Notes under the pieces: model-generated
Told to the model about the DNA's origin: nothing
The model's database searches: none
What the model saw: only the letters and a program-made list of their open reading frames with translations
Position numbers and translations under genes: made by a program
IMG/VR virus record: IMGVR_UViG_3300037249_000287
Span: 1 to 64,000 of that record
Origin: a virus
Lineage: Duplodnaviria; Caudoviricetes
DNA length: 64,000 nt
Reading direction: 5' to 3' (one strand)
Shown here: piece after piece, positions 1 through 64,000 of the stretch
How positions within the stretch are numbered: the first letter of the stretch is position 1
Layout: every line of letters starts with the position of its first letter

Positions 1-157
1 CCCATCCTGCACGATACCCGTGCTCATACATCTTATCACGCTCTTCTTCGTGGCGCATCATTGGAGAATAGTCACCACCACGCATCATTCTGCGCATATT
101 GTGACGAACGCTTTGCATTTCGTCATCACGGTCTGTGTTGAAAATTAAGTATCCCAC
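1..157 (-). CDS. Hypothetical protein, 3'-truncated by window edge
   Basis: Hand-translated from GTG at 157: (M)GYLIFNTDRDDEMQSVRHNMRRMMRGG...YEHGYRAGW; AGAAAGGG upstream; continues the operon of the three ORFs to its right. Confidence 0.6.
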   Translation of the reverse strand, partial: MGYLIFNTDRDDEMQSVRHNMRRMMRGGDYSPMMRHEEERDKMYEHGYRAGW

Positions 158-184
158 TTGATTACCCTTTCTTACTTTAGCGAA

Positions 185-706
185 TTAAACACCACTCGGA
201 GAAGGTGAGTCCAATTTCTGCAATATCTTCAAGATACTATCCAGCTTCTCGTCGGTAGCAGCCTGACGTTTCTCTAAGTCACTTATCGTTCGTGCTTGTT
301 TCTTTTCCTCCGCATAACGTGGATTCAACACTTCAAGCATCTTTTCAGACTCCGCTATGACACCCTTGTGGAAAGGTATCTGGTCTAAAGCCTTGCGTGA
401 TGTCTGTAGCATGGCGTCAACCGCCTGTAGCATTGCTTCACGGCTACCACTGAATGTTACATTGCCTTTTGCGGCAATCTCTACACCCAACGGAATGTCG
501 TTAAACGTTTCATCCTTGCCATTGATGGTTGCAGTCACATCAATAACCTGTTGTGTCTGCAAGCCAGCCATAAGGTTCGGCGTTTGCGTTGGAAACTTTA
601 CGTGCGGTTGTGTCTTTGACTTTACCGTACCGACTTCAAGAATCGGCTTTTCTCCCTGACGGAGAATGTAAAAAGGACTACCTTGTCCGAGTGATGAAAA
701 ATCCAT
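185..706 (-). CDS. Conserved phage hypothetical protein with C-terminal coiled coil
   Basis: 173-aa ORF tightly packed in operon. Confidence 0.7.
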   Translation of the reverse strand: MDFSSLGQGSPFYILRQGEKPILEVGTVKSKTQPHVKFPTQTPNLMAGLQTQQVIDVTATINGKDETFNDIPLGVEIAAKGNVTFSGSREAMLQAVDAMLQTSRKALDQIPFHKGVIAESEKMLEVLNPRYAEEKKQARTISDLEKRQAATDEKLDSILKILQKLDSPSPSGV

Positions 707-738
707 TGTTAATTACTTTTTGTTGTTAATCACTAAGT

Positions 739-1071
739 TTACACTACTGTACGAGACATCAAGTATAACGAACCATTAAATCTGTCGTTGAACACCAAAA
801 TAGCACCAACGTTGAGCAATTCGGCAGCAGTTGCATTCTCACCGTTAGGGAGCGTCAACTGACGTGTAGTGCCATTAAGTGTTAAAGTAACAGGCGATGT
901 CGTTGTGGCATCGGCAGGTATCACATCCGAAATACGGAGAGTGAAATAACCAAGAGGTTGAATCCTGCGGAAGCCCATTGCGATGTCGATAGTCTCAGTA
1001 CCAATAGTGGTTGCGGTTGAAACGAGTAGTGGTATTCCTCCCGCATTTGTTGTTACGTTATTGAAACACAT
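739..1071 (-). CDS. Hypothetical beta-rich phage protein
   Basis: 110-aa ORF, Thr-rich, operon context. Confidence 0.65.
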   Translation of the reverse strand: MCFNNVTTNAGGIPLLVSTATTIGTETIDIAMGFRRIQPLGYFTLRISDVIPADATTTSPVTLTLNGTTRQLTLPNGENATAAELLNVGAILVFNDRFNGSLYLMSRTVV

Positions 1072-1098
1072 GCTATATACCTCCTATCCACTTAATCG

Positions 1099-2055
1099 TT
1101 AAAACACAATCTGGTTACCGAAACCGTTGCCATAAAAACCATTCCAACCTCCCATATATGGAGTGTTGTTTACGGCGGTAACATTTGGATATGTTACAGC
1201 AATGGTGTTTGGCATCTTGTTCTTAATGTCGTCAACCTCGTTCTGAATGCCTGCAAGCTGCCCAAGAATAGGAGCAACCGCCTGTTGAACAACACCAGTC
1301 GTAAAGTTCTGAGACTTCAACGATGCAACCTCTGCGGTTAATGCGGTAATCTCACGGCCTTTACGACTTGACTCCATAGCATCAAGCTTGTTGTCGATGG
1401 CAATGAAATTGCGGTTCATGTTGTCCGTTAGTGCGTATGTTTGCTGGCACATAGCCAATTGGTCAGCAGCAGCCTTTGCCTGTACTTGGTTGCCTACGCT
1501 ATTGATTGCGTTCTGTAAGGTGTTGGTTTGCTGACATGTAGCAAGTTGCTGGTCGCAGCAGCACTTTTGGAATGCGCTGATGATGCTCGCGTCGCCGCTC
1601 TGGATGGAGTTGATAATCTGAGGAACACTCACAGCCTGCTGCAAAGCAAGGTTGCTAAGAGCAGACTGCACATTGTTGACTGCACCATTTACAAGGTTGA
1701 AGTCCTGACCAAGCATTGTGCTTAATGTCTGAATAGCGGTACGTGATGCCTCACCTTGGTTTGTGATAGCGTTCATAATAAGTTCACGACCCGAATCGTT
1801 CGACAACTGATTAGCAAGGAAAGCCGCGCCTGAGTTGCCTCCGCCAAAGCCTCCATTGCCAAATCCGCCATTGTTCCAGCCGAACATTGAAGCAATGATA
1901 GCCAGTCCAAATAAGTCAGCAATCCCATTCATGCCGTAGTTGCCGCCAAAAAGACCGCCACCCATACCAAAACCACCAATAGGAATAGAGAAAGGTATGT
2001 TACCGAAACCTCCGTTGTTTCCAGTCGAGTCAGGAAGTTGATATATCTCTGCCAT
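1099..2055 (-). CDS. Gly/Asn/Gln-rich phage protein, function unknown
   Basis: 318-aa ORF; GFG-rich N-terminus with hydrophobic segment, CCC motif, coiled coil; own promoter upstream. Confidence 0.75.
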   Translation of the reverse strand: MAEIYQLPDSTGNNGGFGNIPFSIPIGGFGMGGGLFGGNYGMNGIADLFGLAIIASMFGWNNGGFGNGGFGGGNSGAAFLANQLSNDSGRELIMNAITNQGEASRTAIQTLSTMLGQDFNLVNGAVNNVQSALSNLALQQAVSVPQIINSIQSGDASIISAFQKCCCDQQLATCQQTNTLQNAINSVGNQVQAKAAADQLAMCQQTYALTDNMNRNFIAIDNKLDAMESSRKGREITALTAEVASLKSQNFTTGVVQQAVAPILGQLAGIQNEVDDIKNKMPNTIAVTYPNVTAVNNTPYMGGWNGFYGNGFGNQIVF

Positions 2056-2115
2056 GTTTATTAAAGATTTAATTTGTTAAACTTTTAGTTATTACTCGCT
2101 TTGTAACGTTACGGT

Positions 2116-2125
2116 TGCAAAGATA
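2116..2125 (-). promoter_or_regulatory. Bacteroidota sigma70 -7 element (TATCTTTGCA)
   Basis: Matches TAnnTTTG consensus ~60 nt upstream of ATG 2055. Confidence 0.65.
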
Positions 2126-2308
2126 CAAGCATACAGAGGATAATCAATACAATACTTCTACAAGTCCATAACACAATTATAACTTACTTATATTCAACGT
2201 GTTATAGGCTTATTTCTGTTGAAAGACGATTTTTTACAATAAACAAACAAAAAAGTGCCTAAATAACAAGTATTTAGACACCATTTTTTGAAAATAAAGT
2301 TGATGTGA

Positions 2309-2917
2309 TTAAGCTATAGTCCAGTTTGTGTTTGACGTAACAGTAAACGATGCACTTGTAGAACCATCCCAAGGAATCTCGACGCTTGCAGGCGTTACGC
2401 TCAGTGTAGCATCGCCAGCGGCAAGTGTAATTGTACAAGTGCTTGTATGGCCAGCATCATCAGTGACAACAATCTGACACGTCAATGGGTCTACACCAGC
2501 GTTGGCAGGAATTGTAAATTGAATGCTCCACGCATATTCCTGTGTTGCTCCTGGGTCTCCTGTAATTGCGTCACCATTGTTGGTTGTCGTTCCAGCAGCA
2601 GTGTATGTTGCAGGAATGGTAAGACCAATGTTGTCCGTTCCTTTGCTGAATGTTAGCGCAGCAGAATTGGAAGTACCGCTTAGAGTGAGCGTTCCGCCAG
2701 TCTTTTCTGACGCAGCACTTGGATTGTTGAATGTTCCAAACTCTGGCTTACCCGTCTGACTAACGGTTCTTACCACATCTTCTACACCTACTGCACTAAA
2801 CGTAATGTTTGTTGTTCTTGCATTACGACCAGTGTTGTTCGCATTGGCAGATACGTTGACGGTATCATTGCCACTTCCTGATAATTTACTCGGCGTTAGC
2901 CAACTTGCATATCCCAT
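2309..2917 (-). CDS. BACON-domain virion accessory protein
   Basis: WLTPSKLSGSGNDTVNVSANANNTGRNARTTNITF and FTVTSNTNWTI are typical BACON/Ig-like signatures. Confidence 0.7.
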   Translation of the reverse strand: MGYASWLTPSKLSGSGNDTVNVSANANNTGRNARTTNITFSAVGVEDVVRTVSQTGKPEFGTFNNPSAASEKTGGTLTLSGTSNSAALTFSKGTDNIGLTIPATYTAAGTTTNNGDAITGDPGATQEYAWSIQFTIPANAGVDPLTCQIVVTDDAGHTSTCTITLAAGDATLSVTPASVEIPWDGSTSASFTVTSNTNWTIA

Positions 2918-2948
2918 AATCTTTGAATTAAATTAAATTAAACTTAAA

Positions 2949-3236
2949 CTAATTAATATTCCATTTGGTATTTGACTGTATTTCATAAACAATCTCGTTT
3001 GTGTAACTAATCCAATGGAATGTCTGTGGGTTCTCTGGCATTACACGTAAATACCTTGTACCTTGGTCTGTAGCACATATTAAAGAAACCGTAACAGACA
3101 TACCGCACTTCTTGGTAATAGAAGCAACCATTCCACCAATACGCTCGGTTGTTGTTGCGATACCACCACCGATACGCGAAACGGTTACTGTTGTACACCC
3201 AAAAGATACTTTATTCCCTTCCATACCACAAATCAT
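2949..3236 (-). CDS. Hypothetical protein (possible BACON-like end)
   Basis: 95-aa ORF overlapping next gene by 4 nt; ends YEIQSNTKWNIN. Confidence 0.55.
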   Translation of the reverse strand: MICGMEGNKVSFGCTTVTVSRIGGGIATTTERIGGMVASITKKCGMSVTVSLICATDQGTRYLRVMPENPQTFHWISYTNEIVYEIQSNTKWNIN

Positions 3237-3559
3237 TTAACCACACAAAGAACAAACCTATCAACCTCTGTCCTTATACCATCATCAAAGTCGGCGTCTG
3301 GTACATAGGCGATTGTCGTCATAACTATTTCACTCGTTCCAACGTCATCGGTCGAGAATGTGAAGATGTAACCATCGTCGCCCGATTTGAGCATCTGGCT
3401 TTTTTCAATCTCGACTTTCTTTGTTCCGAATGAATTTCTTAGAATGACTTTGAAATCATCATCATCCATTGAAAAACCTTCCGACTCAATCTTTAGCAAA
3501 TACTTCAAGTCATTGCCTTTGAAAGTAATTGTTTTTACAAAATCAGTATTTTTGTCCAT
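3233..3559 (-). CDS. Hypothetical virion-associated protein
   Basis: 108-aa ORF in tail accessory operon. Confidence 0.65.
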   Translation of the reverse strand: MDKNTDFVKTITFKGNDLKYLLKIESEGFSMDDDDFKVILRNSFGTKKVEIEKSQMLKSGDDGYIFTFSTDDVGTSEIVMTTIAYVPDADFDDGIRTEVDRFVLCVVK

Positions 3560-3580
3560 AACATTTGTTTTTTTTAGGTT

Positions 3581-3985
3581 TTACGTAAACTTACTGGCGA
3601 ACTGCCACCATGCGAACCACCTGCGGCGGTCGAGATAGCCCGTGTCGCCGTCGAAGAAGTAAGCCTCGCGCTCCAAGGGGTTGGCCTTGTAAGCCTCGTC
3701 CACGTCGCCCGTCTTGGCGTAAGCCCACAGCCACAGCGCGGCGTAGAGCCACACGTAGAGCGGCAGGCAGAGCAGGCTCCACCATCCCAGTCCTGCGAGC
3801 CACGACACTGCACAGAGCACCACGGCCACGCAGAGTATCTCCTTCTGCTGCTCACCGTGTATGCCTTCGTGCCGCATGTCCTGCTCCGTCATGTACTTCG
3901 CGCGGACAAACAGCAGCGGCCAAGCCGTCAGGGCTTTAATCCCCGCAGGAGGTATTATCTTGTTCTTCACTACTATCATCTTCAT
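3581..3985 (-). CDS. Small membrane protein with HExxH zincin-like motif
   Basis: RHEGIHGEQQKE motif, hydrophobic segment, NPLEREAY; start re-set to ATG 3985 (14 nt after upstream stop); GC-rich coding DNA. Confidence 0.65.
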   Translation of the reverse strand: MKMIVVKNKIIPPAGIKALTAWPLLFVRAKYMTEQDMRHEGIHGEQQKEILCVAVVLCAVSWLAGLGWWSLLCLPLYVWLYAALWLWAYAKTGDVDEAYKANPLEREAYFFDGDTGYLDRRRWFAWWQFASKFT

Positions 3986-3998
3986 GTCAGTCTTTTGT

Positions 3999-5966
3999 TT
4001 ATTCCACCACAACAACCTTGCCAGTGAAGGCAAGTCTTGACAGGCGGCCACCGCTTGATGTGTTGTCACTTCTGTGTGAAAGGGCTGCTACGAAGAACTG
4101 ATTGTCAATGTTATCACTGCGCATTAACATTCCAGCAGCTGATTGTGCAAGCATGCGGCAACAATACCCAGTAGTATTACTACCACCAGAAGCTTGGGGC
4201 AGACAGTCGAAGTATGTGCCAAACAGCATCTTGGTAACATACGTATTTGAATTTTCTACATAAGTGCCAATAGTCCTGACCGTATTCCCACTAATGTCCG
4301 TCAGCGTACATACTCTTGAAGAACTGACTGTCACATTGTGCAAAAATTCATATCCTCCATGCCCCCAGCACTCCAGTCCCCAGAAGTTGACATGTCGATT
4401 GCCACTACTATCAGTGCTCACGCCGTCTGCCATTCCCAACTGGTTTGTTACGCCTGTAGTAATATGCGCGTACTGCGCTCCGCCACCCAGCCGACTCTTA
4501 CAGTTAGTGTTCCTGTATTTGACGTAATACAGCAAGGCCATTATGCAGTGCCATTCCCAAGTGACAAGATGAAACCCCGCGCCCCTTGCTCCAGCGTATG
4601 CGACGGAATTGGCTTTACCTACCTTGTCCGTTGGTGTCTTTGCAGATGACGAATACAGCTTGTTTGACGAAACATAGCTTCTGAATACGGCAACCAGCTG
4701 CTGGTCGCTCCACTCTTTCCACTCACTTCCAGAAGGCTTCCTGCCATAAGCAACAGTCACCCTGAACTTGTCCGTTGCGACTGTCTCGCATTTCCACCAA
4801 AACTTAGGTAATCGCATCCATACATCCTTGCCTATTGTGGCTATATCCGTTGCAGCACTTGTACCGTCGGCATACAGCGTACCGTTATTGTCGTCAAGCT
4901 GCTTGATGCTCATTACGTTATTTGCAAACGTACCCACATACCTGTGACTGTCTGACCTTATCGCGTTAATTCCCGCCTCTGCATCAGCCTGTCCGTCTAT
5001 AGTCTGTAACGTAATCATCTGGGCAGGGTCGCTCTTCGTCTGGTCTATTATTACCTGAGTGTACTGTATGGCCTTCAGTGCAGCACTGATGTTCACCGTC
5101 ATATTACCGTTAGCCGTAAAGCTGCTAATGTTCAGGTCATGCGTATCACTGGTAATGGTGTAAGCCCCGCTCAGTCCTGCCAGTGCCACACGTCCTGTTG
5201 CATCAGTAGTCACCGTATAGCTCTTGCTCTGGTTGCTGATGGTCAGCTCAACACCCTCTACCGAACTGCCGTCAGTGGTTGTTACCTTGAAGATGACCTT
5301 GGTGGGAAGGATGGAGGTGACTGGACGTACTGTAAAGCCGTAGCGGCGAGGCATATTGCCTTGTGAGGCACCACTACTACTCAATAACATATAGTAGGGT
5401 AAATCTGAGCTACCTTGGCTAACGATATAGCAAATCGAAGACCAGTAAAAGCCGTACACACCCTCCTGATCGAGGGAAGTACCATCGTAGCAACCACAAG
5501 CAGGAATGAATATGTAGACAGAGGAATCTGATTTCTTCATAAACTTATAACCTTTTACTCCAGTAGCATTATAGTTACTTACCCATGCTTTAGAGGTGTT
5601 ATCATACAACTCTCTAATCTCGGTTATTGTTGGCATCCTCCAAGACTCCCCACAGTTAACCCTTGCGGCGTCATAACCACTGTTAGGCTGAATATCTGTA
5701 CTAATGTCTTTTATAAACGTACCATTGACGGTAGTTGCATTATAATTTGCCTGACTGAAATCATGCCCGCTTCCCTCGGCATACCCTGTAACATCACCCC
5801 ATGAGAAGTACAGTCCATACCCTTCAGGCGTATCAGCACCTATATTGCAAGTAGCCCACAGCAGCCCGCTCGGCAATCCTAAGTCAACATAGAAATCACC
5901 TGCATTCACAGGCTCAATGCCAGACTCACTGCCCTGACCGCCCATGACCCTTCTCCTGTTATTCAT
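3999..5966 (-). CDS. Putative receptor-binding/adhesin protein with two C-type-lectin-fold-like (DGR-target-type) domains and an Ig-like linker
   Basis: N-domain YVDLGLPSGLLWATCNIGA...WRMPT...YWSS...GFTVRPV; C-domain NFWGLECWG...SRLAFTG; both termini resemble Bacteroidota DGR target domains. Confidence 0.65.
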   Translation of the reverse strand: MNNRRRVMGGQGSESGIEPVNAGDFYVDLGLPSGLLWATCNIGADTPEGYGLYFSWGDVTGYAEGSGHDFSQANYNATTVNGTFIKDISTDIQPNSGYDAARVNCGESWRMPTITEIRELYDNTSKAWVSNYNATGVKGYKFMKKSDSSVYIFIPACGCYDGTSLDQEGVYGFYWSSICYIVSQGSSDLPYYMLLSSSGASQGNMPRRYGFTVRPVTSILPTKVIFKVTTTDGSSVEGVELTISNQSKSYTVTTDATGRVALAGLSGAYTITSDTHDLNISSFTANGNMTVNISAALKAIQYTQVIIDQTKSDPAQMITLQTIDGQADAEAGINAIRSDSHRYVGTFANNVMSIKQLDDNNGTLYADGTSAATDIATIGKDVWMRLPKFWWKCETVATDKFRVTVAYGRKPSGSEWKEWSDQQLVAVFRSYVSSNKLYSSSAKTPTDKVGKANSVAYAGARGAGFHLVTWEWHCIMALLYYVKYRNTNCKSRLGGGAQYAHITTGVTNQLGMADGVSTDSSGNRHVNFWGLECWGHGGYEFLHNVTVSSSRVCTLTDISGNTVRTIGTYVENSNTYVTKMLFGTYFDCLPQASGGSNTTGYCCRMLAQSAAGMLMRSDNIDNQFFVAALSHRSDNTSSGGRLSRLAFTGKVVVVE

Positions 5967-6651
5967 CGTTCTCTTCCTCCTTCGTTAAGTCAAACACAAG
6001 CTGCTCTGGGTAACCAGCGGTAAAATCATAGTCATCAACGGCGGCAATATCTGTCAGCGCACCAATGTTTGCAAGATGCCCTTGCGTCACACCATAGCAC
6101 CTGTCAGCATACAGCTGTATCTTTGCCAGTGCCACCTTGGCCAGTTGTAAGGGTATTGTGACGGACTCACTGCCCAGCGGCACCTCAATCTCAGTCATGC
6201 CCAGCAGTTCTGCTGCGTCAAGCGTGTTCTTGTGGTTGCTTCTTTCCGCAGCCGTAAACCATGCGCTAACGGTATTGCCATCAGGGTTCTCAACAGTACC
6301 ACCATCATCCCCATCAGGATTCTCAGTGGTTCCCCCACTGAGCACAACGCGGAATGAGTTAACTGCCTCCGAATTGTCATACCGCTCCACCAGCTGCTTA
6401 CGCTCCTGCCTTGCCTGCTCAATGGTACGCACAGGCAGCGGCTTTAATTGCATCTCAATCACCTCCTTGACAGAGGCCAGCGGGTGACTTTCATGGAACG
6501 CTACCTGCTCATCAGACAGAAGTACCCACTTACCCTGCTGGTAGTCCTCATAGGTCGAGCCTATCTTGCCAGCCCAGTACTCAGCATCCAGCGGCTCGCT
6601 GAACTCGATGTATACACCCTGTATATTATTTCTTATATACGTATAATTCAT
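5959..6651 (-). CDS. DUF4376-like tail fibre-associated protein
   Basis: YDNSEAVNSF...LAKIQLYADRCYGVTQGH...YDFTAGYPEQLVF pattern; internal (T/V)ENPDG duplication. Confidence 0.6.
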   Translation of the reverse strand: MNYTYIRNNIQGVYIEFSEPLDAEYWAGKIGSTYEDYQQGKWVLLSDEQVAFHESHPLASVKEVIEMQLKPLPVRTIEQARQERKQLVERYDNSEAVNSFRVVLSGGTTENPDGDDGGTVENPDGNTVSAWFTAAERSNHKNTLDAAELLGMTEIEVPLGSESVTIPLQLAKVALAKIQLYADRCYGVTQGHLANIGALTDIAAVDDYDFTAGYPEQLVFDLTKEEENDE

Positions 6652-6653
6652 AT

Positions 6654-7088
6654 CTAAATACCTCTTACATAAATTTTGTCATTTGACGTATTGTCCGTAG
6701 TATTGATGCAAAGAAAATCTATCTCGACATATCCGCCAGCAGGTACTTCTAACGGGTCTGGGTCTGTTCCATCTGGGCAAATAGACGTATTGGCGTTGTG
6801 AGAAATAGTTACCGTATAGGTATCACTGACAGAATTATTTGCCAATATAACATGAGCACTATGTTGTTTTTTGGGATTTTTACCCGATGCGATAGATAAT
6901 GAAGAAACGTTTCCCGTCAAAGATATTACCGTAAGTGCCACACGTCCGTCAATAGTAATGCTGTCTTTTGTGTTACCATTGTCGGAAGACGTTGCAATAG
7001 TGTAATCTATGCCCCCGTAACCCTCATATATCTTACCAATACCAGCGTCAATCTGTGCGCCTGTGTATGTACTTGTAAATACTGCCAT
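6654..7088 (-). CDS. Hypothetical tail accessory protein
   Basis: 144-aa beta-rich ORF, operon context. Confidence 0.6.
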   Translation of the reverse strand: MAVFTSTYTGAQIDAGIGKIYEGYGGIDYTIATSSDNGNTKDSITIDGRVALTVISLTGNVSSLSIASGKNPKKQHSAHVILANNSVSDTYTVTISHNANTSICPDGTDPDPLEVPAGGYVEIDFLCINTTDNTSNDKIYVRGI

Positions 7089-7093
7089 AATTC

Positions 7094-7363
7094 CTAATTA
7101 GTTTGAACGTTCATATAATCATAATCCGCAGGCGCAAAAGCATCGCCGTTTGATAGACGGAAATTAGGCCCAGCCGCCTGAGTTATCGTCAAGGCTTGGC
7201 TCACCGTTCCACCTTTCGTAGTTTCCACCGTTACCTGTTGGCTACGGGAAATATCAAGGTTGTTTTCGTCTGACTCAACGGCAATAGTACCACCACCTTG
7301 ACCATTATAAGCCAAGGTGATGTTACCACTGCCTGTTTGCCACGCCACAGTCTTAGTTGCCAT
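7094..7363 (-). CDS. Small BACON-like protein
   Basis: GSGNITLAYNGQG...SRSQQVTVETTKGG...LTITQ pattern. Confidence 0.55.
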   Translation of the reverse strand: MATKTVAWQTGSGNITLAYNGQGGGTIAVESDENNLDISRSQQVTVETTKGGTVSQALTITQAAGPNFRLSNGDAFAPADYDYMNVQTN

Positions 7364-7367
7364 ACGA

Positions 7368-7838
7368 CTAATCCGTTACAATGCCATCAAGCATAACGAC
7401 TTGAGACATATTCCATTCGTTACTTGCCATTAGTTTACCAAAAGCATCATCAGAGAGCGTGTCTATTTCAAATTCAACTTCCTTTTGTGCATATTCGCCA
7501 ACCGTGTCTGTAATGAGCTTTTGGTAAGCCTTGAACTTGTTGACAAAATCACTATACTCGGTAGGAGAAATAGGCAATTCGCTTGCATCAAATCCGTCCT
7601 GCTTGATTATGCGTTCGTACTCTTGTGCCTTTGGGAGCAGTTCGTCGAATCCATCAAACTTCATCTTTTCGGCAGCGTCCTTTGAATCGTCGTCAAACTT
7701 TGTTGCAATAGGCTTTAAGGCACGCGCAATCTTCCAAACTTTAATCTTGTCTGCATCTTCAAGTTTGTTATACTTGGCGGTACTTAAAACATTATATGCA
7801 GCAAGCACTTTCTCTGTTGTTATTGTTACCTTTTTCAT
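7368..7838 (-). CDS. Hypothetical protein (possible tail fibre chaperone)
   Basis: 156-aa helical ORF. Confidence 0.6.
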   Translation of the reverse strand: MKKVTITTEKVLAAYNVLSTAKYNKLEDADKIKVWKIARALKPIATKFDDDSKDAAEKMKFDGFDELLPKAQEYERIIKQDGFDASELPISPTEYSDFVNKFKAYQKLITDTVGEYAQKEVEFEIDTLSDDAFGKLMASNEWNMSQVVMLDGIVTD

Positions 7839-7846
7839 GATTGCTA

Positions 7847-8146
7847 CTATGCGTTGTTTTCACCAGAAATAAGTTGCTCAATATCAGTCAGGGCGGCAAA
7901 TACCTTTGCCATATCCTTAGATTTCACGCCACTGATACTATACTCCATCTCGCCCCCCTGCGGCTGGCCAGAGAAACTTCCAGCATACGACATGTCGGCA
8001 GTTTTATAAATAGTGCCGTTGATAGAAAGTACATCATACGTCTGAGCATTCTGCGTGTAGTTTAGATTGATTGTCAAACCACTTTGTTCGTTTACGTAAT
8101 CTGCCTGAGTTGACAGGTTTCTTGTTTTAATTGTTAAAGTTCCCAT
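7847..8146 (-). CDS. Hypothetical protein
   Basis: 99-aa ORF, operon context. Confidence 0.6.
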   Translation of the reverse strand: MGTLTIKTRNLSTQADYVNEQSGLTINLNYTQNAQTYDVLSINGTIYKTADMSYAGSFSGQPQGGEMEYSISGVKSKDMAKVFAALTDIEQLISGENNA

Positions 8147-8188
8147 AATACTTGTTTTTTAAAAGTTATACATTAAATATTCATTAAT

Positions 8189-9607
8189 TTATCCAGCTAT
8201 TTCTACAGGAATCACCTTTGGATTCAGTGCTGCTCCGTTTCTTGTTCCCTGCATGGTTGCATTAGACGGAAACGTTGACATTGATTGGGGTATGGTTATT
8301 TCAAACATAGCCATTCCTCCGCTATGACTTACTGCTTGCTCATAATTACTGTTTCTAACATTAATCGTCTGGTCGCCAACGGTTATTGTTAGTGTGCTAT
8401 AATTATCATAAATAACATCCATAACTTCGTCAGTTTCGCCAACATGTGTTATGTATTCATAACTTATATAACCGATTATAGAAATGCTATCATTATAATA
8501 AGCATCAACACGCTCAAACGTCAATACGCCAGATATGTCGATGTCTACGCTTGCACCAGTTCTGTCTATAGTAACCTCGTAAGCATAACCTATTATCGGG
8601 AATACGTTGACGCTTGAATTACTCTGCTTCCAACAGTCTATAAACAAACACCTACCAGTCAACAATTTCATTCTATGAGAAGGCATTGTTGCATCTGTAT
8701 AATAAGTATTTGTCGCTGTTTCGCTATCAGTCAAATCCAGCCATGCTTGTGGGTAAGAACTAAAAGGTCTTTCAGTGTTGTTCCACACAGAGGAACTGGA
8801 TTGTATTCTGTCAGTTGCATAGTTAAAAAACCTCCAACGTGCATCTTTTGGATTGAAATACTGGTCGCCTTCTATTCTGTCTTGACTATCTGCCCACCTG
8901 AATATAAGTATTCTTCTTATAACTGATGCGTAGCTGATTGAGTAAGTGCTTGTACCCATGAAGTCAATCGGCGATAGCCATTCCTCATTTTGTTCTACAG
9001 ATACGCCAGTTCTTGTGCCATATACGTATTGATAATAAGCATCCATCCACGTATGGTCAACAGGAAACATGAATCTTGCATTTGTGCTTCCAGAAGGGAT
9101 TGACAAAATACGTTGTCCTACAGGTACCAAAGGCGCAAGGTGGTGTGTGCCTACTTCGTATGATTGCCCGCTGTTGATAGTTACTGTTACGTCGTCTGGA
9201 CGGGCATTGTGGTCATAGCCTTTTCCTGTTGCTTGGCCAGCATATATATCTTTGGAAAAATCTGTAAGACGCTTGAAATGCGAATCGCCCCAATGTCTTG
9301 TCTCTATATAATACAAGCCTTTTTCGGAAATCGAATTTGCATATCTCTCAAATGCGGATATGTCGTCTGCGGTAAACATGTCTATTGGCGGCAATATCCC
9401 ATACCTTTCAGACATTCTTTGAGCTGGTGTAATACATTGCGGCTTATTGTTCGCTGCATCAGAACATGGTATTGGCCTGTACCTTGCCCACACATTAATA
9501 TTCTGATGCGTGCATAAAGTACCAACATCACCGCTACCAACGCCCAATGCAACTTGTACGTCATGCACACTAACAGGTGCTGTTATTCTTCCTTTACTAT
9601 AGCTCAT
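8189..9607 (-). CDS. Tail-associated structural protein
   Basis: 472 aa; N-terminus RITAPVSVHDVQVALG...DVGTLC...INVWARYRP resembles tail-fibre-associated proteins downstream of spikes. Confidence 0.6.
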   Translation of the reverse strand: MSYSKGRITAPVSVHDVQVALGVGSGDVGTLCTHQNINVWARYRPIPCSDAANNKPQCITPAQRMSERYGILPPIDMFTADDISAFERYANSISEKGLYYIETRHWGDSHFKRLTDFSKDIYAGQATGKGYDHNARPDDVTVTINSGQSYEVGTHHLAPLVPVGQRILSIPSGSTNARFMFPVDHTWMDAYYQYVYGTRTGVSVEQNEEWLSPIDFMGTSTYSISYASVIRRILIFRWADSQDRIEGDQYFNPKDARWRFFNYATDRIQSSSSVWNNTERPFSSYPQAWLDLTDSETATNTYYTDATMPSHRMKLLTGRCLFIDCWKQSNSSVNVFPIIGYAYEVTIDRTGASVDIDISGVLTFERVDAYYNDSISIIGYISYEYITHVGETDEVMDVIYDNYSTLTITVGDQTINVRNSNYEQAVSHSGGMAMFEITIPQSMSTFPSNATMQGTRNGAALNPKVIPVEIAG

Positions 9608-9610
9608 ATC

Positions 9611-12600
9611 TTACGATTTTAATATTTCAATTTCCTTTCTGAGACTTTCATTTTCTTCTTCAAGTGCTTTTATTCGTTCCTCATGACTTATTACCTTGCG
9701 TGCAACAGCTATAACGCCTGCTAATGCAGTCGTTGAATAATCCATTGACAAATAATCGTTCTGTTCTACGACATTGTTCAGTTCTGTTCCAAGCCAATAC
9801 TGAGCAATAGTGCCGATGTGTATATTACTATCTCCATCTATCCATTTGAACTTTACCAATGGTGCTCTTGCTATTGTTTCAATACTTACTTCTTCATATC
9901 CTATGATTTCTTTTAATCTTACGTCTGACGTATTACTATGGCTGCTTGCGTATGATATGCCACTTGAGCGCATAGAACCGCGCACATACAGCATATCACT
10001 GTTTGGATTAGTTCCATTAATGCTTACTTTATCATCAACATATATTTGATTTTCGAAATAATGAAGGCCAGAAGACAGATAGTATGCGTCATGATTATTA
10101 ACGTATATGTTAAGTGATGAATATGAGTCGCTAAGATACAATTCAAGCCACCCTTTTACACCACTTCCGAGTGTATATGTCCCGTTTGCACTTGGAATTA
10201 GATTACCACTTATGCCATCATTAATATTGCCTACACCTAACGCACTTACGCAACCAGTAGCATAGAAGTTAGCAAGGCCACCGCCACTTGTTGATACCAT
10301 TAATGCATTGTTGTTGCTGTCCCATGACAGTATGGCGTTTCCAATTTTTAAACCACCGTTTGCGTTTGAATAGTTTAAAACATCTACCCTACCATTATTG
10401 TCAATTGTTACGCGATTTTGTTGCGTGTTGTTTGAGCTTGATGTCTGGAATGTAAGTGTCTCGCCTCGCAAGAATGTCTTATATCCAGATTTATTCCACC
10501 ATTCACCAAATATTAAATTATTGCCGGAGTCAACTGTTATTGCGTTTTGGTAGTCGTTGCTACTATCTTTAAAAGCGATGCTGCCGTTTATTTTTACCTT
10601 TCCATCAACAACAGAAAGATAGTCGTAATACATTACGTCTTTTTGGTTATGCGTAGGTGTGGTTGTTGTATTGCTTCCAGTGTCGCTATCGCTTGCTGTA
10701 TTATGCGTCCATGACAAATATCTTCCTTCTACAGTATAACTACCATTGGCATAATCCCACGGCAATAAAACCCACACGTCACCAGTTGCAGAACTGTTGC
10801 TTGGTCTACTTGTTACATTAATGCGCACTTGTATGGTGTTGTTGTAACCATGTCGTTCACATGTAACACCAATACAGTTTGATACACTTACAGGACTCTG
10901 CCATCCGTCTTTTAGAATTATTCTTGCCCAAGAATTTTGGTTGGCATTTCCATTATACCCGTTACCTGAATATATGTTGATAACAATATTGTTTGCGTTT
11001 CCGTAAGTAACAAAAGTACCAAGCTTACGCCAATAATTTGACATTCCCGTACCATTCTTTACCGTCAGAAGAAACGCTTTTGACTGTCCTCCATCCATTG
11101 TTAACGTGCCGTCTGTATGAAACACAAACGAATGCCTGTCATTCCATCCCGTTTGCAGGTTTGTGTAGATTTCTACACCATTATCATTTCCTATGGCCAT
11201 GACTTCGTTTGAACCGTCGTATTGCGCTGCAATCACGTCGCTACTTTCGCCGCCTCCTATAACTGTTAATCCACCACCACCAATGTAGATACCCTGACCG
11301 TAAGCATCTGAGGAACTCTTAAACTTTATAATCGGATAAGTGGAGCCTGAACCTGCAAAAGATATATTGCCTGTCATCACTCCTCCACTCTTTAACAAAT
11401 AAGCCGAACCATGCTGGCCATCAAGCAAATCTGCATCAAGTCCGCTGCCTGAACCGTCGTTGCCTGCATGCCAGACCGTGTTGTCTCCAACAAGTAAAGT
11501 TCCCCCGATGGAACTGTCACCACTTGCGTAGAAAGTTCCGTTAACATGGAGCTTATAGGAGGGCGATGCTGTGCCTATGCCGACGTTGCCAGAAGAATTT
11601 ACTGCAATGCCAGACGCAATGCTTGTGCCAAGATGTATAGCACTTTGATAATATTGCAAATACCAATTTGTGTTTCCACCAATGAATTGCAAGTAAGGGT
11701 TGGTTGAACCATCTATAAGCCTAAAGTAATTTGATGAAATACTACCGTTAACGTGGAGCTTGTAGGAGGGTGATGTTGTGCCGATGCCGACATAGCCGCC
11801 CCTTGGCTGTAATAACAATGCTGCACGTTGCGGGTAGCTGGTAGGATGGGTAGACGTCAACGGGTCTTGGCTGTCAAACGACGTTTGTATGGCTACACGT
11901 TCATCCCCGAATGAAGCCTGTGTTGACGTTACACCATATATTTTCATGGTGGCGTCGCCGTTTGTGAAATAGAAAGTTTCATTTACATTCGCGCTGCCGT
12001 CAAACGACTGTCCCCATATTGTGCGTGCCGTCTGTAGCTTAGTTGCTGATGCAACATTATCTGTTTTTAATGCGTATGCAGAACCGTGCTGACCGTCAAG
12101 CAAGTCGGCGTTTAAATTAGTCACAAGATTCGTGTTTGACATCGTACCACCAGACAAAGGAAGGTAGTTTGCAAGTTTTCTTGTACTACCATCTGATATT
12201 TCGTCTAAATTGTATGTCGGCTTATTCTCGGCTTTAGCCCAATCATAGACATCAGAAGCAGGAAGTCTTGTCGGGTAAGCGTTTGCAACAGCAAATGTTC
12301 CATTAGAAGAAACATATACTGGCTGATTTACATTGCCTTGTTGTAGGACTTTAAGCTGATAGTCTGACAGTTTTCTTGTACTGCCATCGCCAACTTCATC
12401 CAAGTCATACGTAGGCTTTGTAGGCGCTTTTGCCCAAGCGTAAACGTCGCTTGCGGGAAGTGATGTTGGTATCTGTGATGTTAACGCAATTGTTCCTGAT
12501 GTGGACGGCAAATTAACCGTCTTATTTTCTGCGACAACTGGCGAAACAAGTTTAACGTAATAATTATTGTTTTGGTTAACAAACGCAAGAGACGTTTGAT

Positions 12601-15600
12601 TGTTTACGCCTTTTAATCCAAGCGTACCACCAACGTTAATGTCGCCAACCTTAAAATTACTGCCAAACGTATTCAATGTGTTACTTGCAAAAGTGACACC
12701 ACCTGTTAACGTGCCGCCAGACAAAGGTAAATATGCAGGCAATGACACTACACCGTTTGACGGATTATAAGTAGTCGTACCCACCTTTACCGCAGTAACC
12801 GTTCCACTGCCGCCAGCAGTACCGTAAACCCAAGCAGAACCATTCCAAACAATTGTTTGTCCGCTTGTTTGCGGATGAGCATCAAGTTGTGCATTGTTTA
12901 TGCTTTGCAACGGCTCGTTTAGTGTAATACCACCACCACCTGTATTGTTTTGCCCAAGTACGGAAAGGTATTGTTCCGTCCATGCACCAACCATTATTTT
13001 CAAGTTATTGATGGCTGTCTGAACGTCATTTGGTATTACTTTGTTTCCATCAGAAATCGTTGACGACTTGTAAGCTTGGAATAGTCTGTTAAAATATGCT
13101 ATACTTATGTAGTTCTGTGCAACCCATCCTCTTGTGGCTGCATATTTCTCGCCGTTTGTACCCGCATTTACACCCGTGACGTTTCCGTTTGAGTCGTATG
13201 TGAGCGAACCGCCAATAACAAGGCCGTTCTCTTTTACATTCATCAGCGTCACGTTTCCTTTCGGCGTAATCACTACACGGGTTTCACTTTCGACAACCTC
13301 AGTACCTATAGAAAACGAGTTAAAGAAATTTGTTAAATCTTCATTACCCCAATACACCTGTTTAATCGTCAATTTTCCTTGGTTATCCCAAGAAAGGTTT
13401 CCTCCTGCAACATATCCAGAGCCATCAAATCTAAACAGCGTCTTTGCATAGTTTGCCAACGATGCAGAAACTTCGTGGTCAATGGGTATGCCATTGTTTA
13501 CGCCACCGCCATACCAAGCAGCAGTACCATGCCCTTTATATCCCGTTCCTGTTTCATTAGACATGTAATTACCGCTTATTCCAGCCCAAATGGATGGTGA
13601 TTGCGTAGTATCTTTCATGTAGATAATGTTTGTCAAGACAAGCCCTCCATCTATGCTTGTAGAACCTGTGCTTAATACTTTGCGCAAATAACCAAGGGAT
13701 TCGCCTACATTTTGCGACGTTGCTTGTATATTTAATATCTCTCCGTATTTGGCAATAATGGCATTAACGGTGGTGTCGTCTGTGTAATCTGATGCTTTAG
13801 TCCAATGATTTATATTAAAACGGCCATCACTCGCTACGGCATTAATACATTTCAATATATCGCCATTGTATGTTGCGCCTGTAGCCCAAGGATATTTTAC
13901 ATTTACCCAAAGGTCGCCATCGTCATAAGGGGGTGTTGGTGTTTGGTGTTGTGCATCGCATATAAACACCCTGCGCTTGTTGTCGGCTGTTTGCTGTGCG
14001 TTACCAGCAATTTTTAATGCCTCAGAAATAGCATCGTCATGTATTTGTGTCCATTTAAACACGTTTGGCTCGACGGATGTGTCATATACAAACCTATACG
14101 CATATCCAGTGTTTTTGTCGTAGTACAAGTCGCCTACATGTTCCTTCTTTAAGTCATTAGTAGTCCATTGGCTTGCTGGAAGATTGTTCAGTGTCGGCAC
14201 ACCTTCATAGTACCATGTGTCAAGCTCACCATCTATCTGTGACTGAATATCGTCCAATGCTGGCTGAATCCAACTATCATCATAGTTGTTTTGGTGTCCT
14301 TTGATATATTCATCAATAGATTGGTTGCCAATAGTACTCTGAGCATTAATAACAGCCTTTACGTTCAATACGCCAGTTTGTGGGTTGTAAGACAGGTAAG
14401 AGCCATTGTCGTCTTTAGAGCCAAATCTAAAATCACCATACACATTGAGATATGCACGGCCAGTAGAAGAATTGTAGCCCATAGCCACGTAGTTCTTGTT
14501 TTCAAGGCTATAGGTATTAATGTTCTGGTATATCTGATACGATGGAGCATCAGCACCACCTACATATTCGATAATAGCACCTTGGCGCGTCGTGTCAGTT
14601 TTATTTCCAAGCTGAACAATATCATCTTGCGCAAGCGGTATGTCAGAACCTTGAAGGCAATCATTTGCTGAAAGGTCTATCCACGCTTCGCCGTTGCTCG
14701 TAATTGTTGCGTTCTTACCGACAACAGCACGCCAATATCCATGCTGCTGAACTCCAGACGAAACATCAGCATTGGTTTCTTTGCAAAATGCCAAATCACC
14801 TACTACAAAGTCGTTCGTAACTGTTTCTCCATTGTCGTTTGCACGAAAATAACAGCGGAACTTTGTTGCCATTGAAGAGTCCTCTGTTACATCTCCATTA
14901 GCATCTATGTATTCAACGCGAGAACATTTAACGCCCGCAAGTGAGGCTATACGATTTCCGTTAGAGTGTGTAAAACGACGAAGTTCAACTGTGTCGAAAG
15001 AAGCCTTCATTCGCACATACATCTTGTCTACTTCAAGATATGTCGTGCCATCGGATTCTATTCTGAAAATACCACCTTCGCCAAGTAATCCAGTAACAAA
15101 ACGCTCTCCTACTTGCAGCCCGCGTAACAACCTAACAAAGCCCGCTGCTGTGTCGTCATTCAATTTGCTAAGATACCTTTCGTCAAATTGTGCAAACAAA
15201 GAATCTATGTCAATGTCGTTATTGATACCATCTACAATGGTACGGAACGTTTCAATAGCTTTGCCAATAGAATTAAGCACCACCTGAATATCGTCCGTAA
15301 GTGTTATGTCGTATTGAGGCAATGGTGCTTGTCCGAACTTGACGGATATTTGCTTAATGTATAAAGGGATGGTTTCAGTGTTATATCTAAACCGAACAAT
15401 CGTATTGCACTTCATTTGTGCTAAGATGTCTGTATTCGTTGCCAAGAAGTGCTCGTCAAACTTTAACGGATATTCAAAATAGTGCTTGTTATTGTCGGCC
15501 ATGTACTGAACCATTTGGTCGTCAAGACGTGATTCAGCATTAGATATATAGCTTGTCGGCAGGGATATGCCAAGAAAAACGAATCTGTCGTTTACTTGCG

Positions 15601-17488
15601 GGTGTTGGTATTTATTTGGCATTAATGTGCCAAATGTATTGTTGTCTTTTTGTAGAATAACGGTTATTTGCCCTGTTGCGCTATTTGGGTACTTGTCGGC
15701 GTTACGAGGGTGTCCTTCGCCAATCACGGGGTCAAAGTTTCCATCAGCATCATAGAAATTCTTCTTGTAGTCGTCCCAATTAACCATAATAGGGAATGTA
15801 CAACCTATACAAGCACCGCTACGCATGTTAACAGACATTTCTTGTGTTATGGCGGCACATGCGTATAAATCAAACGAAAGACGAGGAAGTGTTACCTTAA
15901 AGTAGCTTTGATTATATTTCCCGTCGTCATCCATTGTGTCATCCCAATCTGGAACTGGTGGCTGTGCAGCACGCAATACGGTACAAGAAAAATTGAGAAT
16001 GCTTGACGTATATTGCACCCATGCGTAGTATGAATCGCTTTTGAGAGACCAGTCGTAGGAATATGTGCCCTCTGTTGCTGTGCTTCCGTCTTGAACAGCT
16101 GTAGGTAATATTGAAATTATTCGGCTTAACTGAGACTTCTCTGTTTCATTTGCTGATTCTGTATAGTAGTCTTTCAGTAATGCTAACGCACCATCTAACG
16201 ACACTGCATTAGCATTCTTGTCATCGTATGCACTAACGACCGCCAAAGCAGCCTCTCCTAATTCGGGCTTTATGTCCTCAAACTCATGTATATCATAAGA
16301 AGGGGAATTTGGGTTTATCGGGTTTGGGTAGACATGTGTTCCGTCATTAATTGCATCGTAGTAATCTTTAAGTTCAATGCTTTGGTCGTAATTCGGGTTT
16401 CGTGTACCATCTTCAAGATACGGACTTACCTTGTTAAACAATGTCTCGCTGTATATGCTTGGCATCAGATGGCTTCGTGTAAACGGATGCTTGATAAGCT
16501 TGACGTAGCGACCACCAACAATGCCCATATACAAAGGATATGCGTTCGCTGTTGGCCTGTTCTGTATTACGCCATTTTCAATAACGAAAAAGTCTTCATC
16601 TTCGTATTCTGTGTATTCCCAATCGGGATTGCCGTACCATTCAATTTGCGGATAGCCATACGGAATATTGTTTTCACTTCCGTAGCCAGCAATACGTGTA
16701 ATGATTTTATTATTCTTTGGTGTCCTTGAATTATTCTTTAATCCAACACCCTGCCCCATTTGGAATACAAACGGATGGTCGTTTTCATCAAGTATTTCTT
16801 GCGAAGGAAGTCCAAATCTTATCAAGAAACGCTTACCTGATGAATATCTTGCATCAGTACTTGCAATCGTGTCTACAATGTATGGGACTTTCCATGTGTC
16901 GTAGCCAGTTTTTATCGCATCTGCAATAGTCTGGTTATCAAATGACATTACGTCACTTAGCTTACTAATGGTTTCTTGCGGCACAGTGTTGCCTATCTCG
17001 CACACCCATTCTGTAGCATTCAAGTTTTTGTTTATTTTTGCTACGTAGTCTACAAGATTTCCCATCCAAGAGAATGTCTTGTTTTCGGATAAGTATCTTT
17101 GTTGGCCTTGATTTACGGCTACATCACAGAACGGGAAATTACCCAATTGGCACATAGGATGGTAGAACGTAAACGAATACTTGGTCATACCTTTTGTATC
17201 GCCACTGTCTTTTACCATACCCTCGCGGACAATCGTCGGTGGGTTGACCAATGTATACCTTACAGGTTCTTCGTTCAAGTCATCAGGATTCATCTTGAAC
17301 TCGATGTATTCTTTCATAGTAACCTGTAGCGAATTGTCTTTGTAGTACACATCGCCAGTTATCTTGTCGCCAAGAGACATCACAACGCTGTCATAAGTAG
17401 CCTTGTGTAATACAAGGTTCTCAAACGGCGTTCCATCGTCATTCTTAATTTGAAACACTTGGTTTCTCCCTAATGAACTATTATCCAT
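9611..17488 (-). CDS. Large tail spike / tail tip (host specificity) protein with C-terminal peptidase S74-type chaperone
   Basis: 2625 aa; IITRIAGYGSENNIPYGYP tail-tip motif; fibre repeats LDADLLDGQHGSAY and VGIGTxSPSYKLHVNG; SDVRLKE...HIGTIAQ plus terminal coiled coil. Confidence 0.85.
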   Translation of the reverse strand: MDNSSLGRNQVFQIKNDDGTPFENLVLHKATYDSVVMSLGDKITGDVYYKDNSLQVTMKEYIEFKMNPDDLNEEPVRYTLVNPPTIVREGMVKDSGDTKGMTKYSFTFYHPMCQLGNFPFCDVAVNQGQQRYLSENKTFSWMGNLVDYVAKINKNLNATEWVCEIGNTVPQETISKLSDVMSFDNQTIADAIKTGYDTWKVPYIVDTIASTDARYSSGKRFLIRFGLPSQEILDENDHPFVFQMGQGVGLKNNSRTPKNNKIITRIAGYGSENNIPYGYPQIEWYGNPDWEYTEYEDEDFFVIENGVIQNRPTANAYPLYMGIVGGRYVKLIKHPFTRSHLMPSIYSETLFNKVSPYLEDGTRNPNYDQSIELKDYYDAINDGTHVYPNPINPNSPSYDIHEFEDIKPELGEAALAVVSAYDDKNANAVSLDGALALLKDYYTESANETEKSQLSRIISILPTAVQDGSTATEGTYSYDWSLKSDSYYAWVQYTSSILNFSCTVLRAAQPPVPDWDDTMDDDGKYNQSYFKVTLPRLSFDLYACAAITQEMSVNMRSGACIGCTFPIMVNWDDYKKNFYDADGNFDPVIGEGHPRNADKYPNSATGQITVILQKDNNTFGTLMPNKYQHPQVNDRFVFLGISLPTSYISNAESRLDDQMVQYMADNNKHYFEYPLKFDEHFLATNTDILAQMKCNTIVRFRYNTETIPLYIKQISVKFGQAPLPQYDITLTDDIQVVLNSIGKAIETFRTIVDGINNDIDIDSLFAQFDERYLSKLNDDTAAGFVRLLRGLQVGERFVTGLLGEGGIFRIESDGTTYLEVDKMYVRMKASFDTVELRRFTHSNGNRIASLAGVKCSRVEYIDANGDVTEDSSMATKFRCYFRANDNGETVTNDFVVGDLAFCKETNADVSSGVQQHGYWRAVVGKNATITSNGEAWIDLSANDCLQGSDIPLAQDDIVQLGNKTDTTRQGAIIEYVGGADAPSYQIYQNINTYSLENKNYVAMGYNSSTGRAYLNVYGDFRFGSKDDNGSYLSYNPQTGVLNVKAVINAQSTIGNQSIDEYIKGHQNNYDDSWIQPALDDIQSQIDGELDTWYYEGVPTLNNLPASQWTTNDLKKEHVGDLYYDKNTGYAYRFVYDTSVEPNVFKWTQIHDDAISEALKIAGNAQQTADNKRRVFICDAQHQTPTPPYDDGDLWVNVKYPWATGATYNGDILKCINAVASDGRFNINHWTKASDYTDDTTVNAIIAKYGEILNIQATSQNVGESLGYLRKVLSTGSTSIDGGLVLTNIIYMKDTTQSPSIWAGISGNYMSNETGTGYKGHGTAAWYGGGVNNGIPIDHEVSASLANYAKTLFRFDGSGYVAGGNLSWDNQGKLTIKQVYWGNEDLTNFFNSFSIGTEVVESETRVVITPKGNVTLMNVKENGLVIGGSLTYDSNGNVTGVNAGTNGEKYAATRGWVAQNYISIAYFNRLFQAYKSSTISDGNKVIPNDVQTAINNLKIMVGAWTEQYLSVLGQNNTGGGGITLNEPLQSINNAQLDAHPQTSGQTIVWNGSAWVYGTAGGSGTVTAVKVGTTTYNPSNGVVSLPAYLPLSGGTLTGGVTFASNTLNTFGSNFKVGDINVGGTLGLKGVNNQTSLAFVNQNNNYYVKLVSPVVAENKTVNLPSTSGTIALTSQIPTSLPASDVYAWAKAPTKPTYDLDEVGDGSTRKLSDYQLKVLQQGNVNQPVYVSSNGTFAVANAYPTRLPASDVYDWAKAENKPTYNLDEISDGSTRKLANYLPLSGGTMSNTNLVTNLNADLLDGQHGSAYALKTDNVASATKLQTARTIWGQSFDGSANVNETFYFTNGDATMKIYGVTSTQASFGDERVAIQTSFDSQDPLTSTHPTSYPQRAALLLQPRGGYVGIGTTSPSYKLHVNGSISSNYFRLIDGSTNPYLQFIGGNTNWYLQYYQSAIHLGTSIASGIAVNSSGNVGIGTASPSYKLHVNGTFYASGDSSIGGTLLVGDNTVWHAGNDGSGSGLDADLLDGQHGSAYLLKSGGVMTGNISFAGSGSTYPIIKFKSSSDAYGQGIYIGGGGLTVIGGGESSDVIAAQYDGSNEVMAIGNDNGVEIYTNLQTGWNDRHSFVFHTDGTLTMDGGQSKAFLLTVKNGTGMSNYWRKLGTFVTYGNANNIVINIYSGNGYNGNANQNSWARIILKDGWQSPVSVSNCIGVTCERHGYNNTIQVRINVTSRPSNSSATGDVWVLLPWDYANGSYTVEGRYLSWTHNTASDSDTGSNTTTTPTHNQKDVMYYDYLSVVDGKVKINGSIAFKDSSNDYQNAITVDSGNNLIFGEWWNKSGYKTFLRGETLTFQTSSSNNTQQNRVTIDNNGRVDVLNYSNANGGLKIGNAILSWDSNNNALMVSTSGGGLANFYATGCVSALGVGNINDGISGNLIPSANGTYTLGSGVKGWLELYLSDSYSSLNIYVNNHDAYYLSSGLHYFENQIYVDDKVSINGTNPNSDMLYVRGSMRSSGISYASSHSNTSDVRLKEIIGYEEVSIETIARAPLVKFKWIDGDSNIHIGTIAQYWLGTELNNVVEQNDYLSMDYSTTALAGVIAVARKVISHEERIKALEEENESLRKEIEILKS

Positions 17489-17865
17489 CGCATCAACTTT
17501 ATGATTGCAAATATAATACTAATTATTGATATAACAAGAAACCACCAATAAGTTTTTGGAAATTTAACAACTTCCTTTGTGGTTTCCTTGTATTCTGTCA
17601 CAATACTGTCTTGCCAGCATGTGTCGTGCGTTTCCACAATCTTATCTCGCCATCTCGTATGTTCTACGTACTTTGTCTTATAAACAGTATCACCATGCGT
17701 TTGTATTTCTACATATATGCTATCATGGGTGTTTTCTCGCAAGGTATCATGTTGTATAATTGTATTGTAATGATGAATGTCGCGGTCGCGATATTCCACC
17801 TTTGTATGTGTGGCACAAGAACACATCAACAGGATTGCAAATATAGCGTATAATATATTTTTCAT
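17470..17865 (-). CDS. Putative unimolecular spanin (lipoprotein)
   Basis: N-terminal lipobox (LLMCSC) and C-terminal hydrophobic helix; directly after endolysin. Confidence 0.6.
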   Translation of the reverse strand: MKNILYAIFAILLMCSCATHTKVEYRDRDIHHYNTIIQHDTLRENTHDSIYVEIQTHGDTVYKTKYVEHTRWRDKIVETHDTCWQDSIVTEYKETTKEVVKFPKTYWWFLVISIISIIFAIIKLMRWIIVH

Positions 17866-17868
17866 AAC

Positions 17869-18348
17869 CTATCTTTTTTTGATGTTGCCCAACGTGTCTA
17901 CGTAATACTTATTCTTCCCAAGAAACATGTTTGCCTCCTCGACACGACGTTTTTTTAACCCAAGCAAAGGTTTGCCGCCAGCATTGTGCCACTTAATCAT
18001 TTGGTCAGTAATAGCAACGTCGTCTTTTTTTGACACTATATATTTATACATTGTTGATTTCTTAAAGTTACCTTCCCCAAGATTAAAAATCCACGATGTA
18101 AGCGCATCAAATTGGTTTTGCGTATAGTTTATGCCCATACCATTCAAAACGCGCTCTACGGGCACTATATCTTCTTTCAGGAACGTTTCTGCCTGTTGCA
18201 GTGTAATACTCATACCCATTTTAACGCCTTTGGTATGCCCGTAGCCAATTGTGGCAACACCAACGGAATCACGATAGGCATATAACTTGCAACCCTCAAA
18301 ACCTTTGATAAGGTCTATTCCTTTTTGCGAAATCATCATAAGTGTCAT
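17869..18348 (-). CDS. Endolysin, GH24 lysozyme
   Basis: IKGFEGCKLYAYRDSVGVATIGYGHT...QNQFDALTSWIFNLG...GLKKRRVEEA; start re-set to ATG 18348. Confidence 0.9.
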   Translation of the reverse strand: MTLMMISQKGIDLIKGFEGCKLYAYRDSVGVATIGYGHTKGVKMGMSITLQQAETFLKEDIVPVERVLNGMGINYTQNQFDALTSWIFNLGEGNFKKSTMYKYIVSKKDDVAITDQMIKWHNAGGKPLLGLKKRRVEEANMFLGKNKYYVDTLGNIKKR

Positions 18349-18352
18349 GCTT

Positions 18353-18817
18353 TTATTTATCCATTCTTGGTGTAAAACTATCGTCGTCAATAGGGCTTAA
18401 AAAAACTTTGGTGCGCTGCTGACAGTTCCCTTTTCCGCACATCATTTCTGTCATAAGCTCAAGTCTGTGTTCAAGAGATTCTATCTTACTTTCTTGCGCT
18501 CGCAGTTTGTTTTCTTGTTCGCGTATCTTGTCATCTTGTTCTCTTAGCTTATTCTCGTTTTCAGAAACACGCTTTCTTAAAGCCTCGCATTCTTCGCTTA
18601 TTTCAGCATTAAAACGCCGAAGCCTTTCATTGTGGTCTTCAACATCTTTTATCATTTCTTGGTACATATCTTGCTCTGTTATAGTAGCATTAAGTTCAGT
18701 CTGACGAGCCTCTGCGCTTTCCTTTCGTTTCTTGGCACGCCAGTTGACAAACCAACCGCCGCCGCATATTATCGTTAAAAACGTGCTTATAAACGTGTAA
18801 ATATCCAAAACTTCCAT
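18353..18817 (-). CDS. Putative holin / lysis-associated protein
   Basis: Single N-terminal TM helix plus long coiled coil, directly upstream of lysozyme. Confidence 0.5.
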   Translation of the reverse strand: MEVLDIYTFISTFLTIICGGGWFVNWRAKKRKESAEARQTELNATITEQDMYQEMIKDVEDHNERLRRFNAEISEECEALRKRVSENENKLREQDDKIREQENKLRAQESKIESLEHRLELMTEMMCGKGNCQQRTKVFLSPIDDDSFTPRMDK

Positions 18818-20337
18818 TACGCTTCTAATCCTGTTTTTGCTCTGTTGTCTATAATTTCATTACTATTATTGCGAACGATGTTTGCAGCCTTTTCCTGACT
18901 TACACTTGCGCCTTGGCCTGCTGGTATAAGTGAGCCACGTTCTTTAATGATGCGCTGTTCCTCATCTGGAGCACGGTCAGGTGAACGTTCAATGATTGTA
19001 CGTGTAGAAAGCCACTGTGATTCCATCTGCAAGTTAAGAATCTTGGTATTGTTTGTTTCAAGTGACCAAGGAATAATCTTTGCGCCAATCTTCAACTTAG
19101 CGTATTTTGCCTCGCCGTTGTTAAGTTCAAGGTCAAGTCCTTCTTGGTGCAAGTACACCATATCATTCATAAACCGCTGCCAGTCTATAGCCGATTGCGT
19201 TGCAAGCGCATAGTCATTAGACATTGCAAGTGCAATACCATTACCACCACTATTCGATGTCGTAATATCTTTCGGTGTGATAAACGATGTAGAACTGAAC
19301 AGCGATATTTTTTCTTCAAGCGTTTTCAAATAGCCATCCATTGTTTGTGGCTCTGGAAATTCCAACACCCGTGCGTCTTGCTTCCCATTACTTGTGTCGC
19401 TTGAAAGATTGATGATAAGCGTACTTGAATCGCGCTTAAACGAATCGGCATCCATATCACCAGTAAACACAAGTGCAAACGTTCCAAATCGTTTTAACGC
19501 AATAGCTTGTATATTTGCCATCAGCTCCCACATCTCGCAAGACGATTCAGCATATTCCCAAGCTACCTTACCACGCTTATGTAGCAGTGGGCAGCGAGAG
19601 AATCCATGACGCTCAACCTCTATTTCCCAATTGCTTTCCAAGCCTTTTGTTATGTGGTAATGATTCTTTGAATCGTATGTGTCAATTACCACATTTCCGT
19701 CAACCTCGTAGACCAAAGAGCGTGCTATTTCTATTCCGTACTCGTCGTAGTTTGGGACAATCTGATAGCCATCCTCGTATGAATAGTTTGTGATTCCGTA
19801 TTTTTCTAACGACTTGTCGTACCAGAATAATGTACCGCAATTACCAAGCTGTTTGCAGATATTGATAGACATATATTTGTTCCATTCGCAGTCACGCCAA
19901 AGCCACTCCTGCTTAACCTCGCTAAATGCCTTTGTTTCGGTTTCATCAGGCTCTTGGTTGCAAAGATTAAACTCCAACGGATTTGCCGTAAGATTACGAA
20001 CGTGTGCGGAGTGTATCAATTTCTGGAAAGAACATGTCTGTGTAATATTGATAAGGTTTGACGGAAGTTCTGTTCCGTTTATTCTTACTGTTATATGCGG
20101 TATTGTCTCGTTAAGAATAATGTGGTGTAGGTCTGGACGGTATTCGGTAATATATGTATCTTGCGAAATAGGTTTCATGTTCAAGTTTGCAAAACCTGTG
20201 TCAAGCAAAGTATTATTAAGCACTTCATGCCCCTCATATCCATGCTGATTCATACCACCACCCCTTGTAAACGGCTTCATAAGCGTTAACCGTGTGGGGT
20301 CTTCCATAAACCATCTGATGTTGTGTTCTCTAATCAT
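18817..20337 (-). CDS. Portal protein
   Basis: 506 aa immediately downstream of terminase; SPP1-gp6-like size and helical pattern. Confidence 0.8.
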   Translation of the reverse strand: MIREHNIRWFMEDPTRLTLMKPFTRGGGMNQHGYEGHEVLNNTLLDTGFANLNMKPISQDTYITEYRPDLHHIILNETIPHITVRINGTELPSNLINITQTCSFQKLIHSAHVRNLTANPLEFNLCNQEPDETETKAFSEVKQEWLWRDCEWNKYMSINICKQLGNCGTLFWYDKSLEKYGITNYSYEDGYQIVPNYDEYGIEIARSLVYEVDGNVVIDTYDSKNHYHITKGLESNWEIEVERHGFSRCPLLHKRGKVAWEYAESSCEMWELMANIQAIALKRFGTFALVFTGDMDADSFKRDSSTLIINLSSDTSNGKQDARVLEFPEPQTMDGYLKTLEEKISLFSSTSFITPKDITTSNSGGNGIALAMSNDYALATQSAIDWQRFMNDMVYLHQEGLDLELNNGEAKYAKLKIGAKIIPWSLETNNTKILNLQMESQWLSTRTIIERSPDRAPDEEQRIIKERGSLIPAGQGASVSQEKAANIVRNNSNEIIDNRAKTGLEA

Positions 20338-22109
20338 ATCGTTGATAAAACATTTAAAATTTCACTTGCATTTCTTATTTTCCTCGGTCTTTGTATTCTT
20401 GTGTCTACAAAGTCCTCGCCGTTTACATTAAGTAGCGTAAGCATATCCTCTGCTTGCATTTTCTTGCGTATAATGCCAGCATCGTCACGCAACATCCTAT
20501 AACAATCATATATAGTTCCGCCACACAAAAGTATCACATTGTCAAAAAGGTCAGGCGACATCCCCTTTAGGATGGTTTTCATCTTTTCCTTTGGCATCAT
20601 TTCGATGCGCCCGTTAGGTGTCTTTTGAAACTGGAAGATACGGCTTTCAAACACCATGTGTTTCATCAGTGTTGTACCTCCATCACGTTTCATATTCTTA
20701 TGATTGTATCTTGCATTTGCAAGGTTTGGCTCGTAGTGTATAAGTCCGCTTTGAATCATTTCCATTGCGACATGCGCCATTTCGTCCTTGAATGCTCTGA
20801 ACTGAGCCTTGCTTCTTTCCGTAGGTGCTTTTGCACCACTTACAAGCGTTGCCCTTGGGAAGCAGTCTTGCAGGAATCCAAATCCTTGCACATCAATAAC
20901 CATCTCCTTTTCTTGCAGGTTATGCTTGTCTCGGAAATCAACAGCCATAATAACAGCCTCTCGGTTGTTATTGTTTGTGCAGTATTTGTAATCACGGCAT
21001 ATCCATCCGTAGTGTGACCATAACTCCCAATACTTGAAAACAAGGTTGTCAAACCCCGTTGTAGCCATATCCATCGTCATTCTACGCTTTAATAATTGGC
21101 TTTCTGTTGGGACTTGTGACGGTCTAAACATACGTTCAACATCTGTTGTGGTAATTTCAACGTTCAGCAAATCATCCGTATTACTCTGTTCATCCGTAAT
21201 CGAATAGTTCCAGTTGTTTGCGTATGATGATGCTGCCGTTGCAGAGTTTGCAGTCATACCACGATAAGATTTGTTCTTTGCAAGCATCTTCTTGTTGTCG
21301 CGTATGTCGAATGTGAAGAACACCATAGAAAGAATGAAATCCCCGTATGTCATATCTGGGTCTTGCTCCATGCGCATATCTATAAGGTCTTTGCATTTCT
21401 CATAGACTTCACGCTTGGTACGTCCCCAATACATCTTGTCCATATCACCTTCGTGCATATAGAAGAACATAACGACTCCATCCATAGATGCGTCCACCGT
21501 CCCGTCGTCATTTATCCAACCGCCGCCGTGTTCGCCTTTTCCACAAATCTTACGTAGCGGGCACTCGCGCTCTGGGTTCTGTGCAAGGAATATCTGAGCC
21601 TTGCCAGCGGAATCAGAACGTAGACGTGGCATAAACGTGGTTATGGTTCGCCAAGCAAACTTATTTGCTTCGTCAAATATAAGCTTCTTTGCCTGCAAGC
21701 CTTTTGCAATCTTGTCAAGGACTATCGGGTTTTCGTTATCAAGCTGCTGGAACTTTAATTCACTACCGTTGTATAGCTTCATGCCCATATCCTCCTGTTT
21801 GCGTATAATCTCGCCTATCGGGTCGTGCGGCTGGCGTTTGACAGAACGGTCAACCAACGGGTACATAGACTTTACTGTATCACTAACCTTTCCAGCACCC
21901 CAGAAATCAGACACGTTACGCATAAAGCACACAATCTTTGCATTGTCGTTCATGGCAAGATATTCAATAGGAGCATAGTATAGGGCATACGTCTTGCCGC
22001 TACCAGTCGGGCCAGCAAGAACAACAAAATCCGCATTGGAACGAATGGCATATTTCTGATTGCCATCTTCCAATGGAGATAATACTATGTCATTGCGTTT
22101 TCTTGCCAT
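20334..22109 (-). CDS. terL: Terminase large subunit
   Basis: Walker A GPTGSGKT, Walker B LIFDEA, nuclease Asp motifs MDMATTGFD and SPDLFD; start re-set to MARKRN at 22109. Confidence 0.9.
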   Translation of the reverse strand: MARKRNDIVLSPLEDGNQKYAIRSNADFVVLAGPTGSGKTYALYYAPIEYLAMNDNAKIVCFMRNVSDFWGAGKVSDTVKSMYPLVDRSVKRQPHDPIGEIIRKQEDMGMKLYNGSELKFQQLDNENPIVLDKIAKGLQAKKLIFDEANKFAWRTITTFMPRLRSDSAGKAQIFLAQNPERECPLRKICGKGEHGGGWINDDGTVDASMDGVVMFFYMHEGDMDKMYWGRTKREVYEKCKDLIDMRMEQDPDMTYGDFILSMVFFTFDIRDNKKMLAKNKSYRGMTANSATAASSYANNWNYSITDEQSNTDDLLNVEITTTDVERMFRPSQVPTESQLLKRRMTMDMATTGFDNLVFKYWELWSHYGWICRDYKYCTNNNNREAVIMAVDFRDKHNLQEKEMVIDVQGFGFLQDCFPRATLVSGAKAPTERSKAQFRAFKDEMAHVAMEMIQSGLIHYEPNLANARYNHKNMKRDGGTTLMKHMVFESRIFQFQKTPNGRIEMMPKEKMKTILKGMSPDLFDNVILLCGGTIYDCYRMLRDDAGIIRKKMQAEDMLTLLNVNGEDFVDTRIQRPRKIRNASEILNVLSTI

Positions 22110-22136
22110 GATGTAATGTTTAAAAAGATTTCTTGT

Positions 22137-22146
22137 TGCAAATATA
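22137..22146 (-). promoter_or_regulatory. -7 element of leftward late promoter (TATATTTGCA)
   Basis: TAnnTTTG match 27 nt upstream of terL start. Confidence 0.6.
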
Positions 22147-22255
22147 CACATCGTTTCGATGTGTTTTAATAAACCACAAAAGAATGTTTGTTGTTTTTTA
22201 TATCTTGTAAGCGAAAAGTATGCTATAATAATTTCCAACAACTTTACCTCGTTGT

Positions 22256-22265
22256 TATTTTTGCA
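22256..22265 (+). promoter_or_regulatory. -7 element of rightward late promoter (TATTTTTGCA)
   Basis: TAnnTTTG match 43 nt upstream of scaffold ATG; divergent from terL promoter. Confidence 0.6.
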
Positions 22266-22308
22266 CAAACAATTTATGTTTTTAATGTTAAAATAGGAGA
22301 AAACTATC

Positions 22309-22944
22309 ATGACCAAAGAAGAAGTTTTGCAGAAAGCAAACGAGTATTGTACGGAGAAAGCGTACACAAACGAAACTCTAACTGACGATTTTAAAGACAA
22401 GTTCGCGGATTTCTTTTCCAAGAAATATCCAGAAACTGATGCTGATGATGAAACAATGTTTGCTGATTTGAAGTTCAATCTTGACACAGCATTTAGTGCA
22501 ACATCTAAAGGCGTAACCGCAAAGCAGAAAGCGTTTGAGGAAAAAGAGAACGAATTTAAGCGTCAGATTGACGAGTTAAACAAAAAGCTGGAAAAAAAAC
22601 CAAAAGTCGAAAAACAAGTCGAGATTCCTAAAGAATTACAAGACAAGCTTGACGAATTGGAAAAGTTCAAGGATGCACAACGCAAACAAGAAAAGTACAA
22701 AGCGGTTTTGGCTCTGGCAAAAAAAGGCATTCGGGAAGACTTGCATAAGTCGTTTGAAAACTACGCAACGGATTTTGCAGTCAGCCTGGATGAAACGGAC
22801 GAGGAACAGGCAAAGAAATTGACTACGCGCTTCCAAGACATTTTTAAGGATTCGATTGGCGACATCAAGCCTCTCGCGCCTAAACAGACACAGAAACAGG
22901 AGCAAGAGTTCATAGAGTCCATTAAAAAAGTAAAAGTATGTTGA
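22309..22944 (+). CDS. Capsid scaffolding protein
   Basis: 211 aa, charged coiled coil, first gene of head operon. Confidence 0.65.
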   Translation: MTKEEVLQKANEYCTEKAYTNETLTDDFKDKFADFFSKKYPETDADDETMFADLKFNLDTAFSATSKGVTAKQKAFEEKENEFKRQIDELNKKLEKKPKVEKQVEIPKELQDKLDELEKFKDAQRKQEKYKAVLALAKKGIREDLHKSFENYATDFAVSLDETDEEQAKKLTTRFQDIFKDSIGDIKPLAPKQTQKQEQEFIESIKKVKVC

Positions 22945-22971
22945 ACTTTTAATAATTAAGAATTAAAGATT

Positions 22972-23649
22972 ATGGTAACGAATTTAGCTTATTTCTACGA
23001 AACGTCGCAAAAGACACGCGGCGGCAAGTGGGTTTGGGTTAAGGATTCTAACGGCGAACAGCGTGGAAACGTGTTGCTTGGCGGCACTATCCTTAATCCA
23101 AAGAAGGGCTTCGACCATCTTTATGCAGCACAACTGGTACAGTACACACCAGCGCAAGGTTGTCTTATCTTCCGCTCTTTTGGTGTAAAGACCGCTACTT
23201 CTGCTGCAACAGACACCACCATATATATCAATGGTGATGGTTATGGTGATGCTCCCGAAGTTGGAATGCTGATTATGAAAGCCCCTTCTGCTGCTACTGG
23301 CACAGGACAGTCAGCGGTTGTGACAAACGTGGTTTATGACGAGACTAACGAGCAGTTTGCTGTCACGCTAAGTGTTGCACTCGGTTCGCTTTCGGCTGGA
23401 GACATCCTTGTCGAAGCTGTTGGTGACGAGGCAAGCGCAAGTGCTACCGTTCTTGTTCCAAAGCCCAACACGTTCATTGAGGCTGACCGCGACCTGATGC
23501 CCACCGAAGGCTTTGGTATTACTGGTCAAGCTAACTACTCTATCAGCACTGTCTACAACAAGCAGGCTTGGATTGCCCGCATGCAGCCGCTGCCCGCTTA
23601 TGTGCTTGCTAACAACCGCTCGCTGATTGACGGAATTTTCTGGATTTAA
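22972..23649 (+). CDS. Head decoration / minor capsid protein
   Basis: 225 aa Ala/Thr/Gly-rich between scaffold and major capsid; highly expressed-type codon use. Confidence 0.6.
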   Translation: MVTNLAYFYETSQKTRGGKWVWVKDSNGEQRGNVLLGGTILNPKKGFDHLYAAQLVQYTPAQGCLIFRSFGVKTATSAATDTTIYINGDGYGDAPEVGMLIMKAPSAATGTGQSAVVTNVVYDETNEQFAVTLSVALGSLSAGDILVEAVGDEASASATVLVPKPNTFIEADRDLMPTEGFGITGQANYSISTVYNKQAWIARMQPLPAYVLANNRSLIDGIFWI

Positions 23650-23667
23650 AGAAAGGAGGATTAGATT

Positions 23668-24945
23668 ATGGCAAACGCATTAAAATGGCAATGGTCTCCT
23701 GATGAGGCTATCGAAAAACTGTATAAGCACGGTCTGCTCGACGGAACCAATCAGGGTTTCTTGCAGACGCTTATCGACAACACTATTGAGATTGACGAGA
23801 ATGCTTTCTTCTGGCAAGAGCATTTCCGCGTAGAGGGTAATGAATATCAAATTGACATCGCTGATTTGAAAAAGAACCCTGCTTGGACTGTTCGCCAGAA
23901 GATTAACCGCACCGTTCCTATGGCTGATGCAATGGCTCCGCTGTCTGAGACCATGCAGCTCGATGCTGAAGGATTCACCGAGAAGACTGGCTCTATCTAC
24001 CAGTATGGTAAGGGACTGTTTGAGACATCAATGTCAAAGTTGGAGTTGCAGGCACGTCTTCGTGAACTTGGCTCAGACCAGTCTTTGGTAGAGGGTTATG
24101 TGCGTGGTGTTGCAGACTTGGTTAAGACGCACAACCTGCGTGTTTCCAACATGGCTGCTATGACACTTTCTCGTGGTGGTGAGTATGGTAACATGATTGC
24201 TCTGCCCAAGGTTGGTGGCGGCACTGGCACTACACAGGGCTTTAGCGGTGTTCAGGTATATCAGTCGCCCTACATTCCTGCCGCAAACTACAAGCACGCT
24301 ATCACCAAGGTTTGGTCTGCTGCCGACGCAGACATCCCCGAACAGATGCGTCAGATTGAGTTTGACTTCAAGGAAGCAAACAACATTCCTGAAAACACAC
24401 CGTTCGAGTGGGATATTCCTTGGGACACCGTTGTAAACATTCTGTTGAAGAATGCTGCCTTCATTAAGGAGGTGAACCGTTATATTGCACTGTATGCTCC
24501 AGACAAGGTAATCATCGTCAACAGTGGCTCTTCTACGACCACCGTAGACACCATCACCTACGAGCAGTTGGTTGCATATAGCCGTTCAGCTATCTCTAAG
24601 ATTTCGCCTATCCGTATTGTGCGTGAGCAGCAGACGGTTCAAGGTATCACCACCTACCACACCGTGAAGGGTTGGAATCCTAACGTAGTTGTGTTGCGTC
24701 CTCTTGGCTATGCTGGTGTACTTGTGCATGCACAGGTTGCCGACGTTGAGCTGATGCGTAGTGGCGAGGTGAACAAGAACATTGAGTTCTCGCTGGCAAA
24801 GGTACAGGGCTTCCTTAACGTCATCAACAAGACCGTTCCCAATGGTATGCTCAAGGCTTACCACACGGACGTTATCGGACGTTACGCCACTGTGCTTGAC
24901 GAGTCTCAGTATCACGTAATAGTTGACATTACAAGAACAACGTAG
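23668..24945 (+). CDS. Major capsid protein
   Basis: 425 aa, position in head module, strongest SD-like element in window. Confidence 0.75.
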   Translation: MANALKWQWSPDEAIEKLYKHGLLDGTNQGFLQTLIDNTIEIDENAFFWQEHFRVEGNEYQIDIADLKKNPAWTVRQKINRTVPMADAMAPLSETMQLDAEGFTEKTGSIYQYGKGLFETSMSKLELQARLRELGSDQSLVEGYVRGVADLVKTHNLRVSNMAAMTLSRGGEYGNMIALPKVGGGTGTTQGFSGVQVYQSPYIPAANYKHAITKVWSAADADIPEQMRQIEFDFKEANNIPENTPFEWDIPWDTVVNILLKNAAFIKEVNRYIALYAPDKVIIVNSGSSTTTVDTITYEQLVAYSRSAISKISPIRIVREQQTVQGITTYHTVKGWNPNVVVLRPLGYAGVLVHAQVADVELMRSGEVNKNIEFSLAKVQGFLNVINKTVPNGMLKAYHTDVIGRYATVLDESQYHVIVDITRTT

Positions 24946-24990
24946 TATAGTTTTTTTCATAGTTATTAGTTTTGTTTAGTTAGTGAAGCA

Positions 24991-25374
24991 ATGACGGTAT
25001 TAGAATGGCTTAAAGCATCCACGACATACACTCGTTTTGACGAGCAGAATTTTGTCAAGATAGCATTAGAAAGGGGTGTTGACCCAGAGGATGATGCCTA
25101 TGGCGAGAATGTGACGAAACGTGACAGGGAACTGATGACGGCAGACATCATATTTGCAGCCGTGCTTTTAAGTCCGTCTAATACCTCGTCATTGCAACAG
25201 TCGCACAATGGCTATCAAAAAACCATTGGCTCTGAACAGGACTTTTACCAAGATGAGAAAATCAAGTATGCAATACGTATGTACAAACTATACGATGACG
25301 ATAAGGCTGAGATATTAGAAGGCATACAGAAGAAGATTAGGTTCATACCGATTGAAGACGTTGACAGGCTATGA
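24991..25374 (+). CDS. Head-tail connector (adaptor)
   Basis: 127 aa after MCP; synteny. Confidence 0.55.
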   Translation: MTVLEWLKASTTYTRFDEQNFVKIALERGVDPEDDAYGENVTKRDRELMTADIIFAAVLLSPSNTSSLQQSHNGYQKTIGSEQDFYQDEKIKYAIRMYKLYDDDKAEILEGIQKKIRFIPIEDVDRL

Positions 25375-25709
25375 CAAGGGACGAGATTCTTGAATACCCA
25401 TACCAAGGCACTATAACCCGCTTGATTGAGGGGCACGGTGATGAGGATGATAGGGAAATACTTCTCTACGAGGGTGTGATGGATGAACACATGGTTACGG
25501 ATGACGAGGGGCGTGTTCTCCAGACATCATCTTATATCATTTCAATACCGCTTACACAAAATGGCGATGGTAGTTATATTATCCCAAGGAGCGGAGATGA
25601 AATATCCCTTGTAAGATACGGCGAGCCATTAAGGTTTGTTGTTGAAAATGCAGAGCCTTCGCAGATTGGTGGTGTTAGTATCTATGTGACACGCAAGAGT
25701 TGGGATTAG
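25371..25709 (+). CDS. Head closure protein
   Basis: 112 aa beta-rich; synteny. Confidence 0.55.
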   Translation: MTRDEILEYPYQGTITRLIEGHGDEDDREILLYEGVMDEHMVTDDEGRVLQTSSYIISIPLTQNGDGSYIIPRSGDEISLVRYGEPLRFVVENAEPSQIGGVSIYVTRKSWD

Positions 25710-25712
25710 TAT

Positions 25713-26360
25713 ATGAAGGAGTCTAAGGTTATATTCGACACAAAGAAGCTTGCAGCAGAGATGATGAAGAATCTTTCTGCCGAGCAGACCAACAGGCTTA
25801 TTGAGTATGCTAAAAAAGAAATTGTAAAGCTTGGTGAAATGATGGAAAAAGGCGGCAAGGATAGGACTGGGCATCTTCTTAATTCTCTTTGTTGGGGTGT
25901 GACCTACAATGGAGATTTGAAAGATAGCGGGTTCTACCGCCAAGCCACACTTCACACTTATACCAACAGATATGGACAAGAACGAGGAAAAGGTATTCAC
26001 GGAGGCACAAACTCTTATTTGCATGAATATTTCATCAATGACAGAGAACTTGTGATAGGTAGAAGACTTGCAGAAGAGTACATTAACAATGTCAAAGGTA
26101 AATCTGGCAAATGGACAGTATTTTTTGCAGTTCTTGCACCATATTGGGGATATTGGGAAAGCGGCTTTACACACGTATCTACCGGTAAGCGTATGCAGTT
26201 TCAAGTAATGACACATATTTATGACGATGTTCGTATAGAGTTAAAGCCAGCAAAGACGCACCTCACAGTGTATGTGCCAAAATACATATACAAGAGCCAG
26301 AAATGGAAGAAGAAGCTTAAAAACCGTGTTGGCGTTGTAAAGATTGGTAAAGAAAGGTAA
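25713..26360 (+). CDS. Neck/tail completion protein (HK97 gp10-like)
   Basis: DRTGHLLNSL motif; basic C-terminus. Confidence 0.6.
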   Translation: MKESKVIFDTKKLAAEMMKNLSAEQTNRLIEYAKKEIVKLGEMMEKGGKDRTGHLLNSLCWGVTYNGDLKDSGFYRQATLHTYTNRYGQERGKGIHGGTNSYLHEYFINDRELVIGRRLAEEYINNVKGKSGKWTVFFAVLAPYWGYWESGFTHVSTGKRMQFQVMTHIYDDVRIELKPAKTHLTVYVPKYIYKSQKWKKKLKNRVGVVKIGKER

Positions 26361-26366
26361 TGGATT

Positions 26367-26807
26367 ATGTTCAGCGAATCGAGAATAGCGATATACGAGT
26401 TCTTAAAGCCGATGTTTGAGGGTGTTACTCCAAACGTCTATTCAATGCGTGTGCCAACTGAAAACACGGAAGATGACACCAAGAATGGTTTCATTGTCAT
26501 TCAAGTTGGCGGCATAAACGACGAGTCGGAGTTTGGTCTTGATACATTTGGTTGGGTTCGCTGCTATGTTACCGCTTATGTTCCTCAGAAGAAGCGTGGA
26601 CGCTTGGATGCCGAAAGGTATGCGGAGTTTGAAGACGGCATAAATGCCGTTATAAGAACTCTCGTACAGAATCCTCAAAACGACAGCCCGTATTTCGTTC
26701 AAGAAGACGGAATCTTATCTATGGATGACGACGAAGATACGAATAAGGGCAATCAGTACAATGTCTTTGTAAAGTCTTTCGTTGTTGTAGCAAACAATCA
26801 AGAGTAA
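26367..26807 (+). CDS. Tail terminator protein
   Basis: 146 aa directly before tail tube; synteny. Confidence 0.55.
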   Translation: MFSESRIAIYEFLKPMFEGVTPNVYSMRVPTENTEDDTKNGFIVIQVGGINDESEFGLDTFGWVRCYVTAYVPQKKRGRLDAERYAEFEDGINAVIRTLVQNPQNDSPYFVQEDGILSMDDDEDTNKGNQYNVFVKSFVVVANNQE

Positions 26808-26852
26808 CAAATTTAAAAGTATAAACAACTAATTTAAGAAAGGGTAAAAATT

Positions 26853-27365
26853 ATGTCAAAGAAAACAACTTTGAAGCCGATTGGTCTGAAATACGGCAAT
26901 GTTGGTGGTGAGGCAACCACTCAACTTATGGGTGTTCTTCGTGGTCTTACAATCGCACAGGACGAGCCTGAATCAACCGAGATTGAGGCCGAGTTCTATG
27001 ACGCTCCGTTCGACATCTTCTATCAGGGTAATCCTGTTACGATGACGTTTGAGCTTGCCAACTACGGCCTTGATGAACTTCAGCCCTTGTTCGGCGGTTC
27101 TCATACGGCTGGAACTACTACGGCAGAAGAGGTTTACGAAGGTGCGCCGAGTGCTTACACTTCTGAGCATTCTTGGGAGCTTTCTTTCGGTCGTGGCTTT
27201 GGTAAGCTGTACATCTACAAAGGTCTTACCGTTGGCACTTTGAAGAAGGATGCAGACGGTGCTTTGAACTACAGCGTAACCATCACCGCACTTGTGTACA
27301 CTGACACTACCGTTACTCCTAACGTAGACCACATGTACAAGATTATTGGCGACAAGACAGCCTAA
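26853..27365 (+). CDS. Major tail (tube) protein
   Basis: 170 aa, precedes chaperone and tape measure, followed by terminator. Confidence 0.7.
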   Translation: MSKKTTLKPIGLKYGNVGGEATTQLMGVLRGLTIAQDEPESTEIEAEFYDAPFDIFYQGNPVTMTFELANYGLDELQPLFGGSHTAGTTTAEEVYEGAPSAYTSEHSWELSFGRGFGKLYIYKGLTVGTLKKDADGALNYSVTITALVYTDTTVTPNVDHMYKIIGDKTA

Positions 27366-27395
27366 AAAACAAATTCTTTTGTTTTCGTGAACGTG

Positions 27396-27438
27396 GGGGA
27401 GCGTTTATAGGGGTGTCCCCTGTGACGCTTCCCTTTTT
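27396..27438 (+). terminator. Intrinsic terminator
   Basis: GGGAGCGT...ACGCTTCCC stem with inner GGGG/CCCC stem and TTTTT tail. Confidence 0.7.
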
Positions 27439-27447
27439 AGTTTCACG

Positions 27448-28092
27448 ATGACAAAAACAAAAACGTTCACGAATATGGCAAGAAAAAAGAAAGAAGAAGA
27501 TGTAAAGGTTGAAAATGGAATGCCTGACTTTTCCATAGAAATAAAGCGCGACATTGTAGACATCATCAATGATAGTCCATCATTGGTTTTGTTGGGCGAA
27601 AAGGAATATGTAGTTAAGAATATGCGCTACTATTCCTTGTATCGCATTTGTAGGCTTGTTATGGATATGCGCAAGGCAGATGAAACGTTAGATACCGACC
27701 AAAAGATTATAACTGCCTTGTGTACCGATTTGGATGCGATGTGTGAAATAATGGCAATCGTGTTGTGTAATCACAGGTTTACGCCAGATGACATACATTC
27801 TTACGAGGATGTAGATGACGTGATGTCGCGCAACGACAAGATGGTTGCTATGATGAAAGCCAAGGTGATGAATAGCACATTTGACACAAACCAGTGGGCA
27901 GCGATTGTTCTTGGTGCGATAAAGTCAATTGATTTGAGTGGTTTTTTTTTACTCAAAAAGTCGGTGAGTACGCTTACGGATTCACTTCTGATGCGGAAGA
28001 AGAAATCGGAGGAGACAGCATCACTGTTTATGGAAGCACTATCATTGCAGACGCAAGCGACTTCCTCAGAGCTTTCACCCAATACCGATTAG
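27448..28092 (+). CDS. Tail assembly chaperone (G-like)
   Basis: 214 aa before tape measure; slippery site at 27940-27950. Confidence 0.75.
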   Translation: MTKTKTFTNMARKKKEEDVKVENGMPDFSIEIKRDIVDIINDSPSLVLLGEKEYVVKNMRYYSLYRICRLVMDMRKADETLDTDQKIITALCTDLDAMCEIMAIVLCNHRFTPDDIHSYEDVDDVMSRNDKMVAMMKAKVMNSTFDTNQWAAIVLGAIKSIDLSGFFLLKKSVSTLTDSLLMRKKKSEETASLFMEALSLQTQATSSELSPNTD

Positions 28093-28340
28093 ACGATTAC
28101 CTATATAAGTTAAGCATAGCGCAGATTCAGTTTATGGCGGTTGACAACACGCACACTAAATACCTTAAAGGTACGGACAAAAAGGCTTGGAACGGGTATA
28201 AGGAGGCATACGAGGCCAACAAGCAACTTGAAACGTTCATGGGTGGTCTTGGAGTTCCTAAAAACCTAAAGGCTGGCGAGGAAATCGAAATTCCAGTCAA
28301 CAAGGGCAAGAAGAAAAAAAAAGAAAGAATAACAATTTAA
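27940..28340 (+). other. Programmed -1 frameshift extension of tail chaperone (GT-like)
   Basis: GG followed by T9 at 27940-27950; -1 frame is open from 27948 to TAA 28340 and in frame with the 28134 ORF. Confidence 0.75.
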
Positions 28341-28352
28341 ACTCTATAACGT

Positions 28353-31300
28353 ATGGCAGATACATCAGCAACAATCATCGCTGCGTCGCTTAACAGTGAC
28401 GACCTTGAAAAGTCGATTAACAAACTTGTTGAAACCGTTGCAACGAAAACAAAAGCAATGGCAGACAACTTTACGTCGGAGGTCAAGCGTATGGAGCAAG
28501 CCGTCAAAAACCTTGGCAACATTAAGATTGATTCTGGTGGAACAGCAGATGGCGGTTCTGCAAAACGTGCGGCTGGCTTTGAAAAACTCCAAAAGTCCGT
28601 TAATGACGCAAGCGCATCATTACAGAAGCACCAAAACGAACTTGTAACGCTAAAAAATGTGCTTGGCTCTGCACAAGAACAAGAAAATTCTTTTTTACAG
28701 GCAAAGCAAAACGCGGCAAACACTATTTCCAAGGAGAATGAGTTGTTGCAACGTCAAGAGCAAGAGTTGGCTAACTTGAAGAGCCAACAGTCGTCTTTTG
28801 TTGGTACAAATCAACAAACTACTGCATCAATAGACAAGCAAAGAGAGTCTGTCGCAAACTTAAAAAACGAAGTTAAGTATTGGCAATCTGTCGTGTCTCA
28901 AATGCAGAGTGGTGACAAAAAACTTAGGTTTAACTCACTTTGGCTTGGCGATACAACATCAAAGCAGGGGCATGACATATTGGATGTTGCTAACAAGCTG
29001 TATTCCATTATGCAAAAACTTGGAATGGAGACAGAAAAAGGTTCTGCATCAACTTCGCAGGCAGTTAGGGCAGCAGAAGAACTTGCTAAATACTACAAGA
29101 TTAGTAGAGAAGAGGCAGAAAAACTAATCCTTTCGGTACAAGAATCACCATTGGCTCGCGGGAAATACACCACACACTACGACACACGCTTTGGTCTTGA
29201 TAATCTCACAATGCAACAAAAGACTATTGATGATTTTGCATTGAGAAAAGAATTGGCACAAGGCAAACTAACATTTGAAACAGACAATCTTACTCTTGCT
29301 AACAAGCGTCTTGAAGAATCTGAAAAGGCTGTTGCTTCCGCATCATCACAAAGGTCTCAACTCGATTCTCAAATAGCCGCAAAAGAAAAAGAGATTGCAG
29401 AGACCAAGGTGCGCATTACTGCTGCAACAAAAGAACAGTCCGATGCTGAAAAGAACGCAAGCCAAGCGTCACAAGTAAGAGCGAATGTTGAATCAAAGAT
29501 TGTTGCACAAGAAAAAATCATTTCTGACACAAGACAACAACTTACATCAGCAACAAAGGCTTTGGCAGATGCTGAAAAACAAACGGCTGATGGTGGTAGT
29601 TCAAGACGCACATCAAAGCAGAAAGAGGAAGAAATGCAGGCTAAAGCAACAACGCAGGCTTATAAAGAACAAAAGACTGTTGTTGGCGAATTAGCAATGT
29701 CCTTTGACAACCTTAATACGGCTATAACAAAATCAAATAGTAAACTTGCAGCCAAGTTTGACGTTACAGAACAGCAAAAGGTTCAACAACTTGAAGCACA
29801 AAGAACTGCAATCGAAGACAAAATTGTTGCACGCCAAATAGAAATAGACGAATCGTATCGTTCGCAACTTGCAACGCTTTCAAAAACGAGAAGCGAACTT
29901 GAATCAAAGGCAAATCTCACTTCAAAAGAACAAGCAGATTTAAAGCACGTTGCAACCGAATGGGAAAGAATCAATAAGATTGTTCACGACATAAGCAACA
30001 GGCCAATTGTTGCGACAGATGACACAACTGGCAATCTTGGTCGATTACAACAGCAATTAATTGAGACAAACAAGCAACTTGACGAGTCGAGAAAGCGCAT
30101 TCAAGAAATGAACTTTGAAAGAGCAAAGATGTATGATGGCTCGCTTTCGGGTTTGGTTCAGAATGCGCAAGCAACAATGAAGTACCAAAACGACACTTTG
30201 AAAAAGTCGTTTGAAGATTTGTTGAAAAAGCCAACGCACGATGTTGATGAAATGCGTGCAAAGATGGAACGCCTACAAACTTTCCTTAACAACATCAAGC
30301 CGTTAAATATTTTCTCTCCCGAACTTATTGCAAATGGTGAACGCGCAATAAATAAGTTAAAGAATGAGATACAAAAGTTTAACGACAAACCGACAAAGCA
30401 AGCATTTGCAGATGCATTAAAATTGCCTGACAGAACACAGAGTGAAATTATTACAAAGATAAATAGAATACGCGATGCTATAAAAGGTGTTGAGGGTACT
30501 AAGATTGTAAGCGAAACCGAAATTGCAAGGGCAAAAAGCCTTATTGACAGTTTGCGCGATAAGTGGGATAAACTATATAACGCACCAAAGGATAGAAAGT
30601 TGCGTATAGAATTTGCTGATGCTCTGAAAATGCCTACAAACAACATCGACGAAATTGCAGCAAAGTTGATGCGCTTACAGTGGATTCTACAAGAAATGCG
30701 TGGTATGCAAATACTTTCGCCAGATAAGATTGCAACAGGAAACCAGCAGATAAGTGTTCTTTTGTCGAAACTTGAGGCAGAAATGAGTCTACGACAACAA
30801 ATAAATGCTGTCGAGCAGGCTGATATGCAAAACACGCAAAAAAGGATTGAACTTGAAGCGAAATATGGCGAGGAAGTTGCAAGGGCTGCTAAAATTGCAA
30901 ACGATTGGCTGCAAAAGAATAAAGAAGCCACAATACTAAACAAGGAAGGAACATTTGTTATCCGTGACCCAAAAGAAGGTCAAATAGTCGGCCAGAGCAT
31001 AGAGGCACAATTACTTGCTTACAAAGCTATTAATGGCGAGTTAAATCTTGAACTTGAGGTGCAAAAAGCAATCGCGAACACTGTTAATTCTATTGCACAG
31101 GCCGAACAAAGAAGACAGATACAAGCACAAGCACAACCAGCTGCAAACAAGTCGTTTGCGGATTATGAAGATTTGCGTACTGCTATTGCTGCTGTTTTAC
31201 GTATTCGCGAGAACGAAGTCTCTTTGGCTAATTCTGAAGACGCATCATACAGGGCATTATCGCTAACGTTGAAGCAATTAAAACAAGCCTACGAAAGTCT

Positions 31301-34300
31301 TGGTGCAAGCCAGAGAAAGAGTGAAAACGCGGATGTTTTAATTGCAAGCATTCACGAAACGCAACGCGCTATGCAAGAGATTCAAAAGCAAATGTCGCGT
31401 CCAGTAAACCTCGCAAACGCATTGGCTTTGCCTGAAAAAACAATCGACGACATTTCTTACAAGGTGCAAATGCTTAGAGCGTATGCACAAGGCATTAATA
31501 TTGAAACAAACGCTGGAAATGAAGAGTTGCGTCGTGTAATGTCTACTATTGAAAATCTAAATGACGGACTAAAAAACGCTCAAAAGACAACAAAGCAGAT
31601 TACAATAGAGTCAAATGGTATTAAGTTTGACAATATTGCAAAAATGCCAGCGGATGGGCTAAAACAGGTTGGTGAAAAAATTAAAGAGGTTAAGCAATAC
31701 ATTAACGAACTTAAAAACCAACCAATTGTTGATGAAAAGAACCTTAAACGTACGGAGGCTTTGTATGATAGGCTTATTAAGCAGTCTCAAAAACTCAACG
31801 ACACGAAAGGTACTCATTCAAACGTCAACGACGCGCTGAATGTTCGTGTAAAAACGCTTGATGAGATTACAAAGAAAATGCAACGACTGCAAGCCATTCG
31901 CCAGAACCTTGACATAAACAAACAAAAGGCAGATATAGACAGAATTAATGCGGCTTTAGGTGAACTAAAAAAACAACAAGACGAAGTTTTGCAACGCAAT
32001 GCAAATATGATTAAGAGTAACAATACTCTTGGCCGTTCTTGGAACTATATGAAAAATCGTCTTGCATTCTATTTTACAGTTGGTGCAAGTACGCAGTTCA
32101 TCAAGAATCTTATTGAAGTCCGTTCGCAATATGAGATGAACGAAAAAGCGCTTGGCATTTTGCTTGACAGCGCATCGCGTGGCACTCGTATTTTTAATGA
32201 GTTATCACAGATGTCGTTGGTTTCTCCGTATACGCTTATTGAACTTTCAAGTGCTGCAAAACAGTTGACTGCTTATGATATTGCCGCAAAGGACGTTGTT
32301 GACACGACAAGGCGTTTGGCTGACATGGCAAGTGCGGTTGGTGTTCCTGTAGAACGTTTGACTTATGCACTTGGTCAGATTAAGGCATACGGTTATCTAA
32401 ACTCACGCGATGCACGTATGTTTGCCAATGCTGGTATTCCGCTTGTTAAGCAACTTGCAGACTATTATTCGGAACTGGAAGGAAAGATGGTTAGCACCGC
32501 CGATGTATATGACCGAATGAAAAAGAAGGCCATCGACTACAACGATGTTATGAAAGTTGTAACAAAGATGACAGACGAAGGAGGAAAATTCTTTGATTTC
32601 CAAGCAAAGATGGCTGATACACTCAAGGTTCGTCTTGCAAACCTTACGTTGGCGTGGAACAACATGCTTAACGAATTAGGAAAAAGCAACCAAGGAACTC
32701 TTACAACTGGAATAAAATCGCTGACTGTTATATTTAGACATTGGCGCGAAATATACAGGATTTTATCAACACTGATTGTTGCATTGGGTGCTTATAAGGT
32801 TGCGACAATGCTTGCTGGAATGACAACAAAATCATCTATTGGTAGTAGTGCTGTTGCGTCTTGGCTCAGTCTTGCAAAAGGTGTAAAAAGCGCAAAGGAC
32901 GCAGTTGCTTTGTTTAGTCTTACAGTAAAATCAATTCCTTTTACAGGATGGGTTACGATGATTGCCACTCTTGCGTCATATTTCTATCTGTTCAACAATT
33001 CAACGGACGGTTTAAAACAGAAACTTGAAGACATCGCAACAGCATTTGATGGTGTAAGAAAAGAAATCACCGACCTTTATGCGGATGCCTTGAAATCCGA
33101 CAGCATTGGCTCGCAATTAACAAAGTTGCGTGACATGCTTGAACTTGCACAAACGGAATTAGGTGTAACTATTCCTATTAAACTTGAGGAGGTGAACGAA
33201 GGTAATGTCAAACAAAAACTTAAAGAGGTTAAAGATATAATAGACAATTATCTTAATTTCTCGCAAGAATTTTCCGAAGCGGCGGCTGGAACAAAATTCA
33301 ACGAGTTAATGAATGAGTTTGGCGCAAACGCAAGGTCTACATACACTGGCATATCGGAGTCGATAAACACTGTGGTTGTCGCTCTTCAAGACCTTGTTGA
33401 TAAAGGTAATGCAAGCAAGCGGGACATCGAAATACTTAACGAACTAACTTCTGGTCAAAAAGAAGATGAATCTCGCATAGAATACTTACAGCGTCTTGTA
33501 CGTCTTTACGAAGAACTTGGGTTAGTTGGTAAAAAAGTTACAACACCATCGCTTTCGTTCTTTAGTTCTTCCACAGACAACATGAACGAACTCACAGAGA
33601 AACAAAGTGAACAACTTGACAGACTTGGCATAAAAAACAAGCAGGTCTTTGAAAATATGCTCAAGGATGTTCAAGGCTACTACAGTTCGTCATCAATTGC
33701 ACAATATCAATTTGAACAACAGGTAGAGCGTGTTGCAAAAAGAATTGACATAAACAATATACCAGTAGAGCAGCGAACATTGAAACTTAGTGCTGCCATA
33801 AACGAAGAAGCGTCGTTAAACAATTGGAATCAATTTGAAAAAGAATTTGCAAGACAAGTTGCTAACGAAAAGTTTGGTACTACGATTGAGATTTCCGACG
33901 AATCAAAGGGTGTTGCAGAACAAGACCTAAAGGATTGGCAAAAAAAGCAACAGGAATGGGCTGCAAAAAATGGCATAACGATACCAATCAATTTTCAAAC
34001 AAACGACACAGAAATTTCTTACGCTAAACGTATGCTTCAAGCGGCAAAAGACGCTAAAGAAGAGGTTGAGGTACAGCAAAGGAAACTTGCCGTTGGCACT
34101 GGTTCTCAAGATGCTGTAGATGCTGCAAAAAAGGCTTACGAAAACGCAAGGATTCTTGCTAAAAACGCAGGTGCAGACCTTGAACAACTTGATAAAAAAG
34201 CGAATGCAGCAGCAAGGAAAGCGGCAAAAGCAGCAGAAACAGAACTTTCTAAGGCATTAAAAGACGAACTTTCAACCATCGAAAAAGTTCGTTCTATCTA

Positions 34301-37034
34301 CAAAGAACTTACAAAAGAAGGTGCTTCTCATGCTGATGCAATAAAATCAGCAACTGAGGGATGGGAAGAAACAGTCAATGCCATCAACAAGGTTTTGAAT
34401 AAAAATGGATTAAAAGGCTTAAACCTGAGTGATTTTGTTGGTGTTGAAAATCCAAGAGAAATATTAAACGCATTACAATCGCAGCTTGACGAAATGGTTA
34501 AGCGTGGCGCTAAACCAGCAGAAATAAAAGTTCTTCAAGAAAAGATTAAAACAATAAAAGTTGATGCTGAAAAGTACGACCTCACCAAGATTACCAAGGG
34601 TTTAAACAATGAACTTGACCGTCTAAAAGACGAGTATGAGTTGGCTGTTTCGTTGGATGCCGACCCAGAGTTGGGTAATATGTTTGCCGACTGGATGGGT
34701 ATTGATGTAAACGATTTGCCAAGAACCGCAAGCGAGTATGCAGAGCGTGCATCAAAGATACTAAATAGTGAGCTTAAAAACTTAGGGGCAAAGACAGAAC
34801 TTCCAAGCGTGCTCAATATTACGGATGACGATATGCGTGCGTTTGAAGAAAACAAAGTCTTTACGGACAAACAGCTTGAACTTGTCAAAAAGGCAGTTGA
34901 AGCCGCAAGAGGTTTTCAGAGAAAAGAAACGGAGGAAAGAATCAAGGATTGGGACAAGTTGCTTGAAAAGTATGCTGAATACGAAACAAAGGTCAATAAG
35001 ATTCAAAATGATGCCGTTAAGGAGCGTGTAACGTTTGCGCAACAGTTTGGAAATGATGAAGAAAAGAGTTTAGCGCTTAACCTGCAAACTCAGATTCTTG
35101 CTGCTACAGACCCACAAGAGAAGCAAAAGTTAATCCAACAATTGCAAGAACTTGTAAAGAGCATTGCGGGTGATGATAAAGCAAAGTTGAATATTGTCGC
35201 ATCAATCAACACTGGTGAGGCAAGAAATCTGGCAAAGAATGATTTTGAAAACTTCCAGAAATCACCCGAATGGATTACCGCCACTGGTGAACTTTCTGGT
35301 ATGACCAACAAAGCTATCAATGGATTGATTGCGAGTTTGGAAAAGTACAAGAAATCGGCAAAGAATCTTGACCCAAAGCAGATTAAGAACATAAACAATG
35401 CGCTAAAGAACCTATACAAGGAGCAACGCAAGAACAATCCTTTCGGTGCTATTGCCAATATGCTCGACAAAGCAAAGGAGCGCATGGATGATGTTTTGCC
35501 AGAAATGGTGTCTATAGTATCAAAGATAGATGCAATTGTAAGCAAAATCAACACTGGTGAAGCTACCGAAGAGCAAATTAAAGAACTTGAAGAATTAAAA
35601 GAACGTTTAGTGCAACTCTCCAAGGTTGGAGAAGTTTCAGCATCTGAATGGGTTGATTCTATAATGTCCGTTTACGGTGCTATCAAAGGTGCAATTAGTC
35701 TTTTCGATGACTTGGCGAAAGCCATTGGTGGAAGCAACGCATCTGATATAGACAAGCTGTTTAGTGTTCTTGATAAAGCAGGTCAAGGCGCACAGGTTGG
35801 TGCTGCTTTTGGAGGTTATGGCGCGGCAATAGGTGCTGTTGTTGGCGCAGCTACTGGTTTCATTGAAACGTTTGCAGAGGAATTTAGCGGGAACAAGTCG
35901 ATAACTGAAAAAATTGAACGCTCAACACGCGAAGTTAAGAATCTTGAACTTGCTTATATAGATTTACAACAAGCAGTTGATAGGGCTTATGGGACTGCTG
36001 TTATTGGCGCAAGACATGCAACTTTAGCAAATAAAGAATTACAGCTTGCGGAGTTGCAGCGTCAGATACAGCTTGAAAAGACGCGAAAATCAAAGTATCG
36101 TGATAATGAAAAGATTCTTGAATTAGAAAAACAATACAAGGAATTGTTCTATGAAATACAAAACGGCTACAGGGAACTTGTTGATGACCTTATGGGTACT
36201 GATGTTGCCAGTTTCGCCGAAAACCTTGTATCTTCAATGATTGATGCTTTCAAGCAAGGTGAGGACTATATGCAGGTGTTCAGCGACAAGTTTGACGAAA
36301 TGATTGACAATATGATTATGAAGTCGATTGTCAGCCGTGTTGTTTCTCAATATCTTGACCAAATATGGGATAGTATAGACCAAAGGATTAATGAACGTTC
36401 CAAAAAAGAAAGTGAAGAATACGCAAAGGCGCAAGAAATATCGCGTGAAGTTGAGCAAAAATCAGACGAGCAGATAAGGCAAACCATAGCACTTTTGAAT
36501 GGAGATGGTGGCGCGTTAATCGGATATTACAAGAATCCTATATCACAAGAAATGATTGATGAATACAGGAGGTCGGCGATAGAAGAAGAAAAGGCTGCAA
36601 AAGCACGCCTTGACGCAGCTTCCGCATTTACTGGCTCTGACGTTGACTACATTATGGGTAGAATAACAGAGGTTATGCCAGAGTTAGGCCAAAAGTTGAA
36701 AGATATTCTTGGTGAATATTACAAATTTGGCGAAAGTTCGGAAACACAGTTGTCTGCGCTGCAACAGGGATTACAGGGCGTGAGCGAGGAAACGGCTGGG
36801 GCTGTCGAAGCTTATCTCAACGGTATGTCGCAGCAGGCTTATCTTAGAAACGATTTGCTTACTCAAATTCGAGACACGATAATGTCATTCGATATGGATG
36901 TTCAACTTGGCGTATTCTCGCAAATGTTGTTGCAATTACAAAATAACTACATCGTTATGCAATCAATGCAATCAATGATGGAGAATTGGACTGTTCCAAG
37001 TGGAAATGGTATTCGCGTAGAATTATTATCTTAA
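28353..37034 (+). CDS. Tape measure protein
   Basis: 2893 aa helical; SPYTLIELSSAAKQLTAY...LGQIKAYG tape-measure domain. Confidence 0.9.
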   Translation: MADTSATIIAASLNSDDLEKSINKLVETVATKTKAMADNFTSEVKRMEQAVKNLGNIKIDSGGTADGGSAKRAAGFEKLQKSVNDASASLQKHQNELVTLKNVLGSAQEQENSFLQAKQNAANTISKENELLQRQEQELANLKSQQSSFVGTNQQTTASIDKQRESVANLKNEVKYWQSVVSQMQSGDKKLRFNSLWLGDTTSKQGHDILDVANKLYSIMQKLGMETEKGSASTSQAVRAAEELAKYYKISREEAEKLILSVQESPLARGKYTTHYDTRFGLDNLTMQQKTIDDFALRKELAQGKLTFETDNLTLANKRLEESEKAVASASSQRSQLDSQIAAKEKEIAETKVRITAATKEQSDAEKNASQASQVRANVESKIVAQEKIISDTRQQLTSATKALADAEKQTADGGSSRRTSKQKEEEMQAKATTQAYKEQKTVVGELAMSFDNLNTAITKSNSKLAAKFDVTEQQKVQQLEAQRTAIEDKIVARQIEIDESYRSQLATLSKTRSELESKANLTSKEQADLKHVATEWERINKIVHDISNRPIVATDDTTGNLGRLQQQLIETNKQLDESRKRIQEMNFERAKMYDGSLSGLVQNAQATMKYQNDTLKKSFEDLLKKPTHDVDEMRAKMERLQTFLNNIKPLNIFSPELIANGERAINKLKNEIQKFNDKPTKQAFADALKLPDRTQSEIITKINRIRDAIKGVEGTKIVSETEIARAKSLIDSLRDKWDKLYNAPKDRKLRIEFADALKMPTNNIDEIAAKLMRLQWILQEMRGMQILSPDKIATGNQQISVLLSKLEAEMSLRQQINAVEQADMQNTQKRIELEAKYGEEVARAAKIANDWLQKNKEATILNKEGTFVIRDPKEGQIVGQSIEAQLLAYKAINGELNLELEVQKAIANTVNSIAQAEQRRQIQAQAQPAANKSFADYEDLRTAIAAVLRIRENEVSLANSEDASYRALSLTLKQLKQAYESLGASQRKSENADVLIASIHETQRAMQEIQKQMSRPVNLANALALPEKTIDDISYKVQMLRAYAQGINIETNAGNEELRRVMSTIENLNDGLKNAQKTTKQITIESNGIKFDNIAKMPADGLKQVGEKIKEVKQYINELKNQPIVDEKNLKRTEALYDRLIKQSQKLNDTKGTHSNVNDALNVRVKTLDEITKKMQRLQAIRQNLDINKQKADIDRINAALGELKKQQDEVLQRNANMIKSNNTLGRSWNYMKNRLAFYFTVGASTQFIKNLIEVRSQYEMNEKALGILLDSASRGTRIFNELSQMSLVSPYTLIELSSAAKQLTAYDIAAKDVVDTTRRLADMASAVGVPVERLTYALGQIKAYGYLNSRDARMFANAGIPLVKQLADYYSELEGKMVSTADVYDRMKKKAIDYNDVMKVVTKMTDEGGKFFDFQAKMADTLKVRLANLTLAWNNMLNELGKSNQGTLTTGIKSLTVIFRHWREIYRILSTLIVALGAYKVATMLAGMTTKSSIGSSAVASWLSLAKGVKSAKDAVALFSLTVKSIPFTGWVTMIATLASYFYLFNNSTDGLKQKLEDIATAFDGVRKEITDLYADALKSDSIGSQLTKLRDMLELAQTELGVTIPIKLEEVNEGNVKQKLKEVKDIIDNYLNFSQEFSEAAAGTKFNELMNEFGANARSTYTGISESINTVVVALQDLVDKGNASKRDIEILNELTSGQKEDESRIEYLQRLVRLYEELGLVGKKVTTPSLSFFSSSTDNMNELTEKQSEQLDRLGIKNKQVFENMLKDVQGYYSSSSIAQYQFEQQVERVAKRIDINNIPVEQRTLKLSAAINEEASLNNWNQFEKEFARQVANEKFGTTIEISDESKGVAEQDLKDWQKKQQEWAAKNGITIPINFQTNDTEISYAKRMLQAAKDAKEEVEVQQRKLAVGTGSQDAVDAAKKAYENARILAKNAGADLEQLDKKANAAARKAAKAAETELSKALKDELSTIEKVRSIYKELTKEGASHADAIKSATEGWEETVNAINKVLNKNGLKGLNLSDFVGVENPREILNALQSQLDEMVKRGAKPAEIKVLQEKIKTIKVDAEKYDLTKITKGLNNELDRLKDEYELAVSLDADPELGNMFADWMGIDVNDLPRTASEYAERASKILNSELKNLGAKTELPSVLNITDDDMRAFEENKVFTDKQLELVKKAVEAARGFQRKETEERIKDWDKLLEKYAEYETKVNKIQNDAVKERVTFAQQFGNDEEKSLALNLQTQILAATDPQEKQKLIQQLQELVKSIAGDDKAKLNIVASINTGEARNLAKNDFENFQKSPEWITATGELSGMTNKAINGLIASLEKYKKSAKNLDPKQIKNINNALKNLYKEQRKNNPFGAIANMLDKAKERMDDVLPEMVSIVSKIDAIVSKINTGEATEEQIKELEELKERLVQLSKVGEVSASEWVDSIMSVYGAIKGAISLFDDLAKAIGGSNASDIDKLFSVLDKAGQGAQVGAAFGGYGAAIGAVVGAATGFIETFAEEFSGNKSITEKIERSTREVKNLELAYIDLQQAVDRAYGTAVIGARHATLANKELQLAELQRQIQLEKTRKSKYRDNEKILELEKQYKELFYEIQNGYRELVDDLMGTDVASFAENLVSSMIDAFKQGEDYMQVFSDKFDEMIDNMIMKSIVSRVVSQYLDQIWDSIDQRINERSKKESEEYAKAQEISREVEQKSDEQIRQTIALLNGDGGALIGYYKNPISQEMIDEYRRSAIEEEKAAKARLDAASAFTGSDVDYIMGRITEVMPELGQKLKDILGEYYKFGESSETQLSALQQGLQGVSEETAGAVEAYLNGMSQQAYLRNDLLTQIRDTIMSFDMDVQLGVFSQMLLQLQNNYIVMQSMQSMMENWTVPSGNGIRVELLS

Positions 37035-37072
37035 ATAACTTAAAAGGATTTGGATATGTTTAGGATATTGTG

Positions 37073-37160
37073 TATCTTTGCATTGTGGATAGGGTGGTTT
37101 GGCCACCATCCGATAAAGGGCAAGTCTGTCGCCCTTTCCACAATTTCAATGACAGACATT
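37073..37160 (+). promoter_or_regulatory. Promoter plus structured leader of HNH gene
   Basis: TTTG 37049-52, 20 nt, TATCTTTGCA; two hairpins; loop GTCTGTC complementary to GACAGAC overlapping ATG 37149. Confidence 0.55.
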
Positions 37161-38006
37161 ATTAAAAGAACAGGCAATATGACAAAGATGAAACCTTTAG
37201 CACAAGTGCTAAAAGAATTTAGAGACGTTCATGGTGATAGGTATATCTACACGAACGTCAATGACACAAATTACAGTGGAGGAAAAAGTGTTATTCCTGT
37301 TATTTGTAGCAAGCATGGCTTATTTCCGATACGTGTTGAAAATCATTTACACGGGCAAGGATGCCCTGAATGTGCTAAGATAAAACGCAGAATAAGCAAC
37401 ACTGGCAATGCGCGCAAAAGAACCAAACTTGTGTACGGTGTTGGCGTAAACGATTATAAAGGAAACACAAAATACAACCATGTACATATACCATCTTATC
37501 ACACATGGGGGCAAATGCTAAAAAGGTGTTATTCAAAAGAATTTTTAGATAAACAACCAACTTATCGTGGATGTTTTGTTTGCGAGGAATGGTGGTCGTT
37601 CTCAAACTTTAAGAAGTGGTTTGACGAGAACTATATCGAAGGGTACAGTTTGGATAAGGATATTTTATTTAAGGGGAATAAAATTTATTCTCCAGAAACT
37701 TGCTGTTTCGTACCTAACGAGATAAACGTTCTATTGTGTAAGAGTGATGCAAAAAGAGGGAAAATGCCAATTGGTGTGTACGAAAGAAAACTTGTAAATG
37801 GTAGCAGTTATATGGCATATCTTAACAAGAATGGATGTCGTATAAATCTTGGTACATTTTACTCAGTAGAAGAGGCTTTCAAAGTCTACAAGCAAGCAAA
37901 GGAAGCCCACATTAAGGATATGGCAACCCAATACTACAAAGACGGCAAAATCACAAAGAAAGTGTATGATGCCTTAATGAAGTACGAGGTTGAAATTACA
38001 GACTAA
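37149..38006 (+). CDS. Free-standing HNH-type homing endonuclease with N-terminal Zn-ribbon and C-terminal AP2-like domain
   Basis: CSKHG...GCPEC; WGQMLKRCY...CEEW..FSNF...LDKDIL; RINLGTFYSVEEA; start could alternatively be 37179. Confidence 0.8.
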   Translation: MTDIIKRTGNMTKMKPLAQVLKEFRDVHGDRYIYTNVNDTNYSGGKSVIPVICSKHGLFPIRVENHLHGQGCPECAKIKRRISNTGNARKRTKLVYGVGVNDYKGNTKYNHVHIPSYHTWGQMLKRCYSKEFLDKQPTYRGCFVCEEWWSFSNFKKWFDENYIEGYSLDKDILFKGNKIYSPETCCFVPNEINVLLCKSDAKRGKMPIGVYERKLVNGSSYMAYLNKNGCRINLGTFYSVEEAFKVYKQAKEAHIKDMATQYYKDGKITKKVYDALMKYEVEITD

Positions 38007-38045
38007 TTATTTGGAAGTAAGAAAAATAATAACTATCTTTGCAAC

Positions 38046-38645
38046 ATGGATAGACAGATGTTAGAATTTCAGCGCAATGCTCTGTTGGGAAAAATCTCAG
38101 CAGAGCCATTGTGCGCACAATACAAGGCTGCTTGGCGTTCGTGTGGTGATGACAAGGATATGCTTGTTGGTCTTGCAATGCAACAGCAAAGCATACCTTA
38201 TTTCAGCTATGCTTGTTATGAGCATCTTGGCCTTACTAAAGATTATATAAAAAAGAATTTTGGCGATTATATCAACGGAAATAAAACCCTTTGTGATGTA
38301 GATGGTGTTAAGGGTTACACATATCAGCTATACGTTGATTTTAGCGACGATTTTAAGGCAGTAGCAGACGTTACGAGCTTTATGTGGTGTGATAACCCGA
38401 CAGTTGAGATTGAAGCCTGCAAATGTCCTGTATTTTACGTTTCAAACAATAGTGACGTGCATTTCGTGCTTGATGGTTACAATTCGATAAGGATATACTT
38501 GTTTGACGAAAGTAATGTTTTTATAGATGATTCTGATGATACGTGCGACATTATAGTTTACAAATACGGCAATAAGGCTAAAGTTGAGATTGGCAAGTAC
38601 TGCCTTGGTAAAGTTAAGATATTCAATAAAGCGTTAAGGTTATGA
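38046..38645 (+). CDS. Hypothetical tail-module protein
   Basis: 199-aa ORF; -7 element at 38034-38043 just upstream. Confidence 0.65.
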   Translation: MDRQMLEFQRNALLGKISAEPLCAQYKAAWRSCGDDKDMLVGLAMQQQSIPYFSYACYEHLGLTKDYIKKNFGDYINGNKTLCDVDGVKGYTYQLYVDFSDDFKAVADVTSFMWCDNPTVEIEACKCPVFYVSNNSDVHFVLDGYNSIRIYLFDESNVFIDDSDDTCDIIVYKYGNKAKVEIGKYCLGKVKIFNKALRL

Positions 38646-39124
38646 ACAATTCAGCAAACAAATATTTCATAAGAAACACTGATGGAGGTGCGTTTCAGGA
38701 TATAACAACACTTTTTGACGGTGTCGCTATATTAAAGGTTGACGGTATGCTTGCAAAAGGCAAACCAGTTAATATATACACCGCTCAGTGGATAGATTCA
38801 CAAGAAGAGGATTTTCTTATAACTGCTACAGATGAACATGAAAACCCTATTGTGATACGTGAAAATGTCGATATAGAAATAACGTTTATCATTCGGCAAA
38901 AGTATGCAAGTGCAACTATAAACGTTCTGTCCGTTCATGATAGCTTTATAAACTACATGACGGGAAGTGATGTTTGGATAAAATCATCTTATGTCGGAAA
39001 CAAATATGTGCATTGTGTGTGTTTGTCTGAATACAGCCCAACCACTGTATCTTTGCAGCGTGGCGACAATTCATACATTATGGGTACGATAAAGCTTCAC
39101 ACGCTTGACACACAACATGTATAG
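38642..39124 (+). CDS. Putative distal tail (Dit-like) protein
   Basis: 160 aa, last gene of tail operon after tape measure. Confidence 0.45.
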   Translation: MNNSANKYFIRNTDGGAFQDITTLFDGVAILKVDGMLAKGKPVNIYTAQWIDSQEEDFLITATDEHENPIVIRENVDIEITFIIRQKYASATINVLSVHDSFINYMTGSDVWIKSSYVGNKYVHCVCLSEYSPTTVSLQRGDNSYIMGTIKLHTLDTQHV

Positions 39125-39160
39125 GAAATTAACTGGACTCATCTTTTTTCATACTGATAA

Positions 39161-39197
39161 AAAAAGCCACAGAATCCGTGACGGACTAAGTGGCTTT
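39161..39197. terminator. Probable bidirectional terminator between convergent operons
   Basis: AAAAAGCCAC...GTGGCTTT stem with inner TCCG/CGGA. Confidence 0.65.
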
Positions 39198-39221
39198 ATA
39201 ATGAATAAAGAAAAGCGATAG

Positions 39222-39599
39222 TTAAAAGAAATATTTCCACCAAGGTTTGCTTCTTTCGCATTCAAGGGCAAGTTGGATATTTTCTTTTTCAGTCTGTAGT
39301 CCCGCAATGGTATCGTTAAGATTTACTATTTTCTGGCTCAGTTCCCTAACTTGTGACTGCAAGCCAGAAATTGTTTTGTTCTTTTCGTCAATTTCTGCGA
39401 GTGCCTTTTCGTACAAAGAATCTCCTTCAAGGTTTAGCTGTTTGAGATGTTCGATACGTTCATTCAATTGTTTGTTGCGCCCTTTTAGCCCAGATGATAC
39501 TTTTTTGTAATGTTCAAGGTCGGCGCACAATGCGGAGTTATCCGCATCCATTAATGCGATACGTTGTTCCAAATCTTTGATTTTTTCCTCTTGTGTCAT
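39222..39599 (-). CDS. Coiled-coil hypothetical protein
   Basis: 125 aa heptad pattern, ends KPWWKYFF. Confidence 0.65.
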   Translation of the reverse strand: MTQEEKIKDLEQRIALMDADNSALCADLEHYKKVSSGLKGRNKQLNERIEHLKQLNLEGDSLYEKALAEIDEKNKTISGLQSQVRELSQKIVNLNDTIAGLQTEKENIQLALECERSKPWWKYFF

Positions 39600-39649
39600 A
39601 ATTACATGTAATTTTAAAAGTTAGACATATTATTTGTTGTAACGTTACA

Positions 39650-40051
39650 TTAAAAGTCTGGTTGGTTGTACGCCTCTAAGTCTGGATGCTCGTCTGTGCT
39701 ACCCATCGACTCTTTTATCATCTTTTGTTCTTGCTTGACGTTGTATCTTGGGTATGAAAACATGTTACATGTCTGTCCTATTACCGAATAGCCCTCTATT
39801 ATTTGGCCATGTTCTATCACATAGGGAACTATGTCGCCTTTTACTTCAACAAGCATTCCTTTGCCAAAGTGTGTTGTGAGGTATTTGATAAAATACCCCT
39901 TGAATATCACTTTCCAAGAATGGTACTTGTCTTCGACAATAGTTCCATCCGATTTCTTATATCCTTTTTTGTATTCAGACAAAAACAATATGCAAGAATC
40001 TGGTAGTACTTTTATTGCGTCAACAAAACCTATTACACTAAATGCGGCCAT
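39650..40051 (-). CDS. Single-stranded DNA-binding protein (OB fold)
   Basis: SWKVIFKG...FGKGMLVEVKGDI SSB pattern with acidic tail; start re-set to 40051. Confidence 0.6.
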   Translation of the reverse strand: MAAFSVIGFVDAIKVLPDSCILFLSEYKKGYKKSDGTIVEDKYHSWKVIFKGYFIKYLTTHFGKGMLVEVKGDIVPYVIEHGQIIEGYSVIGQTCNMFSYPRYNVKQEQKMIKESMGSTDEHPDLEAYNQPDF

Positions 40052-40056
40052 AATGT

Positions 40057-40257
40057 TTATAGTTTTTGTTCGTAATACCCACATGCGTTGTCGTGGGCTT
40101 TAATTGTTTTATATCCGCTTTTACTTCTTGCGGATGGCTGTTTGATGCAATACACTTGACGTGAAGTTGAATTTTTGTTAGGAAATTCACTTCGGTGATA
40201 CACACAATGTAAGCAAAACTTGTTTGGCGTTATTTTTTTTATTAGCACTTCTTCCAT
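40057..40257 (-). CDS. Small Cys-rich hypothetical protein
   Basis: CLHC...C...C pattern. Confidence 0.5.
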   Translation of the reverse strand: MEEVLIKKITPNKFCLHCVYHRSEFPNKNSTSRQVYCIKQPSARSKSGYKTIKAHDNACGYYEQKL

Positions 40258-40279
40258 GTTTGCAGGTTTTCATTTAAGG

Positions 40280-40364
40280 CACTTTTTGGCCGTTTTAAGC
40301 GCATTTCTATGCAATGGCGGTATAGTTAGCCACTGATGCAAAAGAATGTGCTTGTAGGGCTTTA
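40280..40364. repeat. ~85-bp quasi-palindromic intergenic element, copy 1
   Basis: Aligns with 47761-47846, 49161-49246, 61816-61891. Confidence 0.7.
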
Positions 40365-40664
40365 TTTTTGTTTATCCAATTCCATAATAGTCAAAACGCA
40401 GTAGTTGGCGATGTCCATAATGTTGTCCCGTAGGCTTTCGTCCTTGATGATGTTCATTTCTCTACCTTTAACCATATTCTTCACACGCTTTAGCTTGTCG
40501 TTGATGCGTGCAACTGCTGGTATGTAGCCAAACTCTTGAATTGTTTCGCTGAAACTATTGCCATAGTCGGCATTTTTTTTCTTGTACGTATCAAACATTT
40601 CGGAAAGGATTTTTCCAAACCTACTATTATCTGACTCCATGTTTTCTTCGTATTCTAATGTCAT
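40362..40664 (-). CDS. DUF1599 / nucleotide-modification-associated domain protein
   Basis: YKKKNADYGNSF...RINDKLKR...ESLRDNIMDIANY; start re-set to 40664 (ATGA overlap). Confidence 0.75.
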   Translation of the reverse strand: MTLEYEENMESDNSRFGKILSEMFDTYKKKNADYGNSFSETIQEFGYIPAVARINDKLKRVKNMVKGREMNIIKDESLRDNIMDIANYCVLTIMELDKQK

Positions 40665-41074
40665 TTTTCTTTTTCGTTTTCGTATTGAAACAGTAATCCG
40701 ACTATCGCACGGCACAGGTCATATTGCGACTTGCCTTTTGGTAATTTATCCCAATTATGGGAAAGCCAGTCAGCAAGTTTATCCATGCCACCAAGTTTAG
40801 ATAATGGCATTTCTTGAATATCACTTGCTTTAAGGCACATAAAACAGTCATAGAGATATTTACCAGTTGAATAGGACTTGCCATACATGTGTTTTGTAAC
40901 AACCCACACGCCTTCCTCCAAACCTTTGTCGGAACGCATAGACTGTGGCTCATAGATAATCTTCTTACCTCTTTGAACCTTTTTGTAAAGCACGTTGTCA
41001 AATGGCGGTTCAGGCTCTTGATAAGCCTGATACCTGCCATTCGGAAGCTTGACGTATAGTTTCTGTTTTTCCAT
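40661..41074 (-). CDS. Hypothetical protein
   Basis: ORF coupled to neighbours. Confidence 0.6.
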   Translation of the reverse strand: MEKQKLYVKLPNGRYQAYQEPEPPFDNVLYKKVQRGKKIIYEPQSMRSDKGLEEGVWVVTKHMYGKSYSTGKYLYDCFMCLKASDIQEMPLSKLGGMDKLADWLSHNWDKLPKGKSQYDLCRAIVGLLFQYENEKEK

Positions 41075-41083
41075 ACACCACAA

Positions 41084-41572
41084 TTAGTTTACTTTAATCT
41101 TACGACCGCCCTTCATTTTTCTTTCGCCTACAGTAGCTTTCTTTGGATTGGGAATGCCATGTTCCTTTCGATATTTGATTGCATCTTGTTCATTACAAAC
41201 CCTAATAAGTTCGCAATCACCGCAGCCTTCTTCATCTTTGTTATCAAGTAATCTTGCTTTTTCAGCGACACCTTTGAGCATTTCTGTGGCAAGTTTCAAC
41301 CCAGCGATAGAACCTGATGTCTGTACAAGTTTCAGTGCTTCAAGAATAATGTGTGCAACTCTATCAATACCTTCATCGCCCTTTCCTGTTAATGACATTG
41401 TAAGAATAGCGGCAATAGTACAGATAATGTCATTGTTTTCCTTTTCAGCGGTTAGTACCGTCAATTCGTCATTTTTGTCGTTTCCATAGATTGCAAACAA
41501 AGTTTCACCATTGCTAATTTTCTGTGCAATCTTTTCAAGTTCGACTGCTACATTAAAGTCTTTTGTTTTCAT
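41084..41572 (-). CDS. Hypothetical protein
   Basis: 162 aa with CxxC..C near the end. Confidence 0.6.
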   Translation of the reverse strand: MKTKDFNVAVELEKIAQKISNGETLFAIYGNDKNDELTVLTAEKENNDIICTIAAILTMSLTGKGDEGIDRVAHIILEALKLVQTSGSIAGLKLATEMLKGVAEKARLLDNKDEEGCGDCELIRVCNEQDAIKYRKEHGIPNPKKATVGERKMKGGRKIKVN

Positions 41573-41643
41573 AATGCTAATAATTAATTAATAAATGAAT
41601 TGTGTTGCAAAATTATATTTTTTCTTTAAGTATTCCAAATAAA

Positions 41644-42315
41644 TTAAGATTTATTACCATAAAGTTCATTAAGTGCATCCGATATACTCTCACCGTTAGC
41701 TTCTTTCATGCGCTTGTATTCTTCAAACGTGATGGTGTTCTTTTTGCTTTCCTCGATAAGCTTGTCATTGCGCATGCGTTCAATGTCGGCATAGTAGTGT
41801 TCGCGTTCGACCAAGAACTTGTTCAAAGCCTCGGTTACAACAAGTGCATAAGAGTCGCCTCCATAAAACCTTCCATATCTACCACCTTCAAAGCGTGTAA
41901 TAAACAGCAAAAACTCGACCACCTTTAACGTCTTGTAGTTCGCATAGATGCTACATGCAAGGTTGTAGACCTGTTCTTTCGAGAACCTATCATTCGTAAC
42001 GCCAAGAAAAATGAACATGCCCTGTAGGATGTTGTACAGCCAATTTGCAGAAGAACCTTTGCCGTATGTGATGTCTATGCGTACAAACGTAGGACTGTCT
42101 CGTCTAAAGCACGCCATCGCATCTTGTACGAATGCGTTCTTGTTAGCATAAGAGAATTTGTTACTAAGCTGTGTAAAGCTACCATACCTCGTCGTTATCT
42201 CCGTCACGAACGTCGGCTTGTTGTTGGTTGCCAATGCGGTCTGTGAGCTGCTGACTGAATGCGTTTGCTTCTGCAACAGTTCGCCTAATCTTGTCGGTGA
42301 TTGTTTCTCTTCCAT
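41644..42315 (-). CDS. DUF6633-like replication-associated protein
   Basis: LKVVEFLLFITRFEGGRYGRFYG motif, downstream of initiator. Confidence 0.55.
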   Translation of the reverse strand: MEEKQSPTRLGELLQKQTHSVSSSQTALATNNKPTFVTEITTRYGSFTQLSNKFSYANKNAFVQDAMACFRRDSPTFVRIDITYGKGSSANWLYNILQGMFIFLGVTNDRFSKEQVYNLACSIYANYKTLKVVEFLLFITRFEGGRYGRFYGGDSYALVVTEALNKFLVEREHYYADIERMRNDKLIEESKKNTITFEEYKRMKEANGESISDALNELYGNKS

Positions 42316-42922
42316 AATTCACGTTATTGTTGTTGTTCTTTCTATTCTTAGCCCATGTGGTGCAAGCCATCTTCCAGTTCTTCATCGGATTCTTTCCGAC
42401 TTTCCATCCGTTACTTTCGTAGAAAGCATAGAAAGCCTCCGCGTCAAACGTGTAGCCTTTTTCAAGAATGTGCGCTTGAATCTCTTGTATTGTTGGCTTT
42501 ACAAATCTTTTTTCTTTTTTAGAAGATATGATAGTATCTTCTTTTTCTTTTATTATTTCAGTCTTTATTTCTTTTATGTCTTTATTTATTTGTGGTTGAT
42601 TATTACCGTGTCGGAAATTTTCCGTGTCGGAAATTTTAGTGGCTTTAATAGTGTATTTAACAGCACCAAAAGTTCCATTTTTGTTACTTTGAGAACCTTT
42701 AACCACCCATCCGCTTGCCACCAATTCGTTTATGTACTTACGCAATGTGTCTACACTATATCCAATTTCTCGTGCCATTGGTTCAAGATAAAAATTCCAA
42801 TCATCTGGCTTGCATACCATAAACACATAGACAAACCTTGCTCTATCAGATAGAGTTTTGTCAAAAATCAAATCACGAGGAACAATTTGATAATTATTTA
42901 ATTCATTGTGTATGTTTGCCAT
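42179..42922 (-). CDS. Phage replication initiator (N-terminal winged HTH)
   Basis: LSDRARFVYVFM...MAREIGYSVDTLRKYINELVASGWV; C-terminal FVKPTIQE...FYAFYESNGWKVGKNPMKNWK; internal iterons. Confidence 0.8.
   Translation of the reverse strand: MANIHNELNNYQIVPRDLIFDKTLSDRARFVYVFMVCKPDDWNFYLEPMAREIGYSVDTLRKYINELVASGWVVKGSQSNKNGTFGAVKYTIKATKISDTENFRHGNNQPQINKDIKEIKTEIIKEKEDTIISSKKEKRFVKPTIQEIQAHILEKGYTFDAEAFYAFYESNGWKVGKNPMKNWKMACTTWAKNRKNNNNNVNYGRETITDKIRRTVAEANAFSQQLTDRIGNQQQADVRDGDNDEVW
42606..42637. repeat. Tandem 16-bp iterons (candidate origin)
   Basis: CCGTGTCGGAAATTTT x2 exact, adjacent to AT-rich tract 42500-42600. Confidence 0.7.
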
Positions 42923-42924
42923 AA

Positions 42925-43365
42925 CTATTTATTGTTTATAAATTCAAAAATACCATTCAATGTAGAAATTTTATCTTTTTCTGCAACATAGATTTCACCG
43001 CAAAAAACATAATATTCTTTAACATTATTCATTATCCAACGCTTTATTATATCTTTTCTAACCCTCAAACCGTTATGCGTAAGTATTTGTTTTAATCGCA
43101 TAGAACTACACGCATTTGGCAACTGTTTATTGTAAAGGGGTTGGTATTTGGCTATATATTTCATTTCCATTTCATCCAATTTTTCAGACTTACACTTTAT
43201 TGTTCTTATAGTGTCAAAGTCCTTGTCAGAAGGATGGCATAAAATTCTTTTCAAGCCATATTCTGTTTGACCCACATAAACAACTTTTTCGTTTTTCAAT
43301 AAGAAATAAATACAAGGGAAATACACATCTTGTAATTTGTACTCATAATCAAATTTTTCTTCCAT
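42925..43365 (-). CDS. GIY-YIG family endonuclease
   Basis: CIYFL...VVYVGQT...RILCH...E.KYIAKYQPLYN; start re-set to MEEK 43365 (alternative 43413). Confidence 0.7.
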   Translation of the reverse strand: MEEKFDYEYKLQDVYFPCIYFLLKNEKVVYVGQTEYGLKRILCHPSDKDFDTIRTIKCKSEKLDEMEMKYIAKYQPLYNKQLPNACSSMRLKQILTHNGLRVRKDIIKRWIMNNVKEYYVFCGEIYVAEKDKISTLNGIFEFINNK

Positions 43366-43387
43366 ATATGACCGCTTTAAAAGCCTA

Positions 43388-43521
43388 ATGAGCGATTTAC
43401 TCGTTGCGGTCATTCAACTTTCAATCGCCCATCTTGGCAAAAATTGTTATAACATTATCTTTTATCCTTTGCGTCTTAAATGACCGTCAACGCATCGAAT
43501 GGATTTTCTTTTGCAAAGATA
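43388..43521 (-). promoter_or_regulatory. Promoter plus kissing-loop/loop-E leader
   Basis: Loops CGGUCAUU / AAUGACCG; internal loop GAAA/GAGUA. Confidence 0.7.
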
Positions 43522-43563
43522 CTACTTATATACCGTAGTTCCAAATATTTTAGTGTTATTTAA

Positions 43564-44334
43564 TTAAAACAATGTTAATTGCCGTTTTTCTCTTGCTATT
43601 CTATCGCAAGCAACCTTATGGTAATCTTCATTGAGTTCTATTCCGATAAAATCCCGCTTTTCGCGTATGGCCGCAACACAGGTACTGCCAGAGCCGCACG
43701 TATTATCAAGCACCAAATCGCCTTTGTTTGTATATGTACGTATAAGGTATCTAAGCAAATCGACGGGCTTTTGTGTGACATGATACTTGTCTTTGTCGCG
43801 CTTAAAATAAAGCAGATTTGTCGGGTATCGTGTGCCGTCGTTGTTTGTTGTGCATCGTTTAACAGTAGAGCGCAAAACAGACGTTGGCGTTCTTTCTCCT
43901 CTGTCTCTTATGTATGGCTCAAATCCTTCTCGCATCTGTGGATTGTATGTCATGTGACAATCTTTTGTTGTCGGCGACGTAGAACCGAATCCAAAGACGC
44001 AAACATCTTCTGTTGTCTTTATCGGCTGATAATGCGAGTTCAGAAAGTTAGTACCGTTTTCCTTTACCCATACCCAGTTGTATTTATACATTTCAAGATT
44101 GCTTGAAATAAGCTTTGTGGTGAACGGCTGTTGTGCAAACAGTACAATTGCACCATCTGGCTTTATTATGCGCTTGTAGGCGTTCCAAAGCGGCTCAAAC
44201 GGAATCATGCAGTCCCATTTACAGGGTGTTGTGTTGTACGGCAAGTCGCAAAGTATCAAATCAACGCTTTTGTCGTCTATACCCTGCATTACGTCAAGAC
44301 AGTCACCATTGTAGATTTTGTTAAGTTCTAACAT
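43564..44334 (-). CDS. DNA methyltransferase (N4/N6, beta class)
   Basis: DLILCDLPY catalytic motif, HVTQKPVDL, VLDNTCGSGST SAM motif; start re-set to 44334. Confidence 0.9.
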   Translation of the reverse strand: MLELNKIYNGDCLDVMQGIDDKSVDLILCDLPYNTTPCKWDCMIPFEPLWNAYKRIIKPDGAIVLFAQQPFTTKLISSNLEMYKYNWVWVKENGTNFLNSHYQPIKTTEDVCVFGFGSTSPTTKDCHMTYNPQMREGFEPYIRDRGERTPTSVLRSTVKRCTTNNDGTRYPTNLLYFKRDKDKYHVTQKPVDLLRYLIRTYTNKGDLVLDNTCGSGSTCVAAIREKRDFIGIELNEDYHKVACDRIAREKRQLTLF

Positions 44335-44347
44335 AATTAAAATAAAG

Positions 44348-44875
44348 TTAGTTGTTGTTATTGCTGACAAAGATAAAGTTATATCCATGAATAGATTTTC
44401 GCTCTCCTCTTGCAACCCTCGCCACCGTATTATGTGTTATGCCAAGAACTTCTTCTGCTTCACGGCAAGATTTATACACAATACCATTCTGTAAACATAA
44501 GACTCTTTTGTATTTGTATTCTTTGTTTTCCCTATTATAATATTGGGTATTTCTATCTGCCCAACGTAGATTGTCAATGCTATTATTAGTGCGATTATTT
44601 CTGTCTATATGGTCTGGTGAATAGCCATCCAAATCTCCTTCTGGCATAAATGTTTGCAAAACAATTTCGTGCAGTTTAAAGCGATGGCATTTAAGTGAAA
44701 GCGTTATCGTTCCTACGGAATCTGGTTTGTATTTCGCTATTACGCCTTTTCTTTTGAAACGGCCAAGGTTTGAGACTTGATACAACCCTTTTGGGAATAC
44801 ATACTCTTTTACTTTTTCCCATCTACTGTTTCGAGAATGTAATTTTAAAACATCTTTCCAAATTTCCTGTTCCAT
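44348..44875 (-). CDS. NUMOD4-HNH homing endonuclease with NUMOD1-like tail
   Basis: EIWKDV...YQVSNLGR; DHIDRNNRTNNSIDNLRW; YKSCREA. Confidence 0.85.
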   Translation of the reverse strand: MEQEIWKDVLKLHSRNSRWEKVKEYVFPKGLYQVSNLGRFKRKGVIAKYKPDSVGTITLSLKCHRFKLHEIVLQTFMPEGDLDGYSPDHIDRNNRTNNSIDNLRWADRNTQYYNRENKEYKYKRVLCLQNGIVYKSCREAEEVLGITHNTVARVARGERKSIHGYNFIFVSNNNN

Positions 44876-44890
44876 GTGTTAATAAAAACA

Positions 44891-45006
44891 TTGCAATCGC
44901 AACTACTAAGGTGCTCTACTACCTGTTCGTTGCGACTGCAAGTATATTGTTGTTCGTATTTGCGGCTAATGTAGAGCGCACCGCATTGAACTATAATGCA
45001 AAGGTA
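44891..45006 (-). promoter_or_regulatory. Promoter plus kissing-loop/loop-E leader
   Basis: Loops GCUCUAC / GUAGAGC; internal loop GAAC/UAGUA; TTTG-19 nt-TACCTTTGCA. Confidence 0.7.
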
Positions 45007-45045
45007 CGAAAAATTACCGAATCAGCAAAATGTTTTAATTGTTTT

Positions 45046-45690
45046 TTAGAAAAGATTTAATTGCTTTACAATTTCTCCATTACTCATTTGCGTCTCTCCA
45101 AAGCATTCTGCCGCAAAACGTTTTTCTTGTGCGTCAAAATAATCTTTGTCAATCTCACAGCCGTAGAAATCAAAGCCTAGTTTGTAAGCTGCTATGCGGC
45201 TACTTCCAGAACCTATCATCGGGTCAAATATCATCTCTCCTTCTTTGACGTAGTTTTTGAATATCCAAGCGTATAACGCTACACTTTTTTGTGTCGGATG
45301 AATCTTCTTTTCTCCGTTAGAAGAAACGTGCTGCCTAAACATCTTTGCTGGACTATCGAAACTCGACCACGCATATTCGCACATGGCAAGCGAGAAATCA
45401 AACGGCTGCATTTTGTCCCATATAAGGAAATGTTTGTTTGGTGGTAGTCCGAAATAGTTACCGCCCCATATAATCTGATTCTTAGACACACGAAATAATT
45501 CGTCAAAGAACTCTTTGTTTGGAACTTGACAATCCCAACTTTTTCTTTCGTGTGCCTGTCTGACTGGATTGCTTGATATACTTATTCCATAAGGAGGGTC
45601 GGCGCAAGCCAAATCGAAATATTTATCTGGCAATGTACGCATGTATTCCACGCAATCGCAGTTATAAACATCACTTCTTGTTTCTTTCAT
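45046..45690 (-). CDS. DNA methyltransferase (N4/N6, beta class)
   Basis: DLACADPPY, HPTQKSVALY, IFDPMIGSGSS. Confidence 0.9.
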   Translation of the reverse strand: MKETRSDVYNCDCVEYMRTLPDKYFDLACADPPYGISISSNPVRQAHERKSWDCQVPNKEFFDELFRVSKNQIIWGGNYFGLPPNKHFLIWDKMQPFDFSLAMCEYAWSSFDSPAKMFRQHVSSNGEKKIHPTQKSVALYAWIFKNYVKEGEMIFDPMIGSGSSRIAAYKLGFDFYGCEIDKDYFDAQEKRFAAECFGETQMSNGEIVKQLNLF

Positions 45691-46018
45691 TTTCGTTCTT
45701 TTTGTTTTTGTAAATCAACGCACTAACCTTGGAATAGATGCCGACGTGACGCAGTTTCTTTATCTTGTCAAACACACCAGCGCTTTCCGTCTTGCGGTAA
45801 CTTTCGCCAAGCAATTTGGGAATGTCGTTCCTTGCAATGCGTTCATCATCGACACACCTTGAAAGCATTTCAACCTCCTTTTGTGTCGCCTCGCATTCAT
45901 TTCTCTTATTGGCACGAATAATGGAATCCACGTCAATGCCGTGCTTCTTAGCCATGTACCGCAACCGCGATAGATAGTCGCGGCACAAGGCTTGAAGAGT
46001 TTCGTTTCGCTTGGTCAT
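45671..46018 (-). CDS. Hypothetical protein
   Basis: 115 aa coupled ORF. Confidence 0.6.
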   Translation of the reverse strand: MTKRNETLQALCRDYLSRLRYMAKKHGIDVDSIIRANKRNECEATQKEVEMLSRCVDDERIARNDIPKLLGESYRKTESAGVFDKIKKLRHVGIYSKVSALIYKNKKNENERNKK

Positions 46019-46191
46019 TACTCAGGCTTAACGAACTGTGCGCATGCCTCAATGACGGCAGTGCCAATAACGACAATTGCACCATTGATGGCGGTTGCGT
46101 ACTCTGGCGACGTGTATGTCACCACGGCTACTGCGATGGCCTGTACACCACCGACGATTGCACTCACTAACTGAAAAGTCTTTTTGCTCAT
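46018..46191 (-). CDS. Small two-TM membrane protein (absent from ORF track)
   Basis: Hand translation MSKKTFQLVSAIVGGVQAIAVAVVTY...VIEACAQFVKPE, 57 aa; TAATG coupling to next gene. Confidence 0.65.
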   Translation of the reverse strand: MSKKTFQLVSAIVGGVQAIAVAVVTYTSPEYATAINGAIVVIGTAVIEACAQFVKPE

Positions 46192-46230
46192 AATCTAAAA
46201 TTTTAAGTTGTTAATAAAACGTGAGTTGTC

Positions 46231-46845
46231 TCACTTTTGTATTTTATCTAAATATTTCCAAACAAAACCACCAGAATGTTTCATTTCCCCAGAGCAACAT
46301 CTTCTAATACTTCTTGGATATACACCTGTTGCTTTTCCTGCCGCAACGGAATGTTCGTAAATACCAAGCAAATTGCCATTGTCGTCTAAGCACATCACGT
46401 TTTTAATATATCCTTTGCTAATTTTCTTTATCAAACCTTTCCTATATGAATTGTTTTTTGCAACAGTGGCTTTGGTTCGCTCTTTTATAGTTCCGTAATT
46501 ATGATTGTAAAAGCCGTCACACCATTCAAGATTGTCAACACGGTTGTTTGACGGATTTTCATCTTTGTGATTTATTTGTGGCAAATTATTCGGATTAGGA
46601 ATGAAAGCTATTGCTACAAGTCTATGGACGCTTTTTACAAAAGTTTTTCCGTTTTTCCTTAGTGTAACATGCTTTTCACCTCTACCAGTCATTGATGGCT
46701 GTGGTTTTAAAATTCTTTCTTTTAGAACATGTGTGTAACCACCCCTTCCCTTACGGATTTTTGGTAGACTTTTTATTCTTCCAAAACTACTTGCTTCATA
46801 CAAACCTTCAAAACCTACTACTGGTTTCCAAATTTCTTGTTCCAT
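46231..46845 (-). CDS. NUMOD4-HNH homing endonuclease
   Basis: EIWKPVVGFEGLYEASSFGRIKS; VHRLVAIAFIPNPNNLPQINHKDENPSNNRVDNLEW. Confidence 0.9.
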   Translation of the reverse strand: MEQEIWKPVVGFEGLYEASSFGRIKSLPKIRKGRGGYTHVLKERILKPQPSMTGRGEKHVTLRKNGKTFVKSVHRLVAIAFIPNPNNLPQINHKDENPSNNRVDNLEWCDGFYNHNYGTIKERTKATVAKNNSYRKGLIKKISKGYIKNVMCLDDNGNLLGIYEHSVAAGKATGVYPRSIRRCCSGEMKHSGGFVWKYLDKIQK

Positions 46846-46853
46846 AAAATCAA

Positions 46854-46960
46854 AACTCCCAAGTGTTCGGTGTATGGGTCGAGCATACACCTACTTACAA
46901 GGGAATTAAGTGTTTCGCGTTAGGATTCTCGACCAATCCTTTATTTACGATGCAAAGATA
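46854..46960 (-). promoter_or_regulatory. Promoter plus kissing-loop/loop-E leader
   Basis: 7-nt loops GGUCGAG / CUCGACC; internal loop AAGUA/GAAC. Confidence 0.75.
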
Positions 46961-46997
46961 CAAAAACTTTTTGTAATATCCAAATTTTTAACTTACT

Positions 46998-47351
46998 TTA
47001 AAAAGGTAAGTTTGAATCGTCTGTACCTTGCGCACTTTCTTGGTTTTGAAGTGGCTGTTGCTGCTTGTTGTTTTGCTGTTGACCACCAATAGCGGTCACT
47101 TTCCAAGCCTGCAAATTGACAAAATATTTACCTTGCCATTCAGCACCTTTGATGTCAAATTGAACCGACACATCTTGCCCAACAACAACACCCATAGCTT
47201 TCCACTTATCCTCACCAAAGACCTCAAATTTGATTTTCTGAGGGTATTGCTCTTTTGTCTCTAAGATGAAGAAATTCTTCACCACCTCACCATTCTTGCC
47301 ATTGAAACGCTGCTCTGGCAGAATCTGAATAACTGTACCATTTAAATCCAT
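46998..47351 (-). CDS. DUF3127-like single-stranded DNA-binding protein
   Basis: ETKEQYPQKIKFEVFG...FDIKGAEWQGKYFVNLQAWKV; ends DDSNLPF. Confidence 0.8.
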   Translation of the reverse strand: MDLNGTVIQILPEQRFNGKNGEVVKNFFILETKEQYPQKIKFEVFGEDKWKAMGVVVGQDVSVQFDIKGAEWQGKYFVNLQAWKVTAIGGQQQNNKQQQPLQNQESAQGTDDSNLPF

Positions 47352-47410
47352 GACTATATAATTAAATTTTTAAAACGGAATCCACTTAAAACTCACAAAA
47401 GGCCACTTTC

Positions 47411-47725
47411 CTAATCACTGCTGTCTACACTGTAGGACATACCTAACTCGGTGCATATACTATGGTGGTCTGTACGACGATAGCCACTACTATAGCCCTT
47501 GTCAAAACGAAAGCCCTGCTCATGGAAAGCTTTCAAAATCGCACTCTCCATCTCGCCGTACATCCAACCATGACCATCATCATGGAATATCGGCGTCCAG
47601 CCATTAGCATAACCCAAATCACCAATAGGCGCAATCTTACGCAAATCACTAAGACCAAACAAACCAATCTTCCTGACTAACTCCTTCTTCCATTCTGGAA
47701 CTTGTGAATAATTTCTGTACTTCAT
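47411..47725 (-). CDS. Hypothetical protein
   Basis: 104-aa ORF. Confidence 0.6.
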   Translation of the reverse strand: MKYRNYSQVPEWKKELVRKIGLFGLSDLRKIAPIGDLGYANGWTPIFHDDGHGWMYGEMESAILKAFHEQGFRFDKGYSSGYRRTDHHSICTELGMSYSVDSSD

Positions 47726-47760
47726 AATCCTTATTGTTTATCGTTAAACGTTGTTTTTGC

Positions 47761-47846
47761 CACTTTTTAAGCCCGTAGAGCGCGTCTTACCACCAAGGCG
47801 GTATAAGTTACCACAAAGAACTTTTAACGCGCTTAGAACGGCTTTA
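47761..47846. repeat. ~85-bp quasi-palindromic intergenic element, copy 2
   Basis: See copy 1. Confidence 0.75.
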
Positions 47847-48428
47847 TTTCTTTTCATTGAACTTCTCCATATTCTTACCCCAATTAGGGTCACTTTTCAT
47901 CTTGCGCATGATAGAACCAGCCTTCGACAACATCATCTCATACATATTGTCACACTTCTCACCCCACACAAGGTCTTTCATGTAACCACCGTGCTGCTGC
48001 ATGTAGCGCAACTTCTCCTTCGCCATCGACATCACCTGACGTATATCATTGAACATCTCCATATACGTGTTCTTGTCATAACGATGCAAAATGTCATCCA
48101 TGTCAATGACAGAAGACTCAATGATGTCAGCACACATGAAACATACAAGTAAATGACGCATCAAATTTTCTTTGTCCGACAAAGATATATTCATCGTTGC
48201 TATCTCGACTTTTTCCACTTCATTACGCGCATTTTCCAAATACTCATACACAACACGGTTGAACAATACATCAATCTGCTGCGCCAAAGCTAAAGCTACA
48301 TCGTATTTGCCAGTACGCATCATCATCTGCTGCTGAACACGCAACTCACGAATACGAGGCTCAACCTCAAAAGACTGGCGTATCTTTGACATCAGCTCCT
48401 GCGGAATATCACTAACTTTGTTCATCAT
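47844..48428 (-). CDS. Hypothetical helical protein
   Basis: 194 aa; -7 element at 48468-48477. Confidence 0.7.
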   Translation of the reverse strand: MMNKVSDIPQELMSKIRQSFEVEPRIRELRVQQQMMMRTGKYDVALALAQQIDVLFNRVVYEYLENARNEVEKVEIATMNISLSDKENLMRHLLVCFMCADIIESSVIDMDDILHRYDKNTYMEMFNDIRQVMSMAKEKLRYMQQHGGYMKDLVWGEKCDNMYEMMLSKAGSIMRKMKSDPNWGKNMEKFNEKK

Positions 48429-48693
48429 AATAACTTAATAAATTCTTTTGTTTTACGTTAAACTTAGTGCAAAGATATATATATTTAAAGCATAAACAAT
48501 AAAACATTAACATAACATAAGATTTTTAACTTTTAATAAGTAAACTATTTTATATATGGTAACTTATTAAATAAGTATATTTATTATACACACACGCGCA
48601 CGCACGCGAGATTCGGCAAATATTAAGCAAATCCTTTGCCCGATTTCCGCTTAATATACACAAAAACGGCAAAATAAAACGGTTTAATCATGC

Positions 48694-49059
48694 TTATATT
48701 CTTATCTTTCCAAACTTAACGTATTGCCCGTAGTAAGCATCGAAACTGTTGCCTTTAACCCACGCAAGTTTCTTGCAGAACTGCATCACCTCATTATGTG
48801 GAGTGTCGCGAAAGTCGTAAACTACTCCGTCCGAATCGGCAGACACACAACACGTAGTCGGAATCTCAACCTCCTCATTCTCCTTGCGCAGATAGTCAAC
48901 TATCTTTGCCATTGTGTCAAACGAAATGTCAACATCAAAACAACTGTCAACACGATAATTGACAGAATCATCATAAATGGTAACATCACCATCGCAACTT
49001 TCTTTTTCTACGAGCGACTTGACGTAGGCTTCCTGCTCTTTTGTCTTTACCTGTAACAT
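48694..49059 (-). CDS. Hypothetical protein
   Basis: Start re-set to MLQVK 49059; TATCTTTGCG -7 element just upstream. Confidence 0.6.
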   Translation of the reverse strand: MLQVKTKEQEAYVKSLVEKESCDGDVTIYDDSVNYRVDSCFDVDISFDTMAKIVDYLRKENEEVEIPTTCCVSADSDGVVYDFRDTPHNEVMQFCKKLAWVKGNSFDAYYGQYVKFGKIRI

Positions 49060-49160
49060 AATCCTTTTGTTTAAGTGAAACTTTCCGCAAAGATACACAT
49101 TTAAGCACCTAACTAAGCATTTTCTTGGGAATTTTTAACTTAAAAAAGAAAAAAACGCAT

Positions 49161-49246
49161 TTTAAGCCGTTCTAAGCCGTTTTCTTTTGCCCTGCGGTAA
49201 CTTATAAGGGAAACACCATAAAAAGCGTTCTACAGGGCTGAAAATG
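49161..49246. repeat. ~85-bp quasi-palindromic intergenic element, copy 3
   Basis: See copy 1. Confidence 0.7.
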
Positions 49247-49599
49247 CCCTTAAAACGAATCCTATAACATCATACACTACCACACAAAACACAAAAACAC
49301 CGATTTCTGGCAAATCTACACAATATTACACACAGCACAATGACAACATTTACAGCTGACGCATTTCACCTCTACAATCCCTTCGCGATTTTCTTCCTTG
49401 ACGCAAATTTTATTTTTTTTCGTTTTTAATTTTCTTCTTTAAAAATTTTTTTTCTTTTCGATTTTTTGATTTTTAAAAACAACATTGTTTTGACCATATA
49501 GATTTTGCTGGTTCTAACCCCTCCCACCCCTATATCGTTTTTGTGTCTCCGCCAGTTACTTTGCACCCCTTTTTATTTCCTACCTTTGCATGCTGAAAA

Positions 49600-50230
49600 A
49601 TAGAATTAGAAAACGTTCATTTACTAAAAATAGCTATATTTGGGCAGTTATTTTCAGATGCTGAAAAACAGAAATAAGATAATATATTAATACGTAAACT
49701 AATTTAAATAAGTATATTTTTCTTTTGCCAAATATTAATTATAACTATCTTTGCAGTATATTATCATATTATCATATTAAAACAATAAACTAAACTAAAC
49801 TAACAAATAACAATACAATAATATTAAAATAACAATACTAAACTTATAACTTATAACTTAAAATAAACTTATAATAATAATTTTCTTATATAATATGTAT
49901 ATAATATATATATTGTAAATAATTAGTCAATTTAGAAAATATATACTTAATGATATAGTAAAAAATAATTATATAAAATAAGATATTTTGTGGAATATGT
50001 TTTCTTATTTATTTACACTAAATTAATATAACTTATTTATTTTCAGTAATTTATATATTTGTCGGTTGTAAATAATAAATTACAATATTTTCGTATTATT
50101 TTTATCAAAAAGTATTTTATTATTACATTTCTTTATTGTCTTAACATATTTTTAATACGATTTTAACACTAAAAATACTGATTTTCAGATAGTTACGTAT
50201 TAATTGTTAAAAACATATTATTTCTTGCAA
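49600..50230. other. Extremely AT-rich non-coding region
   Basis: Almost no G/C; short tandem units TAAAC, AATAC, ACTTATA; -7 elements at 49581 and 49746. Confidence 0.8.
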
Positions 50231-50257
50231 ATATCAAAATATCGTCGTACCTTTGCA
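50224..50257 (+). promoter_or_regulatory. Promoter of early rightward transcript
   Basis: CTTG-20 nt-TACCTTTGCA. Confidence 0.65.
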
Positions 50258-50259
50258 AC

Positions 50260-51240
50260 ATCAAAACGGAGGACAGCCGTTTAAAAAATGTTCAACGAGG
50301 ACGAGGGAAAATCAAGGTATTCATTTACTGCGAATAATCACCTTCCGACTACATTATAGCAATCATTATAGCTATTTTGTTGTATGTTCTTTAAAACACT
50401 GATAACAAGCTATTTTGCCCAAGGGTGAAAAGGTAGTGAGGAGACCGTATTTTAGAAATGATATGTATATCAAAAGTTATTAACGGAAAATCTATTTTTT
50501 AGGGAGTATAAACGAAATAACCTGCGGCCACAAAATAGGACTGTTATCAATTTACCATACAGGAGAAAAGGTGCAGCAGTTAGTACTATTCGAAGTGTAC
50601 CGAAAAGACTGTTAACTGAATAATGCTAAAAGATATATGTGTAACAAATCTTTGCAACCGAAAACGGATAAAAGAGGGAAAAATAGAAATATCAACTTTA
50701 AACTTTTCCGCTAATTCGGCAGGAGCGCAGACCAAGGGAGAAAGATAGTAACTACATTTGCAAGTGACTGAAAAGGTAGCCTCGAGCAGGTTACATATTA
50801 TAGAATAATAGTATATGATACTTTTTAGGTAGCGAGGACACGGACAAGGTATAATGATATATTACCTAAACATGTAGACGGGAGGCCGAAGACTTCCTGC
50901 ATGTAATAATCTAATTTTAGATTATTTGGTGATAAAAATTTAAATAAGGAATAAAGCAGTACTTTATTTTCGTTTATTCAATACCTTTTGCACTTGGTTG
51001 CAAAGATAGGTATTTTATTGAAAATGTTTTAGCCGAGGTGCAGGAAGGCTGAAACATAATAAAAAGGTAGGACTTGGCGCTGACAACAATAAAAACGAAA
51101 TATAGATTTTTGATATTACGACACTTATTTTTGTGTTAACAGATACTGAAAAGGTGCAGAAAAGTACACTAATTATTTAGCGTGCAGCCTTGGTGATTTT
51201 CGCGACTTTTGCCCAAGGTACAATTTATTTATAATTCATT
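50260..51240 (+). ncRNA. Candidate large structured non-coding RNA / leader
   Basis: ~1 kb without ORF of 60 aa or more; many hairpins and a nested long-range helix; repeated AAAAGGT(A/G). Confidence 0.45.
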
Positions 51241-51280
51241 TTAGTATTAATTAAAAAACAAAAATTAGGAGGTCACAATT

Positions 51281-51847
51281 ATGACAAAGAAAAATTCTAA
51301 CATCAGTAAAATTAACGCTCTTCGCAGCAAGTGTCAGCCCGTACATGCCGCAGCAGGTACATTTAATCAGGCAATAAAGTCCCTGCAGGGTCTTGAGTCG
51401 AAGCATGCCGAGGTCTTGGAGGCACTTGGTATCGAGTCCTTCGGTTTTAAAAACGTTTGCGCAGGCTGGGCAGACGCTCTCCGTATCAATGTTGACGGCA
51501 AGGACGTCATGGGTCTCTATATGTCCGAGACTGCAAAGGTTATTGTTTACGAAGGCGAAGAGCCCAAGGAGGTAAACATGTACGAGAAGGTCGAGACAAA
51601 GAAGGGCGTGAAGTACGTCTCCGTCAAGGTACGCACTCTCACGACTCCGAAGTTGTGGGATGATGGCATTATTCTGGAAGGTCTCTGTCAGTCGGCCGAG
51701 CTTGCCGAGGCGCAGAAGGAGGCCGCAGACGCTGAGGCACACAAGGCCGACCTGCTCGCCAAGGGTGAGGTGTATATTAAGAAGACCGCCAAGGGCACAG
51801 ACGGCAGCATTACGACAACTTTCGAGCAGGTAGAGGTCGAGGCATAA
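51281..51847 (+). CDS. Early hypothetical protein
   Basis: 188 aa, TAGGAGG upstream, C/G-ending codons. Confidence 0.8.
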   Translation: MTKKNSNISKINALRSKCQPVHAAAGTFNQAIKSLQGLESKHAEVLEALGIESFGFKNVCAGWADALRINVDGKDVMGLYMSETAKVIVYEGEEPKEVNMYEKVETKKGVKYVSVKVRTLTTPKLWDDGIILEGLCQSAELAEAQKEAADAEAHKADLLAKGEVYIKKTAKGTDGSITTTFEQVEVEA

Positions 51848-51974
51848 TTATAACCATGTGACAAAACTGCACAGTCGTATGTTGGTAGGTACATTATTGT
51901 GCGGGGCAGCGTTATGCTGCCTCGCTTGTATAAACAAGTTGGAAAATAGTATTAATCAATAAACAGTCAAGAAA

Positions 51975-52187
51975 ATGAAAACGAGATTTACAGTCAAGGC
52001 CGTAAAGTGTGCAAGCGCAAACGGTCGCAGTTATGTACGTTTTTGCAAGCCGCAGGCTGCAAAGTTATGGTGTGTGTTCATGGGGTCGGTCTGCCTTGCC
52101 TACGGGTTGTCGCAGGGTTTAGCGCAGGAGTGTGTCAACGAATTAAGTCAGCATGGGCAGCATGTTGAGATGCGTGAGATGAAGTAA
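51975..52187 (+). CDS. Hypothetical protein
   Basis: 70 aa with TAGTATTAAT upstream motif. Confidence 0.55.
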   Translation: MKTRFTVKAVKCASANGRSYVRFCKPQAAKLWCVFMGSVCLAYGLSQGLAQECVNELSQHGQHVEMREMK

Positions 52188-52288
52188 TTAAGCGGGGCGA
52201 GGTGGGCGTGTTCACTATCTGCACGCCCGCCAGCCGCAAACATACGCAAACATTAGTATTAATTTAAAAAACATTAGGAGGCTTTATT

Positions 52289-53902
52289 ATGATTAAAGTA
52301 CAAAATTTAAGCACGGGTGAGGTAATTAACGTTTTGAACGTTGTAGTCGAGAACAATCAGATTATCAGCGAGGCACGCCGTCCGCACAAGGGCTTGCGCT
52401 TCTACAATTCATATCCAATGATGCTGCCAGCAGGTGAGTCCGAGGATGGTCGTGACCTGCATACGCTGGCCGAGGGCTGGGTCTTGGCATCAAAGGGTGC
52501 AAAGGGTGCGGGCGAGAAGAAGGAGCGCAAGCCCCGTCAACCCAAGCAGGAGGCACAGGAACAGCCCAAGAACAAGACCAATTTGGAGAAGTTTGCAGAG
52601 CTTAAAGTCAAGTACCCTGATACTATTCTGCTGTTCCGTCGCGGTGACTTCTATGAGGCATACGGTGACGATGCCGTGACCGTTTCTGAGGTGTGCGGTA
52701 TCACGCTGACAATACCCAACGACAACGGCAATGGGCTGGCGGGATTCCCGTATCATGCACTCGACACCTATTTGCCAAAGCTGATACGTGCGGGGCATCG
52801 TGTGGCTATCTGTGACGGCAATGGCGAGCCGCAGGTACGTGAGGAGGAAGCTGTCAAGACCAACGATGAGCAGGAGGTCAAGGATGATGTCAAGCAGGAG
52901 GAGTCTGTACCTATGCAGGAGGAGCAGCCGCAGGATGTCAACGATGATGATGTCAACGCGATTGCAGCCATGTTGCTGAAGTTGAAGAAGGGCAGCGCAC
53001 CTGTCAACAAGGACATGGTTGTTAAGATTGTTAAGGACATACTTGCAGAAGAGTTGCCAAAGGTGCAGCCGCAGGATGTGCAGCACACAATCAAGGTGGC
53101 CGACCTGCCCGCATACAAGTGCCCGAAGGGTACTAATCCGAAGTTGCTTGAGTTGCTGTTGACAATGGTTGTCAACGACCGCGTTATAGGTCGCTTCCCT
53201 TGGTTGTTTGGCCCCGCAGGTTCTGGTAAGTCAACGCTTGCAAGCAAGGTAGCCGAAGCACTGAATATTCCGTTCTATTCAGTGTCAAGTTTGCAGCAGA
53301 AATACGAGCTCGAAGGCTATACGGATGCTGTTGGCGAGTTTGTGCAGACCGCATTCTACAAGGCTATGGCCGAGGGCGGTGTATTCTGTTTCGATGAAAT
53401 CAGCACCACATCGGGCGAGGTGCAGGTTGCTTTCAATACGGCGGCTGCGCAGCTGGTGTATAACTTCCCGAAGATGGGCATGGTCAAGGCACATGAGAAC
53501 TTCCATATAATTGCCTGTGACAATTCAACGGGTCGTGGCGGTGACAAGCGTTATATCAGCCGTTTTCAATTAGACGCTTCAACGCTTGACAGATATAACT
53601 TTGTAGAGGTCGACTATTCTGATGAGCACGACCTGAATATGGCCGCAGGTGACAAGGATTTGGTACGCTTTATGAAGGATATGCGCAAGGTGCTTGATGC
53701 AAGTAACACCACATATCTTGCTACACCTCGTGCAAGTAAGGCTATCAAGGCTTTGCAGGCTACTGGCATGAGCGACAAGGATGCTCTGTGGTACGGTCTT
53801 TGCAGCGGTTGGAACAAGCAGGACATCCGCACATTTGCAAGCAAGTTGAGTGGGTCTACAAATTGGCACAAGGCATTTGACGAGATTGTGTGCGGTCTTT
53901 AA
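52289..53902 (+). CDS. MoxR/CobS-like AAA+ ATPase with MutS domain I (mismatch-recognition) in the N-terminal half
   Basis: [21 protein letters not shown]...[26 protein letters not shown]; Walker [10 protein letters not shown]; Walker B FCFDEI; LDASTLDRY. Confidence 0.85.
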
Positions 53903-53940
53903 TTGAATTACAAACTTCTTAAATCATAGGAGATTCGGAT

Positions 53941-54744
53941 ATGAAGAATTTCATGAGGTACGAAAGCGTTGCGGAGTTGTCTAATGCACTCCGCAATGCA
54001 GAGCCGTTAAAGGTGTGGAAAGATTCTTGGGAGCGTGCTCGCAAGGATATGTCAGATAAAGAATGCAAGGATTTTGCGGGTTGTACGTTTAATGAGGCTT
54101 TTGAGTTGCTTGATAAGGGTGACGCTGAACGTGCTGCAATGATTAAGGCAGAAGGCGAAATCTTGAACGAATCACAGGGCGGCACGATGCCAAAGATAGA
54201 GGTTGGTGTATATGGTTGCATTCCATCAGTACCTAATTATCTGCGTGGCGTACCTACAAACATGATGCGTGTTATTCGTGAGCCAAGGCGCAATCCTATC
54301 ATTGACGTGTACGTTGATACTGGCATTTCTGCTTTCACCAAGTTAAAGGATGCTGCTATTGCTACGGCAAAGATAGCAAACGTTATCACGGCGGTTGAAA
54401 TGAGTGGCGTGCGTGTTAATCTGTATGCTGTATATGGAACGAAAGAAGGAAGTGATGCTGCTGGTTTTGCAGTAAAGATTAAGGAGGCTAATTCACCACT
54501 GAACCTGCTTAACATAGCATTCCCAATGACAAACAGTGCATTCTGTAGGGTTGTGTCACTCCATTGGCAGGAGTGCAACTCTGATAAGGTATGGGGTGGT
54601 CATGGTAGCCTGATGTCAGTAAAGAAGATTGCAGACGCTTTCGATTTGGAAGGGCTGACATTATCCGTACAGGACACGATTGATAGTCGTGCAAGCATTG
54701 AGAGTATTGTGAAGAAGTTCAATGAATATTTAAAGAACAAGTAA
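53941..54744 (+). CDS. vWA-like (CobT-type) partner of AAA ATPase
   Basis: SVPNYLRGVPTNMM; IIDVYVDTGIS; SGVRVNLY; directly after ATPase. Confidence 0.65.
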   Translation: MKNFMRYESVAELSNALRNAEPLKVWKDSWERARKDMSDKECKDFAGCTFNEAFELLDKGDAERAAMIKAEGEILNESQGGTMPKIEVGVYGCIPSVPNYLRGVPTNMMRVIREPRRNPIIDVYVDTGISAFTKLKDAAIATAKIANVITAVEMSGVRVNLYAVYGTKEGSDAAGFAVKIKEANSPLNLLNIAFPMTNSAFCRVVSLHWQECNSDKVWGGHGSLMSVKKIADAFDLEGLTLSVQDTIDSRASIESIVKKFNEYLKNK

Positions 54745-54745
54745 T

Positions 54746-55069
54746 ATGGAGATACAGGATTATGTAGGAAAGTTTGCAAAGGTTGCAGGACACTACGGGA
54801 TGATTGACAATGTGTATGGTAGCCGTTTGGGATTTATCTGGTCGGATAAAGATAGCTGGACTGGCGAGTTGGTTGACGTTACAAACGTTGAGGTTTTAAC
54901 CAAGCAGGATGATGTTGCAAAAGCGTGGCTGAGTTCAAAAAACTATCTACTGCGTGAGCGTGCAGCATTAAAGGCACGTATTGCACGCAAGTTGGCGATA
55001 GACAACCAACAGATGTTAGGTGAATTGCTCGACTTTGTTGTTAGTTGGATTAACCGCTTGGGTGAATAG
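54746..55069 (+). CDS. Hypothetical protein
   Basis: 107 aa coupled ORF. Confidence 0.6.
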   Translation: MEIQDYVGKFAKVAGHYGMIDNVYGSRLGFIWSDKDSWTGELVDVTNVEVLTKQDDVAKAWLSSKNYLLRERAALKARIARKLAIDNQQMLGELLDFVVSWINRLGE

Positions 55070-55200
55070 GGCGTGCGTTCACTATCAGCGCGCCGATTGG
55101 GTGTTGACGCATATCACAACAAACGTTGTGTCGACTGCGGCATGTGTGGAGCGAGACCACCGCACCCGCAAAGATTTTGTGTTTTTTGATTAATACTTGT

Positions 55201-55239
55201 GTCCGTTGGTGGTTGTGACAACTACCGACGGACGTTTTT
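55201..55239 (+). terminator. Intrinsic terminator
   Basis: GTCCGTTGGTGGTTG-TGA-CAACTACCGACGGAC stem followed by GTTTTT. Confidence 0.75.
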
Positions 55240-55286
55240 CAAAAGACACGAACAAACCGAATTTAGTAATTAAAAAATAAATTGAT

Positions 55287-55466
55287 ATGAAAGATAAATA
55301 CGATTTCAATTTCTACTTTGAAACAAAAGTAAAAACAACAAATGACATAAACGAGGCTTTAAAAATATTCCGTTGTGGCGGTTTTTATAAGGCTATATGT
55401 TATTTTCCACACCAGTCTTTTGGTTGTTTTCGTGTGTTAGAAAAAGAAAGCGACTTTGAGTTTTAG
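55287..55466 (+). CDS. Small hypothetical protein (59 aa)
   Basis: Hand translation MKDKYDFNFYFET...ESDFEF. Confidence 0.5.
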   Translation: MKDKYDFNFYFETKVKTTNDINEALKIFRCGGFYKAICYFPHQSFGCFRVLEKESDFEF

Positions 55467-55495
55467 TATTAATTAAAAACATAGGAGATTAAATT

Positions 55496-55789
55496 ATGAA
55501 CAAGAGAATTGTAAATTGTAGGTTTGTTTGCTGTGGTCTTCATTTTGATGCAGCAATTGATTGCGACTGGGAAATGCACTACTATGACCAAACGGAAGAA
55601 GAGAAGCGCGACACAACTCCGATAGAGTTGTATTGCTTTGATAGACCCGATTGGGATATTCGTATGATGTTTCACAAAGAGAGAAATGACCAGCAGTCCG
55701 CAAATTACGGGCTGACGTATTGCTCTTGCGTGGATATTGACGCTATCAAAAAAGAAGCCCGTAAATGGGTGCGTGAAATGCAAAGATAA
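55496..55789 (+). CDS. Hypothetical protein
   Basis: 97 aa, TAGGAG upstream. Confidence 0.65.
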   Translation: MNKRIVNCRFVCCGLHFDAAIDCDWEMHYYDQTEEEKRDTTPIELYCFDRPDWDIRMMFHKERNDQQSANYGLTYCSCVDIDAIKKEARKWVREMQR

Positions 55790-55796
55790 AAAAGAT

Positions 55797-55937
55797 ATGA
55801 AGTACAGAGTATTGAGAATGTTGGCGGCTTTCAGAAAGTACGCCAACACTGAACATGGCGAGAGAGTAATTGTTAGAACACTGACAGCAATGTCTGTTGT
55901 TTTGTTGGTTGACGTTTTTCTTATTATTGTAGGGTAA
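55797..55937 (+). CDS. Small membrane protein
   Basis: MKYRVLRM...SVVLLVDVFLIIVG. Confidence 0.45.
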   Translation: MKYRVLRMLAAFRKYANTEHGERVIVRTLTAMSVVLLVDVFLIIVG

Positions 55938-55938
55938 T

Positions 55939-56079
55939 ATGAAAAAGACATTTAAACAGTGTGCCGACCAGTTGGAGCGTATCTATCGACTTTATCTGCA
56001 TGGCTTCGGTACAAAGAATCTGCTTGCAAAGGCAGAACGCTTCATGTGTGAAACAACAAACGTTGGGCTGTGCTTTTAG
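55939..56079 (+). CDS. Small hypothetical protein (46 aa)
   Basis: Hand translation; TAATATG coupling. Confidence 0.45.
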   Translation: MKKTFKQCADQLERIYRLYLHGFGTKNLLAKAERFMCETTNVGLCF

Positions 56080-56113
56080 TCCGACCAGTATTAATCTATA
56101 AAACAAAACAACT

Positions 56114-56395
56114 ATGGCAAAGTTTAATTTTTCAATTACGGCACATGTCGGTAACGATATGATGCTTGTTTATTCACGCGACTTCTTTGTCAACATGACA
56201 GATTTCGCTGGCGGTAGTCCAGTGTTCGGTATGTGTATGGGAACAATGCCTTACAGAGATTGGGTTATTGATGATGGAGATGACGCAAAAGGCACTACTT
56301 ATTGTCAGTATGTGTCTTACGATGGCGACAATCACGACAACTATCTGTTGGCTGTGTGGTGTGAGGTTGATGAAAACGGATGTATGAAACTTTAA
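56114..56395 (+). CDS. Hypothetical protein
   Basis: 93 aa acidic. Confidence 0.6.
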   Translation: MAKFNFSITAHVGNDMMLVYSRDFFVNMTDFAGGSPVFGMCMGTMPYRDWVIDDGDDAKGTTYCQYVSYDGDNHDNYLLAVWCEVDENGCMKL

Positions 56396-56407
56396 AACAT
56401 TACAACT

Positions 56408-56887
56408 ATGACAAAGAAAGAATTTAATGCGAGAGTACAAGAAATGTGTGAGTTTGTAAAGGCGCACAAGTATGATGCTATTGGTGGCGAGTTAATTCAG
56501 CGCAATATCAGAGACCCATTCACATACGGGGCATGGTGTGAGCGTAATTTCGAAATGAATTTGCGTGAGGACTATGAGCGCAAGACTACATACACCAGCG
56601 ATTTCTCAATTGCCGAGTGGTGTGTACCTGTTGAGGGTATGTCTGCGATTGCCAGCACACTGCGCAATGCTTTGACGAATTGGCGCGATAACGTTGAATG
56701 GTTTGCCGAGATTCTTCTCGTTATTAACCTCAAGTCTTGGGAGCATGCTGCTCGCGGCAACAACGAGTACGGCAAGATGTACAGCGAACTCTTCTATATG
56801 GTGCAGGCTTTGTACTTTGACTGGTTTGACGAAAGCAATAAGAAACATGGCGAGGCAATGGAGTACTATTATCAATACGTTGACTGA
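56408..56887 (+). CDS. Conserved phage hypothetical protein
   Basis: TTYTSDFSIAEW...EILLVINLKSWEH pattern. Confidence 0.7.
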   Translation: MTKKEFNARVQEMCEFVKAHKYDAIGGELIQRNIRDPFTYGAWCERNFEMNLREDYERKTTYTSDFSIAEWCVPVEGMSAIASTLRNALTNWRDNVEWFAEILLVINLKSWEHAARGNNEYGKMYSELFYMVQALYFDWFDESNKKHGEAMEYYYQYVD

Positions 56888-56889
56888 TT

Positions 56890-57162
56890 ATGGAAGATAA
56901 AAAACTTACTGCGGGCGAGATTCGGGTAATTCTTAACCGCTTATTCTGTGTTATGATGTGCGAAAGTCAGATGGTTGCAGGGTTGAATGATGCAAAACTT
57001 ATGACATTCTCTGATTTGGCTGGTGATGGTGCAAAACTTGAAAAGAGTTACAAGAGGTGTGTAGATAACTTTGGTAATCTTAGAGGCTGGCATATCAAAC
57101 ATGACAAAGACAGCATTCGGCTTAGGAGTGAATTTATTAACAGACTTGCAAAACTTGTGTAA
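56890..57162 (+). CDS. Hypothetical protein
   Basis: 90 aa coupled ORF. Confidence 0.55.
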   Translation: MEDKKLTAGEIRVILNRLFCVMMCESQMVAGLNDAKLMTFSDLAGDGAKLEKSYKRCVDNFGNLRGWHIKHDKDSIRLRSEFINRLAKLV

Positions 57163-57163
57163 T

Positions 57164-57352
57164 ATGAAAGCAGAGGTTGGTATGAAGTTCTTTGACGCTT
57201 ATAGCGGTGTGCATGAGGTCATAAGAATAGACGGTAAGCATTATGGTTTCTTTCACGTTTACAATGACGGTGAGAAACAAGTTGAGGGTTTTATGTTGGA
57301 TTGCGCTTTCGAGCGTCTGACAAAAATTGGTGCTATATGGGTTCTGCAATAA
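57164..57352 (+). CDS. Hypothetical protein
   Basis: Start re-set to ATG 57164. Confidence 0.5.
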   Translation: MKAEVGMKFFDAYSGVHEVIRIDGKHYGFFHVYNDGEKQVEGFMLDCAFERLTKIGAIWVLQ

Positions 57353-57540
57353 TTAACTATCTGGTTTGTACGGTGGCTCTGTTTGTAGCCATCGTACTTA
57401 CTTGCAGCGGCGGTTGGTTGTCGCTTGTTGGTTTGTGTTATGACTGCTTACTTTTTGTAAGCGGTGAGTTATTCCCAAACGTATGGAAGTCTTTTTGGAT
57501 TTCAAACATCAGAATACTTTCGTACTTTGGAAGCCTTTAA
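57337..57540 (+). CDS. Small membrane protein
   Basis: Two hydrophobic segments. Confidence 0.5.
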   Translation: MGSAIINYLVCTVALFVAIVLTCSGGWLSLVGLCYDCLLFVSGELFPNVWKSFWISNIRILSYFGSL

Positions 57541-57598
57541 TGTGCGCACGCACGATATAAATAATTAATAATATATAATTAAATAAAATACTACGATT

Positions 57599-57889
57599 AT
57601 GAAAAAGGAAATTGAAATTAAGGTAAGGAACGAATCACCGAGTTATTCGTCAGAAACTGTCGTTCTTGTCGGCGGTGAGAAATATAAGATTGTTGCAGAG
57701 AACGGCAACGCTTATTCCCGCTTGAACATATACAGATACACATGTAATGGTGACTTAGGTCAGATTGCTTGTTGTTATGACATCCCTAAATACAATCCCG
57801 TCAGTTATGTGTGGAGTGACGCTTCGAGATTTGCTGGCAACCGAAAGAACATGGAGGCGGCAGAAGAATATATCAAGAAAGTGTTTTGA
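57599..57889 (+). CDS. Hypothetical protein
   Basis: 96 aa. Confidence 0.65.
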   Translation: MKKEIEIKVRNESPSYSSETVVLVGGEKYKIVAENGNAYSRLNIYRYTCNGDLGQIACCYDIPKYNPVSYVWSDASRFAGNRKNMEAAEEYIKKVF

Positions 57890-57891
57890 TT

Positions 57892-58206
57892 ATGCCAAAG
57901 TTTGTGTATGTATTAGAACGGCAGAAGTTTGTTTGGGATGACGTCAAGAAAGACTTTATTGCCAACCAAACAACATCGGCTTGGGATGTGGCGGTGTTTG
58001 AAGACTACACTACCGCACGTTCCAACTGTCGACAGGATTTTGAGTACATGTTTAACAATGAGCCTGAATGTATAAAGTTTGAAAAAGTCAGAAAGGTTGA
58101 AGAACTGAAACAAGAGGCGGTTGTTGGGCGTATTACTTATACGTACAAATGTTGTGGTGAGATTTACAAAGTTATATATAGAATAACTAAAAAGATTTTG
58201 TTATGA
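57892..58206 (+). CDS. Hypothetical protein
   Basis: Coupled ORF. Confidence 0.6.
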   Translation: MPKFVYVLERQKFVWDDVKKDFIANQTTSAWDVAVFEDYTTARSNCRQDFEYMFNNEPECIKFEKVRKVEELKQEAVVGRITYTYKCCGEIYKVIYRITKKILL

Positions 58207-58646
58207 AATTTGATTATATAGCGTTCGATAAATGGGAGAATGAAAATCACATCCCCGAACAAGTGAAACGCATTGTTAATGCCGTTCTTAAATCAGAAGG
58301 TTATGAAGAGCCGTTTGGTGAGATTAATACAGATTGTGGAGACACTACAAATGAAGAAACAATATCTATTTACAATCGTGGTGGTCATGTTGTAGGTTAC
58401 GGCAAAGGTTTCAGTATGTCGTATTGCACGTCATCTTTGGAATGCGGTTCTGATGTTGATTGTAAGTATCTCATTAACTTCATCAAAGGTCTTGGCTTTG
58501 TTATTGAAAACAGTCATGGCGACAACGGCATGGACAGTTCTACTAACTGGCACGACACTTTCTGGTCTTATGACTTTATGTATAAACCATCGGAGGTGTA
58601 CGAGGAAGAGTTTATTATTTGGGAAGACAAAGATTATAACGATTGA
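58203..58646 (+). CDS. Hypothetical acidic protein
   Basis: 147 aa coupled ORF. Confidence 0.65.
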   Translation: MKFDYIAFDKWENENHIPEQVKRIVNAVLKSEGYEEPFGEINTDCGDTTNEETISIYNRGGHVVGYGKGFSMSYCTSSLECGSDVDCKYLINFIKGLGFVIENSHGDNGMDSSTNWHDTFWSYDFMYKPSEVYEEEFIIWEDKDYND

Positions 58647-58648
58647 TT

Positions 58649-59455
58649 ATGAAACAGTATGCAACATACCTTCGTGTTTCAACGAAGAAACAGGGACGCA
58701 GCGGTTTAGGTTTGGACGCACAGCGTAAGATGTGTGCGGACTTCATTACTGCCAATAGTGGCGAAAGCGTGTGTGAGTTTGTTGACGTTGAAAGCGGTAC
58801 GCATCGTGAAAGAAAAGGTTTGCTTGATGCTATCGCATATTGCAAGCGTAACAATTGTGCGCTTGTTATTGCGAAACTTGACAGGCTTGCGCGTGACGTG
58901 GAGTTCTGTTTTAAAGTTGTCAACACTGGCATCGAGATTCATTTCACGGATATGTTACAGATGAACACGCTGCTGCTTGGTGTGTTTGCTGCCGTTGCAC
59001 AATATGAAAGGGAACTTACGAGTGACAGAACAAAGAAAGCACTTGCCGTAAAGAAGAAGCAAGGTTGTTTGCTTGGCGGTGCTAATCCTATCTACAAACA
59101 GAACAGAGAAAAGAAAAGTAAGGAACAATTAAAAGAGGAACACATGAGAAAAGGAGAAACAAAAAGGAGTCGTTATCACGATTCAATTGACACAAAGACA
59201 TTCTTGCGTGTCTTGAAGATGGTTCAGCCAGAGCATTGTGTTGGTGACAATCCGAAAGACTGGGAATGGCTTGGTATTGACACAAAGTGTGGGCGCAGGG
59301 AACAGATGCTTACTCTTATGAAGAACTTTCAGGAGAACGATGAGGAGGGTCGTATCTTTAGAAAGTGGGATTTTTCTGACACAGAAAGCAAGAAAACAAA
59401 AGACAGGCTTTGCGCTTACATACAACGTATTCGTATTTCGTTCACGACAGTATAA
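58649..59455 (+). CDS. Serine recombinase (resolvase/invertase family)
   Basis: YLRVSTKKQ catalytic Ser motif, LVIAKLDRLARD, AQYERELTSDRTK; no large-recombinase domain apparent. Confidence 0.9.
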   Translation: MKQYATYLRVSTKKQGRSGLGLDAQRKMCADFITANSGESVCEFVDVESGTHRERKGLLDAIAYCKRNNCALVIAKLDRLARDVEFCFKVVNTGIEIHFTDMLQMNTLLLGVFAAVAQYERELTSDRTKKALAVKKKQGCLLGGANPIYKQNREKKSKEQLKEEHMRKGETKRSRYHDSIDTKTFLRVLKMVQPEHCVGDNPKDWEWLGIDTKCGRREQMLTLMKNFQENDEEGRIFRKWDFSDTESKKTKDRLCAYIQRIRISFTTV

Positions 59456-59479
59456 TTTAAATTATAGGAGACAAAGAAA

Positions 59480-59563
59480 ATGATTGCATTGCTTATTATT
59501 TTAACGTGTATCATTAGACCTGACATACTGATAAACATGGGTGGCAGGTCGTTTAAAAAGTAA
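59480..59563 (+). CDS. Tiny hydrophobic peptide (27 aa)
   Basis: MIALLIILTCIIRPDILINMGGRSFKK with TAGGAG upstream. Confidence 0.35.
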   Translation: MIALLIILTCIIRPDILINMGGRSFKK

Positions 59564-59571
59564 CCAAAAAA

Positions 59572-59703
59572 TTTGGTTTTTACAAAAAGTTTTTGTATCT
59601 TTGCATCGTAAATATGACGCTTAACTCCTACTAAGCATCAACAAACTTAACAATGGTAACGAGTAAATCTGCGGAGGTAGGAGACCGCATTTTGAAAGTT
59701 ACC
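59572..59703 (+). promoter_or_regulatory. Promoter plus kissing-loop/loop-E leader
   Basis: TTTG-20 nt-TATCTTTGCA; loops CUCCUAC / GUAGGAG; internal loop GAGUA/GAAA. Confidence 0.7.
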
Positions 59704-59718
59704 TTTTGTTTTATACTT

Positions 59719-60537
59719 ATGGAAGAGATATGGAAAGATGTAGTTGGTTACGAAGGTTTGTATCAAGTAAGCAACTTCGGAAATGTGAAAAGCGTAAAAA
59801 GGGTTATTAAGAGAGCCAAAAATACACATTTAAGTGTAAAAGAACGATTATTGAAAATACATCAAAACCACAAGGGGTACAAAATGGTTTGTTTGTCAAA
59901 GCAAGGCAAACAAAAATTTTGCACTATCCATCGCCTTGTTGCAAAAGCGTTTATTCCAAACCCTCAAAATTTACCTCAAGTTAATCACAAAGACGAAGAT
60001 AAGATGAATAATCATGTAGACAACTTGGAGTGGTGTACAAATAAATATAATATAAACTACAATAATGGTGCTGCATTTAAAAGAGGTGTTAAAACAAAAA
60101 AGGAAAGATATAACTGGAAGGATGTTTGCGAAAGAATGATTGAGACTAAAACAAAAAACAATGTTTACACAAAACCAATTCCAGTTAATCAATTTACATG
60201 GGATGGTGTCTTTATAAAAAGATTCCGTTCTTCAGAACAAGTAAGTCGGGAGCTTGGAATAAATGGCACACACAGAGTAGCACAAGGCTTAAATAGGCAC
60301 GCTGGTGGATATATCTGGTTGTTTGACGAAGATATTGACAAAATAAAAGACAGAGTGCTGAATAAAAAACCCGAAAAAAGAATAGTTCAATATGACAATA
60401 ATGGTAATTTTATAAAAACGTGGGAAAATCAAAAAGAAGCGTCCAAATATTTAGGATTAACTACTTCGTCATTATGTGCTTGCTTGCGTGGGCGCACAAA
60501 AACATGCGGTGGTTATATTTGGAAGTATTATGAATAA
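59719..60537 (+). CDS. NUMOD4-HNH homing endonuclease with two NUMOD1-like domains
   Basis: EEIWKDVVGYEGLYQVSNFG; IHRLVAKAFIPNPQNLPQVNHKDEDKMNNHVDNLEW. Confidence 0.9.
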   Translation: MEEIWKDVVGYEGLYQVSNFGNVKSVKRVIKRAKNTHLSVKERLLKIHQNHKGYKMVCLSKQGKQKFCTIHRLVAKAFIPNPQNLPQVNHKDEDKMNNHVDNLEWCTNKYNINYNNGAAFKRGVKTKKERYNWKDVCERMIETKTKNNVYTKPIPVNQFTWDGVFIKRFRSSEQVSRELGINGTHRVAQGLNRHAGGYIWLFDEDIDKIKDRVLNKKPEKRIVQYDNNGNFIKTWENQKEASKYLGLTTSSLCACLRGRTKTCGGYIWKYYE

Positions 60538-60611
60538 AAAGTAGCCAGATAATGTTCACTGTCAACACGGGCGATTGGCGAACAAAGAGTTAAACAACAA
60601 AACAAAAAATT

Positions 60612-60764
60612 ATGGAAGAGAAAAAAGTGTGCTGCATCTGTGGCAAAGAGTTTACAGAATGGCCGAACAATCCTTGGCCTATCAAACAATCGGGTGAGTG
60701 TTGTGACGAGTGCAATGCCAACAAGGTTGTGCCTGCACGTATCTTATTATCATTAAAAAAGTAA
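60612..60764 (+). CDS. Small zinc-finger protein (50 aa)
   Basis: Hand translation CCICGKEF...NNPWP...ECCDECN. Confidence 0.6.
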   Translation: MEEKKVCCICGKEFTEWPNNPWPIKQSGECCDECNANKVVPARILLSLKK

Positions 60765-60770
60765 TTGGTT

Positions 60771-61139
60771 ATGGTCTATTGGAGCGCAAGTGAGGCTGAA
60801 CGGATGCCCGTAGTTATGGATGCCGTTCTTCAAAAGTATTTCCCCGAAAAGACTTGGGGTGCAATACCTTTGATTAATACTAATGGCGATGTTGAACTTG
60901 TCACGATTGACAGGGTTGAATATACTGGTGGTGGCAAACATCATGACGAAAGCGAATGGACGCACTATGCCAACATTCAGTTGTACGATGGTGATGTGTG
61001 GGAACTCAACGAACAGTTCAAAGGTAAGAACGAAGACGAGATGTGGATTTATGGCTACTACAAGTCTTTTGGTTCTGCCGTAAGGAATCTTGCAAAGAAA
61101 GGAACGAAAGACAGGAAACCGATTAAAATTTGGATGTGA
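60771..61139 (+). CDS. Hypothetical protein
   Basis: ~122 aa. Confidence 0.6.
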   Translation: MVYWSASEAERMPVVMDAVLQKYFPEKTWGAIPLINTNGDVELVTIDRVEYTGGGKHHDESEWTHYANIQLYDGDVWELNEQFKGKNEDEMWIYGYYKSFGSAVRNLAKKGTKDRKPIKIWM

Positions 61140-61140
61140 T

Positions 61141-61344
61141 ATGACAAGAGTATTATTATTTGACGCAAACAAAATTGAGCGTCAGGAGTTAGAAGACAAA
61201 ACAAGCAATGAGCGTTATCAGTTTGCAATCAATGAATTGAAGACTGGAATCTGTGTGAGTATTATGACGTTGAAAGCCTTTCAGACGCTTTTCAACGAAG
61301 GTGTTATTAGTAGCGATTATCTGGTTTATTTTTATGAGTTATGA
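61141..61344 (+). CDS. Hypothetical protein
   Basis: Start re-set to 61141. Confidence 0.55.
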   Translation: MTRVLLFDANKIERQELEDKTSNERYQFAINELKTGICVSIMTLKAFQTLFNEGVISSDYLVYFYEL

Positions 61345-61544
61345 AAAATGAAATGAAGTATTTTGTAATTGAAGAAGACGCTGGGTTGTATAACATATTC
61401 AGTGTTGACGACTTTGATGATGATGGTTACCTTTCTGGCTACAATGGTCAAGACGGCTATCATCGTTCAGATTTTGACATTGTTGCGTGGTTTGAAACGT
61501 TTTGTGATGCTGTCAATTGGGAAGAAGAACATAGTAAGTATTAA
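61341..61544 (+). CDS. Small acidic hypothetical protein
   Basis: 67 aa. Confidence 0.55.
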   Translation: MKNEMKYFVIEEDAGLYNIFSVDDFDDDGYLSGYNGQDGYHRSDFDIVAWFETFCDAVNWEEEHSKY

Positions 61545-61563
61545 CAATTAAAATTTTAGGATT

Positions 61564-61815
61564 ATGAAAGATTACGAATGGAACGAAGAATTTCCAACCC
61601 AGAAGTCAATTGTCCGTCAGCACTTGTTAGACGGAAATTCTATCACACAACTTGAGGCTTTGAACCTCTGTGGCAGTTTACGTCTTAGCGCAATCATCTT
61701 CAAGTTACGTGAAGAGGGTATGCCGATTGAGATGGAGCGGTTGCAGGTGTCACATCGCAAACGTGTGGCCAACTATTATCTGCCTAAAGAATACATAGAA
61801 TCGCTTTCTAAGTGA
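61564..61815 (+). CDS. Winged helix-turn-helix protein
   Basis: HLLDGNSITQLEALNLCGSLRLSAIIFKLREEGMPI pattern. Confidence 0.75.
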   Translation: MKDYEWNEEFPTQKSIVRQHLLDGNSITQLEALNLCGSLRLSAIIFKLREEGMPIEMERLQVSHRKRVANYYLPKEYIESLSK

Positions 61816-61891
61816 TTTTAAAGCTTTCTAAGCGCATTTCGTGTGGTTTGCTTGATAGTTACAAGCCGCCACAATTTTAACGGCTTAAAAC
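61816..61891. repeat. Quasi-palindromic intergenic element, copy 4 (one arm 9 nt shorter)
   Basis: See copy 1. Confidence 0.6.
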
Positions 61892-61901
61892 GAAAAGAAA
61901 T

Positions 61902-62075
61902 ATGTTAAGAAAGAAAGTTTATAAGATAAGTAAGGAACGCGCAATAGAACTTGCGATGAATCATAATTGTGTTTCGCGTGAGATTGCAGAAAATTATACA
62001 GATAGCGAACTAAGGGAAGTTGTGTTGCATATAAGTGGTGGCGCAATGTCATTTAAGTTAATTGCAGACTTTTAA
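61902..62075 (+). CDS. Small hypothetical protein (57 aa)
   Basis: Hand translation MLRKKVYKISKERAIELAM... Confidence 0.5.
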   Translation: MLRKKVYKISKERAIELAMNHNCVSREIAENYTDSELREVVLHISGGAMSFKLIADF

Positions 62076-62088
62076 AACAAAAAGAAAT

Positions 62089-62295
62089 ATGGAAAAAGAA
62101 TGTTGGTTGTTTACGTTATGGACACCGATTGCAGGATATATCAACTGCTGGTATGAATGGTTTCCGTCAAAACAGGAGTTAATTAATGTTTGTCGTAAAT
62201 TTGGTGACAAAGAAGGATTGTATGCTATTATCAATGTAACCAAGTTAACAGAAGAACAGTATAACAAACTAACAAAAGACAGTAATGAAAAATAA
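62089..62295 (+). CDS. Hypothetical protein
   Basis: Start re-set to 62089. Confidence 0.5.
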   Translation: MEKECWLFTLWTPIAGYINCWYEWFPSKQELINVCRKFGDKEGLYAIINVTKLTEEQYNKLTKDSNEK

Positions 62296-62497
62296 TGAGG
62301 TAACTAATTTTATGCTCTACGTCTACAACAAGTGGGGCATCAACGAGGCGCATCTATTGTTTGGTAAGAATCTTGGCGACCATATATTTGGCAAGTGGAT
62401 TGAAAATCGTGGAGACCAGTTGTATTGGTATGCGGAACTTGACGAGAGTTGTCGCCAGAAGATAGTTGACAGGGCAAACGAGTTGTATAACAAATAA
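62285..62497 (+). CDS. Hypothetical protein
   Basis: 70 aa. Confidence 0.55.
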   Translation: MKNNEVTNFMLYVYNKWGINEAHLLFGKNLGDHIFGKWIENRGDQLYWYAELDESCRQKIVDRANELYNK

Positions 62498-62509
62498 ACA
62501 GAAACGATT

Positions 62510-62665
62510 ATGGCATACGTATTAACAGACGAACAACTTGACAGAATATGTGAGCGTTCAGCAGGATTATGTGGTAACAACTGCATGAAATGTGAAGCGT
62601 TCGCAGCCAACTGGCGGTACAACAACGGCTACGATGATGATGATGATAACGAAGAAGAATGGTAA
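62510..62665 (+). CDS. Small Cys-containing acidic protein (51 aa)
   Basis: Hand translation ending DDDDDNEEEW. Confidence 0.5.
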   Translation: MAYVLTDEQLDRICERSAGLCGNNCMKCEAFAANWRYNNGYDDDDDNEEEW

Positions 62666-62768
62666 CGTTCACTCTCAACACCGCCCGCCGCTGGCTTGCA
62701 TTTTGGTAAATAAAAGTTAAATATCTTAATTTATGTTTCCAAAACTTGCAATATTAAAACATACTTTG

Positions 62769-62941
62769 TATCTTTGCACCAAGTAATCGAGGTGGCTCTC
62801 GGATTATAGAGTGTTCTTAGCGCATTTTGAGAAAAATGATATATCCTATTTGTTAGGAAGAATTAGACCCTGTAACCCCGAGCCACAGTCCTTGCTAAAA
62901 AGGACAGGTTACGGGGTTAATTCTTTTATAGCAGATAGGAT
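62769..62941 (+). promoter_or_regulatory. Promoter plus long kissing-loop leader
   Basis: Loops GUGGCUC / GAGCCAC; long second hairpin ends 2 nt before GTG start. Confidence 0.65.
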
Positions 62942-62943
62942 TT

Positions 62944-63789
62944 GTGACAAAGACGATTAACATACCAATCAGCCTCATCAGGGGTTACAAGAGAGACAAA
63001 AACTCCCTTGAAATGCTGGCGTGTGCAATTATCATCAAAAGTCATTATCAAAATTCGTGCCTCTACGACCTTAAAATCACATCGGTAATGGAATTGTTCG
63101 GTGTGTCATATAAAAAGGCTCACAAGGTCTTGGAATCGCTTAGAACGCATGAATTATTCATCTATAACCCAAAGAAAGATTGTATCTTTGCAAAGTCTTT
63201 CAAATCTACGGAAACGAAATACTACGGAAAGAGACAAAGATATGCTGCCAAGGCTGACTATTGCAGGAAACTGCAAGTTACCGATGGCATGACATTACGC
63301 GAGTTGGTTCGTGAATTACGAAACACCTTACTTTTATGCGCTATCAACGCAAGCGAACAGGACGGCTTTATAGTTAGTGTAAACAAATCTATTCCAGCCA
63401 CGAAACCGAACGTACAACGTGCGATACCACAACGCAAATTGGCAATGTCTTTTGGAATGAGCAAATCATCCGCAAGTAGGTATATCAATAAGATGGTTGA
63501 TGACAAGAAAGTAAGCAAGACACAGATTGTAGCCGAATGTGTTATCACTGACCTTAATGAAAATACCGAAAGCGATTACCGTAAGATACAAACGAAGATA
63601 CCACACTACAAGGTTTGGCACAACGTCAAGTCTGGTGGTTGGTCTGCGTGGATTGTTTATGGTCGCGTTTACTCTATTATGGATAGGACAATAAGCGAAA
63701 GTTTTATGAATGTTATCTTCAACTATCGCTATCCAAATGTTTTCGAGGCACAAACAAGTAGTGAACTTGATGGCAAATGGAAATATTGA
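62944..63789 (+). CDS. Putative DNA-binding protein with HTH-like segments
   Basis: IPQRKLAMSFGMSKSSASRYINKM; basic composition. Confidence 0.6.
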   Translation: MTKTINIPISLIRGYKRDKNSLEMLACAIIIKSHYQNSCLYDLKITSVMELFGVSYKKAHKVLESLRTHELFIYNPKKDCIFAKSFKSTETKYYGKRQRYAAKADYCRKLQVTDGMTLRELVRELRNTLLLCAINASEQDGFIVSVNKSIPATKPNVQRAIPQRKLAMSFGMSKSSASRYINKMVDDKKVSKTQIVAECVITDLNENTESDYRKIQTKIPHYKVWHNVKSGGWSAWIVYGRVYSIMDRTISESFMNVIFNYRYPNVFEAQTSSELDGKWKY

Positions 63790-63828
63790 CTTTTTGCAAC
63801 GTACTATATAGTTAGTTAGTGTAAGAAT

Positions 63829-64000
63829 ATGAAGTACATAATTTATACGGATGGTGCTTATTCGCAGATGAATGATGAAGGTGCTTATGCTTTTGTTATT
63901 TTGACCGAATTAAACAATGAAGTTAAGAGGTTTGCGAAGAAGATTACCCATGAAACAAACAACCGTGCCGAATTAAAAGCAATTATCAATGCTATTCTAC
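63829..64000 (+). CDS. rnhA: Ribonuclease HI, truncated by window edge
   Basis: Hand translation MKYIIYTDGAYS...TNNRAELKAIINAI (RNase H motifs). Confidence 0.85.
   Translation, partial: MKYIIYTDGAYSQMNDEGAYAFVILTELNNEVKRFAKKITHETNNRAELKAIINAIL

Follow-up and report, generated by a model that had tools for sequence, protein, structure and literature searches.

The phage analysed here carries a family of leader RNAs, referred to below as type A, in which a promoter of the host type is followed by two hairpins with mutually complementary loops, by a run of U residues and by a gene that most often encodes a homing endonuclease. We regard the family as almost certainly real, and interpret it, with a probability of roughly 0.55, as a cis-acting brake on the downstream gene, a regulatory leader or attenuator based on a kissing loop within one molecule. 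The window, the whole stretch of 64,000 nt examined here, lies within a complete genome of 85,024 bp with terminal repeats and a G+C content of 40%. The tape-measure protein, of 2,893 aa, most closely resembles its counterparts in siphophages of Bacteroides, Parabacteroides and Riemerella, and a motif census counted 32 TAnnTTTGCA boxes, the -7 promoter type of Bacteroidota, in the genome. Megablast of the leader region against deposited phages gave no match, and a tRNA scan found none. One tract of about 2 kb within the window (49100-51250) has no ORF of at least 40 aa, yet features five TAnnTTTGCA boxes over both strands; neither a tRNA nor an Rfam match was found in it.

The type example (site 1) spans positions 46960-46846 of the minus strand and leads from the promoter through two hairpins and a U-run to the start codon of an HNH gene (Table 1). 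The first-pass annotation had described this leader as a promoter and two hairpins with complementary 7-nt loops and an AAGUA/GAAC internal loop, and both the sequence and the MFE and centroid folds bear this out. Hairpin 1 is present in both folds and aligns to covariance model R2 (see below). Loops 1 and 2 are exact complements, with a loop-loop duplex of -10.7 kcal/mol. Hairpin 2 had further been said to end 8 nt before the HNH ATG, which holds when four extra A-U/G.U pairs are counted and the end of the stem is placed at 46854. The ATG itself, at 46845, lies outside the structure, and the start codon is unpaired.

Table 1. Leader features, neighbouring genes and further leader copies. Positions are those of the window unless stated otherwise.
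Feature	Position	Strand	Details
Promoter, Bacteroidota-type (site 1)	46953..46984	-	-33 TTTG 46984-46981, 20-nt spacer, -7 box TAnnTTTG 46960-46953
Hairpin 1 (site 1)	46922..46940	-	6-bp stem, 7-nt loop GGUCGAG 46934-46928
Linker, purine/A-rich, single-stranded, 18 nt (site 1)	46904..46921	-	from sequence and model R2 alignment
Hairpin 2 (site 1)	46858..46903	-	7-bp outer stem, internal loop, 8-bp inner stem
Internal loop of hairpin 2 (site 1)	46896-46892 and 46868-46865	-	AAGUA (46896-46892) opposite GAAC (46868-46865)
Apical loop of hairpin 2, 7 nt (site 1)	46883-46877	-	CUCGACC
U-rich tail, terminator-like (site 1)	46846..46857	-	directly 3′ of hairpin 2, up to the start codon
HNH homing-endonuclease gene, 204 aa (site 1)	46231..46845	-	NUMOD4 + HNH_3, I-HmuI-like (Pfam, PHROGs)
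Site 2	44876..45006	-	-7 box 45006-44999, RNA 44984-44884, U-run, then HNH gene 44875-44348
Site 3	43366..43521	-	-7 box 43521-43514, RNA 43494-43379, internal loop in opposite orientation
Site 4	59596..59718	+	-7 box 59596-59603, RNA 59619-59712, then HNH gene 59719-60537
Site 5, type-A-like	62769..62927	+	-7 box 62769-62776, RNA 62785-62927, U-run after
Sixth copy	genome position 76980, outside the window		next ORF start 381 nt on, another HNH type
Type-B leader	37073..37160	+	-7 box 37073-37080, RNA 37083-37160, then HNH gene (phrog_953) 37179-38006

Six type-A leaders occur in this genome, with a different loop pair in each. The recurrence first reported at four further sites was confirmed within the window (sites 2 to 5), each site having its own pair of 7-8 nt. 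The accompanying claim of one architecture at all sites holds for the complementary pairs; at site 5, however, the partner of loop 1 lies within an internal loop of a long branched hairpin (fold z-score -5.7) and not in a hairpin loop. Similarly, of the six copies only sites 1-4 have the AGUA/GAA loop that had been expected throughout, in reversed arrangement at sites 2 and 3; it is absent from site 5 and from the copy at 76980. At these four sites AGUA stands opposite GAA between two helices, the sequence signature of the sarcin-ricin or loop-E motif, and on this signature the element is predicted to be a sarcin-ricin-like internal loop. At site 2, GAAC is found on the 5′ side and AGUA on the 3′ side, with an outer stem of 13 bp. 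The inner stem of both reversed-loop sites has 4 bp instead of 8, a joint switch of orientation and stem length through which the motif may remain on one helical face.

Sites 1, 2 and 4 are followed by NUMOD4/HNH_3 genes (Pfam, PHROGs), and site 4 has a near-identical ortholog in another phage (L098). Site 3 heads a 146-aa ORF with a weak endonuclease match, followed by a replication-initiator gene (42922-42179). The true start of the 146-aa ORF is the ATG at 43365, and a longer ORF call (start at 43413, with its ATG within loop 2) is probably an artefact. A third loop-1 word, a perfect 8-nt match at 43375-43368 on the minus strand, ends 2 nt before this ATG, so that loop 2 has two alternative partners; such an extra partner near the ATG is present at site 3 only. 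The ORF downstream of site 5 features an HTH region only and no nuclease signature. Within this ORF (62944-63789), an internal promoter box (63183-63190) is succeeded by 96 nt of structured sequence (fold z-score -3.0) and by an in-frame ATG at 63289, and the true gene may be the 166-aa C-terminal part with the HTH region. Between the copy at 76980 and its HNH gene, about 380 nt (genome positions 77114-77493, L172:2114-2493) lack a convincing ORF and hold a 16-nt direct repeat, at approximately L172:2323 and 2432.

A strict detector of kissing hairpins recognised four of the six leaders, compared to 1 of 360 shuffled leaders, which excludes chance for this context. Applied to the whole genome, it returned 12 matches versus about 6 in shuffled genomes; complementary hairpin pairs are thus common genome-wide, and it is their placement in leaders that carries the signal. 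A first, looser detector was too permissive (14 matches among 137 loose promoter windows), and reversed sequence was unusable as a control since complementarity survives reversal. A kissing-loop candidate at 55035-55250 was rejected: its 7-mer lies within a stem, it has no promoter, and it follows the end of a gene. Three strong hairpins are found there on the plus strand (55100-55245), 3′ of the gene ending at 55069, and the last of them (55200-55236) is followed by a U-run; these are probably operon terminators.

More copies were found 5′ of HNH relatives in other uncultured phages, giving 17 distinct type-A copies with 13 loop words. Complementarity extends over at least 7 nt in all 17, the energies of the loop-loop duplexes range from -7 to -11 kcal/mol, and a promoter box lies 10-21 nt upstream of hairpin 1 in every one. 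An alignment of eight copies, none of them from this genome (A6), was used as the seed of covariance model R2. When sites 1 and 4 were included, MAFFT misplaced the register of hairpin 1, and the copies of the window were therefore kept out as a test set. In A6, 96.9% of the pair cells are paired, a figure that drops to about 42% on sliding the partner by one to three columns, and the covariation score was reached by none of 500 shuffles. The loop-loop helix is paired in 56 of 56 cells, i.e. completely, with both sides changed in four of its seven pairs, in agreement with the initial suggestion that the preserved loop complementarity amounts to covariation. Only the AGUA/GAA loop, the most conserved sequence feature of type A, and a few loop-closing positions are invariant in A6, while stems and loops vary freely. 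The stem pairs include 21 G.U versus a single A.C, an excess that identifies the fold as a feature of a sense-strand RNA and not of a DNA palindrome.

The covariance-model search proposed in the first-pass annotation was run with this model from other phages, which never saw the window and does not encode loop complementarity; it describes hairpin 1, the linker and a bipartite hairpin 2 with a RAGUA/GAAM loop. R2 recovered the type example (46848-46939, minus strand) with 53.3 bits and an E value of 2.8e-9, and the second-best match in the whole genome, both strands included, was site 4 (19.5 bits, E 0.07). Over 50 phage records, R2 retrieved its seeds and one new copy, the reversed-loop variants being out of its reach, and an exact-arm pattern search of the viral collection retrieved one subfamily only, with two loop variants.

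The leader at 37084-37160 had been considered a variant of the kissing-loop family. It represents instead a separate RNA family, type B, with a three-way junction and a pseudoknot. The RNA begins at the transcription start and folds into helices P1, P2, which has an apical 6-nt palindrome, and P3; the loop of P3 pairs with a segment 8-10 nt past P1 to form the pseudoknot, and the junction of the three helices features a conserved GAUAG segment. Covariance model R1 was built from nine type-B copies. Its score of 74.9 bits at 37083-37160 is that of a seed sequence, and exactly two copies are found in this genome, this one and another at genome positions 81677-81754 (L172:6677-6754). In related phages, R1 yielded 29 matches, corresponding to 25 distinct sequences, in 20 of 50 records. 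The pseudoknot, which was left out of the model, has at least 6 nt in 24 of the 25, with 22 different words, and a promoter box is found about 10 nt upstream in 21. The distance from type-B RNA to ATG is 11-33 nt, with the pseudoknot strand about 20-27 nt upstream of the ATG, and these leaders have no clear terminator hairpin. In 18 of the 25 sequences the P2 loop has 8 nt, made up of two bases and the 6-nt palindrome, for which six different palindromes were noted; the chance of such a palindrome is about 1/64 per loop. A palindrome of this kind is unable to pair inside its own loop, which suggests pairing of two RNA molecules, and the loop sequences suggest that type B homodimerises by a kissing loop, like the HIV-1 dimerisation site.

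Type B also occurs in a cultured phage, C3_41T2LP (OR296439.1), whose host is Bacteroides uniformis MB20-41. Its three type-B leaders (35101-35179 and 4277-4355 on the minus strand, 51607-51691 on the plus strand) head genes for an I-HmuI-like endonuclease, an AntA/AntB antirepressor and an HTH-domain protein. The leader of the AntA/AntB gene is located directly 3′ of the tape-measure gene, a position also taken in this window. None of the type-B loci of C3_41T2LP has an annotated RNA feature, and a type-A leader was not found in this phage.

The leaders stand mainly, as initially claimed, ahead of endonuclease genes, which belong to several families of homing endonucleases (Pfam, PHROGs). Both type-B copies of this genome are followed by paralogous AP2-type HNH genes, and in relatives the downstream genes are mostly HNH or GIY-YIG homing endonucleases; type B there also heads genes for Ant antirepressors, for a replication-like protein and for unknowns. 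A type-A leader of the closest relative, G001, lies directly ahead of a replication initiator homologous to the one encoded at 42179-42922 of the window. The promoter region of this leader matches that of site 3 at 94% identity, and the match stops near the transcription start. The promoter regions of sites 1 and 4 are likewise nearly identical over 47 nt (46950-46996, minus strand, and 59560-59607, plus strand), although their leaders are completely different and their HNH proteins only 35% identical. G001 also lacks the promoter-leader-HNH unit of site 1, with 335 nt (48429-48763) in place of the 1264 nt at 46010-47273 of the window. This absence between two syntenic genes indicates that the unit behaves as an insertion, and the interval in G001 looks like an empty site for the cassette. 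The leaders are portable modules, strongly enriched on selfish nuclease cassettes and tied to no single protein. A third kind of HNH leader was seen in other phages (L044, L050-L080), about 140 nt upstream of HNH genes. It lacks kissing loops and has one promoter box about 137 nt and another about 20 nt ahead of the ATG; this two-box form resembles the T4 arrangement with a proximal promoter. In a crAss-like Bacteroides phage, the HNH gene adjoins its upstream gene and has no leader.

The diversity of these downstream genes bears on an early speculation that the leader is a partner or guide RNA of its nuclease, as the HEARO or omega RNA is of IscB. The one point in its favour is the HNH gene neighbourhood, and we now hold it to be exceedingly improbable. 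No IscB-type neighbour (RuvC + HNH) and no Rfam HEARO match were found; the HNH proteins are of three kinds, and the encoded nucleases are I-HmuI-like NUMOD4/HNH_3, AP2-type HNH or GIY-YIG proteins, not IscB. Replication initiators, Ant antirepressors and unknowns are found behind the same leader types. Moreover, both strands of the variable code are contained within the RNA, so that none is free for reading DNA.

Further indications on function come from hairpin 2 and the sequence that follows it. In 16 of the 17 distinct type-A copies (the exception being L166), hairpin 2 has a run of at least four U at its foot, compared to 6 of 56 A-rich regions upstream of ordinary genes in this phage and 11 of 76 generic strong hairpins. 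The run is still at the foot of hairpin 2 in the copy at 76980, though the next ORF is 381 nt away. A hairpin with an immediate U-run has the anatomy of a terminator, and its presence regardless of the distance to the ORF counts in favour of attenuation. Some copies have a stem-to-U-run spacing that is sub-optimal for an intrinsic terminator: in several, there is a gap of 3-5 nt between the G+C-rich stem and the U-run, or the A-rich linker offers the U-run a pairing partner. None of the leader sites was flagged by a simple terminator/promoter scan, which considers uninterrupted stems and sigma-70 boxes only, and the interrupted stems of the leaders are beyond its reach. With its approximately 21 stacked layers and central asymmetric internal loop, hairpin 2 also has the general shape of the early processing sites of T7, and could be conceived as an RNase III-type processing or stability element that sets mRNA half-life or uncouples the nuclease ORF from upstream transcripts. 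This is very unlikely in our view, as hairpin 1, the covarying loop contact and the U-run would be left unexplained; nor is the invariant AGUA/GAA loop known to act as a signal for RNase III.

From the fold and its covariation, strand and context, together with the U-run, we infer a mechanism of transcription attenuation. The Bacteroidota promoter, of host type, would fire, the two hairpins would fold and their loops would kiss. Hairpin 2 and the U-run would then halt most polymerases just ahead of the ORF, yielding an RNA of about 100 nt, and the nuclease ORF would be carried only by read-through transcripts, resulting in little nuclease mRNA. The loop-loop contact might stabilise the terminator hairpin or speed its folding; alternatively, it might provide a three-dimensional shape that is met by the transcription or translation machinery. 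The unrelated families of downstream genes fit a general cis-regulator, and the intrinsic terminators in endonuclease genes of the T4 family offer a precedent (PMC2988022). Several points count against attenuation, in that no competing antiterminator pairing is evident, no NusG-like or Q-like gene is encoded by the phage, and the type-B leaders occupy the same position without a clear terminator hairpin. In addition, the short and almost constant spacing to the ATG would suit a translational role just as well.

Control by translational repression or delay was indeed the function first proposed. In such a scheme, the kissing structure just 5′ of the start would limit or time the loading of ribosomes, possibly via competing pairings of loop 2. 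In 16 of the 17 copies the interval from hairpin 2 to the ATG is 4-22 nt, loop 2 of site 3 has its second perfect 8-nt partner near the ATG, the position of the type-B pseudoknot strand and the tight spacing of type B to the ATG point the same way, and endonuclease genes of the T4 family provide a precedent (PMC2988022). Against this, the start codon of the type example is outside the structure and unpaired, the extra partner by the ATG is confined to site 3, and the leaders of the window have no second TAnnTTTG box inside them. The U-run, present behind hairpin 2 also in the copy whose next ORF begins 381 nt further on, points at least equally to transcription attenuation. The host group does not rely on Shine-Dalgarno pairing. 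On balance, translational control appears possible but rather unlikely.

The same anatomy of a promoter, an RNA of about 100 nt and a terminator is also that of a small-RNA gene, and the unit from promoter to U-run might give an abundant short RNA that acts in trans on nascent leaders of its own cassette via a private loop code, or that forms dimers or multimers. Action on leaders of the same cassette would produce a dose-dependent self-limitation like that of P4 CI, P1/P7 c4 or ColE1 RNA I. Two copies are not directly followed by an ORF, each copy in a genome has its own loop word, and in one phage a pair of recent paralogs is distinguished by one compensatory loop pair. By a geometric estimate, the linker of 14-18 nt is barely long enough for an intramolecular contact, and the apical palindrome of type B, in 18 of 25 members, is pairable only between molecules. 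Intramolecular pairing is nevertheless sterically possible, and loop diversity is also expected from drift and compensation, which leaves action in trans improbable. If it were true, each selfish cassette would possess a private brake or immunity that senses copy number and is orthogonal to those of the other cassettes in the phage.

The leaders could not be assigned to a named motif, as already stated in the first-pass annotation. Searches with Rfam 15 gave no match in the whole window at the gathering score, and, over 37000-47100, nothing that overlapped a leader at E<=10; full-text searches of the literature library consulted retrieved no account of a leader of this kind. Several known systems share single traits with them. 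In riboswitches, a loop-loop contact ties an upstream element to a regulatory hairpin, as in the L5-L13 kissing loop of the cobalamin riboswitch, and the lysine riboswitch combines a loop E with a kissing loop, a likeness that extends to the loop-E motif in the kissing helix. Unlike riboswitches, the leaders have no conserved junction, ligand pocket or ligand-binding core: nearly all positions vary, and only AGUA/GAA and a few loop-closing positions are invariant. Fully complementary 7-nt loop pairs, such as those of ColE1 RNA I/RNA II and R1 CopA/CopT, give a stable, stacked loop-loop helix, and the 7-nt loops described here are likewise complementary over their entire length. The plasmid pairs, however, are antisense products acting between two molecules, whereas here both loops are on one strand and in one leader.

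In the phage P4 CI RNA (seqA/B/C) and in P1/P7 c4, short complementary words in a leader stop downstream transcription or translation. As in type A, these words lie in one leader transcript and differ between related elements; the P4 and P1/P7 RNAs are processed out and act on single-stranded targets. Covarying palindromic or mutually complementary loops are a hallmark of RNA-RNA association, as in the HIV-1 DIS and phi29 pRNA. Both kinds are seen here, palindromic in P2 of type B and complementary in type A, but the leaders are unrelated to those RNAs in sequence, size and biological role.

The closest parallel in terms of biology is provided by the T4 family, in which the expression of endonuclease genes is curbed by hairpins that hide the ribosome binding site and by intrinsic terminators (PMC2988022). 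Hairpin control is described for I-TevI, I-TevII, I-TevIII, segB and Aeh1 mobE, and terminators for mobE and segF, with approximately 30% termination at mobE (PMC2988022). The likeness consists in 5′ RNA structures that keep the expression of selfish nucleases low or late, including terminators and a hairpin just before the start. T4 elements are single hairpins which bury the Shine-Dalgarno site and depend on an embedded late promoter. The leaders of this study feature instead two hairpins, a covarying loop-loop helix, a loop-E-like motif and a host-type upstream promoter; their start is not buried, the leaders of the window have no second promoter box, and there is no sequence or Rfam relationship to the T4 elements. 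The present analysis contributes a model test on withheld copies, counts of the U-run, the reversed orientation of the loop-E signature, cargoes other than nucleases and the empty site; it also characterises the second family, type B, with its palindromic loop and its occurrence in a cultured pair of phage and host.

As passengers, homing endonucleases are toxic, and knowledge of how phages restrain them comes largely from the T4 group. In phages of Bacteroidota, a dominant gut phylum, the 5′ ends of their cassettes are now seen to be marked by two undescribed RNA families with strong covariation, which can be used in annotation to reveal cassette boundaries. The mechanistic model proposed for type A is a simple one, a terminator hairpin that would be held by a loop-loop contact. 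The occurrence of type B in the cultured pair of phage C3_41T2LP and B. uniformis makes bench experiments feasible. Lastly, the leaders constitute a natural set of mutually orthogonal kissing-loop pairs, which may serve as RNA parts.
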